Below are positions 1-64,000 of a stretch of DNA of 64,000 bases, piece by piece. The notes below the pieces were generated by a model. It worked only from the letters and a program-made list of their open reading frames with translations. It was not told the origin of the DNA and searched no databases. The translations under genes and the position numbers were made by a program. This DNA comes from Atractiella rhizophila (lineage: Eukaryota): contig MU271184.1 in NCBI GenBank assembly GCA_021432655.1, positions 124,001-188,000 on the forward strand, given 5' to 3'. Every line of letters begins with the position of its first letter. Within the stretch, counting starts at the first letter, position 1.

Positions 1-1211
1 TTTCGCACAAACAACTCCAGCGCCGCTGATTCTACGACTTCAAAAATCACAGAGGAACTCAGCATTTAAGTTGGCGCAGGCATATCGGTCAACGTCCGCA
101 GTATGTTCTTTCCGCTCCTGACGTGTTGATTTCTTAACAACCGATGCTTCAGCTGCTCCTTCAGACAGCCCATTGTTGTCTCATTTGGATGCTCTTCCGG
201 TTGCCGAAACCACCAACGTCTACTTTGTCCAGCCTGACTGCTTCGCGGCTGACAGCCCTCGTACTGGCCCAGGTGCTATACCAGTACGCCACCTCGAAAC
301 AACAGAGCGTAACGGCACAGCAGTGAGTTACCCAGGAGCCGATGTGTGAGAAAGCAACACGGTGGATAGCATGGACATGCCAGGTCTGTACTCCATGGTC
401 ATTTCCTATGATTCTCGCTAAGTGTAGGTGCCAGTCACAAACGTGAGGCCGTACGCTAAAAGGACAGCTTTACCACCTCGCACGTTTACACCTGTTGTGG
501 TAAGCTATTGCTGCTTCCTCAATGTATGCAAAGCTTGTCTGTAAAGTGGCAGGCATCACTCCATATTGGACACTTGCCAGCGACAAAAGGAGGTACAACT
601 AAGCGTATCCTGGGCGGAAGGTGTGTCAACACCCTGCTGGCAATTCTGTGTAACTGAAACATGCATTTCACATATAGGGAGATGTACAAGCGGTTTCGGA
701 TGGAGCAATGTGAGCAAGAGCATACTGCAGGCAAATTGGTAGCAGAACCAGATTTCAAGAAGGAGTATACGCAGCTTTCACAAGCTGAAAAAGCGGTCTG
801 TATCTCGTTCAATACAGCAAGTTTGTGCTTTGCTAAACTCAATGGGGCAGGACTGGAACCGGCGATGGAAGGAACAATCGGCATCGACTCAGACAGCAGC
901 AGCAAAGCCATCGAGCTCATCGACAACATTGTGAGGTTGAAGTTCAGAAGGGTGCAGGAGGGTGCAGGAGGAGGAGAAGGAGTAGGTGCAGGTGCGAGGG
1001 GCAACGGGATCGGCAGATGTTAAAACGCTGCAAATTTCGGAAAATAATGGAAATTCCTGTTTTTGCGCCAATCATCAGTCTCTCGCGTGTCTGAAAAACT
1101 GCAAAAAAAATCCTTAACCTGACCCAAATTTTGCGAGTTTTCCATCACACCGAAAAAGTGGGGAAAATGCTGGTAAATCTTGTCAAAAGCCGGAAAGCAT
1201 TTTTGACAGGG
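1..1211 (+). mobile_element. Terminal part of a CACTA/CMC-type DNA transposon (accessory gene 3' part plus terminus)
   Basis: ORF 661-1023 (EMYKRFRMEQCEQEH...EPDFKKEYTQLSQAEK) matches 18310-18534(-) (EMYRRSRIEQWEKE...EPDWKEEYKRLSQSEK). Ends in TTTTGACAGGG (1201-1211), the reverse complement of CCCTGTCAAAA at 17917. Confidence 0.6.
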
Positions 1212-1277
1212 ATTTATCACCCATCGGAGATCTATTGTTGCATCGACACATATTGTAGTCAATCAAAAGAGTCCCGA

Positions 1278-1400
1278 CACCCCAGTCGGCTCTCTTTGAG
1301 GCTTACGAGACCGAGAAATGAAGACCAGATTCACGGCCTTCGAGACCGTGGCCCAGCCAATTCTCAAAACAACTCTGAATTCGTGAATTGGCAGTCTGGT
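1278..1400 (+). repeat. Left TIR of KDZ element
   Basis: Aligns along its length with the reverse complement of 8932-9055 (shared blocks GAGAAATGAAGACCAGATT and CCAGCCAATTCTCAAAAC). Confidence 0.92.
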
Positions 1401-2077
1401 ACATCACGAAAGGTGAATTCCAAATTAGGAAAGCGTTAAAGGCGGGAAGTGACCTGTATATCTAAATCAATATATGTCGTATCCCCTCTACTCCTATACC
1501 CTAAGTTATATTGAGTGTGAATTGTATACTAAGTGGAAAATGCACGACATCCCATCTCTCCCCTTCCCTCCCTTTAAATTTCACTGCTGTGGTCACGTAA
1601 AGAAGAGAAGAAGCCAACTGAAGCATAAGACAGAGCGTACAGATGGTAAGCCAGTACATCTTTCATTTGTGTTTGTGTGTAGATGTCTTCTATTGCAATG
1701 GTACTATATAATATGGCCGTCCGCCCTGACCGTCTCTAAGAATACCAGCGAGAAGAAAAGACACCTCATTCAGCATTCGGGCATCAGATACATCCGCTTT
1801 CAAGCAACTGCCTTCAAGATTCATGTCCACTTTGAGCTGTAACAGTGTCTTTCCCAAAACATGACTTATATTATCTTTCATCACTGATGCCGTGTTATCA
1901 GTACTGAGTACTTATCTCTTTCAATTGAGCCGTAATACACCATTGCATGATATTAATTCAATCTGATTTACTTCCTGAAACCAGAAATAGAGAGAATGTG
2001 GCACGGTGTCGGTGTGGACTGGACCATCAAAGCGTCATCAGTTCAGTTCAGTAGGCAATATGAGAAGACATACCTTA

Positions 2078-4253
2078 CTATCCCTCCAACCGTTGTTTCT
2101 TCCTACTATGCCCTGGTTTCTCCTGAAGGACGACATTACCTTGTTCTAGCTGTTCAATCAACACTTTTAGCCAGTTCTCATGTGCTCTTCGCAAACCGGC
2201 TTGCATGTGATTTACGAAGTCCTCTGCACTAAGCACGTCTGATTTCTCACAGTAAAAGCTCCATCCCTTGAAGATTTTGTCAAACTTTGCAACCGGCCAT
2301 TCCTTGAAGTCTTGCTGCAATGCGTTACCTGTATTTTGAATTTTCACTGAGTTCACATTTGTAAACAAACGCGACAAAGCGCAAATCACTGGCAAGCTGT
2401 TTCAACAACCTTTTTGCATAAGTTTCTTTTTCATCCCGATACTGGCAATCATCTAATGAGTGGAGTTGATCTACATAATATATCAGATGTCTGTTGATGA
2501 GATAGAAATGTTAACCGACCTTCATGCTTCCGCAAGTGGTACACTGGCTCTCTCTTTACTGCCTCCGATCGTCCGATTCTGCTAGGAAGGGTGTGTGGAG
2601 ATTGTATATATGCTGCCATGTAGTTTAAAATTGAGAGACTGTGGATCATGCCCTTGGTTTGGATACAACTTTCCGTCAAGAGTGTATTGACAAAGCTACT
2701 TGCATTGTCAGATGAAGCTTCCATCTTGAATGCCCCATTTCGAGCCTGTGACGAAACGCAGAAGATGACAAATTCACAGTGAGCAGCAGCAAACACATTG
2801 TTGATCTAGAGACATTGGTGAAATGAGTGCAGTCTTAATGGCGACAGCGAATAGACTGACCTCTCTTTTCGCCTTCTGCATATAGGCTCCAGCTGTGCTC
2901 TCATCATCGGCATGTGACACCTTGAAGCTGTGGAAGCTGCTTTCCGAAGCTGCTTTGATCTTCTCAGCCTGTAGAAACAGATGTTCTTCCCCCGCCTCAA
3001 TGGCAGCAGCTTTCAACTCTTCGTACTTCTTGCCCAACGTCTTCCCCCTATCGCCACCACTGCGCATAGATCTGACTTATAAAAACGATGTATTATCATA
3101 TTTGTAGGATGGAGGTGTATAGCATATCACGTACACTCTTTAGATTGCGAAATTGCCTGGGCAGCTGGATGATACTTCACAAAGATGTTGTAGTCATTCA
3201 GTTTTGTTTGTACAACGCTAGTACTCTGTGTTAGTAGCGCCATCCTTCCTCACTTCAGATAGAATCACTGACCTATAGTGCGGTACACTGTCAGGATGTG
3301 CACCAAGTTCAATGGCTTTGACAATCATCCCGCGCTCTTGTCGCTCCCTCAAAGCTAAGAACTCCTCCCTTTGCACATTATTCAGCGACTGTTTATAACC
3401 CAACCCACGCGCAAAGGATAGAAGGGCTGAATTCGTCGTGTTATCCAAGTCCACATGCTTTCCAGGATAGTCAAGGCGCTCTTGACGAAATCGAGATTCG
3501 AGGCCGGCTGGAGGGTGGGACTTGTGGTGTGAGGTGGGTAGTGAGGATGGGGTATTTGTTTCGAGTGTGGAAAGTGGTTCTGCTAGGAAGGCGAAATTGG
3601 TAGATGGATTTGTCGTGGACTTGAGCAAATGCTCACGGAAGGACTGCTGAGGATGAGAGGAATTTTCGACGGGTAAATGTGGTAAACCTGAGGAAAGGAG
3701 AGATGGTACTCGGACCGCTGAAGCAGCAGGAAAGGACTGTATGTTGAGAGTAGATGAACCGGTACTCCTGTAGGAGTTCGCGAAAGTTGGCATAGGCAGA
3801 TGGGAGGTTGAAGGTGAAGGTGAATTAACAATTGAAGCGGTTGTGGCCGGTACAGGGTAATCAAGTCCTGACTAAATGCCATTCCCTTTTCCAGTGTGAA
3901 AAGAGAGTGGCCGGCATCTTTCCACACATCAGAGACGAAAAAGGGATTGTCTCCGACTGAATCAAAGAGGTGATTTGGATATTGATGGTGCCATTTTGTG
4001 TAGCATATACCAATCATATCCGTTGGTTTTTAGGATATCCCTTCAGCAAATAAGAAAATTACACACAAAGTCTCTGATTAGTAGTATTAAATCCATTTAT
4101 ACCTCCATTATTAGGCTCTGGTCGATTATGTTCTCGTTCTCCCACTAACTGCCCAAATCCTTGATGGCTTGTAGTAACAGGCCAGCAGTGATCGTTTGAG
4201 AGCGTACTATCCATGAATTGAATATTTGAAGGATTGTCGTATCTAGATTCCAT
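2078..4253 (-). CDS. KDZ-associated accessory protein, alpha-helical with HMG-box-like segment (multi-exon, possibly disrupted)
   Basis: Exon ORFs 4059-4349, 3218-3793, 2774-3067, 2449-2796, 2078-2395. Segment LALRERQERGMIVKAIELG...TKLNDYNIFVKYHPAAQAI...GKTLGKKYEELK resembles the HMG-like proteins beside fungal KDZ transposases. Lies inside the TIRs. Confidence 0.6.
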
Positions 4254-5295
4254 GTCAATATGCGGAAAATATGAGAGGATAGATTGTAACTCACTAGATA
4301 TTACAAACACGAAAAATACGCTGATGTTGCTGTAGTCAGAACGGAACAAAAAGAAAGGGGTACCTCACGTGATTTTGACACGTCCAGGAGTTCGTGTTTT
4401 TCAAAGATGGTTGGCTTCTTAAAGATGCTCAGATATTTGCGTGCCAATGCTGACACATTACGCTTTACTCTGCAAGAGTTAATAGGCACAGCTGGAATGA
4501 TATCCAATCGCCAAACTGCTATATAAATCCCTCAGCCATTACTTCGTGGTAATGAAAATCCTAAGGAAGTAAATGAACACTGAAATAGTATTAATCATTA
4601 GAAGGAAAGAGTCATCCTTACTTTAATATCTAACACTCTTAGCTTTATCGTAAAAGAGCAATAAGAAGTGTCTGACAAGGCTGTTGTCATTGCTCCGTTG
4701 TTGCCTTTTAAGTACTGCCGAGCTATTGCTTTTAAGTTTCAATGTGCTTTGGTGTGATACGAGATTTAGATAAGCTGAATGGGTAGAAATGAAACACATT
4801 GTCGAAGGACTAATTGTCGAACTTAAGCGAAGAATAATTATTATCAGTAAATGAAATTGTATGTGTTAGCCAGCAATATTTAAGCGATACGTTATATCCA
4901 AGAACATGTTGAAGGCTGTGGCATGTTTGATTTCTGCTAGTGGGTTAACATAGGTATATTGATAATATTAATCGATTGAATGATAATATCTTTAAGAAAA
5001 GCATAATGAGACAAGTTTTGACGACAAACTCACGAGTTATAAGCAATACATCAAATGCATACTTATATTTGTATTGCGACGTCAGCCATCCTGCGTCACT
5101 GCCACCATGGGTTTCCACCATTACCCCCATCGTTGTTTGTGATAGCTTAGCGTCTAGTGAACTTGAACAAATGAATCTTACCAATTGGGAAATTTGGTCC
5201 GTGTCCAAGGCGTTCAATCAATAGCGTAAGCACCAACTCAAAACCACTCTCTTCTAATATCAAAGGAGCACAATGTTAAGGAGAAAGAACGGAAT

Positions 5296-8200
5296 TTATT
5301 CTAAAGTGCTATCATCAAAACTATTTACAGTACATTCTGCTTCCTGCAACTCCTCTGCAAAGTCAACTTCCTCGTTAACCTCTTCAAATCCATCGTCATC
5401 TTCCCATTCCTGCTCAAAATTTTCAGCGAAACTTCCTACCACATCTGATCCTGTCCGAAGTCTTCCCAACCAGGCATGTACACCTTCCTCTTCGCTCCTT
5501 GTTTCTTCCCAAAGCCAAGAGAGGTCATTAAACCATACTTGTTCAAGGGATTGTAAGCGGCTCAGTTCCTTCTGAAGGAGATGGAGCGTGGACCGTGCAC
5601 ATTTGAGTGGTGAGATGGATGGGTTTTGGGTTAAGTATGCTGACATTTGATAGAATGGTGGGGGCGTTGCCGTAAGGGAAGGGTCATGAGGAGAAGTGGA
5701 GTCTATCACTACCATTTCAAAGTATTAGGTGTAGAAAGATAATCTATGCTCCGAGTAAACTCCAATCCTCTCGCGTTTGCCCAAGCCATCGCACGACGCA
5801 CTTCCCACCCCATACGCCTCAGCTCCTCCACTGCACGATCCCGCTCCATGACCGTTCGTATCCCTGCCTGGGTGATCACATCTGTCTGCCACAGCCCTCG
5901 GGCGCACATCATGAAGCCATCATTCCAGAAAGGGTCATCAAGGGAAAGGGATTTAAGTTCGTCATAAGTTGACATTTTTTTTCGGGAGTGCTTCGTCAGG
6001 ATAGTCTCGTTCGTACTTCGCAACATGTCGCAGGTAGGCAATTGAAAGTTGTTTTGGCGGCACGGTGATGTTTTGATACAGAGGCAAGGATACGTTCACG
6101 TTTTTTGTATCCTACAAGAATTAATCTTGATAATGATTACTGAGGTTGACGAACCTGTCAAATAACCTCCACGTCGCTCTTTAGCAAGTGTGATCGGACG
6201 GAGTTCTTCCTTAATACGAAGTTGACGCCGTTGCAATTCTAGTTTTGCATGCCGAATAAGGAGAAGCTGTTTTCTCCTCTCTTCTATTATTTAACACATT
6301 GCAGGTAAGCATCCAGCTTAGAGAGCGAGAAGCATCTTACTTTCAGCAGGACGGAGGTCACGAAATGCATCTCCCAACTCCCTTGCGAGCAGTTCTAATT
6401 CGGCACTATATTTGTCCATTGCAGTAAGCGCCTTCGCGGCTGTTGCTGGAAGGATCTGGCGCGTGGACTCGAGCATTCTTCTATGCTGATGGGTGAGAAA
6501 TGCGACAAAACTGAAGGAGAGCATACGAAGTTTGTTCTAGTCGATACTGCAGGTCAAAGAATGCACCTAGTTTCTCCGCTTCCTCCTTTTGTCGAGTTTT
6601 CTTCGACTCTTGACCAAGATCTCTCTTCTCCTGTTCCCATTGTTCGTAGAAAAACGCTTCAGTATATTTCGACCCTGGATGGTGAATGTTGTCGATGGAT
6701 TTGAGAAAAGTCAAGTCGCTTGGACGCCTGCCGCAAACACGTTGCGGCATTAGCATACTTTCGACGAAGGGTTACAGCTATAGACACACCTGTGAGCCTG
6801 CTGAATATAATTTGAATGAGTGGACGACATACCGAGGCCCACAAGTCCTTCTTCAACAATATACTGAGCTCGAAACTCAATAGTGAGGAGGCGGTTGTTA
6901 CGTGTCATGTAACGGCATCCTCCAATGATGGAGGACATCTTGCTCCATGTCCGCTCTGTTCCTTCACCTTCTGACTGGCCAAATCCAGTGGAGTATTTGG
7001 AGTTGTATTTGATTTGGCAGTCCCAACCGTGAGCATAGCCGTGAAAGGTCGGAAGACGGGCTTGAATTCGCTCTCGGATGTCAGTGGGGAGGAGGTTACG
7101 CTGACGATAAATTTTCAATGACATTCCATGATGAGAAGTACTACGCACTTTGTCCCACATGCTTTTCGAAATTGCAGGCGATATCATATTGGGCTCCAAA
7201 TCGCCGGTCCACGAAAGCTTGAGCAAGGTATTTAACAACCGCGACGGAATAGCAAAGTCTGAAGACAGTCAATGAGGTATAAATTCATGTGCAAGACTAT
7301 GTACTTCTCTCCCGATTTGAAGATGTTTGCAAAGATCAATGGTCATGGCAAAAAGCCCCGTGTCATCTGAGCTCTTGAAGCTTGACTGGCTCCGTTTGTC
7401 GTCTGCAGCTTTGAAAGACTCTGTGCAAGCGTCCTAATGACATTTAATACTTCAACCTTGATATAACAGAGTGCATACCTTGTCATGGGACTTATACCTG
7501 CTGGTGGCTGTTTCATTCGTTTCTCTTGCATCATCAATGGCCTCCTGAGGGATGAACGATGGAGGATGGCGAAGGGGAATGGCATTGATGGTGCTATTTG
7601 CTTGATGCTGCTGAACAAAGTTGCCATCCATACTGAAGAGGTTGTCCGGCACTTTGTCTTCTTTTCGCTCGTTCTCCATAGGTCCGAAGCAAGGGGGACA
7701 GATCATCGCGAGCCGATCAGAGGTGCGATGATTCAAGGTCTCTTCAAGCAGTTGTTGCACACCTAGGAGGATGCACCGGAACACAGAGACCGTCTTCCCA
7801 AATGGAATGCGAAACGACCGTGCCTGGTCCCAACATGAACACTTAGCACATAACCCTAACATGGAGCAGGAACATATGAAGGCGCTTGGACGAACGGTGT
7901 GGAAGACGAGCAAGGACTGGCAGACATACTTGATCAGTCCCGCATCCTTTCAAAGCAGTCGATTTGCCAGGTAGCAGATGAAGATATTTCTGCCATCCCT
8001 CAATCCAGCTTTGGGTTGAAATTCCGGAAGGCGCCCACATAGAATGATGAAAGCGAAGGAAGCGGATAGAGAAGGCGGTTCGAGGGGAGTGGGGAGAGGC
8101 GGGGAGATATCCCATGCAGAGAAGTCGGACTGGCTCAGGAGTACATCTGCAGAAAGACACTGTCGCACGCCGTTCCTCTTCCCAACATCCCATGACCTCG

Positions 8201-8770
8201 TGTTCAACGTAAGGAGAGGCAGCATACCTAGGACATCCAGCAAGTCTACTTCTTTCTCACTCCTATCATCCTGCTCACAGCGACAAAGAAAGACCTCCCC
8301 AACCCGGTCCTTGAAAGCTTCCTCGCCATCCGCCCAACCTCCACTCCAACCTTCTAGTAATAAATAATGCGCCACCATCTCTGGCATCAGTTCAGTCCAG
8401 CGTCTATCCTCTTTGACAAGCTTGCTAACATAACGTTCTGATCGATAGCTCTTGCGAAGGAATTGTCGAGCGCAATCCAAACTAGACTAGCGTGGGTCGG
8501 AGGGGTGTCACCATCCTCCCCTTCCCAATCAAATGGTTGTGCACCTTCTGAAATATTCGGGAGAGGGACGGCTGAGGAGTTTGGTGATGGAGGGGAGGAA
8601 GGAGAGGAATGCGAGAAGTCGATGGCATCCATAATCACGTCCTGGGTTCGAGATTTGGCGAGAAATGCATCTGCTCTTCTGCCTGACAGACGACCTGAGC
8701 TGGTGAACAACGTTGTCTTGCCATTATCCTTGAGCGGTCTGACACGCCAGCCGTCTCGCGAACGCTTCAT
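5296..8770 (-). pseudogene. CxC1 + KDZ transposase (Kyakuja), frameshifted
   Basis: CxC1: FCRCTPEPVRLLCMGYLPASPHSPRTAFSIRFLRFHHSMW. KDZ: CPPCFGP, FSMDGNF, YDIAC, FHGYAHGWDCQ, GFGQSEGEGTERTWS. C-terminal DDPFWNDG...EELRRMGWEVRRAMAW. GT-AG introns. Frameshifts at ~8485 and ~7345. Confidence 0.9.
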
Positions 8771-8931
8771 GGGAGCGAGGTTGTCGAGACTAGGAGGGTG
8801 GATTGGGGATGGAGTGATCGGTTCGGTTTAGACGTCCAAGGTGGTTCACGAACGTATGCGTCTTAAAGCTTGAAGGAGGGAGGATGAGGAGCAGAAGTTG
8901 TTATGATGTGGTCAGAGTTGTCATTTTCCCG

Positions 8932-9055
8932 ACCGCACTGCCAACTCACAAGTCGTGAATCGTTTTGAGAATTGGCTGGCGTGCTGGTCTCAAAGACCGT
9001 AAATCTGGTCTTCATTTCTCAGTCTCGTTGTCCTCTAGAACAGCCGACTGGGGTG
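8932..9055 (-). repeat. Right TIR of KDZ element
   Basis: Reverse complement of 1278-1400, followed by TSD AGTCCCGA. Confidence 0.92.
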
Positions 9056-9240
9056 AGTCCCGAATACGGTGAGGTTTAGAGTTACGGTTCAGACCATGTG
9101 TACGCAAAATTCTGCTCAGATGAGTATATAAAAGAAACTAGCCATTGTCTGGTGTTCCTCCTCCACCTCATGATCAGGTTACATCATATATAATTAAAAG
9201 GTTTGTCGGCATTCAGTGTGACTTCAAGGAGCATCTGTTC

Positions 9241-9329
9241 TCCTTTGTCCTTTTCATATCCTTTATGTTCACGAGTTCTGTTCTCCTTTGTCCTCTTCAT
9301 ATCCTTTGTTTTCACGAGTTCTGTTTTCC
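9241..9329 (+). repeat. ~43-bp tandem duplication (2 copies)
   Basis: TCCTTTGTCCTTTTCATATCCTTTATGTTCACGAGTTCTGTTC repeated with a few substitutions. Confidence 0.85.
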
Positions 9330-9377
9330 AAACCCAAAAATCAAGTTGTTCCCTCTATCTGTATCATCATTGATGTA

Positions 9378-9645
9378 GACGATAGCCCCAACAAAAAGCT
9401 TCATGTCGGTAACATCCCATACAATCTCGACCATACCATGCTTTGAACGTTCTTTGTGCTGTACGGGCCCTTTCAGGATTGTGTAATCATAACGGGAAAG
9501 AGACCCCGAATAGGAGCAGAGGTTATGGCTTCATCACCTTTCGAGATCGGAGAGACGCCATGGAAGCCTGTACACCACTTCTTACCGCAAACAACTGTCA
9601 CTTATCCCTTTCCAACAGGTGTCGCTTGGAATGGTTTCCTCAATG
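9378..9645 (+). pseudogene. RRM (RNA recognition motif) protein pseudogene
   Basis: RNP2-like KLHVGNIPY followed by an in-frame TGA. RNP1-like RSRGYGFITF lies in a different frame. Confidence 0.75.
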
Positions 9646-10879
9646 TAAGTCTCCTTTCCTTGATGCTCTTTCTTACATTACTGACTTAAGGGCAAGGGTA
9701 AGACCATGTTCTAGGTCTTGCATCCAGTCAATGAGCTGAGATGTCAGTCAGATGCCTAAGCCCTCATCGTTGACTTCGATGTGAACTAATCTCTTTCATC
9801 GCCATTCTAAGGTTAACGTACAGCGTAGGATCCAAGCCGCGAAAGCAAAAATAGCTCGCGGCTTAGCAAGCCACCCCTCCATTCTTGCCTTTGTTACAAG
9901 TGTTGGTCAAGCTTGGACTGAAAATGTGGCCAGTATACCGCCTATTTGGGGCCCACATAGCATATTTTGCCAATGATACCGCAAATGAGCGATAACGTGA
10001 ATGATAACAGAGCCTGTTGATGCTACCTGCTTGTGATCTGCATATGTTACCACTCGTGTTATCGCCGATTTCAGATCCAAGATGAAATACATTCTGGCCT
10101 ATCTGGATCTATATGCTGGAAAAAGGATTGCTCGTCGAGTTTTTGGCTTGCGAATTGGAAAGGTGGAATGAGATGAATCTCGTGTTAGGATGGACAACTC
10201 ACACACCACCCACCTCACTTCAGCGTTCTATAGGCATCCATTGGTGTATTATTTATGTCGATGGCCGATAATTGGGCCTGGCGATCTCGAGTGGGCAATG
10301 ACACGCGCCGCAACAGAGCAAACTGATGCCAAGATCTTCGATCGACTACAATATGCTAGTCTATTCAACAATACGATAACTGCCCCAAAGTTCTTCTTTC
10401 GTGCTAGCTTTTCCGCAGTACGGTCAAACCGTCTTACTGCGAAGATATGAAAGCATCCTGACGCGCGATGAATTGAATCCTTCAAATGAACGACATCAAC
10501 TTGCCTTCTTTCTTTTTCGAATGGATGTATGACCCCCGCCTATCCATAATGCAGACATCAGACGTTAAAGTTTACTTCTTTGTCAGCTGCTGTTTATCGG
10601 CCATTCGAGATCTGAATGATTCGTATGACTGCTGATGTACATCGCGCATCAACCGCGCATGGATAAGGACCCCAGTAATCTAATTGAACAAAGAACAATG
10701 GCTGAGTATAAAAGACCTGGAGCGTCAAAAGCCGCCTTTCTGCCCCTAGGTCAGCTCTTTAGGCAGACAAACTGCCCCTGGTCTTTGGTTTGTTCGTCTC
10801 TCTTCACATTCAACGGCCGTCAGCCGTGTATTAACGACATAAGAGGGTTAATATTAATAGGGCATGCTTTTGCTGAGAA

Positions 10880-11152
10880 ATGATCCCGTTCATCATTGTT
10901 TCACTTCTGACGGTCATATTCAAAATCTCCGACTGGACCACGAGCCACATCACACACCAACAAGAACAGCAGGAGCAAATGCTCAAAAAGCAAGAGCACC
11001 TGCTTCGAGAGTGGCTCAAGCAAGAACATCTGCTCAAGGCGTCCTGCTGGATTCTACTAGTACTCCTTGCACTGTTGTTTTGTTTTTGTATGTTTGTACG
11101 TTTTCCTGGCGGCCGTGCTAAACCCTTTGACAGTTGGTATGAGGTATTGTAA
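10880..11152 (+). CDS. Small 90-aa protein with two hydrophobic segments and a central Q/E-rich helix
   Basis: ATG-initiated ORF, TATAAAA at ~10707 upstream, internal repeat LKKQEHLL/LKQEHLL. Confidence 0.4.
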   Translation: MIPFIIVSLLTVIFKISDWTTSHITHQQEQQEQMLKKQEHLLREWLKQEHLLKASCWILLVLLALLFCFCMFVRFPGGRAKPFDSWYEVL

Positions 11153-12719
11153 GGGGAGAATAGGTGTGTGGAGGACAGTGAGTTCCCTTATTATTCGATT
11201 TCTTCGACTTGACAGACGAGAATTTTAAAAGGTTGAGAAGCAGAAGGAGAAAGAGTTTTGGTCAAGCGTTAAGCGTTAGGGCACGGGGTCTGTGTTAACT
11301 TTATGCAGACATCAGATGTTAAAGTTTACAGTTTACACCTTTGTTCTCCGCTGTTTATCGGCCATTCGAGGTCGTTATCAATGGCTGTCAGCCGATAAAC
11401 CTTCATTCCTGGCGACTTGCGATCCTAAATATGGTTGGGAACGCTGGAATAGTTGGCAGGTTTGTGCTTTCTAGAAATTGATATCCTTCCTGAGGTTATT
11501 TGGTCAGTGTGCTTTATAGACTTTCAACGATATTCTTTGATCATTCTCTTGACCGCCCGAGAAGAGGATCCGTTTGGCTTGTTCATTCTTCTCAGTTAGA
11601 AGCGATGGACATAATTAAGCTCGATATATTGGAGTAATCAAGGTAAGGAACGGACTGTCGTAAGGCTTCCGTATCCCCCACATTCACTGGTGTACCCGTG
11701 CTACCCAGGGGCGAACCCGAAAAGGTGTTCTAGGTGTTTCTCAAATAAATCGACATTGCCTGATACACTCTCGAGCGTCCGTCCTCTTCGTCTGCTAGGC
11801 AATCAAAATTTTTGGAAGCGGACAAAAATAGCAGGTCATTGATTCAAAATGTTGACTTTTAGCCACATCCGCCTACACCCTTAAACCTACTCCTGGTGAG
11901 AGAGAAAGCTTTAGAACATCCCTCCCCATTTTCGTATCGTCTCTACAGCCCTAACCGCCACCACCTGGAATCTCCTAAAGGCGTTAAACTTGAAGTGTTG
12001 ATAAGGGCATTAACACACGACACATGGTCCCCAAATATAGAGCTCCGTTGACTATAGTCTGTACGGTCTGAAATATGATCACCCGGCAACAAAGAATATT
12101 GCCCCTCATGAAGAAGCGATTTCAAACAGTTGTCTGTTCTAAGGCTCCTTTAGAGCATACCCCACAGGCAGATAGTCCCGGGATGAGCAACAGTTTTAGG
12201 TTTGGGACACTTGCTGTGACTATGTGGCCTGCACCGTATGACTTACAGGAAAGAGCCATACTTGGACGATGCACCAGCAAGCAGTAACCCTCCTTTTTTC
12301 GCTGTACTATACAATCCAAAACAGTACTCCGTGCTCGCCTGAGTGACAACTCAGAATCGAGGGTAAACAAATTCATTGCACCATGAGCCTGAGGGCATGC
12401 AAGAGGTAAACGGACACAGAAGCATGACGGAGACCAGGCTGTGCTCCGAAGCGACGCACGTAGGCACACAGAAAGGGAGATGTGAAACTGAAGAGCATGG
12501 AACGAAGTAGAAATGGCTCAATCATGAAAATGAGGTCAAGAATGCCCCAAGTCCATTTCCTGGCAGCGGTCATTGTGGCCCCCTTTCCTCTTCCCGTTTG
12601 AACTAAGGGCTGCATGTATGTCCATTCTACCCATGAGCCTTCTCGAGCTTGAGCTTTCAGGAGCAGGATTTGCTGGTCGCACCGGGAAGTGGTTGACAGT
12701 AAAGTTGGGGGAAATGCGA

Positions 12720-13885
12720 AAGCTAGCGGTTGACGCAATCCATGGTCGAATCGTCAGGAAGGAGTTGGTCTTCGGTTGCATGTGGAGAAGAGTCGCCGGG
12801 AGACCTGTCGGCTTCTGGAATGAGCTGGATACTTTTCGTTGCAGTGTACGACGGATTGGGACCAAGCGACTCCAGAAGCCGTCCTTCGGAGAAAGATGGC
12901 TCTAGTCGTACAGTTTTCAACACTCGAAGATTCGCGTCGCCCAGGATCCAAGGGTGTTGACAAGCTTCTGCAACGCTCATCCGCTCGTCTACCCTTTGTC
13001 TGCATAGCCGATGGAGGAAGTCGCAACCTGTACATCACTTTAACACTCGCAGCAATGTATCAATGAGATCTGTCATACATTCGGGAGAAGTACCCTCCGG
13101 GAAATCCTTCGTCTTTAGAACACGCCTTTCAAGACGCGTGGCAAGAGGCACTTCCGAGTTTTCGCGGTCGAAAGGAATGGCATTGATCATGCAGGAGAAG
13201 ATGACGAGGCCTAGAGCCCATGCATCACATTTATCGGTATACTGACCAAATTCCTTCGCGATGGCCTCTGGGGCCAACCTTTACAGATCCATTATCAGCA
13301 ACGGGGTCAAAAAGGGTAGCAAGGAGAGGTGTACCAAGTCATCCTCAACTCGCTTTCCTGAACCATCCTCGCTAAGCCAAAATCTGCAATCTTCACGACA
13401 GGGTTTATTCCATGAGTAATGAGAATGCTACCCGGCTTGAGATCCCGGTGAACAATCTTTTTGGCGTGAAAGGCAGCGATAGCTGGGAAGAGCATCTTAG
13501 CAATCTGCCTCGCGTCTTCCTCGAATAAACCTCCGCGTTTTGAGACATAACTGAGGAGGTCTCCACCATTGACGTATTCCAGGACCAGACAAAGGTCATC
13601 GCCATCGTCAAAGCATTCGATAAGCTTGACGACGTTTGGATGGTTAATCTCGTTGAGGATCGCCATCTCTTTCTCAAACATTCCTTTGCTCGTTTCAGAC
13701 TTCAGCCTCGACTTCTTGAAGTGCTTCACGGCTCGTACATTGCTCGTCCCACGCTCGATCACGCGACATACCTTCCCAAAAGAATCCCTGTCACAATGAA
13801 GTAAATATGAGACGACATAGCGAGAAAGTGAGCTGCGGACATTCCAATAGGGATTGATTTATTGGTGTCAGCTTCATACCTAAAC
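12720..13885 (-). CDS. Rad53/Chk2(CAMK)-like Ser/Thr kinase domain, probable pseudokinase (copy 1, no FHA seen)
   Basis: DSFGKV, RAVKHF, EKEMAIL, HPNVVKL, HRDLKPGSIL, KIADFGLA, LAPE, DAWALG, ERMSVAEACQHPWI across GT-AG introns. Confidence 0.85.
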
Positions 13886-15941
13886 TTGGTTTGACGCACT
13901 GTGGATCATGTGCGGATCTGCCTTTACATTCTTTCAAAGAAACGCGGCGAACTATTGGCCATTGCTGTGACGCGCATCGTGATCGCGGGAAGTTCTTGTC
14001 GACATAGGATTCTGTAGGGCGTACCCGGGCCCACGGTGGGACGCAAAGCTCTTCTACGTTCAGAAGCCAGTAAGCGATTCGGAACCACCTTTACGGGTTC
14101 GCCCGCGTGCAGCACAGACAGATCTATGCCCAACCTCGTGATCGTAAGCTCCATTCTTCTCCAAGGCTTCCCAACCAGAAGCCAGCGCTCCGAATGTCAA
14201 ACATGGGTGAACCCGTACCGTTCACGGACGAACCCGTGCGAGGTATTCACGAAGTAAGATGGACTCTCGGGTGGACCCGAAAAGGACGATTTATGTCTGT
14301 TTTCGAGTCGACTAAGAAGCTGGTCGTTTGCGAACTCTCTGCTCTTCTACTCCTCGGCGTCACGGACTGGTCCGTTCTTTTCCCCTTCTTCAGTTGGCTT
14401 TAGACGTTGCAGTTCGCGGAATCCAGATGAACTTGTGGAACCTTTGGTGGAACTCATTGTAAAACTTGCGCAAATTTCTAAGGACATCAAACCCGTATGA
14501 TCTCAGCAATTTCCGTAGCTCGAAGCTTTTGGGATCTTTGGTTTTGGGATCTTTGGTCGTGTCGGCTTCCAACTCCGCTAACAACTTTTTCCTCATGGAC
14601 CACTTTCACCGTAACCTCAATTTATGTGTCTCTCTCGCCACTGATCCTCCGCCAGGCCCTCTCAACCCAACGAGTCCAATTGCTCCCACCCAAAAGTGCC
14701 TCCATCATCCGCCTCCTGGAGTCAACCAGGTTAATTGGTCCTTCCCTTGAGTCTCCAATCAATTTTCTCTCAGTTCATCCATAATGCATTTTGTATGGAA
14801 GTCGGCAACCCATCGTGACGGATGCTATATCGTTCGGTGATCCATCAATAATGCGACAGGATTGCACAGGAATCAATTCATCGAGAGGATTACCAAACCA
14901 AACCTTGCACACGGTTTAACCGGCGACGCTACGAGTATATTCCAAACCTCCACCACCGCTTCTTTGTGGACATCCACGGCTCGCGCCGTAGCCGCGAAGG
15001 CGAAGGGGCTGTGTTCGCTTTGCTTTTTCGGAGCTCTTTATGCCTGCTGACCCATGGTTGGGGTTGCTCTTCTTGTTCATGCAGAAGCAAAAAAATTGCG
15101 GGTCTTTGCGGTTGAAAAGAAATTGAGATAGGATCATCATGAATCAAAGTGAGATTGAATAAAGAAGGGGATTTCCATAAATCTTCCAAGAGTGCCGGCG
15201 CGGATACCGACATCCCCTCTGCCTGCTGCTGTTGTGATGTTGTGTCGGGGGAAATAATTGAGGACTCCTTCTCGTCTTCTCGACTTCTTTCACGCAGAGG
15301 CAAAGTTCCTTTCGGGTCCACCCTAGGGACGGAAAGCTCCTTCTAGGCTCAGAACCCTGTTTCCCATCATACTTCGAGCACGGGTCGACCCGAAGCTGTG
15401 TTTCCAGAAGTGAGGAACGAACGCGGACAACGCGGTCTTCGAAAGCGGAACAAATTCCTCGACTCAACTGCCACCTTCGAGCTTCGACTTTACATCTTCC
15501 TGTGCTCCATCCGTGCTACAGGGTGAATTACGGGTGGACCCGTGTTAAGCACGGCCCACTCCGTGCTGGTGCCCTGATCGAACACCATAGACAAGTCGGC
15601 GACCAAGTCCACTCTTCGCGTTCGTTCAGTGAACGACGGCCGACGAAGAGAACGCTGAAATCCGCACAGAGAGAGCACAATATTTGGTTATTCTTCTGCT
15701 GCCTACTTTCCAAATTTTTTGACACTCGATTCAAACATGCTTTAAGATTTAGATTCAACATGTTTGAATTCAGGGAAAATGCAATTCATGTCTCGTCCAT
15801 CGCGTCTGAACTGTGGAGTTCACCCATTCTCGATTTAGCTCGTGGGATGAGGGTAGAGCGGTTGATGGGGTGACGGGGGTTTGGATATGATGCTATTGGA
15901 CCTATCTGGGGACATCGCCGTTCAGTTTCTCTCCGCTATAA

Positions 15942-17621
15942 ATGGGCGGCGTCGTGAAGCCAGGTACACAGAAAACTGAAGAGGAAGTCAAAATGATTCC
16001 GAGCAATACCTTGAGTAATACTGCAGAATATTACAGAAACGAGGCTGGGAGAACTTACCACGCCAAAGGGGGAGCTTCATACGTCTACCCGTACGCTCTC
16101 GCTTGCTTCTGTCAACAGGAATGAACGAATTTCTTTGAAGTTGCGACGAAGCGGAGTATAGACGGTTCGTTTTGTCCCTCTTCCTCCAAGTCGCCTGATT
16201 GACTCAGTGCTAGACAAAAAATACTGCACGAGGTTTGTCCAGTCTTTCCTTTAGCCACCAGCTCAACTTCAAACAGGAACTAAAAGCTCGTCTAAGTCTG
16301 TCTCCTTTAATCAACAAGATACAGTTCCTGCTGAGCCATATGGTTGACAGATGGCAGCAACTGGATGTTGGAAATCAGGCTCCATTCCCTCCGCGTTATT
16401 GATCCCGAGATAGGAACGACTAGGTTGGGCGGCCCAAAAGGCGCTCTAGACATTGGTGCCAGCCTTCATCATTTAGCGTGCCGAGCAACTGACCAAACGC
16501 CAGGCTGCGGTACAGGCTGCGTGTCTATCGAGCTGGCGGATGAGTTTCCTCATGCTCGAGTAACAGGGTACGCGTCCGCATTATGTCAATTTCTGCAAAA
16601 AAAAAAAAAAGACTCGCATGCGGACGACGTTCCTGATTATATGGGAATTTGTTCAGTTTCGACCTCGTACCTAGTTACCCGATAGAAGTCCCTCCAAACT
16701 GCCACTTCTTAATTGACGACGTGTCCCGTGGTTTAGATTATCCAGCAGTGAGTCTAAATTCTCGCCTCTGCTGATCACAACCATACAAGGTACTGAACCT
16801 TGACAGGACTCTTTTGATTTCATCTATATCCGGTGCGCGCGCTTGGAAACCCAACCCAGTAAAACATTACTAATCGTAACAAGGTAGAGACCTGGCTTCA
16901 GGAGTGGGCCGACATTTCCTATAATTTCTGATGAAAATTTGAGCCATTTTCCAGATATCCGAATATGGGAAACTGCTCGCAGAATGTGCTTTTTCGCTTC
17001 GGGGAGGGGGAATCTTACACGTTTTGGAACCTGCGGGCTTTTTCTCGCCCTCTTCCACGCTTTACACCTCCTTGAGCGAATTCAATGAACTTGTGAAAGT
17101 GTTGCATTCTACAGTTAGTGGTCACGGAAATGTGGCCAGTAAACTACAAAATGAGGTGGAGCTTTTAAAAGGAATTTGTGAAGTTAAGGGTATGTTTTCA
17201 ATATTCCGATACGCGGTTGTTACAGAAAGCAAGACTGATATAAGGAGCAGCTCGTATAGTTGATATTCGTTCGTTTTTCTTCGATTCAAGTGTGTATCTA
17301 ACATCGTACGGGGAAAACTTAGCGCTTTGCGCATCCCCTAAGGCATCAGGTCCTCGCAGCAGCGCATCAGGGTCGGAAGAGGAAGAAGAAACCAAAATCA
17401 AAATGAGCGCGACCGCTGCCGCTTCTATGAGGGAGAGCATCCTTCTTCACTTCCATTCACTATCTCTTTCTTTCCAAAAATACCTTGGCATTTCGCCGTC
17501 TCGCTTGGAATCACTTGAACGAGCTCTGCGCGACGAACTGGAGCTCATGAAAAGTGAGACGACCAATAGCTGTGATGCGGTGGATAGGTGGATCGGGGTC
17601 ATAGCGATGAAGCGGATCTAG
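15942..17621 (+). CDS. SAM-dependent methyltransferase, LaeA-like/Methyltransf_23 type (many short introns)
   Basis: YYRNEAGRTYH..YVYP, CDEAEY, ALDIG/GCGTGCVSIELADEFPHARVTG, PPNCHFLIDDV, DSFDFIYIR, LRGGGILHVLE. Intactness not verified. Confidence 0.8.
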
Positions 17622-17916
17622 AAGATTAGAAGCTAGATCCCGTGCGATTGTTCCGTAGGAGCTGGTAGAAAGAGGACGTCTGCATTCCTGTTTGGATTCA
17701 TACCATCTCTGTAGCCACCGGTTCATGTCATCCATCGCATCATTCATCTTTGTTGTTGTCTTCTGCAGTTTGTGCGCGAGGAGTTGATGTAGATGCCAAA
17801 CGGGATCTATAGGTATCTAAAGGACGGATAAAGGGCGATTATGGGAGCTCACAACATGCTCCAGCCATGATAAAACGCGCTGCCTGGTTACTCCGATAGC
17901 GCTCACGTCCACAAAG

Positions 17917-20900
17917 CCCTGTCAAAAGTCCTTTCCGTCGTTTGTCGACATTTCCCGACCTTTTTACAACAATTTCCGTCCTGCTGGAATATGCAGGATA
18001 CACCGAAAATTATGGCCTGGGTTGCTGATTGTTTCCTGGATTTTCGGTAAGCAGAAAACATATTGAGAATGTATAATAGAATTAAATCAAATGTATAGAT
18101 TGTGAATAGCTGCATTTCCCTGTATTATCCTGCACCCCCTCCCCCCTCTTTCCCGGCCGTGCGCACCTCCTCCGTCATCAGATCCCCTACAAGTACCTCT
18201 GAAACCTATCTTCCCAACTCTTCTACGCTTTTCCATACAAGTCTGTCTTGCAGCGTATTATAACTGTCCCTCCGTCGTCGAGGGGACAAGGACAGGAGTC
18301 GTGCTATGATCATGAAGTGATGCGTTGAGGTCTTTGTACCGTTTGTTCCACATCTGAAACGGGTACTAGTAAGCGAATAGATTTCGTGGGATAGTAACAA
18401 TACCTCACCTGCTTTTCAGATTGAGAAAGCCGCTTGTACTCCTCTTTCCAGTCCGGTTCCAAGATGTTGCTGCCATCAGCACGTTCCTTTTCCCATTGTT
18501 CGATTCGAGAGCGCCGATACATCTCACTAAACAATGCGGTCTATTAGCCTCATGTGCCTTGAGACGAAGCTGGACCTGACCGCCCTCCTTGAATCCGCTT
18601 GACTGATGGTGGTGCACAGACGGCAGCTCCTCCCGTATTTGCCTACATTACACATGCCTGTTATCCACGTGTTAATCAAGGAAATAATGAACCTTGGCAT
18701 GTAGAGAAGCGGAAGCTGCAACGACGTTGTTGACTGCCATGGCATTGCCAAATGACCGCGCCGGGAGCACAGTTTTCTGGATGAATGGCACTGCAGAAGA
18801 TGGAACAGGGCTGCCTGTGCATCATGAGTTAGCGTACATCTACTTAGTCAAATGGCATGCAAAGTCCTACCAGGAGCAGGAATGTCCAACTTGACATTCC
18901 ACACACTGACAGACCCGCTGTACGTTAACACCTTTCGAGAACATCAGAATGGTCTTTGGTTGAGCTAGGGGGAAAGACAAACTGATTTCAACATCCCCTT
19001 GACACCTTCAGTAGAAATGTCACTGTCGGTCCTGACTGAATCCGACTTAGGCATGACGAGCCTATTCAAAGCAAAGGTACTTTAGCTGTCGCTGTGAGCT
19101 TGTGATCGAGGAGAAGTAGACAAACCATTAGCATCGGGGACAGTAGGATTCTGTAACCTGTAGCTAGTGGCGATGGAGGCATGGGAGATGTGGGATTATC
19201 GTTTAAATCGCAAGACAGAATAGCTGATGATACCTTGAACGCGGAGGGAAACCTTACTGGTTTCAGATTTCTTCACAAGCTCATTTTGAGGTTGGACTGA
19301 GGACCTGGCAGTGCTCCGTAAGGTAGGATCTAGAATGTCCTCGGAAGTAGTTCTTCTACATACTTTGTCAGAAAAGTGGAAGAGTTTCACAGAGAAGACG
19401 TACAATTGAGGAAAGACTTCAACGTTTCTTCCTTTATTCTCTTTGACTTTCAACTTCACTACCTTCTTCTTCTCCACTTCCTTTCTTCCGGGCACAGTTG
19501 TATCTTCTCGAAAGCAGCCATCGTGCCCCTGTGTCACGCTTTCCACCTGCTCTTCTACCTTAACCTGCTTTGCTGCCCGCCTATCTACCGCGTTGAGGTT
19601 CTCGAGCTGCCGATGCTTCAGTTCACGAAAGACGTGGTCCACCATGGCATGTCCTTGACACTGTGTAAGCTCAGGAAACTTGCACTCAAGAACGGCGATT
19701 CCATGAATTCGATGTACATGAGGGATCTTAGACCATGTCTTCCGGCAGTACAGAGGAGTGTTATCCTCAAGAATCTCCCTCGCTTCCTGCTTCAGATCAG
19801 CTATTCGCTCCGCAGTGACCTGTGCACCGCTCTTAGTCTTGAGCCATTCATACTTGCGCTTTTCCTTCTCTCTAGGAGGTAGCTTTGGGAACAATGTCCG
19901 CCATTTCTTGAAATCGTCAAAAGTGAAGTAGGGAATATGAGCAGGCTTTTCTCGGGCAGGCGGAGGCAGTTGGGAGTCACATACTGTTGCGGAATGTCGA
20001 AGTTATTTAGTTTGGGCATCTGGACCAATGTAGTGGAGGAAACTGCAGGTATAAGAGAAGTATTGGAGGTTAGGTTACAGATAGCCATCCTTCAACCCAT
20101 AGTTATGCCCCACAGATTAAACGAAAGATTTGTTGATACGTACTGTAGAGATTCATTAAGTCCTCTCAACCGTTCCACCTCCTTGACTAAACGTAGATAT
20201 ACCACATTTCCAGATATTCCTAAGGTATGCTCGTCCGCATTTCTGACCAACGTGATCTCAGAATGAGATAAGTGCCTTAATTGTGTCTGAACACGTAAGA
20301 CTGTTGTATTGATGGAGGGTGGCACGACGGCAGAGTCTGGTAGATGGCTGTGGGGCGTAATGGCTGCCAGGGGAGATTGTGTTGGCGTTAGGACGGTGAG
20401 ATGTTCATACGGGTCATAACCTGTACATCCCACCAAATAATTCATGATATGAAGAGAATGTGATGAAATACCATACCTTCCCCTAAATCATCCAAGCCAT
20501 TGTTATCACTCCATATTTCTTCTTCCTCATCTGAAAGGGATAGAGTATTCGAGCGTTTAGTAGCAGACATGTACTTCTCAGCTTTAAAGGTATATGTCAG
20601 AATGAAGGAGATTGTCGAGTTGAAAAAAAATGAAGTAGGGAAGTAGGCAACACATGTGAGCAAGTTCACTATGTATCCATTCCACAACTCCTCTCACTGC
20701 CTCAAGTCATGTCATGGACAGTGCAGAAGATGCCCTAGATTGGGCATGTGACTGTGGCAAATACTGTGGGGGGGAGTGGAGAAGAGTAGCGAAGAGGACA
20801 TTTGATTGGCATGCACGATATCGTGAGGCAGATCTTGGTGGGATTGATGGATACGAGGAGGAGGAGGAAGAAGAGATGGCCAGAAACAGCGAAGGTGAGG

Positions 20901-21610
20901 AGGAGCAAGATTCCTATGCACGCACATTCAATAGAGGAACCAGCGTACAGATTTGACTGAAAGATACCTTTGTCTAAATCCTCTGTTAGGCTGTTCATTC
21001 CACTGATGCTTCCACTACAGCTCCGGAAGGTGAACAGGACCCTATTGAGGCCATTCTTGCTGAGGTGGAGCAGGTCGAATTGCGAAGACTCGTACGTGAT
21101 GGCTTTGCACGACCAACTGTTGGAAATGAAGGAGAGGAAGAACCTAAGGATGACTTATCTGAAAAAGACTCAACAGATCTAGAAGAAGAGGACTCTTCAG
21201 ATGGAGAGGAGGGAACTGGGCTGGCAGGAGTGGGAGAGATGGATGAGCGTGGGCCGATCAACTGAATAAAATCTTGAAGTTTGCTGATTATTCCGGAAAA
21301 GTGGATGATAGGGTTTCTAACCTCCTGCTGAGTGACGAGCAGCTTGTACGCCTTTTACACGAGCAGAAAGTGGTTCAGGAAGCCGAGCGTCGAGTTCACG
21401 ATGTTAAAGACGAAGAAAAGTACAGATATACACCTTTATCTCGTGAACAAATCATATCGCTCGAGCTTTTCATGATGTGCCATGGTCGTGCTGCTGGTTG
21501 CCTTTATGACGATCTGCGTCTCTGGATAGAGGATCGATTTCAAACTCCTACCCTCTTTCTTGACCGAATCAAGCGCCTTGTTAGGAATCAAAGCCGTATC
21601 AATTTCTTCA
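17917..21610. mobile_element. Truncated CACTA/CMC element: terminus, accessory gene (-), 5' part of transposase (+)
   Basis: Begins CCCTGTCAAAA. 21274-21610 (YTPLSREQIISLELFMMCHGRAAG..YDDL) is homologous to the transposase N-terminus at 48698-49020. 19196-19894(-) is homologous to 46921-47238(-). Confidence 0.7.
18200..20570 (-). pseudogene. CACTA accessory gene (multi-exon; WL..G..V..E / FPEL..C..H domain, Cys-rich segment, HMG-like tail)
   Basis: ORFs 20092-20445, 19196-19894, 18310-18534. Paralogous segments at 661-1023 and 46921-47238. Confidence 0.55.
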
Positions 21611-22024
21611 TAAGAACAGATGATGCAGCCTTCTCGACATTTTTAACTTTTAGTTTCCTAACTCAAAACCGCTCCAAATAGCCATTCTTGTGAAAATTTT
21701 GTCTGTATCACGTGATTTTACCTCAACTATTGAGCAGATTTCCCTTTATCACCAGTAGTGACTGGCCGTCGCCAAGCGTTAAATTTCAACCAAGTTTGTA
21801 TTTCATACAAGTCAAAAAGGCCAATTCGGCAATATCAGGGCAATATCACTGCTATTGGCGAGTAATTTTCAGCAAGAAAATTAGCTTTGCACAACTTTGC
21901 ACTATGGCCGTAGTCCGTCGTATCGTGCCGTTTTTTGCCGGAATCATCCGTCTCAAAGTTTGAAGAGTACGGTACGATACGGGCCGGGATGGGGTCACGT
22001 ACCGTCGGGATATGCTCATCCCTA
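21611..22024 (-). mobile_element. hAT-like terminal fragment truncating the CACTA transposase
   Basis: Ends TGCTCATCCCTA (= TAGGGATGAGCA, Ac-like TIR) with CCG/CGG-rich subterminal motifs. Partner TIR not found. Confidence 0.45.
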
Positions 22025-22136
22025 GGACTTGCAGGATCTGACGATCTAGGCAGCGAACGACGCAAACCACACATCTCATTAATCTCATTTCCCTTGATGA
22101 AGATCCTATCGACGACAGACGACGTCTGTAGCTATC

Positions 22137-23833
22137 ATGTCCACTGACATAACAGCGGCATGGAAAGGGAGAACGTCAGTGAAAAAAGGCAAAAAAGGCA
22201 AAAAGAATGCCTTGAAAAGTGCTAGGGAGGGGATTTCAAAACTCCCCAAACTAAGCGGCGACTTTGGTTCTGTTGTACGCTGCTCTTCTTTTTACTTTCT
22301 TGCTTGCTTATGCTTATGCTTAAGTTGTTACAGAGGAGGTATGACTGGGAGGTTATTTTGCGAGGAGAAATGGTACAACTGCACCCAGTGCAAAGGCCTG
22401 AATCTGGGTGGACTGTTTGTCCAGGTCTTGCCTGCAATCTGAGACTGAGTGCACGCACCATACAGGTCAACTTGTATTTCCACAAGCAATCAGATACGAA
22501 CTCCTTGACAGTGAATTTGGAGACTACGGCCAACGGGTTCTATTGGGCCACCGTCCATGTAAGCTGCTTCCGTGATCGATCGTACATGGTTGACTGGATA
22601 GATATAGATCTCCGGGATTCACGTTACCTCATATGAAAGTTGCGGTTGCGTGCAAAGGAACCAGAGTTGCAATCTACCAAACAATTGCATGATAGAGAAG
22701 CTAGGTGCCAATCATCGGCTTTTGGATGAAAAGAACTGAAGATAGTTCTCAACAGATTATCTTACAGCGCGACTTACTTTACGAGTGCTAGCGTTATGCA
22801 GCAGCACCTTACTAGGTGTGGAGCGCCTGTCATCTCTGCGACTTCTTTTGTCGAACCAGTTACAACTTTTTGATAACCCACGGTATGCAAATGTTGCGTT
22901 CGTATTCGAGCGAGATGGCAAAACCCTCAAGATTACGCTTCAACCCAGCAGCTCCAAACTGCAAGCGAATATTTTTCTGACAGTGAGCATTTCGGAGTCC
23001 CCTGACTCCACATTTGCAGCGCTCAGGGAGGTGGGATAGTGTTTGCCTCTGGGGGATTCGAAGCTGGTTCAGAAGGCTTGGATGAGGAAGACTCGGATAT
23101 CGAAGTGGATTGTCGCTTGCTCGAGGCTGTTCAAGTTGATGTCGGTCACTCCGTTTCTTTCTGGAAAAACGTCGCTCATCCCTTCGAAAGGAAAGTGAAA
23201 CACCAACCGAGTCACACCCAGTTACGGAAATCAAGACAACTAGAACCTGCTATTCTACTTTCCGAGCTTTGCTTTATTACCTCTTGTCACGGTGAGTCTT
23301 TATTCATCCAGGGCATGTTGTTTCACAGGACAAATGTAGAGAGATATCTTTCAAACAGCTTAGATCTAGCAAAGACCACCTAGCAACAGCGTTCGATGAC
23401 AGCCTGAACATTGAATCCGCTTCCTGGCCGAAGGCTCCAGTCCCTGTTTCCCCAAAATCGATGTACAGGCTGGCAGATGGTAAGCAATGTCTTGTTCGAT
23501 GAACTGACTCATTCCTTCAGAACATTCTATTATGGAATTGCGAAAACTTGCTGGGGAACACATCTCGACAGTCTCACGGTAAAGGGGATCATGGACGAAG
23601 TTTTTTCAATTTTTTCCAGCAAATACCATGAAATCAGAAGAATTCAGATCAGTTACTTGGTGCAGCACTGGGTATAGTTAGGAATCCATTTTGATGTACA
23701 AATGCTAACAAAGTATTAGGATGAGGTAACAAAAACTTCAGCCTACGAAAGATTTCTGGAGGGAGAAGACATATCTTTCTTCATTCTGGCGGAAATTATG
23801 AAGGAAAAGTCAAACCAAGCAAAGGTCTCATGA
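22137..23833 (+). pseudogene. BTB/POZ-domain protein (multi-exon, apparently disrupted)
   Basis: LFDNPRYANVAFVF, MFASGGFE, YSTFRALLYYL, PKSMYRLAD, LTVKGIMDEVFSIFSSKYHEIRRIQISYLVQHW. Stops and frameshifts near 22700-23400. Confidence 0.7.
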
Positions 23834-24624
23834 CGTGTAAGAGCAGTGGCATCGATTCTATGTTGTGAGGGGTAATGAATTGCAGAATGGTCTTTTATAT
23901 CCTTCTTGAAAGCCTCATGATACAATTCTAGCATACTGTTTTAGGCAATAGCGTGTGCCACCGAATAACCTTTCGTAACCCTCCTAAGAAAACTGCGTTG
24001 ATAGAACGCGATGCTCTCGTACGAAAGGATCAGGCTGATGGAATACGGTCTCAAAGATCTTCCTCTCAACCTCGAACCTGAAGAAACATCTGGCCCAAGA
24101 ACTGACCTACTCAGACATGATCAGGATCCCTATGATAGCCAAACCTGGCGGGCAGGATCATAAATGAACCCTATATAGGTCCAATATCTGATGATGCCTG
24201 TGTTATGGTAGAATTTTTGAGACAAACACGCTTGGTGAAGCAAAGGAAGTTTATGAATTGTGAACTTAGTTAGCAGGTGCCAACAATAACTAGCGCACAT
24301 GAGTAAACAAAATAAGTACGAAATGCATAACGGGAAGGATAACAACTATGATGTTAACCCCACATGGGAGGTAGAGTGAATCTGTTCTCCACACATTGTG
24401 GAGGTGGTTGTTGTCAACCTCGTCAAGCTTCGGTGACCTCTTGAGCTGCCGAAAGTGACAATCTGCTCAATTGAAATGTCAACCCTTGTGTGTCATAGAA
24501 GCCGTCAGTTAAACGTTAGCTAGATGCTTGTATTGATCGCATTCACAAATTTCCTCCTTCCATATGGAGCTGTCAAATTTCAAGGCCATGGATCAAACAT
24601 GGATTAGGGTAACAATTCAGAAAG

Positions 24625-25745
24625 TTAAAAAGTATCGTCCCATGCGAGAACGCCTGTAATCGAAAGTGGAACGTTCCCGTAAACCCATTTCGAAAATAAC
24701 CGCCCGCCCATTCGATGTCTTCCGACTTTCTTGAAGACATGCATTTGGATTTGGCACAACCGAATGCTAGGATCGATGGTATTCGAGTCCCAGTAAATAA
24801 ATCTCTGAAACATTGAGTCTGTTGGCATGAGGAAGAAGGAATCTCCGCCCCGAATTTGCGTCGTCACGCTTGCCCCCGAGGACGTCAAGACATTGAGGAG
24901 CTCCAGGCCTTCCACGAAACCCCAACCATGGCCGAAAATTCGCAATCTCCTCAATTTCCTCAATGCTTTCTTTTCTCTCTCCCCAAACTGGCCCTTCAAT
25001 GCTTTCAGGACCATCTTTGCCTTCCATTGTTCATTATTACCCACACAGAGTGCCAACGTTTCTAAGGTATCGGGCAGAACCTTAAGTGCACTTCTTCCGT
25101 CCAGAGCATTCCCGCCATCTTCCCAGCCTCGCCGTCGTCCAAGCTGAAGATTAGAGTAAGGTGGAAATCCATGATATCAGCTGCGTGCCAACTGATCCAC
25201 AACCCCCTCAGGCTTGGAAAGGAAGCCAAAGCTTTCCCTAAGGCTATTGAAGTGGCTTTTCCGCACGTCGAAGTGCCTCCTTCAGTTAGTTCCTCGGAAT
25301 CCTTTTCGAAAACCCAAGAGACATTTTTCACTCGCTGCCTCATCTCCATTTCCGCCCCTACTTGCGTTAACCACTCAATCGCTTTGAAACTGGGATACCC
25401 CTCCCGCTTAACCTTTGTACTGGCAGATATGCAAATAGTATGCAACCAGCATTGCAGTGCTGCCATTCGGAAGTCGTAGCAAACAAGTGAAAGTAGTCGG
25501 AATGAGGAATACGAATAGGATCGCGGCCAGGAGGAGTACCAAATTGGAGAACTGGCCTGTACAATTTTGTAAGTAAGGTGTCAGGATGCCGCTATTGACA
25601 GAACCGACAGAACCTCAACTTGGAGGGAGGAGGGAACTGAGCCTTCGGAATCTGGAAGCCTGTCCTGAAGGTCAAGGAGGAGCAACTTGATGATGAGAGA
25701 GAGCAGTTCGAATGGAAGATAGTGGATGGACGCCATCTGTACCAT
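24625..25745 (-). pseudogene. F-box-like protein
   Basis: N-terminal SIHYLPFELLSLII F-box-like start. In-frame stop at ~25581, downstream ORF pieces in several frames. Confidence 0.5.
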
Positions 25746-26071
25746 AGCTCCACCAATGCTGAGCAGATGAAACTCGGAGCTTGAGAGAAAGAGGACCACG
25801 ACACGTTTTCTCGCCTCTGTCCAGAGATCAGTTGTAATGACCTTCGTCCTTTATCGGGCAGCGATGTCGTTTTGATCCACCGTATGCGAATGGCCATTTG
25901 ATCCACCGTAAGAACCCCCAACGAGCGGGCGAAGAACTGAGTTAGTCCCAACGTACGCTTCTGGTTAATGCGCAAGGTCCTCTTTCCGCTTCCCTTTAAA
26001 AGAGCTGGGATTCACCAAGTACCCAGCAGACGACGTATAGAATTGCTACAACTACGGTCAAGAACTCCGCC

Positions 26072-28153
26072 ATGTCGCGTTCACCAAGCTCGTCATCGGT
26101 TTCTTTCGTCCCTTCGCCACACCTTACCTGCGCGAATACAACCAATGGTTCCGCGTCCTAGCACCCAGACTTGCCTTATCACTGCAATCTCGCCAATTCG
26201 ATAGTTTCCCTCTCTCCGCGAGGACTGACTAATCGTGACCTTGGGCTCCAACAGTCTCCCTCCACTGAGGTTGCGGGTCTCTTCAATGGAGTGAAAGGGA
26301 GCAGGACCAACAATTCGCAGATAGGTGCCTATGGCGGCGCTCACAGTTCTCAGCATCATGTACCTTGGATGCAAGAAGAGCATGAGGCGACTCTGCAGGC
26401 GACGCAGAGCGGTGATGATGAGGGCTGTCTAAAGCCTTTACCTCCAGGTCCGGTTTTTCTCCCTACCTTCGCTTAACGCGACAGACAGCTCATTAATAGG
26501 GTGTTGGGGAGTGTGCGCCTCATTCCTGCTCAATTCTCCAAGTACCTTACTTTGCTCATGCGGTGCTTGTGATATGGTGGATAGAATGGTGCCCACCAGC
26601 CCAACCCTTTGCAGCCAACCCATCCCTTTCAACCAGCCTCCGACAGAGAGACTTACCATTGGAAGAGCAAAAAACAATTGCGTTTGCTTGGACGCGAAGA
26701 TTATTTCTAATTTCCATTGCGAGATTTGGATAGATCACAATGGGGACGTTTGGTTGAAGGATACGTCGTCGAATGGAACGTATGTACGGCAGAGTAAAGT
26801 CGGGAACGAAATACTTACAATACTCAAGCACGGGGATAAGGTGACCGTTAATATTCTGTCGATGACGTTTTTGCTCATGAGCTACGTAGGTTAAACTCGG
26901 AAGTCACTCGGAAGGATATGGTGGACTTCCTTTTACTTTCCCACCACTGCAGGTATTGACCGTCTGCGATGTAGGTTTTCGTTGGCAAGACCCGAATGAA
27001 CCTCTCCCTCAGGATCCCTTGCCATTCTGCGGAGGTATTTGGTTGGAGGAAGTATGATTTCATTGAGTCTCTTAGAATGTCCGCAGCTCTCTTTCTTGCT
27101 ATGTCGTCTCATATTTACTTCATTGTGACAGGAATTCTTTTGGGAAGGTATGTCGCGTGATCGAGCGTGGGACGAGCAATGTACTAGCCGTGGAGCACTT
27201 CAAGAAGTCGAGACTGAAGTCTGAAACGAGCAAAGGAATGTTTGAGAAAGAGATGGCGATCCTCAACGAGATTAACCATCCAAACGTCGTCAAGCTTATC
27301 GAATGCTTTGACGATGACAATGACCTTTGTCTGGTCCGTGAATACGTTAATGGTGGAGACCTCCTCAGTTACATCTCAAAACGCGGAGGTTTATTCGAGG
27401 AAGACGCGAGGCAGATTGCTAAAATGCTCTTCCCAGCTATCGCTGCTTTTCACGCCAAAAAGATTGTTCACCGGGATCTCAAGCCGGGTAGCATTCTCAT
27501 TACTCATGTAATAAACCCTGTCGTGAAGATTGTAGATTTTGGCTTAGCGAAGATGCTTCAGGAAAGCGAGTTGAGGACGACTTGGTACACCTCGCCTTGC
27601 CACCCCTTTGACCCCGTTGCTGATAATGGATCTGTAAAGGGTGGCTCCAGAGGCCATCGCGAAGGAATTTGGTCCGTATACCGATAAATGTGATGCATGG
27701 GGTCTAGGCCTGGTAATCCTCTCCTGCATGATCAACGCCCTTCCTTTTGACCCCGAAAACTCGGAAGTACCTCTCGCCACGCGTCTTGAGAGGCGTGTAC
27801 CCAAGTGGACGGATTTGCCAGACGGCACTTTCTCCCGAATGTATGACATCTCATTGATACATTGCTGCGTTGTGTTGAAGTGTTGTACAGGTTACAACTT
27901 CCTCTATCGGCTATGCAGACAAAGGGTAGACGAGCGGATGAGCGTTACAGAAGTTTGTCAACACCCTTGGATCCTGGACGACGCGAATCTTCGAGTGTGG
28001 AAACCTGTACCACTGGAGCCATCCTTCCCCAAAGGATGGCTTCTGGAGTCGCTTGCTCCCAATCCATCGTACACTGCAACGAAAAGCATCCAGCTCATCC
28101 CAGAAGGCGACGGGTCCCCCTCCGAGTCTTCTCCACCTACAACCGAAGACTAA
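26072..28153 (+). pseudogene. FHA + kinase, Rad53/Chk2/Cds1-like (copy 2)
   Basis: ATQ-containing N-terminus. FHA: LTIGRAKNN..IISNFHCEI..LKDTSSNGTYV..LKHGDK. Kinase 27130-27980 near-identical to copy 1. TAG at ~26159, VAVK lysine replaced by E. Confidence 0.85.
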
Positions 28154-30072
28154 CTCCTTGTTGAAGATTCGACCGTGGATATGTCAGAAAACACTCCACA
28201 CTCTCCCGGACCCTGAGGGTTCTAACTGAATTGTTTATCCGTTCTTTCCCAAATACCTCTTGTTGAATGATTCGACTGAAGACAGGACGTCCCAAGGGCT
28301 TCGTACAACCGAGAATCAAATTCTCTACTAACAATGGCTTCACCTGTACCCCAGAGGCTAGCCGTTCCATCGAAGAGGCCTTGTCGTGGTGAACTGCGTA
28401 TACTGAAATGGCTGTGACAATAGAGTAAAATTACCTCTGACAGAAGCTCCAAATTATCATGGACGTTTAAAATCGATCTGAAATAATATTCGAGTCTGCC
28501 TTTCCTCCATCAAGGTGGGGACTGCGAGGTTCATCCTTGTCTTCAAGGGAGAGCGCGTCAAACAGATGTGTTGCGGTTTTGCCGTCATCACGTCCTAACC
28601 ATCCCACTCAATCTCTCCTCGTCTCCTCAGTCTCCAACAAACATCCTCCACCGACTCCCTCATTCATCATTCAAATTCTTGGGAGAAGACCTAAAACTAT
28701 AGATTCAAATCCTCGCCGTGGGAAACTCGAGGCATCGGTAGGGTAAATATTTTGTAACAATGAGTTCATTTGGTAATATGTTGACGGCGCCCCGATCCGG
28801 CTATGGGTCCTCAACTCATTGTTGGGGTACATTTGGTGGCACTTGGACTCTGCTCAGGATTAGATTGTTGACGACTCGTGGAAGCTTGCGATAATCTTTG
28901 CTGCTGCAGTAAGCCACGAGGGGCCAGCACTTAACGGTTGTGTTCAGAACTGTGTCCAGAACTCTTCCGTTGATGCAAATGTAGGCTTTAGCAAGATGAA
29001 GAGAGCTCTTAGGAACATCCTGTTGGGTGTAAATTAGGAAATTACCTGACATTCGTGCCTTTCCATACTATCCATGTCCATGAGATAGACAATTCTCTCA
29101 CGCTAGCGATTGAACGGAGGAACAGGCACCTTTAAGTGATCCATCCACCGCATTATCCCACTTTTGCCTTCCTCAAAAGCGAAAGCGCTGCCGATCCAAC
29201 TGCCAAAGCCTGACCAAGAGCTTCCCGTCGAAAGCGTGCACGATCTCCAGCAAGTCCCCGATGCCAGACACATAACAGGACGAAGTTTTGATGTCAGGCA
29301 TGATACTTTATGCCTCCAGGAGGCTGAAACAAACAAGGCTGTCACTTGCTGATGATCAAAAGCGCATTAATATTTCATTGTAATGCATTCGTTTCAGACC
29401 TTGGAATCAACAGACAACCCATCTGACTTTCCAGCAAAAACAAGGGGCGTTTCGTCAGCCGAAGAGGTTCAAACCCACGTTGAAACTTTCATATCACTTC
29501 TTTCTCTTTGACTTCAAAATAGCAAGTGAACTTCAACCCATCAATAGCATGACTCCACAATAACTCGTCCATTAGCCCCTGAGGGCAATTCGAAGGGTTT
29601 GGATGCAGGAGGGTTCGGACGTAGGCATGTTTGTTCAGGGGAGTGAATTGGCAAGGAGTTAGACGTTTCACAATTTCACACTGGAGGAACGGTTGGGTTT
29701 GTAATTGAGAAGGAATGCGATTGCTTGTCTCGGGGGTTTTGGATGATGTGTGGTGGCGAACAGGAAATGAAGGTTTTGATAAGAAGATGCCGCGGTAATT
29801 TTGGATAATCGGATCCAGAAATGACCGAGGAAAGGGTTCGGTTGGAGGAAAATGAATGAGAAAAGTGGGGTATTCATGAGGTATTGTTATGGAAGGGGGG
29901 TTGAATGGAGGGTAGGGTAGTAAGGTTATGAATACATGGGTAGAGGCTAGGAAGGCGCTAAAGGAACACAAATGATGTTTTTAACGGAGTTGAGGGAATT
30001 AAGCAAGGATAATAAGGAACAGAAAGAGGGAGAGGATCGTTAGAGAAGGGAGAGGGAGGTAAGTATTAAAAA

Positions 30073-30812
30073 TGTCACAGCTTGGAGCGGGAAAGCTTGG
30101 AGCGGGAAAGCTTGGAGCGGGAAAGCTTGGAGCGGGAAAGCTTGGAGCGGGAAAGCTTGGAGCGGGAAAGCTTGGAGCGGGAAAGCTTGGAGCGGAAAGC
30201 TTGGAGCGGGAAAGCTTGGAGCGGGAAAGCTTGGAGCGGGAAAAGGGAGGAATTGAGAAGTTTTCTGGCCAACATCCTAGCCTACCATAAGGAGCAGAAG
30301 GGGAGAGAATAGGGGATATTTCAAAGTATGGTTGAAAGAGAGGATGAAGTGGGAGAGGTCAAGGAGGTAGAATGGTATATCCCAATGAAGGCTATGGAGT
30401 GGTTTGAGAGGTTGCTCCAGGGGACAATCACGTTCTGTATACACTTCAACAACGAAGGAGGAAGATGAGGGTTCATGGACAAGTTGGTAGTCACCGGAAG
30501 AAGCGTGAAAATAGGTGAGGAGGCACTTGCACCACCAAGAATGCAGCTGCAGCAAGGTCTTACGAGTATCAGGAATTGGAGGCACTGATAGACGAATACG
30601 GAAGCGAGGGACAGGGAACTCAAAAAGAGGGTTTCGCTTGACCCATCAAACCCAGAATCCCAGCTGGTTCTGTAATACATCTCATATGATCTCCAAGTCA
30701 AGTCATGGTTCGTAGCCCTCCCAAACGATTACTAGAACAAACCTGTGCTAGCTCAGAAACTCAAGGATTCCTTCCTGCGAATATCCGAACCAACCTCATC
30801 GGCCTTATGACA
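30073..30812 (+). mobile_element. Putative LTR of a Ty3/gypsy element
   Basis: Begins TGTCA and ends TGACA, followed by degenerate gag/protease sequence. Second LTR not identified. Confidence 0.45.
30079..30242 (+). repeat. 15-bp minisatellite (AGCTTGGAGCGGGAA) x11
   Basis: Ten perfect units and one 14-bp unit (30184-30197). Confidence 0.97.
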
Positions 30813-33800
30813 GTTAGAGAAGTAGCGGATACGGTTGCGAAGCTGTCGAAGGTGAGCCTGGGCCGGACCTAGGAAAGCAAGAAAGGAAAAAGAGGAGCGA
30901 TTGAAAGAGAAGGGGGAGAGAGCATGGGAGAAGGAGGAGATGTTCGTGATATGGAAAAGCAGTAAGATGTCATTTAAACCTTGAACGACACAGCAACCCT
31001 TCCAGCAACCCTTTATGCAGAACCGTCCGAACCCATTATTTCAAGAACGTCCCCTCACAACGCACCAAACAATCATTGAACCACAACTATCCTCGCCCCT
31101 AATTCCAACCAGAATCGAACACGAAGTGTGGAGAACCTACCTTTCGAAGGAGTGGGCGGCATACAATGCCATGTTCAAACGATTCATTGACAGGGGCATA
31201 GCAGCATGTCCCCTACATCCATTTCCCCTCTTACCGGGAACCCTTCCAGCCAACTCGAACAACTGCAACATTTACGGTATAGAATGAGGAGGTAGAAGCC
31301 ACCGTTGTAATATGCCACCGGTCCCCAAATTGAAAAGCAATTTCGAAGGAGCTGCAGGAGCTGGAAGTTCTTCATGATTCAAGACGGCGAGTAGAGGTCG
31401 GTGGAATGGGAAGGGGACAAGGAGGCGGAGGATGAAGTGGCGGAAAGATGGGAGTGCACATTCATCGCACAAGAATCTCAAAGTCGAAAACGACGAAGAA
31501 AGGCAAGTACATACCCCCTGCAAACCGATGCAGTCCACTCATCATCTTCCGTATCCAGCACCTAAGGCAAGGCTAGATGAGGTGGCAGGATGGTAAAACA
31601 TTCTAGAGAAAAGGGAAATGTCTGCCGTTACTTCCATCAAGAATAAAATCTCCTCGTTCATCAAATAGATGGGTCGTTCCTGCCTGGCCGAAGAAGTTAG
31701 TAGAGGGCTTAGAGAGAAGAGGGATAGAAAAATTCCTAGCGTTGGTCCCCTCTAGCGGCGCAGGTCTTGTCAACGTTTCAAATGGAATTTCAGCGGGCAA
31801 CGACTGGGGGGGGAGGGTTCAGGCTCTTGCCTAAGCCTTGTAAGAGCACACCCTCCGAGACCACCACTCACCAGTACTGGTTGGGAGAGAGCGCTGATGA
31901 ACATAACACACTATCTCTCCCGTCAGATGAATTGGACCGAGAGATATCACCACCTTATATCCCATCCGATACACAAACACTAACACCAAGAAAACTAAGT
32001 TCCTCATCAACAACAGTCACAGCCAATAGCGAGGCAACAACCAAAGCACATTCAACAACAGGCAAACCCAGCATAGGTACAGCAACAGAACGTACGGAAA
32101 CAGTGCTAGTCACAGATACCCCTCTAGCTGCATTAGTCGACTCAGAATCAAGAATGGAATCAACGAAAGCCTACCGAAAATCAGAACAAGACAACAGGCG
32201 AGATTCCGTCAGCTACCACCGCTACCCCCTTCGCCATTGGCCGCATTAAACCGAGCAGTGTGCACGAGGACGAAGGAATACCAATCGTAACCGAAGAACA
32301 GAGACAGTTGGCACAAGGATATGAACTGCTGCGAAAGGCTCCTCGAGAGATGACAACGGAAGAACTGACAGAAGCACTAAAAAAGTGGACAAGAGGGAAG
32401 TTGTTTTGCATCACTATTGAAGTTGGAACAGCATAGACAGGGCCGCTAGAAGGGTTTCATATCAACATGTGTGATCATAGATGAGGGGCAACCAGAAATT
32501 TGATGAGCAAGGACTTTTATCTAAAGAACCAAAGACACCTGCCCCCCCCTCCTTCCATCAGACAGTGCGTTGATAATTGGGAATGAATCAGTAGCGCTAT
32601 CAATTTGGCAGGATAACGACTCAATCAGCAGTTATCAGCGGCCCACAACTAGCCGAGACCCAGTTCGAGATCCTGAACGCAGGGCGAGCGTTTGATGTAC
32701 TCCTCAGCAAAGGATGGAAAGAAGACATGGAAGCGATTCACTTCTACAAATGGGACATCATATGCTTCATACCAACGGATGACAGGAAGACTTGGAAATG
32801 TTATAGGAACAAAAGGATTGGACCAACTCAACTACCTCGAAACCTCCCATCACACCCCCTCAACATCATCAAATTACTCACCTCCAGAACCATATTCTAC
32901 TTTGACACCACCACCAACCATGACACCGATTTATCCTCCACATTCCAAATCATCGACAACTCTCGCGAAATAGATGAAGAAGTATTTGCGCTGGAGCAAT
33001 ACAAGAAAATCCTGGATCATCCTCTCTGTCCAGATTCCCGTTGGATCAAAGATACTAGTAGGGGACGAACTGAGTGCCGATTCGACGGGCAAGCTAAAGG
33101 GGAGGGAGTGGAGGCTAGCCAGCCATCAAGAGAACCAACTCCCTTTCCACCAGTCAAAGCACCACGCCCCTGTACTGTGCGTCCACAGTGGTACCGACAG
33201 TGTCCGAAGGGTTTTTTTCACCCTCAGCTATTGACGTCATGTTCTTTTTGAACTTTCTGGACTACCGTGCTTACCAATGTTTGCCACTTACTGTAAAGGT
33301 ATAAAAGCACTAGATTCTTTATTGTAATATTATGAACTTGTAATTTCGTCAGGGCTGGCCAGGACTGGTGCTTAGCCCACTACACCATCTTCCCCTCACT
33401 CACAATATCCGGAGCATTGAACATGTCATGGGACATTGCATTATTGCTGTGACATGATGTCCAGGACACCAGTTGCAGAAGCAGGCAGAGAAATCTCTGA
33501 CTCCTTGATGGAAACTGAAGGTTTGAGGGACAAGTCATTTCAGGAAGCGTTATCTTGACCAAGCTGGGCAGCCTTGTTGAAAATGATGCTAAGGTGCAGG
33601 GATTGATTAAGTGCTTTAATGGAGACAACATTTTTGAGGGAGTGTTACATCCTGTTTTGTTCCTCACCTTGAAAGAAGGCACTCCAGACCACCTTCAGGA
33701 CATTACTTGTCAATGTGCAAACTCTTATATCCACCTCAATGGTGAACTATTCTTCATCCAGAAAGGAAGGGAATACTGCTGTGTCCCCAAGAAGAAGTGA

Positions 33801-34110
33801 AAAGCCTAGTCATAGCAACTCATGAGAAGCAATGACATGGAGAGCAAGACCTAGGTAGGAACCATTGCACACTTCATACCTCCCTCCAGGCCTCCACAAA
33901 TGGCTTCCTTAAGAACAAAACACATATACCTTGCGTGCTGCCACAAGAATGCACCCCCAAGTGAAACAGATGCGAACAGCACCTGGGCATTTAGGATGGA
34001 GGACACCTCCCTCAATAGAGACCGCACAGGAAGCCATGGCTTCATGCCCACAGAGCTGGTACACGGCTGGAACCTGTCCACACGCCAATCACTGACAATG
34101 GAAGATGTTT
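30813..34110 (+). mobile_element. Degenerate Ty3/gypsy internal region(s): gag-like, aspartic protease, pol/integrase remnants
   Basis: VIID(E)GATRNLMSK across a frameshift (~32470). FEILNAGRAFDVLLSKGWKEDMEAIHFY (~32660-32750). Integrase-like WAFR..TGSHGFMPTELVHG (~33985-34070). Many stops. Confidence 0.55.
33241..33351 (+). repeat. Dispersed repeat (LTR-like piece), inverted copy at 45623-45733
   Basis: TGCTTACCAATGTTTGCCAC.TACTGTAAAGGTATAAAAGCACTAG.TTCTTTAT.GTAATA shared by both copies. Confidence 0.85.
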
Positions 34111-34134
34111 GAGACCTAGTCACGAAAGAGAAAG

Positions 34135-34374
34135 GGGGGATACGTAATATCGGGACCCGCCGTACGATGGAGGATGAGAAGGTCCCCATACGTAGGAGTG
34201 GGTGAGCTCTCCTGGCATCTCCGATCCTGTTGACGCTTTTTGGGGATAGGCTCCGTGTGCCTGCTTTGCTTGGATACAAGCTTCGCATTGGGAAGGTGAG
34301 CTCGTTTCCTCTACAGTCTACATTCATTCCTTCAACTAATCCCTTTTTGTGCAGTTCTTCTAATGTCTTTGGGT
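34135..34374 (-). mobile_element. Ty1/copia GAG-pre-integrase/integrase fragment
   Basis: LEELHKKGLVEGM, then in a shifted frame GELTHSYVWGP..SYGGSRYYV. Confidence 0.75.
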
Positions 34375-34399
34375 NNNNNNNNNNNNNNNNNNNNNNNNN
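34375..34399. other. Assembly gap (N run)
   Basis: 25 consecutive n. Confidence 1.
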
Positions 34400-34749
34400 C
34401 TTCTTTCGCTCTCTATTGCCGAATCTCTTACTGTTCACACAGTCACGGGAGCAGGGAGCCCGTAGGGGGGGCGGTCCCCGAAGCGGGGAACCTGGGGTCG
34501 GAGGCCGCCGGTGACGCACCTCGAGAACGGAGACCGTTCGGTGACGCACCCCGGAGCGGAAGCCGCTCTAGTCTCAATGTGAACAGGACGTTAACAGTTC
34601 ACACTTCTCATAACAGTCAGATAAACGTATGTAAGAACATCTAAGTTTTGAAGAGATATATGATGTAAGAGTCAAAAGAATAATAGTCAGGGAAGGTGAA
34701 CTACATTTATTTGAGATTCTAAGAAGTGTAAACTTCGAGAACTGTCAGG

Positions 34750-36050
34750 GCTGTATTTCAACAGGTACTCGTTTGTGTCCCCACAGGTTCATCTCCGGCT
34801 GTCAGAGTTGACTGACTGGAACACTGAACAACTATCACTCCGTCTTACGATTGAACTAACCCTTAACTTTGGCCGCATCCTGTTTCCCTTAGCTGCCTCA
34901 ACCGCGTCAACTTCCTCTCGATGTCACCCGAACCCATTGGGACTTGCCGCATTCGACTGCAATCAACAAATTACAGCCCTGAACAAGCCATCGCTGGAGA
35001 TAGGCCTTAAGATGACTGTTGAAAATCACTTCGATACTTGCAAGCCTTCACTGCAAGCTCCGAATTTCGTCTATCGCAGGAACGGTGACCACCCCAGTTG
35101 ACACTCTTGTCTCCACAAGCAGTCTGTCCAAACTTTGCATGAAGAAGTCTGTCACAATCGGTGTGATGAGGGAGATAGCTCAGGACGATGGCTACGCAAC
35201 AGCCCATTTCTTTACAGAGCCCAAGCACGGTTTCGACATGATGGAACAATGGGACGAAATGCGTGAAGGTGCTGGTGTCATGGCGCCTCGAGACGTGGAG
35301 CCTGCCATTCCTGAGGCGGTTGCCCAGCGTGGCGAAACTGAACTGGTCCTAGAGCAGCGTCACGATGTTCTGGCCATGATCCAAATTTGCGAACTATCTG
35401 CAGAGGCATCTTACGATCCCGTCCCAATAGTAGCCTTGAACACTCTAGACCCAGGCGCTTTCTCCCTCCGTCAAGGCTTGCAGCGTCGCTTGATCATTCG
35501 CTTGTCGCATAATTCTGGACGAAAATTCCCTTGGACCAAGTTTCTCAAAGTGGAACTCAGCAACGCCCGACTCCTCGATCCTCGCGGTAGATACACAGTA
35601 CTGAGCATGGAAAGGATACTATTTGTGATCCATCACACGACAAACATGCCAATTTCAGCCTGATGGCAGTAGTGAGCTCACTTTTGTCACTTCTTGTGAC
35701 AGTTCGGTTCATGAATCGATCTCCCGGGATCGTACCACTGCTCAAGGACACCATGCACTACTCGCACTCTCTTGGCAGGTTGACGTTCCTCACTGTAAAT
35801 AGCCTGTTACTTTTGTGATGGACATTGCTGTAACGATGGAGAACAGCGAGGCTCGTCCGCCTTCAGAGATCGCTTCTTTCCTAGTTCCATCATGACTTTG
35901 TCCATGCTCTCCTCCGGATTGGAAGCATTTATCAGGCCTGAATGTTGCTTTACTGCCAAAGCGCTCAATATAGCTATCTCCAGAGGGCATAGGTGGACCT
36001 TACAACACCGGGGAGAAAGAAATCAGAAACGCCTTTCATCCTGTGCGAGA
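34750..36050 (+). pseudogene. Kinesin-3 (UNC-104/KIF1-like) tail fragment, DUF3694 region
   Basis: EQRHDVLAMIQICELS..YDPVP..LDPGAFSLRQGLQRRLIIRLSHNSGRKFPW, then FQPDGSSEL..DSSVHES..LSWQV. Frameshifts and stops, no motor domain. Confidence 0.8.
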
Positions 36051-39000
36051 AATTCTCTGCCTCATGAAACATCTTCGACTCACACGTTACAAGGCTCTTT
36101 CCGGCTCGCCAGCGGTCTGCAGTTTGCCTGTGTGATTATCATTTCTCCTTCCTCTTTATGCAGCTGCAGATCTAACATTACTTTCAGTACACATTGGTCA
36201 ATATACTGCTATAAGCGCAAGTTGATGTGCCAAATCAAGATGCGCAAAGGTCCGCTTCGTGCTTTCTTCCTGTCCCAGTTCACTAGCTGACATTCTTGCA
36301 GGTTTGGAGCATGTCATATACACCCATTTCGATACTGGTCCGGTCCATAAAGCCCTGGTGTCAGTTTCTGTGCACATCCAGTTTTCCTACGACCGCTTCT
36401 CGAACCATGGATCAGGGCTTGGGGCAATTGAATGGCTGGAATAGCAAGGTATAGCGCATCATTAAATAGTCAAGTGTGATTGTGATTTGTGCGCATAGGG
36501 CATTGCAAAAGCGGTCACGAAAGGAGAGTCACTACGTTTTGGTGCTTTGTGCTGCCTTTATCCATTGATATGATTCCTGAAAGGGGTCAAGCAGAACACA
36601 GCCAAGACGATCGTAGGCACTTGTTCGATTTTTTGAAGGAGGAGACAACTGCCATTGAGGACCGCATTGTGGTATTTCATGTTCGGTGCGCTGACTTTTT
36701 CTTCCTCTTCTTCTTCTATTATTTTACATGTTCCATTGAACTCATTCTTTATTATACAGAAATCATGAATAATATTTTAAGTGTATTGTCCTCCTATATT
36801 GAAGGAAGGATCTGGATGCCTTCTTTGTGAGCAGGTTCACTGCTTTCATTCGGACTGAGACACGTACATTCCGATACATTTCATCACTGTATCGCCCCCT
36901 CTCTTCCTCAGCGAAACGGAACATGAAGCTGATCGCTTTTACGAATGACAAAGTGCAAGCCAAATCATCGTCTTCCTCGGATGTCTTCTATGCCCTCGCT
37001 TTTTCCCCTTGATGTTTGTCATGCCCGTCTCTCCCTCGTTTGTCTCACTCTCTTTTCCATCTCCCCTAATTTCTCTCCCTTCAAACACACATCGATTTGA
37101 TCCGTTTGATGTGATGTAGTTTGGTGTACAGGGCACGAAGTTCTTGATCTACGAAGAGAAGATTGTGGTGATTGAGAGACTGAGCGTGAAGAACACAAAG
37201 ACACGGCCTAAGGAATAGAAATGGACACAGTTCTGGGAGGTTAGTCTAACTTTCCCCCCGCTTCCTTGGAGGAAGGAACGAAAAAAGGGATGCTGATTTA
37301 TCGCTGTAGGTGTTTAAGGCTTGGCTTTGGTTCTCTCGAATCTTCTGCTGCACTTTATTACTTCCTTAATCCCATCTCAAAAGGTGAGCTGTCTTTCTTC
37401 CATTTCTCCATCAAGGCATCAGGGAAGCTGACTAAACACATTAAAGTAGCACCATCTTTGGACCTCTTATCCTCAAAGGATACAGTATGTGTATGCTACT
37501 TCTCTTTACACTTGAACTTGCTGACTGTATTCTTGTTTCGTTGAAATAGCTGTTCAAGATCATTCTGCGCAACATGATCCACCGCACCATCCAGATATGC
37601 CCCTCCATCATCATCGCCTTCTTCATCCAATACACCATGAAAACCAGCCAATGACATCATTGTATCGAATCATCAATCAGGAAGTTCGAGTAGAGGACAA
37701 ACAGTCAGGCGTGTCTAGCACCCATAGATATTTGTCGCGTTGACAAAGATACTGTGACCTGTTCCTAACTTCATCCTCTCTCTAGTGTCCATTTGTCTTC
37801 AATCACAACCGAGCCTTTGAGCACGAGGAGGACGAGCAGACCGGTGAACTGGAACAGCTCAAGATTCACATCCTGAGAGGGTCATATGCAGAAGAATGAA
37901 TTAAGGTATCGGAGATGAGTAGATAGTCGTGAATGTGGTCCGGTGGGAAGAGCGCCTTAGATGGAGAAAAGTGGCTGGGACATGGCGATAAGAGAGCTGG
38001 AAAGGACGTGTACCTTTCTTCCATCGAAAAGTCGCACTTCAACACATCCCACATCGCAGGTCCGTCCTATTCACCCTCTGCCCTTCCCCTTAGATGGCGC
38101 AGGAGCTCTTTACGCTTTACCTCGAGGAACCGAACATAGAACTCGTTTGTCCCTTCCTCTCCTCACCACACGGTAAACCGGATGACTGAACCTCCTTTTG
38201 TCCCGTTGGGCGAACAGGTTGCAAGCTGCTTGTCGTCATCTCTCTTTTAATATGTCTGATCAAGCAGTAACATGTCTGGGCACACCAAGAAGTTCACAAC
38301 CACCGGTATCATCTTACAGTGGCCAAAAGTGGGCAACGTTGGTGGTTTCCTTGCCACCGCTTACATTGCACCTCCATGACGTCCGCTGCTCTCAGCCAGA
38401 CGTGTTGTATTATCTGGGCTCTCCGAACCCACAAGCGTGGACTTTCTCTTCCAGTATACCACCCCACACCAGCACCTGCCTCTACGCTCTCTTCCCCATT
38501 CATCCTTTAATCGCCTTCGGTGGTTAAGCAATGAGATCAGGAGCACAGTCGGGAAAGCAGGAAGAGGTCAAGAGAAGAGGAAGACGTGGGATTGGATTAT
38601 GAGAAGAGTTGAGCTAGATTGAGGATTGGGATGGAGGCTATCAGATGCACCTCTACACAAAATGGAATCATTCCACCACTATATGTGAAAGGCACAAAGC
38701 GGAGGCTGAAAGTGAAACTTAAACATTAAGCTACAGTAGCTGAATAAGATGCTTTCACTGGCTTCTTTGTCTAGACACATTTGTTCGGGATTACTACTAG
38801 GACTGAGATTTGTATGACCCTCAAATAGGTATGGTGGTAAGTATCTCTACGTGACGCAAATGAATAACAGCATTCATGGCATTCAAGAGCAACAAACTGG
38901 CACACACACAATCAATACATCGAACTAAAGTGTTCAATGAGAATAAGCCAAAGAGGCGAAGCATGTCATGGAAGCTTATTTTTATGTGCCTTTAAGCACA

Positions 39001-40391
39001 TCGACGATGACAAACTCCCCTTCTGCATCTGATAAAAATTCTGAGACAGTAAAAGAGTTAGATGAGAATGTACAAACCAGAAAGGCCACGACCCATTGCG
39101 GTAAACAGACCCAAACAGGCATTGAGTTTTTTCTTCATGATGTACCTTGTCTTTTTCTGATTGACTTGGGATAGCTCCGCTTTCACATCTACTAACTTCC
39201 TTTCCATGTCAGATAGACGTTGCCGCAACTCTGCAAGCTCTTCATTTCTCCTCCAAAAGGGACGTAAACTTTCCCATTCTAAACTCGATATGCTCTGTGA
39301 GACAGTCATTAGAGGTTTATCCAAACAGGAATTTGTAGCTGACAACACACTGAACACATTTTCATTTCCCTTCTGACTGAAACTATTAGACTGCATGCTT
39401 TCGAATTGCTGGCTCACTGTGAAATAGTAAGTTGATAGCAGGGATTGGACCATTCATGACAAACCATCCCCACCTGCCAGGGCATCTGCAAGTCTTTCGT
39501 CAAGGCAGATAAAATATTCTGCCATACGTTTATTAAAGGAAAACAGACGAAAAGGAACTTACTTACCAAGTACTTCTCCTTCCAGTGTCCCATAGAAAAC
39601 TCTCATCCAAGGCTCTTCCGGTGAGAGCTGAGTGACTGAAGCATTGACCAGAGCAAGATCAGTCAAGCTTTCAGTATGTTCTGGCCATTCATCTCTGAAA
39701 CGCTTGAAAGGGCCAGAGCAAAGGGATGAGCATGAACCTGGGATCAGGCGTTAATGTGGTGTATTTTGAAAGTTCTTACATACTCAGTGAAGATCTATGT
39801 CTTTTCAGGCAGAGTTTTGGAGGCAGTGTTGTATATGAGTCGTAATGTGCTGTTGTTATCAATGCATTATTTATTGCATACATGTGATACTTACATTGGT
39901 TTGTTTCTCCAGTCATGGCCTACGGTACGGGATAACGATTGACTGAACACCAGCTGTGGTGGATGAAACAAAGTGTGTAGGATGAAGGCTCTTTTATCCA
40001 AATTGTTTCGGAACCCAATTCACGGGGTGCCAAACAACGAACGCGACGTGTCACAACTCACGTGACACTTATCTGCCTGCTCTTTCATATTGTCACCTCT
40101 CTTTCGGTTGCAAGTGACTCTTCTGTCAGCCAAGAACCTCGCCAGCATTACTTGCACTTCATACTCCGTTCTGGTTCATTGTGTAGGCCAATACCTGTTT
40201 GAAAACGTGACTGAACGCGTTCCTTTATTACCGAACTTAAAATATGTCGCGTCTACACATCACCTATCACCGATACTTGAAGTATTCCGATTGGTCGATA
40301 AATATTAAGACCGAGAAATGACTGGTCCAGCCTCTGGTTGCAAGTCATATAAAAGCGTGACATTGCTTCCCTCATGAAGGACTTTCGTACC

Positions 40392-43300
40392 ATGTCAAGT
40401 CCAACTAAGCGCATAATTGTTAAGAGGAAAGGTGTCACTGGTGTCGCCTGGTGCACCGCGAGTCTTCAGCGGTTCAATCAAGGCATAACATGTTCCACTC
40501 GCCTGCGATTGTCACTAACACTATGCAGAGGACAGGAGCCAAAATGAGCAGCCTGATCCTACTCCAGCAGCTCAAGTGATTCCTTCCATACGCACAGGAG
40601 GAGAGTAAGAGGTATGTACATACCCATACATTCCATTGCCTTCTCAAATTTTTATAGAGGGATCACTTGAGAGCAATATTTCCCGTCCCAATATCAAAAA
40701 GATCAAAGTTGCTCCGACTGAATGCGATACCCCTGTTCGAAAGCGACTGCCTTCCAAAGCAGTGATTCATACTTCAGAACCAATCCGTACCCTGGAGAAT
40801 GCACGATTTGACTTTGGAAGCATAATAGGTGAGATTGTGATTTGTGCAACTTAGTACCTAACTACAAATAGCCCCTGAACATGACTGGACTCATAAGTTA
40901 TCCTGTTATTTCCTGAAAGGTAATGTCACTGATGAGATTAAATGTCGCTTAGATCCCTCAGTTCGAACAGAGGGAGATATGCTGCAGCCTACTTTGCCTT
41001 CTCTGATTAGCCCGGTATCACCAAAACGAGCATCTAAACGTGGCGAGTTTCTCATCATTGTTGTTTGATGGCCTTCTAAGTATCCTTTTTCCGTCTAGCT
41101 CTGTCAGTAAACAGCATTTCTAGTACCACTTCTCGACGATCTCTCCGAATAAAAATCCTAAAGGAGCGTGAAGGAGACGTTGGTGTTTCAATGGACATGG
41201 AAGATGTTTTAGGTTCACAGTTATGGTCTCTCTTTCTATGGTTGTAAATTAACCATATGACAGATACAAATGCGATGCCAATTGAAGGTGAGTCTCCAGT
41301 TAGCACGATTCGGTTCTGTTGTAGTTGAGCGTATGCAAGAAACTAAATCTCGCAGCGGTTCTCCATCATCAAAAGGGTCGGTTAGTCGAAGAAGAAAAGT
41401 GCAAGAAAATAGAGTAGACCAAAACAATGTCAGAAGACCTGTTCACTCTCCAGGTATGCACCAATCCTATGTTCATAGCTCTAGGCAACTTGTGTTACTA
41501 ATAAACTTGTGAAGGTTTCATTCAAAGCGGACTGGCCGAAGTCAAAGCATCAATGATGCCATTGCGGTTGCTTCACAGTAGTGGTACGCAGGTCCTATAT
41601 TTGTGTTCTTAGCAATTCATGTATGGCAGATGAAGCCCAGCCAATGGAACAAGAAGGCAATGAAGCGGCTCCTGTAACGATAGAAGGAGAGCTGAGGGCT
41701 GTTTCAGCAGTCTCTTTCGACTTCGATGCGGTCACAGATTCGGACGCCAATCATGACACAGTTCCTGCAGAAGACAGTGGTGGAGCAAGCAAAAGGAATC
41801 CCAATGTTTCATCAACAGGTTTGTCCATCACGCACATGACTAGAACCCAACTCCAATTATTCACTTCATCAGGTTCTGCTAACACAACTACGACAATCGA
41901 CTTGTTGATCGAAAGGCTCAACAACATGGAGCTCCAGCATGCTGTCCAACTGCAACAGCTTCAACAAGAGCAAATCAAGGCCTTGAAGGAGACACATGAG
42001 GAAAACAATCTTCTTAAAGCTAGAATTCGCCAGCTAGAAGCAATTCCCGAGGATGTGTCTATGGAGGAGGATAACAGTAGGTTGTTGATAAATATTCAAC
42101 ATACACTTACACCGCTCTAGTTCCGGCTCCTCAGACTCCAACAGTTCTGCACTCTGCAACTTCTATTTCCATTATCCCTGTTGCCGAAAGACGACGAGTA
42201 TTTCAGCCAGAGATGGTCCTTAATCCACCACCGTCACCTCCCTTTGTTCCGCAATCAGAAGCATTGCCGTTTCCCAAAGCTGCGCGAGGACCTTCTACTC
42301 ATGAAGGTTCTCCAATCAGAGCAAGTCGAAGCCCTCCAACTCGAAAAAAGTCTGTTGGCTGTTCACCGCCAAAACAATCTCCAAATCGGAGTGCTCGTCG
42401 TGAGCGAATTGATGAGAGGACGGGGTCTTCTCACTCTAACGACGAAAATGATCGATTATCACCGAGTCCTGGGGCCTCAAAGCGACGGAAGGTCCGGATG
42501 CCGTTAAGAGAGAAGCTCCTGTACAAGCATCCACTTGCGGAATACAACAACGGGAAGACGCCTCGTGCAGCTCTGAACACAAAGGTTAGCATTCCCTGAT
42601 TTTTAGGAAGGTTTGCTGAGTTACAGTCTTCTAGACCGCTTTTTATCACCATATGCGCCTTTGTGCCGGAATCTTGCTTACGACTGACGTTCTTACCCTG
42701 CCAAATCCACAATGCTGGACTGCTTATACTGAAAATTTCAGAGCGGATGGTAGCTACCTCAAAGTTGGGAGAGATATCGATCGAGCGCCATTCCTCGTCC
42801 CTGCCAACAAGGTTCTCGCCTACGATCGTGGTAAACTGCAAGCTCGCGGTGTTCCGTCGACTTTTAGGAAAATTGACGATCAAGCATTTGACTACATGCA
42901 GCACATGTTGCAGCGTTTTGGTGTCGAGGAGCTTTTCCCTAACGTCGAGGAATCAAGATTCTCGCCGTTCAACAACTTTGTCCGCTATGTTATTTGTTTC
43001 ACGTTCACTTGGCTATGCGACATTAAAGCCTACGCTTTTTGGTCTCCTCTGGAGAGATTTTACAACGATCCTCAATTCCTCGTTGCTCTCTTCGACCAAT
43101 TCTTTTTCATCTATCAGAGACAGAACTTTATCGCATACCGCAATAATCCTGAAGGCTTTTTGGAACGCCTTGGACGTGCAGCGGTACTTAAACGGAGGCA
43201 AAGGGTATGTTGTAAATCCTTTGGCCTCTTTCTCACAGTGTTTATGTCTAGACTGCCGCAAGGAGAATCGAGTACCTTGATGGCCTTTCGAGCGGCAAGA

Positions 43301-43986
43301 TCGCCAGGAACAAACGGGAAGGCATCACTCGAGTCATTGGTATGACGGACGCAACCTCAGATGACGAAAAGCAGCTTGACGGTCGGCTTGTTCGGAAGCT
43401 TCTACGTTGGCGAGGTGAACCATTTGAAAGATTCGTGCGACTTGTATCACAAAAGAGGATTGAAATGGAGCAGCAGCTTGGGGCAAAAACTCGTGATACT
43501 CCTCGTCATGATCCCACTGATTCGACTCCACGGCTTTACTCTGACTTACGAAAGCTTCCTCGATGCGTCCCTGTTTACATTTTTGATCCTCAGTACTACA
43601 ATGCCTTGCAGCTCCCCATGCGTAGGAAACTCAAATGTTACTTCGATGATACTTTTCATTTCGCGACTCGTGACATTATGGACCAGGAGGAATTCAACTA
43701 CTTTCAGGCGGTGGACCTAAAGATTGCGTCGGGAGAACTGGACAAGCTGTACCAGTTACCTGATGACGATGAGGACCAAACTCTTGGTTCCGACTCAGAG
43801 GTGGATAAGGAGGAGGACGACATGGATGTTGATGATCATTTTGAGACCTGGAGTGGAGACTCCGAAGAGGAGGAAGAGGAGGCGGATGACTGGAGGGAAA
43901 GGAGGAACCGCTTTGTACGCGAATTCAACCCTGCGATGGAGAGGGGTCAAGGTGAAGAAATGGATGTAACATCTGGAGATGAATGA
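40392..43986 (+). CDS. Multi-exon hypothetical protein of a fungal transposon-associated family (S/P-rich N-terminus, SDDE...WR...LP..FDP C-terminus)
   Basis: Exon ORFs 41630-42075, 42213-42585, 42635-43204, ~43250-43986 with GT-AG introns. Motifs LQRFGV..FPNV, TDATSDDE..LRWRG..F, LPRCVPVYIFDPQYYNAL, acidic tail. 5' end uncertain. Confidence 0.6.
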
Positions 43987-45622
43987 ACATCACATAGGTA
44001 GCTAATCCAAACATTTTGACACTGAATGTGGGATGACTTGCCGCAAGGTTAAGCCATAACTTGAGCGTATGATTCACGATGAGGCTCTCAGCCCCGACAT
44101 CTTCAGTGCTCATGTCAACATGAGCAGTAGGACCTTGCTGAAGAAGTTGTCAGTAGGAGACATAGTCAGAAGCAGGGAAGACGTACAAGGCTCGCTGGAC
44201 AATTCCATGATGACTTGTCTCTCCCTTCATTAATTTCATCCCCTTGCCACCATTGTCACGCAGGCTTCCTTCCCCATGTATCTATCTCAGGCACTATAGA
44301 GGCGTTTCTTTCGGAACTCTTCACCTCAACTTTCGGCTTGCCCTCTTTTCTTCTTTCCGACTGCGTAAGCAGATTGAGAGACGAGGAGGCATGATGAGGA
44401 ATGCCGATCGCAGCGCGAGTAGGCACATAGGAGAGGCGAGGCAGTGAAAGCAAAAGAGCTATTGACGAGCAGTGAATATGGGAAGAAGGGTCGGTGGCTT
44501 TATCGCTCCTGACTGAGAGGTTGACTCTTGCTTGAACTTGAATGAATTTGGAGAGGAGGGAATCCAGAAAGTGCACAGGCCTCGGTTCAGTGAGTGCGGA
44601 GGGGTGAGGGTAGATGTAGCGAATTATGTGAGTAGGTCTGGTACATTCCATGAGTTCCATCATAACAGAGGAAAGATAGACAGAACATTGCCTCTTCATG
44701 AAGAACATCACATCACCCAGCACCCACGCCGTCTGCCCCTCCTCAAGTTGACATCAACAAACACCATTACACCCATTGCCGAACGGAAAAGGGAGGAGGT
44801 GAGAGAGCCGTACTGTCAGGACCTGAGCACTCGCAAATTTCCATCTCCAATAATTAACCAGGGCAGGGTAAGTGTCGTCGAGAACGACAGAGATTGATCA
44901 CGATATTCTGCAGGATATCGGGGTGCTCGCTTTAGTTTGAGCACAAGCTGCGCTGTGGGAAACCTGAAGAAAGGTGAAGGTGAAGGGGCTACCCTGACAT
45001 TCTGTGAGACAAATCTGTGGCCAACACGGCGGTGACAGACCTAGTACGTTAACATCCGTGCTCAAGAATACTTCAGGCTAACCTGAGACTATCCACGTCT
45101 TTTGTCTTTATCAATTTACAGCCATAGGTGGAATCGAGATGGATTTTTCGGTTCCGCCAACTCGGGGACAGCTACGGCCAGCACTCGGGGACAGCCTGTC
45201 CCCGAACCGAAATTTTCGGTCGGAGACTGCCCGTTTCCCCCCGTGTTTGTTCCAGTTCTAAAGATACAGCTTAGACACTGTGGGACCAGCGCTGTGTAGA
45301 TCGTTCTCATCGCGAGCATGTACACCTTTCTCCTTTGAACTGAGCAGCTTGTACTCAGCTTGAATGCAATGAGAGGGAGTGGGAGATCCGGATTATCCGT
45401 TTGCCATTGCCTCTCTCCATGGCGTATAAAAGCTGTCCTATTGCAACATGCAACAATCAGTCATGATCCTCTACAAAAGAACCACATACTGGCCCTTGTT
45501 ACGGCTGTCTTGTGATGTTGTGGGCATCATCTACCAAACACATCAGAATAGCGATGGTAAGAAGTGCCAACAACAGACCGGAGGGTGAGTAAGCGACTTG
45601 CCATTCGTTGCATTCCCTGTTG

Positions 45623-45733
45623 TGATGAATTTACAAGTTCATGGTATTACGATAAAGAACCTAGTGCTTTTATACCTTTACAGTAGGTGGCAAACATTGG
45701 TAAGCATGGAAGTCCAGAAGGCTCAAGAAAAAC
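45623..45733 (-). repeat. Dispersed repeat, inverted copy of 33241-33351
   Basis: Reverse-complement alignment by eye. Confidence 0.85.
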
Positions 45734-46649
45734 AGCCACAGAACAGGTGGCAATGAATGACGCTCAACGCGTCAAAATCCTGACATGTTGTACTCTTGGA
45801 GATACTCTTGGGAATGGGAATTTGAAGAGGGATCATTGAGAGCGGAGCTGCAAGCGGAAAGCTAGCAGGGGAGGTAAAAGCTATTTGATACACTCAATAT
45901 TACGTCCATTTGCAGCGGTCACTTGTCATTTGCTCAGGCTTGTTCCTCATTTCCAACTGACCTACACCCGACCTTTCAGCTAGATTGGACGAAAATGGAA
46001 TGAGAAGTGATACGAAGTATACTGCCTGCGTTATAGTCTTTGTTACTTCGATGCGGCTTGAGGGAGCTAGAGAGGGCATCGTGGGCGGCGATGGAGAACG
46101 CTTTCCCTTTGTAGGACCTTAGACAAAACACCGTTTATTGAATGAAATCACTCACTAGGGAGGTCCCTTCCGACATTTCGGAGCAATCTATAAGACCAGG
46201 TATGACCAGTGTTGGCCGTTGTGGAAGCGGAGATGGTGGTGTGGGCAGATCAGCCACATCCAGAGCATGGGGTATCAAAAGTACCGAAGGGATATTGCAT
46301 GTCTGTAACAGGAGCAATCCTTAGTGCCCATTGGAAAGATTGATCAAATGGTGACAAACCAGATAATCGGTTTGAGGTACAGTGGTTCCGGAGACTATCT
46401 TTCGTGTCTCTCCATTTGGCGCCGGGTTATTAGTTTTCTTTGGCTGGTAACAGTTAGTGAACTCTTGTTTGATGTCAGAAAGCACTTATACCAAGGTGGA
46501 CCAATCTTCAACAATCTCTGTGGAATCAGCACTATTCCTCCTAATAGCATCCCAATGCAAATCCTCCTCCATCGTTATAGGCTGAGTTTCGGCATTCTCT
46601 GGCATGGATCGAACATCTTCAATGGATGAAGATGTCGTAGAGCTGTCAG

Positions 46650-47420
46650 GCCAATTAGTGTGCGACGGAACAGAAGACAAGACAAGATAACATACGTGAC
46701 TCGTGCACATTTGGGCTTCCGCCTACAGACAAAGAAATACAGATTCCCTTTCCATACTAAATGGTACGGAAGGACGAACCTTGGCATATCCATATCCACA
46801 TGAGAAAGGGTTGACAACTGAGTTGCAGGTTGAGGAGTTTCTGGCACAGAAAATGCATCCACTGCCTCTGCTTTCGTTCTTGTAAACTTTCGCTCTAACC
46901 CATCCTCCTCTCGCCAAAGCTTATGAACTTCGTTCAGCTGTTCCTGCAAGAAAAATTGAGCTTTGAAGTGATCTGCACAAGAGCTTGAGCTCAGGATGAA
47001 GTGATTCCATCACACCGATCATCGCTTCTTTTCCGGTTTGATGGACATTTTTCCACACTGACCGGCGATAGCTTGTTTGAGACAGAAAATCAGTACGGAT
47101 CATACGTGCACTCGTCCGAATGAATGATTCAGTGGAGACGTGAACTCCTTCCTCATTGACAAGCCAGGTCAGCTTCTCGGGCTGCTTGTTTCCTGATTCT
47201 ACATGAGTCTTCTTCCAATGATTCCAAACTGTCTCCATCCAAAAATGCTTGGGAATTGTGCTGCGACATGTAGGAGAAATCGACTTGTATTCTTACTTCC
47301 GTGGTTGCCATCTGGCAGGGATATCAATGTTTCCAGTGCCCTGTAGAACTGCTTGACGTGCGCGGAGAGTGCTGGAGGGAAGAGACGGGGTGGATGAATT
47401 TGTTGTAACAATAGGGGAGC
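46650..47420 (-). pseudogene. CACTA accessory gene remnant
   Basis: TWLVNEEGVHVSTE..ARMI..VWK..IGVMESLHPELKLLC is homologous to EWLKTKSGAQVTAE..AREI..TWS..IAVLECKFPELTQC at 19600-19850. Confidence 0.6.
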
Positions 47421-48399
47421 GGAGTGACAGAGCAGTTGTAGTATTTTCCCTGAAACTCATATACAGATCGGCCCCTTAAAAATTGAAATACTCACAAGCT
47501 CTCTACTTTTCCTTCTAAGAACTTGATCCTTAGTAAAAGTCGCATCACGGTAGTATTACTGTCGTTTTCTCTGCTGCTTTGTTAACCTCAAACAAATATA
47601 TTACGTTTGGCTGAGCTCTTGCAAACGCATGTGCAGCAGAAACACAAGAACAGGTGTTTATATACATGAGAGTAATAGAAAGTTCCAGAATGTTCATGAA
47701 CAAAGTATTACTCACATTTCACACATCTCCAACAATTACCCGCTTCAAAAAGTGTCGCCTGGTTAGTTTTTCGAATTGCAGCCATCTCGGTAAGGGAAAA
47801 GGTCTGTAGTGATGCTGTCTCGGCCTCAAGATTGCTAAAATAATGCCCTGAAAGAAAATTGATCAGAAAGAATTGGAGTTGTCCAGAGAACTGACCTTGC
47901 TCCATTTCAACATTGGAATGGTCATTAACATGGTCAAAGCGATCCTGACCCCTAGGAAAGAAAACCGCTCATAGGATCGAAGGGAGGCTGAGATGTATTC
48001 GTTTTGAAAGAAGTTGGGAAGCAAAATTTGTCGAAGTAATAGCTTCACATAAGCGAACTACATGATAACAACACGTGTTAGTGTATGATAAATGATGAAA
48101 TAAGAGAGAATGAGCATAACAGGGAGTGAGGAAGCCTACTATTGTGATTGAAAGACGTTTTGTGGAGGAGTCTGGACACAGATCAAGCGCTTGACAGCAT
48201 TTAAGCATGAGAGGGTTCGAAAGGATTTGGAACAAGCTGGAGAAGATGGTGTAGACTGGCCAAGTGGATCGAATAATCATAAAACAGGAGGGATGGATGA
48301 GTTGAAACTAGTTTGTCATCTACCCATCGATGTGGATCAGAACTGATATTCCTTTCATAGCCAGCAGAGTTTGAGAGACAAGATGAGATACCTGAATCT

Positions 48400-50719
48400 G
48401 TTGAGCTGTGCCAGAATTCCGATAATTTTTGGGATGAAGCAATTGGGAGACATCTTGGACTGAGTGCAAAGAGGTGTCAAGAAGAGGAAGATGAAGAGAA
48501 AGATGAAGAGAAAGATGCTGATGAGGTTCATTCTTCGGTAGATGAAGACAGCTCGGAGTCTGATGGAGAAGAAGGTCCAAGTGGCGATGATAGGAATCCT
48601 AGGGACAGTGAAAGGGTGGATGACATAAGAAATAGTGAGAAGGGATGTGAGAGCGAAGACGGGCCTTAAGTAGCTGATCGTATGTATTTGCTCCGACATG
48701 ATCGAACTCTGTGACTTTCTTGATAATTCCCGGACAGTGGATTCGAGGCTTGCACAAGATGTCTGGGAACATGATCGCTTCATTCAAGAGCAATTCAAGT
48801 TGTACGAACCAATGGGTTTTACACAAATTGTCTCTCCGGAAGAGGAGTATCATTACCGCCCTCTGGCAGAAGAGGAGATGATATCTGTAGAGCTTTACAT
48901 GACTTGTCATGGTCGAGCAGCAGGTGAAGTCTACAAGGACCTATAGCAACTGCACCTCAAGCGATTCCAAACTGAGGCACTTACACTTGAAGCTATTCAG
49001 AAGCTAGTTAGGGAACGAAGTCATATTATCCCAGAATCTTTCGACATGTGCTCCCAATCACACATGGCATATACTGTGCTCTGGAAGGATCGAACTGATT
49101 GTCCCAAATGTGGCGAGTCTCGATATTTCACCAAAACAAACCAGAGCCGCCGCTCTATTCAAGTTTCACGGAGGAAGTACTACGTTGTGCCTTTCGAAGT
49201 TCCACTTCAAGCCCATTGGTCAACTTCAGCAGGAGCCAAATTATCGAAGCATCCAGCTAAACAGACCGCTCTCTTGACCAAATCCTACCCTCCTGGAAGC
49301 ATGGTTGATGAACTCAATGACATATACTGTGGCCGTGATTATCTTCAAGCAGTACATGACCTCAAGATTCTTCCAACAGATTGTGTCTTAGCGCTTTCCC
49401 TCGACGGGGCACAAATCTACAACACGAAAGAAACCTTCAGACTCTATTTCCATCATTCTCGACTATAATTTACCACCAGAGGTCCGCTATAAGCAACAAT
49501 TTGTTATCCCACTGGCCATTATTCCCGGCCCACATTCACCGTGGAATCAAAACTCTTTTCTTCTCCCAATCTTCGATTGAATCAAATCTTTGCATGCAAC
49601 CGAATTTCCTTTGTTTGATGGCGACCGTGAACGCTGGTTTCGATCTCGACCCTTTGTCGCTCTTGGGCTTTTCAATACTCTCTGCCAAACTGCTGTTGCT
49701 GCCAAAGTTGGGCATAATGGGCGAATGGGCTGCCATATTAATGGATGTACATTGATAGGTGCACATCAACCTGGTGCTCTGACCTACTACTTTCCTCTCA
49801 CATGCCCCAAGGATTATTTTGAGCCATTATCCATGCGGCCGAACTACGACCCTTACAACCTTCCCATGGAGACTCCGGATCAATACCATGCCCATGTTGC
49901 AGCCATTCTACAAGCGAAAGCAAACGATCAACCAACTCTTCAGAAGCACCGTCAAAGAGAGTATGGTATTGTTGGAGAAAGTCTATTCTCCCAAATCGAA
50001 ACTCTGGGAGGTGGCCCACCTTTTTGCTTTGTTATTGATGGGATGCACCACCCTAATTTCAACTTCACAGAGTTGATGGTTGGATTGTGGAGAGGCATCA
50101 TACGTCCCCCTGACAAGAAGACTAAGAAGACAAGCAGTGATGGCCTAGGGAAGAGAAAGTGAGGGAAGACCAATGCTGAGGCTCAGGAAATGCCTGCTAC
50201 AGAGCGACTCCCTTGGGAAACACTTCTGGGAGCTTGCTGGCAACAGCATGGGGTCGAAATCCTGAACACTCGATGTTTTTTGTCCAGTTTCTGTGATAAA
50301 TTTTGTCACAACATTGACATCAAGTATTCTGGCTATCGAGCGAAAGAGTGGGAAACCTACTTCTATGGTTTAGGTCCTGGTCTCCTCCAAAGCCATCTTC
50401 CACCTACCTACTTTCAACATTACCTGAAGATCGTCTACTGCATACGGGCTTTGCATCAACGAAGCATCTCTCAAAATTTGCTCAACTCGACCGAGAAGCT
50501 GATAATCGAATTTGTCCTTGAATTCGAAGATATTTACTATCAGAACGACATTAAAAGGCTTCATTTTTGCCGACCTTCACTGCACAAGTTGCTCCATCTT
50601 TGTGAACAAACGCGACTGACGTGTATGGCCTTTTATTTACATTACTCGATGGACTTTGGAGCGTAGCATTGGGCTTCTCGGATCTCGAATACGCCAACAT
50701 TCGAGACCTTACGAGAATC
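48400..50719 (+). pseudogene. CACTA/En-Spm (Tnp2/Transposase_21-like) transposase
   Basis: FDMCSQSHMAY..CPKCGESRY, LALSLDGAQIY, GHNGRMGC, IDGMHH, SGYRAKEW, FEDIYYQ..LHFCRPSLHKLLHL, WTLERSIG..IRQHSRPYEN. Stops and frameshifts. Confidence 0.88.
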
Positions 50720-50800
50720 CCCAACGAAGAAGAAGTCAATGTCGAAGCCTAGAAGCTGTATCAAGCGGCCATTGGCTCACTCATGTACGCTGCGCTTAGG
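50720..50800 (+). mobile_element. Ty1/copia reverse-transcriptase C-terminal fragment
   Basis: KLYQAAIGSLMYAAL. Confidence 0.7.
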
Positions 50801-51390
50801 CGGAGGTGAAGGAACAGGTAGCAGCACCTTGCTGTGGAGACAGCACAATGCAAACTTTGGATTTCGTTGTGGGCTGTTAATGATCTTCTCTTCCCTCCAA
50901 TGAAAGGCTTTGCAATGTGTACAAAGTAATCCCCAAGTAGAGAGGTGGTGTGCCTCAAGATCCATATCAGGTGAGTAGTTGAATGCAGGATAGTGATGTT
51001 GCCTTATTTTGCCTCGCAACAACGGGATTAATGCCCTATCCTCATCACTGTCCACACCATCAGGATCAGGAGAGGATGGCTATGATCAGGTTTCTTCTTC
51101 GCTGTACTCCTCAGGGGAGGATGAACGCTGTCTCCAATGTCGTCGAGCTGGTCGTGATGATATAGATAGTGAAGAGCTTTGACGGCACCGCTGACACTGA
51201 CGCGGAGCCCTAGTTGATCTTGGCTCATGTTGAGATGGAGTAGGTGGAGTAGGATTAAAACGTGCAGGGCGTTGCCTCTCTCTTACAGGTCGACCTTGGT
51301 GTAGTGGTGCCTCCTGCTGCAGACATTGATGCCGTTTGGATCGACGCTCTCGATTTCTTGTGTGATTTCTCTGAATTCCACATGGCATGA
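50798..51390 (-). mobile_element. Helitron Rep/helicase N-terminal fragment
   Basis: CTHCKAFHWREEK..S..NPKFALCCLHSKVLLP..PP zinc-finger-like motif typical of Helitron proteins. Confidence 0.8.
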
Positions 51391-51782
51391 GAGTGTAGCT
51401 TGCTGCACATAACAAAATGATATGATTGAAGAATATATAAGCCAGAGTCCACACACCTATGCTTTTTTTGCTTGATTTGATTTGATGCTAACAGGGTCAG
51501 GGGTACTACGGTAGACTGTTAGGAAGCATATTTGTGGTGAAAGAAACTGTTTCACTTGCATGAATGCTTGCTCACTTTCCCTCATAGTTGGCAAACAACA
51601 GTTTTTGGCGCATGACATGAGAAGTCTAAGTCTCAGAAAGCTCTGAAGAGATTAGAAATTGCGGGCACGCAGTTTGCACACAATAGGATTTGGCAGTGAC
51701 AAAATGTGACATGAATTGAACCCACACCAACACCAATCAGTCAAGACTCAACTACCCAACCATACACCATCACCCAAACTCT

Positions 51783-52335
51783 TTACCTTGCCGCCTTATT
51801 TGAATAGGTAAGGAAATTTTTGTCAAAGTGCCGAAGTGCCGAAGTCGGTCACTTGACTCAGTCATGGAAACAAACTATTTTTTGTCCTTTAAATAAGCTT
51901 TATTGTATACGGTTGGAAAGGCGCTGACATGCGTATTCTGGTGGTATGCTCAGAATTTTGATGGGGTTGTTGTGGACCAAGAAGTCAATTGAGTCAGTAA
52001 GGAAAACAATTTTTTTTTCGTCTTTCAAATAGGCTTTGTTGTATGCGGTTCGAAAGGCGCCGACACGCATATTGTGGTGGTGTGCTCAGAGTTCTGATAA
52101 GGCTGTTGTTCGCAGTGATATAAGTGCTCAAAAGTATACGCGTGAGTCATGGTCAAAACCCGTCGTGCTTTTTATATAAGGATAGGCTTTGTTGTATACA
52201 GTTCGAAAGGCACCGATACATGTATTCTGATGGTATGCTCAGCGGTGATATGACTGCTCAAAAGTACACGTGTGAGTCATGCTAAAAACCCGTCATGCTT
52301 TATTTTCAGCAAGGTGCAGTAAGGTGGTGTAATTC
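51783..52335 (+). mobile_element. Internally repetitive non-autonomous element, possibly Helentron/HINE-like
   Basis: Three ~60-bp copies (51893, 52029, 52182) and two ~57-bp copies (52115, 52245). 5' hairpin TTACCTTGCC..GGTAAGGAAA. Short inverted sub-terminal match ACCTTGCCG / CAGCAAGGT. Confidence 0.4.
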
Positions 52336-52620
52336 ATTTCATTTCAATGTGCCAGGTGATGAGTTTTATGACTCAAGCCAAGAACTGATGAATCTTGGAG
52401 GATAGGATAGGAGAATAGAAGGATCTGTGACTCATGCGACATAGTTACCGTCATCGTCCCCGAAGAGCTAAATCATCTGGTAGGTGTCAAATCGGAACTA
52501 AACCGAAGCTGCAAAGGTCCGAAAAAGATCTGAAGGGGCGACGATTTGTCGAAACGTCCTAACGGCTAACCAACCGACTTTTCTTGGAAATGCCTTCATG
52601 CTTCCTTCTATCGGAAGGGC

Positions 52621-52629
52621 TATATATAA
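52621..52629 (+). promoter_or_regulatory. TATA box of cyclin gene
   Basis: TATATATAA ~70 bp upstream of ATG 52696. Confidence 0.6.
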
Positions 52630-52695
52630 GGGTAGAACGGACGCTCTCGTCTAATCGTTCTGCAGAGTAACAAACTCACTTGTCTATTTATCAGC

Positions 52696-53435
52696 ATGGT
52701 ATCGAAAGTCAAAGCTGGAAAACAAGTGCAAGACCCTCACTACGGGTGCCGAGGTAGGTAGTGGGAGCCAAAGAAGACTCAAGCTGACTTCAGTGCCTAG
52801 ATATCTCTATCCTCTGCGCAGAGACGGCATACAACCTGTTTCCGTTCACCACGCCAATTCAAGAAACTTCATCTTCCTTATCAACATGGGTGGTAAGCCT
52901 GTTCTACCCATCCCATAGGCTGACAAAGCTGATGTAATACCAGGCCTATATGCTGTATCGAACAGCTCTACCAAATCAAGTCGTCTTTCATGCCCTTCAC
53001 CTCCTCCATCGCATATCCAAATCCTTCCACACAGCACTAACAATATCATCAATGACGCACTTACACGAGCGCCTCCTCCTATCTTCTTTGGTCCTCGCCA
53101 CCGCATACAACGACGACTGTGCCTTCACGAACTCTTCCTGGAAGATTGCGGCACAGGACTACTTCACGGTAGCGGAGATAGATGAGATGGAGATGGAGTT
53201 CCTTCTTCGCCTTGGCTTTCGATTACGACAAGAAGGAGAGGATTTGAGGAGCATCATTCAAGAGGATGAAGCGAAGTGGCTCGAAGCCATGAGGTTGCAG
53301 GAACAGAAGCTGGAGCAGGTTGGAATAGGAAGATGGCCATTCTCGCGACGATTAATGTCGCAGCTCATTGAATCAAAAGCAGTAAACCAGCTGCAAACCC
53401 TACATTTTCATAATTCATCCTTTACGTGCTTGTAA
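52696..53435 (+). CDS. Pho80/PCL-family cyclin (3 exons, appears intact)
   Basis: Splicing 52754-52800 and ~52893-52943 (GT..AG) gives MVSK..DPHYGCRDISILCAE..WVAYMLYRTALP..FHALHLLHRI..RLLLSSLVLATAYNDD..FTNSSW..EIDEMEMEFL..LGFRL. Confidence 0.85.
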
Positions 53436-55547
53436 TTGGCTTGTGTCAGAATTCAAAACGCCGCACTTCTACTCCACACACAAGAAAATGTATGACAGTT
53501 CGACATTTCGATTTGATCGATATTTGCCTTCCTGTGGTGGGGACCAACTGAGACCATGCTCTGGCTGGTAGTCTGGCTGGTCGTCTGGCAAGCATGGGGG
53601 GGACACGAAAGTTCTGATATACGAGGAGGGAGGGGAAAATATTGAGAGAACGCAGTTAGGTGGGAGGAAGGGGTGCTTAGACGACCTGCGAGAGCTTCAT
53701 CCGTCTTATAGTAACTGATGAGATGCTTTCCGGATATTGATCGTCTTCTTGACCAGTCCATCCACCTTGAACCGATACGGCGACGTGAGAGAGCAGCGTT
53801 TTTAGATCGATCAAGTATGACTCCACTACACTACAACGGATTAGCCATTCTCCTCCCGCCAGAAGAATTCCCACAAAGGTGAATCTTCGCTTCCTGAATC
53901 GAAGACTGGAGACGACAGTCGTAGCAGCCAAAATTGAGAAAAATGCAAGAGAGAGCAGAACGGAATCTCTGAGACCACAAAGATGTGGCAAGGCTTGACT
54001 CTGGAAATAAAGGTGATCGACTTATACCAAGGCTAAACGTGTTTCTTCGAAGACCTATCGTTAAAAGAGCGTCGTAATATCTCCTCAGCATTGACTGTCC
54101 CACTGGAGAAGAGAAGAGCTACGTTCTATATCGCGTGAAATAAGCTTGGCGTCCTGGGAATTGTACTGAAAGGTCTGAAGCTACCAACGCCGCTTTTCGC
54201 AATACTCGATGCCATGTCATGTACCAGAGGTTGAAGCTGAGCTGGCCGATTCCAATATTCCCAATGAGAGCTCGCAACGCGTCGTCTTTCCTTCGGAAAT
54301 CAAGGAGCGGATGAGGATCCACATCTCCTCCCACCCTCAAGACGAGACCGACCAACCCGACCTCCTCCACTTCCCGTGCTCCCATCCGCCTACGCTCCAC
54401 ACATACCTTCTTGCTGTCCTCCACTCCCATTTGTCCCGATAACTAAATGTGTGATACTCGCTCCGTACAGTCCCATAGATCTCTAGCAGGGATTCAACAC
54501 CACACTGCCTTCCATGGAACAGGCAGCTGCCATAACTACTCCTGGGTATGCGTATGCGTTTCCCTGCACATCAGCGAGGGTGGGCAGTCGGAGGCAGAGT
54601 AGGGAGAGCATGAGAGTGTTGATTGCTGTTACGTTGGAGAGGAAGGTGTCCGCTGCAGAGGCTGAGGAATCAATGAGTCCCAGATGGGTGCCATTCGATA
54701 AGTACATCTTGGACCTTGGAGCTCTATGAAAACGGATTTGGTTGTTTGTCCGTTGGATGTCAGCGCGAAGTCAGTAGAGAGGGTTAGGAAATTCAAAATT
54801 TGACTTTTTTCAGAGCCTGTTTGGCAACTTCCAAGTTTGAATTTTGGCTGGGGTGAATTGGACGTGAATTGGACGTGAATTGGACCCTAATCAGGCAATT
54901 CACGGTACTGTTTGGCAGCCGAAAAATTGCAATTCACAAATCTGCGAATTGCAATTCACCCCAGCCAGGATTCGAAAAATCGAAATCGAGCCTTGGAGCT
55001 GTATTTCGATCCCAAATTTGTGATTGATAGAACCGTGCGCCTCCTCCTTTCGCCACTTGCGCACTTGCGCGTTTAGTTTCCTTCGAGCACTTTCTGGAAC
55101 TGTGGCCAATTTTTTGCCACAGGGATCTCTATGTTATAAAAAGCTTGTAAACCTGCAAGTGCGAGACTTATACTCATTGTTATCTCGCACTTCGCAGGTA
55201 ATGTAGTTTCCTTACATACTCAATGCATAAATACTCATTGTTATCTCGCACCTTCGCAGCGTTAATAAATTTGTCAGTGATTTCGTTGCCGCGAGAACAA
55301 CCGGACATGTTTTGGACTGCCCGATGATCAGCACTGTCTCCAACCAAACAGCTTCCCCTCTCCTTTTTGACAATCATCGCAAGTCTCACCGGTAGGATGC
55401 TGTCCTGTCATAGAGACCATGTCTCTCTTCAGTCTCCCTCCAAATCCCTATAAAGCAGCCTCCTCAACATCCGTTCCCAATTTGTGCAGCAAACCACACT
55501 CAGCACTCAGCACTCCTCCCTCCTACGACGTGCGACACGCGAGATCA

Positions 55548-56738
55548 ATGGCCAAACAGAGCGCTACTACGGCCGATTCGGGAACTCCAGCCAATAAGAA
55601 GGAACAGAAGACTGAAAAGGCCATCTGGTCGTCTATGGATGAACAGATTCTCGTCAACACTCTTCATGCCATCTGGACCTCTGGAGATCGCCCTCAAGGT
55701 GGATTCAAGGAGAAAGCATTCAATGATTGTACAACTAAGTTTTGGGGAAGCAGTCATGGAGGCATCAAGGATGCCAGCTCATGCCAAAGCAAGTTTAGCG
55801 GGATACGTCTCTCTTCGGGTTAAGGTGTTTGTAGCGTGTTGCAAAGTTCAAAATCTACAATCAATTGACATACAAGTCGGGCTGGGGCTGGAATTCTGAT
55901 TGCTATCATCCAGTTGTCCCTGATCATGTTTAGGAGGAGTACATTGAGGTGTGTGCTTTGCTTTCGCTTTTTCCACTAGTTCTAACAATTGTAACCGAAT
56001 AGAAGAATCCGAAGAACAAGAAGTTCCGTGATCCTTGGCCACTCTGGTCAAAGATGCTCGAAATGTGCCAGGATTCAGCAGCGACAGGGGCGGCAGCGAT
56101 TGATCCTGGAGCAGAAGACTCAGAGTTGATGGAGGGTCATTCTATGACGGTGGAGGAGAGGGACAGACAGCTGGCAGATGAGTGGGCTGCTGCTTCAGAT
56201 GAAGAAAAGGTGCGTCTATTCTTGGCCTTGCTCGTGTATTTGCTAAACTAACTGGTCATCAAGGAACAAACCGATGTTGCTACTCCTGCCATGAACAGCA
56301 ACAAGAAACGGCCTGCTGATCCCTACACCCTCTCTGCCGGACCTCCTAAGAGAATCAGAATGACTGGAGCGATGGGATTAGTGAGTATTGGCGAGTCCTT
56401 CGCGGATTTCAATGCCTTGCTCCGTCAAGGTTTGTCATTGCTGCTTTCTCTGTTCTGTTATTCAACGGGCGGCTGCAGGAGCATTCACCGATGGTTACAT
56501 TATTCCTGATCAGAAACCTCCCACTCCAGCTACTACCCCGCTCCAGGAAGCTTGCAATCTGTTCCGAATTCAAGATCAATTGTTTGTTGATTTCAGCATA
56601 GCGGGAGTCTTCGAGTTGTTCCGGGAACATCCTGCTATTGTTGAAGTTTACCTAGGACTTAAAGAAGAAGAAGCAGATGACGATAGGCAGGAATATATGT
56701 CTGATGTCTGTCGGAAATTTGGTGTCACTCCTGTCTAG
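55548..56738 (+). pseudogene. Harbinger Myb/SANT-like DNA-binding protein
   Basis: AIWSSMDEQILVNTL..GGFKEKAFN..KDASSCQSKF, then SGWGWN. Introns, probable disruption. Confidence 0.75.
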
Positions 56739-56843
56739 CAATAGCTGCTTGATCCTCAAAATGTTCTTTAACCTCTCTTGAAATGCACTGTCTTTCCTGC
56801 TTGAAATTGCCGCTGCTCCGAGTCTGTATCCTACAAAGTCCCT

Positions 56844-57148
56844 TCAAGTCCTCCCTCTCCCATTTCCTCTGCCTCTCCGCCCCGTTCTTTCTCTCCTTAG
56901 TACCGTGACCTCATACTGATCCCACATCGCCTGTGCAATTCTATCCCGCTCTGCTAATGCTCGCTGATACTCTGCACAGCTAACAGAACTTCTTCCTAGT
57001 AACCCAGCACTGCTGTTTCTGTTCCGATCCCACATGCAGCCTCTTGAATTTCTGCATCGAGGGTCTCGAGCTCGAATTCGTTGATTTCAAACGGCTCATA
57101 ATGTAGTATGAAGTTATGAATCAGACAAAGAGCGGGGATCAGAGCGGC
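56844..57148 (-). pseudogene. Harbinger transposase C-terminus
   Basis: ALIPALCLIHNFI...RDRIAQAMWDQY. Confidence 0.8.
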
Positions 57149-58130
57149 CCAGCCAAAGAGTTAGATGGACCACACATGCATAACCGTTTAGCCTTGTATC
57201 TGAGTTATAATCACAGGACCAAAATGAACATACTTAGCTCGTCCAGAATCCTTCTATCTTGACAGACCTTTGCAATTTTTTTGGTAAGGACCAAACCAGT
57301 TGCAGAGTGTGCAGGGCTAAGCACTGTAAAACTCTTTCGTGTTTGATCCAGTCATCATCGATGAAATGCCCAATTATCCCAACGATATGGTGCAGAGATC
57401 CATTGCTTGTCCAGCCATCAATCTCAATATGGATTGCAGCGGGATGTGCCTGACACAAGCATCGTATAAGAATCTGCACACAGACAAAGGAAAAGCAACA
57501 TACATCAATTTCTTCTTGCATGCTCTTTTTCAGTGTATCGTACAACCGTCCTAACCACTCCTCGGCTGCAGTTGACCTGTATATCGATAGTCCAGCCCTC
57601 GCCAATTGGAACACATCTCTCAGTTCTTTTGATCAAAGATCTTGAAGGGTGATCATGCCGCACCATCCACTGAACAAGCTTTCGAAAGATTTCCTCAGTT
57701 TGGGGTATGGTGACACTGACTGGGATCTGTTTGTGACCGCGTAAAACAGAAGGAGGTAGTGCGGGGAGCTCCACATCGGCCTTCTTTCGCTCCCGACATC
57801 TGTGAAGATGATTATTCATATTTAAGTATTGGTTCCCTCAAACTCTGCATACAGATCTGACAACAAATAAATGAATCAACATGACCCTCGCAAATGAATA
57901 TCACACACACCCACACAACTTGCAGTAATAGACACATGGATTGCTTCACGTTCCCTTTGGATAAATCGGAGACTGCCCATCATGCTGGCAAGTCCATCAG
58001 AAATGAATGTAAAGAAATCTTGATGAAACACATACCCTCCAAAATCGAGAAACTTTGACTTTGCCCTTCCCACGTGTGAAGTTCTTCTTGCTGCGTTTAG
58101 CCTCTCTTTCCTTGTTGATTTCATCGGAAG
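57149..58130 (-). pseudogene. hAT transposase N-terminal fragment
   Basis: BED-finger end MNNHLHRC, LVQWMVRHDHP, IHIEIDGWTS..IVGIIGHFIDDDW. Confidence 0.8.
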
Positions 58131-58999
58131 CTGGACCGTGAGCTTCTAGTTCAGCTTGTATTTCGAGTACAGATTTGCGGGACTATTTCCTCTGGTTCGT
58201 TTGCCTATGGATTTGGAAGTTGTACTCGACGTCATAGACACCACTTAGCTCTGTGTGATAAGCAAGTCATTGTCAGAGTTGAGATGGGACGGGACACACC
58301 TTTTTAAATCATTCGTGAAGAATGTCGTAGGAGAAGAATATGATACTTGTGCTGCCGGCAGATTCAGAAAATTCTGTGATAGACAGATTGACAATCAGCA
58401 TAGGAAGGTGGAAAACTCTTCTTCTTGTGTGAATGTGACAAAGCTCGCAGTTCTAAGCCGTAATACTGAGTCAGTGAAGTTCTATGGTACTTCTGAAACT
58501 GAGCTTGTTTTAGCGAAAGAAGTCTCTAAGACTGTATCGGCTAGTGGTCTTCTCAGTATCAGTGTGGGCTCAACAACTGTTTGTAACAGTTTTGTTAGTA
58601 CAGTTTCATCCGTACTGAACCGTATTGATGGGAGCGCTGATTTCGACGAGTATGGAGGCTTTTCACTTGATTCGTTAGTACTATGAGGAACTAGGTGAGT
58701 ACATTCTATATTCCGAAAATGAGCTGGATTGCTACTAATTTGACTGATTGTCATATATTGAATATGTCAAACTTGTCCTATTCTCCTCTTCTCTCATGGT
58801 TAATGCTTTCCTGAATGTTCGGAATTTTGTGACAGAGTATCTAGCAAGTGGCAACAAGCCAGACCTAAGATATACAACCTGTAATCAGACCTTTTAGAGC
58901 TTGGGACGCGAATAAAGTGATGTACATATCCTAGGCAGTTCTCATTTTGCTGCTTGTCATGTAGTAAACTCTCTATACATAATTTGCAATCTACCTTGT

Positions 59000-61170
59000 T
59001 TATCCAAGGCTATAAACATGTGATGTGTCGATAAATGAGAAATAAGCCCAGTTATCATGAAGGGGAGAACACCTTTGGTTGCCTAAGCATTCTGCCACTC
59101 CAGCTCTGAACAGGGCTTTCTGCTTTTCCATGCCCATCTCTACATCTTTAGCATTGTCCAGCAGTCCATCCAAACAATCCTCTGAGCTCTGATGGTCCAC
59201 TTCGAAGCCAGGATGCAGGATGAACATGCTCATCCAACATCACAAAATCCTGCTCCTCCCGCACTTCTTCTTCCTTCTCTTTTCCTCCCGATCCTTTAGC
59301 TCCCCTTATAAGGTATGAACTCACAGTTGGGTTTATTTCCATCCCTAACTCCTGCTCCAGTGCATCTGCCACCTCCAATTCAATCCCTATCTGTGTCCAC
59401 CTTTGTACCCATCTTGATCCGGACATTCTTCCTCGTACTTCGCTTGCTTCCACCCCTACCACTTCCAGACCAAGCAGCATCTTTAGCGCCACACTCCTTA
59501 GTGCCAGCTCTTCCCTGAGATACGGTACTGCCTTCTCTGCTGGCAAAATAATTATGCAGCATCTCCTCCACTTCCCTCGATATGGGGCCTCTACCTTCTC
59601 CCACTTCTCCAACCTCTCTTGCTCCTTTCTATCCCTTTTCACTGATGCTCTTCTTCTGCCCTCACTTCGGCTTCCTCCATCACATCCAGTTGAGCTGCTT
59701 TAATAGCTCCAACACATTTCTTTATAACCTTCTGGGTGTGGGTCGCCTTTGACTCAATGTATGACTTCTTCCATTGTTGGATTTCCTTCTTCTGTTGTAT
59801 GACAAGTGCCTGAAGGCGTTGATTAGATGCTTGTAGACCCTCGATGATCTTGCGTGCTCATCCTTTAGTGGTTTGGAGATCAGCGGTGGAAGGTCGGCTG
59901 TTAAGAAGGAGAAGGTCCGCAGTTCATCTTGAGGTATTCGGGGTGAGCTTATGGAAGGAATCAGTGAAGGTGGAAGAGAGTGTCATTGAGGGGGATGATC
60001 CAGGGTTGGCTGCTTCCTGTGCAAGTCGACGAAGAGGTTCCAGACCAGGATTTACACTGATGTCGACAGGCCAAATTCCAGAGACTTCAAATGCTTTCTT
60101 GATCCGATCTGGCATATAAGTATTCTTCCTGGCTTCCCTAAAATAATATGAAAATCGTTTCTTCTTTATGTCCCTCCTCTCCCTTAGCTTGTTGTCCAAT
60201 TTCTGAGATAAGACAGCTGCAGAAAGCTAAAAATTGTAACATCTAGTGGGGAGGTGAGATGGCTAGTATGAGGGATAAGGACGAAGGGAAGGATATAATG
60301 AGCGAGTGCGAATTGGAAGAAGGAGAAGGTGAGGTGAGAGCCACTCAAAGAAGGCTAGCCACTCGCGGCCTAGTTCGTCGTCAGTCCAACCTCTCTGAAT
60401 TGGCATAATGTGCCGTCTTGATTCTTCCCTCCATCCAGCTCTTCATGAAGTTTTTTCCAGCGAAAATAATCATGGGATTAGCCGCTTTACCACTAGACAA
60501 TGATTGATACATTCGATGACTGTCCCACTCACGATTCCCATCTACAGTATTCTCCCCTTAAGCCATCAAACAAACAGAAGCGGAAAACTCACCCATTACA
60601 AATTGAGGATTCTTCACTTGATCCTTCCTTCTCATCACCACATGCTCCTTCGGAGAGACTCCAAGCATAAACCCCTTCTCATCAACACAATTCACTTGAT
60701 CAGCATCCACAATCCCATATTCTTCACAAGCCTTCCCTTGCTCCTCCCACCACATCTCTAACACTTGATAAGAGATGTTGATACATTTCCTTCCCAATCC
60801 ATCAGGCTACTCGATTGGCGAATTCCGGATAGCGCTCCATGAACCCCTCGTACCAGCCCTGACTGCTAAGACCATCCACTGATTTTTCTAGGAGGTCTCT
60901 ATGTAAAGCTCTTTTGCAAAGTTGATGATGACTGTTCTGTGACAGGGTAAAAGATCCGTTCGCGGAAGTTGATATCTCGACAATGGTGTCCTCTTGAGCT
61001 GGTGTCAACTTTTGCTGTGACTGCATGTCTTCATCCTTCGTTCAATGGCCCTGTAGTCGATTCACAAGGCTTTGGTGAAGAACGCTAAATGTTCTTACTA
61101 TGGCGGTAACATCGATTGGAAACTGCTTTCCCTTGTTCTTGGCCTGTCTCTTGATGTCAGCAGGGGTGTC
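59000..61170 (-). pseudogene. pogo/Fot1-like (Tc1-mariner) DDE transposase
   Basis: HTH: RTFSVLHQSLVNRLQG..QQKLTPAQE. GWYEGFMERYPE, NCVDEKGFMLG, PHTSHLTSPLDVTIF, IKKAFEVSGIWP. Many disruptions. Confidence 0.85.
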
Positions 61171-62099
61171 TTGAATGAGCTGTCTGAGAGCTGGATCCCA
61201 GCGAAGTGTGAGATGGTGGAAAAACCGATCTTGGAATGCAATGGAAAGACGTACCTGGAGCCCAGCGAAGTGTGAGATGGCGGAAAAACCGCTGGGGATC
61301 CAGGTATCCGAGGGACAACAAAAGCACAGCAGTCACATGCTAGTCACGTGACTGTGGCTAACATGGAAGAAGCAAAGAAAGACAGGGAGAGACTAGGATG
61401 TGTGATGTGGGCTGAGGGAGAATGAGCATCCAGCTCTCACACTGTCGAGCATAGGTTTCGGATTTGTTGAGAGCTTCAGTCTTCACTTTTTGAGATCTGG
61501 GAGGTTGTTGTTTTGGTCTAGTCATAACCTAAGAGCTCGTTTTATGATACAGAGGCTCCTGAGGGCTGAAGGAATGCTGGATGAGCTATGGTGGTGGAGG
61601 AGGGAGCAGTGACACAATGTACATGAGCGTGTCACATGTCACAGTCAGGTGAATCAAGGTTCATGATTGAACCTGCAGGCCAGGAATGGGGAACCACTGC
61701 TTTCAGTATTGCTTGCTCTCATAATCATTACCCAATAAGCTATTCCACGTGACAATAACATCTAAACAATGGAGCTGAACATATAACCAAAGTTGTCACT
61801 GTTGTTCCTGTGGGGTCATTACTCTTTTCTAGTATATTGTTTGCTGCAAAGAGGAAATTTATTGGAGAAAATGCAGAGAGGAGTGAAAAATTTGCCTTCG
61901 AGAGGGGCTTGGTGCCATCGTTGGAGGCACTTTCAGTTTAATTATCCTTTCTTCTTTCCTTCAGGTTCGCCAACTCAGCCTGGTTGGGATTCCAAAACAA
62001 TGGTAACAGAGCCCTCCTGAGTGGTCCTGCTTGTTTCTATGTCCTGTAATATTACCCTTCATCAGTGAAGTTCTTTGTTTAATTTGGAACATACCTGAC

Positions 62100-63900
62100 T
62101 ATCTTTCAAGGTATTGACATGGCTGCGAATGATGGTAGACATTGCCGCACGTGTCTTCTGTTGCATCCTGCTAATCAACGCTAATAGGGAAACCGAAATG
62201 AGGTACTCACAAGTTTCTTGCCCAGGACCCTCTTTCCAGAGCATAGTGAGTAGCATCTCAACAACTTGTGCAGCATATACGTCCAAGAGGGATTTCTGCC
62301 CATTCTCTTTTTGAACCTGAGTTGCTCCCAGCACTGATGTCCATAGAGAGGATGTGTGAAATAATAATTGAGCGCCCCAGACCTGCGAGAGTAAGCGTAA
62401 AATGTTAGTCAGAGAACCTAAAGAATCATAGCTCTTTGTACAAGTCCTCCAATTCAAGCTCAGAATATCATGTAAAAACATAAAGCCGACATGATCATCC
62501 TTGGCTGTAGAAAGCCGCTGTATAATATGTTCGAGAGCAGGATAAGCAGGTTGAGATGGGAAATGGTGATCCTCCAGCTCTCAACAAGTTGAAGCAACTC
62601 CATTACATGAGGAACAGATGGAAGGCTAGTGGAAAAGAGTCCAGCGTTATGAGCAGGGCAGCAGGCACAGAAAGGCACGTACTCTTAACATTCAAAAACT
62701 TTTGACGGTGTGAAGGTAAGAAACTTGAAGGTGGTCACCCGTGTGTAAAATAGCAATGCACCAGTGGGAGACAGATCAATTTCAATGGCTATGTTGGCGA
62801 GCACTGCCAAAGCAGCGGCTTCTTCGGATTCTACTGTCATTTTGAACTGAGGCAACCAAACTGGTTAGAATCTGGCAAATGTAAATAAAGCACATATGTT
62901 CCCTCTTGACTGCACTTTGGATGGTGGACTGGGGAGGGAAGGTTGGGTGGTAATATGATGAACTGGTCCCTAGCCTCCATAATGAACACCAATCAATCGG
63001 CAAAGAAAGAGACAAACATGGGCCAATTTCTGCAGTTGTTCTGGCAATATTTGTATGTTTCCCTATACTGGCTCCAATCAAGAAAGGTTTTCATTGAGGA
63101 TAGAACTAAGCTTACTGGTGTATGCAAGTTTGAAATAATTTCTACTTCAGGCTGTCAGATTACAAACCATGTTCGTTACTCAGCAAAGAACATTCATAAG
63201 CAACACACATTAAAGTGTTTGCCCTATCTGCTTGATTTCTCACTCCTAACAGACCTTTTTTCCTCCAAGCGTCATTTCTATTCACAATATAGTTTTGAAT
63301 GAGCTTCTTTGCCTTCCAGTTATTGTAACATAGGCCAATTCTGGAATCTGAGCTGACTAGAAGAGATTGACAACCAAGCTGGATGACATGCAGATACCCT
63401 CTCTGAAAAGACAGTTTTTTTATCTGGAAAGTGTCTCCTGGGATTTGCTGCAACATGACAGCGATTGCAATGGGTAAAAACATATCCTCTACCTGCCTGA
63501 CTTCATCTACTAAATATTTGGACCTATCTGAGTTACACAGCAGCGGCTATAGCAAAGCGGGCTGGAATTTTTGCCTTCCACTCTGCATCGGGCACATCCT
63601 TTGCAAGAGCTGACCAGTAAGTTCTCTATGCTTAGAGGAAGGGTCTTGGAGCTTCTTATGATCCAACTTCATGAGCCCAGCTTATCCATTTCGTTATGTC
63701 TTCTGTTAACCTTCAGGTGGCAAAACAGTGCCTTGACACGTTGACAATGCATCATTTTTCGGCATAGCACTGATAGCCTCTATGGGAATCGGTCAACTGT
63801 CAGCCTCAAACAATCAAGATCAGTTGAGAGATGTAGGGATGGAGAATGTAGACCAACACTTGGTTTAGAAGAAGGCATGGAAGAGGAGGAAGAAAGAATG
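62100..63900 (-). pseudogene. Highly degenerate, possibly Dileera-type (CxC5/CxC6) KDZ transposase
   Basis: Weak matches: QQIPGDTFQI..F....LLVSS..IGLCYNN, CACCP..FSTS.PSVPHVMELL, LLFHTSS..YAAQVVEM. Confidence 0.3.
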
Positions 63901-64000
63901 ACGGACTGTATCTTCGCTATGAGTTGTGTATGGAACGACAGGGGTTACAACTTGTTTCAGGAGCTCTCAAAGCAAGAGGCTCTTGGTTGGGATAAACCGA

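Follow-up and report, generated by a model that had tools for sequence, protein, structure and literature searches.

Kyakuja elements of Agaricomycotina are reportedly treated in Iyer et al. 2014, and the Zisupton elements of fish and fungi are said to be covered by Boehne et al. 2012. Among the delimited KDZ-superfamily transposons of fungi, the elements KDZ1-3 of Cryptococcus neoformans display an 8-bp target site duplication (TSD), terminal inverted repeats (TIRs) of 139-241 bp and a transposase comprised of CxC1 and KDZ domains (PMC11343200, PMC11588098, 10.1101/2025.05.19.654958). Two of these sources (PMC11343200, 10.1101/2025.05.19.654958) assign them to the Dileera clade and describe them with extra ORFs lacking domains and with no TET gene, and their mobility was demonstrated experimentally in 2024-25 (Huang et al. 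2024; Gusa lab 2025). According to Kojima 2025 (PMC12730594), Dileera elements generate an 8-bp TSD and form the KDZ lineage tied to TET genes in Pucciniomycotina, and Kyakuja elements are characterized by 7-bp TSDs, CA...TG tips and the lack of TIRs. An earlier note on the DNA studied here started from the premise that fungal KDZ elements are known mainly from protein neighbourhoods; this premise is outdated, since delimited, experimentally mobile and TET-free fungal KDZ elements were published in 2024-25, as described in PMC11343200 and 10.1101/2025.05.19.654958.

The window, by which we mean the whole stretch of 64,000 nucleotides of Atractiella rhizophila (Pucciniomycotina) that was analysed, contains at positions 1278-9055 a segment of 7,778 bp that is very probably a decayed copy of a multi-copy, cut-and-paste DNA transposon of the KDZ superfamily; it unites a KDZ domain, an N-terminal CxC cysteine cluster, and termini with a TSD and an empty site. 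CACCCCAGTCGGCT begins at 1278, and its reverse complement finishes at 9055. An inverted-repeat search returned two pairs of arms, 1278-1347/8986-9055 (70 nt, 84%) and 1353-1400/8932-8979 (48 nt, 79%), which merge into one imperfect TIR whose two sides agree in 98 of 124 columns, with a single 1-nt gap. The left TIR, of 123 nt, occupies 1278-1400 on the plus strand with the tip CACCCCAGTCGGCT, and the right TIR, of 124 nt, occupies 8932-9055 on the minus strand, ending in AGCCGACTGGGGTG; they share perfect blocks of 14 nt (the tips), 19 nt and 18 nt. The 14-mer tip was found at these two sites only in the 64 kb with up to two mismatches allowed (0.32 sites expected).

Both TIRs are directly adjoined on their outer sides by an exact repeat, AGTCCCGA, at 1270-1277 and 9056-9063, which was identified by repeat search and from the empty-site joint. 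The 8-mer occurs at two sites only within the window, which on its own is unremarkable, as at least two sites were present in 48 of 100 shuffles; the chance of an 8/8 match at the fixed positions adjoining both TIR tips is approximately 1 in 65,536, and the placement of the two copies is not a matter of chance. Because a G precedes each copy, the empty-site joint is ambiguous over nine letters. The TSD is given as 8 bp because the tips are then symmetric (CACCCC...GGGGTG, that is CA...TG), a symmetry that 9 bp would break.

The locus was compared with contigs assembled from two public runs of one sample (sets X1 and X2) and from a second organism (X3), a type of evidence from which copy number and absence are not derivable. 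In agreement with the empty site anticipated by the earlier note, X1 and X2 each contain one contig that passes directly from 1268 to 9055 with a single AGTCCCGA; the joint has nine shared letters and skips 7786 nt, corresponding to the 7778 nt of the element plus one 8-bp TSD. On the right flank this contig differs from the window by about 5%, and on the left its match extends over 56 nt only; the site is therefore either paralogous or an allele that has strongly diverged, rather than a clean allele from another strain. In X3, record 21 (1863 nt) matches positions 8228-9055, stops exactly at 9055 and is then unlike the window. Since both ends were seen at a single insertion, the 8-bp rule for the family stands on one TSD and one empty site. 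A chance inverted repeat, a segmental duplication or a rearrangement boundary, which the repetitive surroundings might bring to mind, has next to no probability as an explanation for a locus where 123-nt TIRs adjoin an exact 8-nt repeat and enclose a matching transposase, where the empty-site contig omits exactly the element plus one repeat, and where the right-hand terminus is shared to the base by a contig of a second organism.

Variant copies with 85-100% likeness were aligned from 649 contigs in X1 and 703 contigs in X2, and the element family is thus multi-copy in Atractiella rhizophila. All six named homologues (P0001-P0006) originate from A. rhizophila, and P0001 and P0004 map onto the window exon by exon at 100%. 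The contig comparison also indicated that the flanks of the element are themselves repetitive.

The interior of the element holds two genes, co-oriented on the minus strand as the earlier note had described and both intron-bearing. The first, at 5296-8770, is a multi-exon KDZ transposase gene, here a pseudogene, with an ATG (MKRSRDGW) at 8770 and a stop codon at 5296-5298. Profile searches, which the earlier note had proposed for this protein, identified a CxC1 zinc cluster (PF18802, E 1.3e-21, 77.1 bits against a cut-off of 26.9) at 7981-8175 on the minus strand, covering profile positions 36-100 of 105 with the start of the domain in the upstream exon, and a KDZ catalytic domain (PF18758, best piece E 3.5e-20, 73.1 bits against a cut-off of 26.6, with two further pieces) at 6864-7433 on the minus strand, recovered only as three fragments, each in a different frame (profile 52-85, 101-135 and 134-214). 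Weaker matches to CxC2 (7.5e-07) and CxC3 (0.0021) leave CxC1 as the best cysteine cluster, and among the 85 six-frame ORFs of at least 45 aa that overlap the element only KDZ and CxC1-3 rose above noise. The sister transposases P0002 and P0003 carry the KDZ domain in one piece (profile 4-213 of 217, E 1e-52 and 2e-50). A conserved C-terminal GIR...W block at 5712-6095 agrees with the relatives in the alignment.

Comparison with the other copies revealed how the copy in the window has decayed. A 17-nt deletion at 7343-7348 (minus strand) causes a frameshift and takes out AVCRHDQ, with the conserved VCRHD motif inside it; the deleted letters are present in X1 and X2 contigs whose loose ends fall at 7343 and 7348, and VCRHD is present in eight of eight aligned relatives and missing from the window's model only. 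Two single extra bases, also read on the minus strand, introduce further frameshifts: one at 7154, between EKHV and DK, is missing from contigs with depth 509.8 of 509.8 in X1 and 1987.3 of 2508.7 in X2, and one at 6706, in a T run between KRLDF and LKSI, is missing from 612.6 of 1694.8 in X1 and 1688 of 4638.2 in X2 (about one third), so that roughly two thirds of the depth of the other contigs agrees with the window. Both single-base differences fall within homopolymer runs and might, in principle, have arisen as errors in the assembly of the window; such an origin is less likely for the 17-nt deletion. The N-terminal part of the second gene is damaged as well, with an ACG at the start Met of P0006, a 1-nt deletion at 3987, behind which other contigs have an inserted A, and a frame change near 3868.

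With VCRHD deleted and at least two further frameshifts, the window's copy cannot make its own transposase: it is decayed and non-autonomous, and the loss of an intact catalytic core bears on its autonomy, not on its membership of the KDZ superfamily. The earlier note had spoken of a two-gene unit that moves, a wording that the broken transposase does not sustain. An intact, autonomous Kyakuja element moving by its own transposase would account for the presence of the ends, the TSD and both genes and for CA...TG tips like those of Kyakuja in Kojima 2025 (PMC12730594), and the still perfect TSD argues for an insertion that is not very old; nevertheless this reading is very unlikely, given the loss of VCRHD, the frameshifts at 7154 and 6706, a KDZ domain readable only in three frames, and the 7-bp TSDs without TIRs of published Kyakuja.

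In design, the closest match of the decayed KDZ-superfamily copy is Cryptococcus KDZ1-3. Both are large, with an 8-bp TSD, long TIRs, a CxC1+KDZ transposase, domainless extra ORFs and no recognised TET/JBP gene, whereas the Cryptococcus elements are larger (9.2-10.9 kb versus 7.8 kb), carry several extra genes instead of one, and have hosts in the Tremellomycetes and demonstrated mobility, in contrast to a pseudogene copy read from sequence in Pucciniomycotina. The label Kyakuja, which the earlier note had used, is not supported for the element: its CA...TG tips and KDZ transposase are shared with Kyakuja elements of Agaricomycotina (for example Kyakuja-1_LB), but its TSD is 8 and not 7 bp, it possesses TIRs of 123/124 nt, and it has no TET recognisable by sequence, while the Kyakuja families described in PMC12730594 lack TIRs and carry an AG-type TET/JBP gene. 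Dileera elements of rusts (for example Zisupton-1_PGr of Puccinia graminis) resemble it in superfamily, 8-bp TSD and a Pucciniomycotina host, but differ, according to PMC12730594, by a PU-type TET/JBP gene, a size of 13-17 kb and a Table S1 consensus starting with GACC... instead of CAC....

On the basis of its 8-bp TSD and of a CxC1+KDZ transposase with long TIRs as in KDZ1-3, we infer that the Atractiella element is probably closer in design to the CxC1-bearing elements of the Dileera clade than to Kyakuja. That it belongs instead to Kyakuja, or to an unnamed CxC1 lineage outside Dileera, with TSD and TIR habits unlike those of described Kyakuja, is possible but doubtful: such a placement is suggested by the CA...TG tips, by nearest retrieved relatives that are agaricomycete proteins with just 30-36% identity and both CxC1 and CxC2 annotations, by atlas neighbours bearing CxC1, CxC2 or CxC3, and by the small number of KDZ families delimited to date. 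Against it, the 8-bp TSD, long TIRs and CxC1 agree with the Cryptococcus elements that Huang et al. put in Dileera, and Dileera is, in PMC12730594, the TET-linked KDZ lineage of the subphylum of Atractiella. A Zisupton-lineage element is highly improbable; the 8-bp TSD, the TIRs and the KDZ-type transposase are traits it would share with Zisupton of fish and fungi, the first lineage to be characterised by TIRs and 8-bp TSDs (PMC12730594), but the canonical Zisupton transposase bears CxC4 and SWIM according to Huang et al. (PMC11343200), and neither domain gave a match at E <= 0.05 in the 85 ORFs of the element or any match in P0002 and P0003.

The second gene, at 2078-4395 on the minus strand, is a multi-exon gene of an orphan family delimited from the models P0004 (450 aa), which spans 2081-3793, and P0006, a longer sister model reaching approximately 4392; it is separated from the transposase gene by an AT-rich spacer at 4396-5295 (GC 0.34 at 4501-5000) without a family match. 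No Pfam match at E <= 0.1 was obtained for P0004-P0006, no relatives beyond near-identical copies were found among 1.84 billion representative proteins, and a PDB profile search returned nothing (best E 0.41, a ribosomal protein). The predicted structure, of low confidence (mean pLDDT 35.7), is structureless over the N-terminal 234 residues and then mainly helical with three short strands.

In line with the earlier note's claim of an element without TET/JBP, profile searches of the ORFs of the element detected no TET/JBP, HMG or SWIM domain, and no sequence match to TET/JBP was present in its 85 ORFs, in P0004-P0006 or in the remaining 95 ORFs of the window. A highly diverged TET/JBP-like dioxygenase hidden in the second gene, which would mean that the element is not TET-free, is extremely improbable: the PE type of Kojima is recognisable by structure-based comparison only, according to PMC12730594, and the low confidence of the model leaves room for such a fold, but neither the Pfam nor the PDB search points to it, and the model, mostly helical after residue 234, appears to contain no beta-rich double-stranded helix core. 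The earlier note's central claim of a bona fide, exactly bounded KDZ insertion, with an 8-bp TSD and TIRs close to 120 bp long, holds; an empty site exists, and neither ends at other positions, the lack of an 8-bp TSD nor an internal TET/JBP domain was found, with the contig of the second organism ending at 9055 as well.

The records of two sister proteins, the transposase P0003 and the accessory P0005, both name a contig of 70,209 nt as their source. The accessory gene lies downstream of the transposase and on the same strand, and it has kept this downstream place at two or more loci. Harbinger elements need a Myb-like second protein for transposition, and escape from host silencing is the proposed role of transposon-borne TET/JBP. 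The accessory protein might conceivably, though this is unlikely, be a lineage-specific co-factor needed by this KDZ family for transposition or for escape from silencing, and not passive cargo; if so, its maintained place and its lack of outside relatives would allow it to be a new kind of transposon accessory protein, perhaps equivalent in function to the extra ORFs of Cryptococcus KDZ1-3, which are themselves unexplained. Its role is the sole new question raised by the element.

What is known of the family suggests a mechanism in which a KDZ transposase of the DDE type, bearing its CxC1 cluster at the N-terminus, would recognise the TIRs of approximately 123 nt, presumably through the identical 14-nt tips and the conserved inner blocks of 19 and 18 nt. 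It would excise the element and insert it into a target site opened by a staggered cut of 8 nt, the repair of which would produce the AGTCCCGA duplication. The decayed copy would be mobile only if an intact sister copy supplied the transposase in trans.

A full-text literature search for Atractiella rhizophila and transposable elements retrieved no paper, and by the searches made the element is the first KDZ element described from Atractiellomycetes. It adds one more exactly delimited fungal KDZ element of a design already known from Cryptococcus. Its ends and list of defects are useful for the repeat annotation of the A. rhizophila genome, whose present gene models P0001 and P0004 were derived from a transposon copy that is broken. 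For the superfamily, it speaks for a picture in which CxC1-type KDZ elements of distantly related basidiomycetes have long TIRs in common, generate 8-bp duplications and are commonly accompanied by unknown genes instead of TET/JBP.

The element, a DNA transposon copy of the KDZ superfamily located at window positions 1278-9055 (7778 nt), is flanked by two exactly matching copies of the octamer AGTCCCGA, at 1270-1277 and 9056-9063. Its left tip, CACCCCAGTCGGCT, starts at 1278, and its right tip is the reverse complement of the left, ending at 9055. The repeat finder reported two pairs of inverted arms, 1278-1347/8986-9055 (70 nt, 84%) and 1353-1400/8932-8979 (48 nt, 79%); aligned as a single unit, the terminal inverted repeats (TIRs) occupy 1278-1400 (123 nt) and 8932-9055 (124 nt), with 98 of 124 columns identical, one single-base gap, and uninterrupted identity over the 14-nt tips and over two further blocks of 19 and 18 nt. 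Both approaches thus confirm the TIRs of about 120 bp, ending at 1278 and 9055, that an earlier note on this DNA had proposed. No further site of the 14-mer tip was found in the 64 kb with up to two mismatches tolerated. The octamer AGTCCCGA has two sites in the window, both touching TIR tips; as 48 of 100 shuffles also reached two occurrences, the count alone is unremarkable, and the weight of the repeat lies in the contact of both copies with the tips. A target site duplication (TSD) of 9 bp, which the letters alone would also allow, was rejected because the two tips would then differ, whereas 8 bp keeps CACCCC...GGGGTG symmetric. Nor do the CAC...GTG tips mark a CACTA/EnSpm element, since such elements have TSDs of 3 bp and the transposase found here is KDZ.

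Contigs assembled from four public sequencing runs (X1 and X2 share a sample; X3 and X4 come from differently coded organisms) were aligned to window positions 1-12000 at 85% likeness. One X1 contig and one X2 contig join 1268 to 9055, skipping 7786 nt, and nine letters fit either side of this joint, namely AGTCCCGA and the G that precedes both of its copies. The skipped length is exactly that of the element (7778 nt) together with a single 8-nt repeat, so the joint is an empty site with one copy of the target. Beyond the joint, the X2 contig (1876 nt) follows the window over 9055-9218 and 9277-9980 with ~94-95% identity, but on its left side it matches over only 56 nt, which points to a paralogous or strongly diverged flank. 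The empty-site check suggested in the earlier note was therefore successful as to the single AGTCCCGA at the joint, but did not yield a clean allele. An X3 contig of 1863 nt follows the window over 8228-9055 and departs from it for the next ~1 kb; it shows that another copy, in the X3 organism, terminates at the same base 9055. This contig runs unbroken from the 5' region of the transposase to the terminus, and on this ground we rejected a KDZ gene captured between hAT or Mutator ends. Two metagenome scans with TIR-derived patterns returned 0 loci. The insertion is a genuine, exactly delimited KDZ transposon in Atractiella rhizophila with 123-nt TIRs and, as previously claimed, an 8-bp TSD; the TSD is evident from the exact repeat on both sides, the empty site and the symmetric tips.

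The insertion flanks (1-1269 and 9064-12000) are repetitive in the source sample, with many variant contigs (as many as 10 at one variant position around 11.1-11.7 kb). At 1211/1212, 57 nt short of the insertion on its left side, a number of contigs break. Another repeat may thus enclose or adjoin the KDZ copy. Comparison of the flanks with the window by BLASTN revealed no termini of a flanking host repeat. Just right of the insertion, a 43-nt tandem repeat (9234-9319, two copies, 93%) is length-polymorphic among contigs (joints 9218->9277, 9259->9357 and 9259->9386). At 10429-11373 a unit of ~740-760 nt, marked by a 72-nt direct repeat at 10541 and 11302, is variably duplicated, contigs either skipping 10429->11168 or returning 11226->10551.

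The rest of the window, scanned through its 95 ORFs of 105 aa or more, revealed host genes only, comprising two protein kinases, FHA, a kinesin-associated domain and cyclin. An inverted segmental duplication with a protein kinase gene connects 12738-13850 and 27069-28180 (arms of 541, 309 and 224 nt, 89-95% complementarity, about 13-15 kb apart), with Pkinase matches in opposite orientation (13310-13858 and 27076-28150) and an FHA domain at 26433-26891. A tandem array of ~14 copies of the 15-nt unit AGCTTGGAGCGGGAA is located at 30049-30272. A 112-nt inverted repeat pair (33240-33351 and 45623-45734, 88%, 12.3 kb apart) encloses a kinesin-related gene; it displays no sharp tip and no visible duplication, its similarity fading on both sides, and probably represents two copies of a short repeat and not the ends of one element.

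The transposase gene is split and extends on the minus strand from an ATG at 8770 (MKRSRDGW...) to a stop codon at 5296-5298. Pfam matches to CxC1 (E 1.3e-21, ORF 7846-8256) and to KDZ (E 3.5e-20, ORF 6753-7268, profile positions 134-214 of 217 only) agree with its earlier designation as a KDZ transposase. A search with a transposase exon returned three A. rhizophila proteins as homologues. One of them (P0001) fits the window exon by exon at 100%, and thus models either this locus or an identical copy; the other two, P0002 and P0003, belong to sister copies and have the KDZ domain complete (profile 4-213). In comparison with these sister copies, the codons for AVCRHDQ are missing from the window through a 17-nt deletion that also shifts the reading frame. 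Loose ends of X1 and X2 contigs at 7343 and 7348 carry the letters missing in the window, reading A-V-C-R-H-D-Q-P on the minus strand, which independently confirms the loss. The VCRHD motif is present in all eight other aligned proteins (8/8), among them agaricomycete relatives that are 20-25% identical; the window model alone lacks it. A frame-breaking extra base at 7154 is absent from all of the X1 depth and from 1987/2509 of the X2 depth, and another at 6706 is absent from about one third of the contig depth. As a result of the 17-nt deletion and these two bases, the ORF scan recovered the KDZ domain only in three pieces and three frames. Assembly errors could account for the differences at 7154 and 6706, which lie in homopolymer runs, and are an unlikely cause of the 17-nt deletion. 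Judged from its sequence, the window copy cannot encode a working transposase, and the idea of an element moving as a two-gene unit is not supported for this copy, with its lost AVCRHDQ codons and its frameshifts at 7154 and 6706. At 5728-5732, close to where the gene encodes the C-terminus of the transposase, contigs of other element copies carry ~36 extra letters in two variants, a further internal length difference of the window copy.

Downstream on the same strand, a multi-exon accessory gene extends from about 4395 to 2078, so that the two co-oriented minus-strand genes described earlier (transposase 8770-5296, accessory ~4395-2078) are indeed present. Its locus model, P0004 (450 aa), matches the window at 100%, and sister models comprise 411 aa (P0005) and 565 aa (P0006). 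P0005 and the sister transposase P0003 are each recorded from a contig of 70,209 nt, which indicates that transposase and accessory gene are paired at one or more further loci. Of all 1.84 billion representative proteins, only five matched P0006, each at least 75% identical, and by this comparison the accessory family is an orphan. No Pfam family was detected in the accessory proteins at E <= 0.1, the PDB yielded no match by sequence or by profile, and the Atlas provided no usable neighbours, its model (pLDDT 0.38) having no usable feature match. The AlphaFold2 prediction, made from a 7-row alignment, is of low confidence (mean pLDDT 35.7), with residues 1-234 structureless and mostly helices thereafter. 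In the window, ACG replaces the first Met of P0006, a single base present in most other contigs is deleted at 3987, and the frame changes near 3868 relative to P0006 and a further relative, P0014; the accessory gene of this copy is thus damaged as well. X3 contigs cover the transposase part versus little or none of the accessory gene; with no bridging contig, the uncovered part is no evidence either way.

A Pfam scan (E <= 0.05) of all six-frame ORFs that overlap the element and reach 45 aa or more, 85 in number, returned KDZ and CxC1-3, plus five sub-threshold chance matches (bit scores 14-18, under cut-offs), and no TET_JBP, HMG box or SWIM domain. By sequence the element is TET-free, and the absence of TET/JBP asserted in the earlier note is borne out at this level. 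Formally, the element could hide a PE-type TET, a type recognised by structure only according to section 3.2.3 of PMC12730594; the mostly helical prediction of the accessory protein, itself of low confidence (low mean pLDDT), would speak against this.

The Kyakuja label given earlier is at odds with two published hallmarks: in Kojima 2025 (PMC12730594), Kyakuja is described with 7-bp TSDs, CA..TG tips and no TIRs, whereas the window element has an 8-bp TSD and 123-nt TIRs. The same source gives 8-bp TSDs for the Dileera family Zisupton-1_PGr. The Cryptococcus elements KDZ1-3, of the Dileera clade and caught transposing, have the same design as the window element: PMC11343200 and 10.1101/2025.05.19.654958 describe lengths of 9.2-10.9 kb, TIRs of 139-241 bp, TSDs of 8 bp (KDZ2/3: 4-8), CxC1+KDZ transposases and extra domain-free ORFs, with no TET. 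We consider a Dileera-like lineage probable for the window element. Kyakuja itself, or an unnamed CxC1 lineage, is a less likely placement. Zisupton, with TIRs and 8-bp TSDs (Kojima 2025, PMC12730594), is described in its canonical form with CxC4+SWIM (Huang et al. 2024, PMC11343200; Gusa laboratory, 10.1101/2025.05.19.654958), and is a very improbable assignment here.

Many variant copies are present in the same sample, with 649 X1 and 703 X2 contigs aligned at 85-100% likeness. Parts of the transposase region (5200-9055) are also present in X3 and X4 contigs at 90-99% likeness, so that the family extends beyond the source sample. Substitutions among copies are rich in transitions but symmetric (X1: C>T/G>A 146/137 versus A>G/T>C 163/127), with no visible RIP-like bias. 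By analogy with the family, a DDE-type KDZ transposase would bind the TIRs, whose tips and conserved inner blocks are candidate binding sites, excise the element and reinsert it at a break with an 8-nt stagger; the CxC1 cluster was reportedly presented by Iyer et al. in 2014 as a DNA-binding module. The window copy, a decayed, non-autonomous family member, would need transposase provided in trans in order to move. The family to which it belongs is multi-copy and combines a transposase with an orphan gene, with no detectable TET/JBP.
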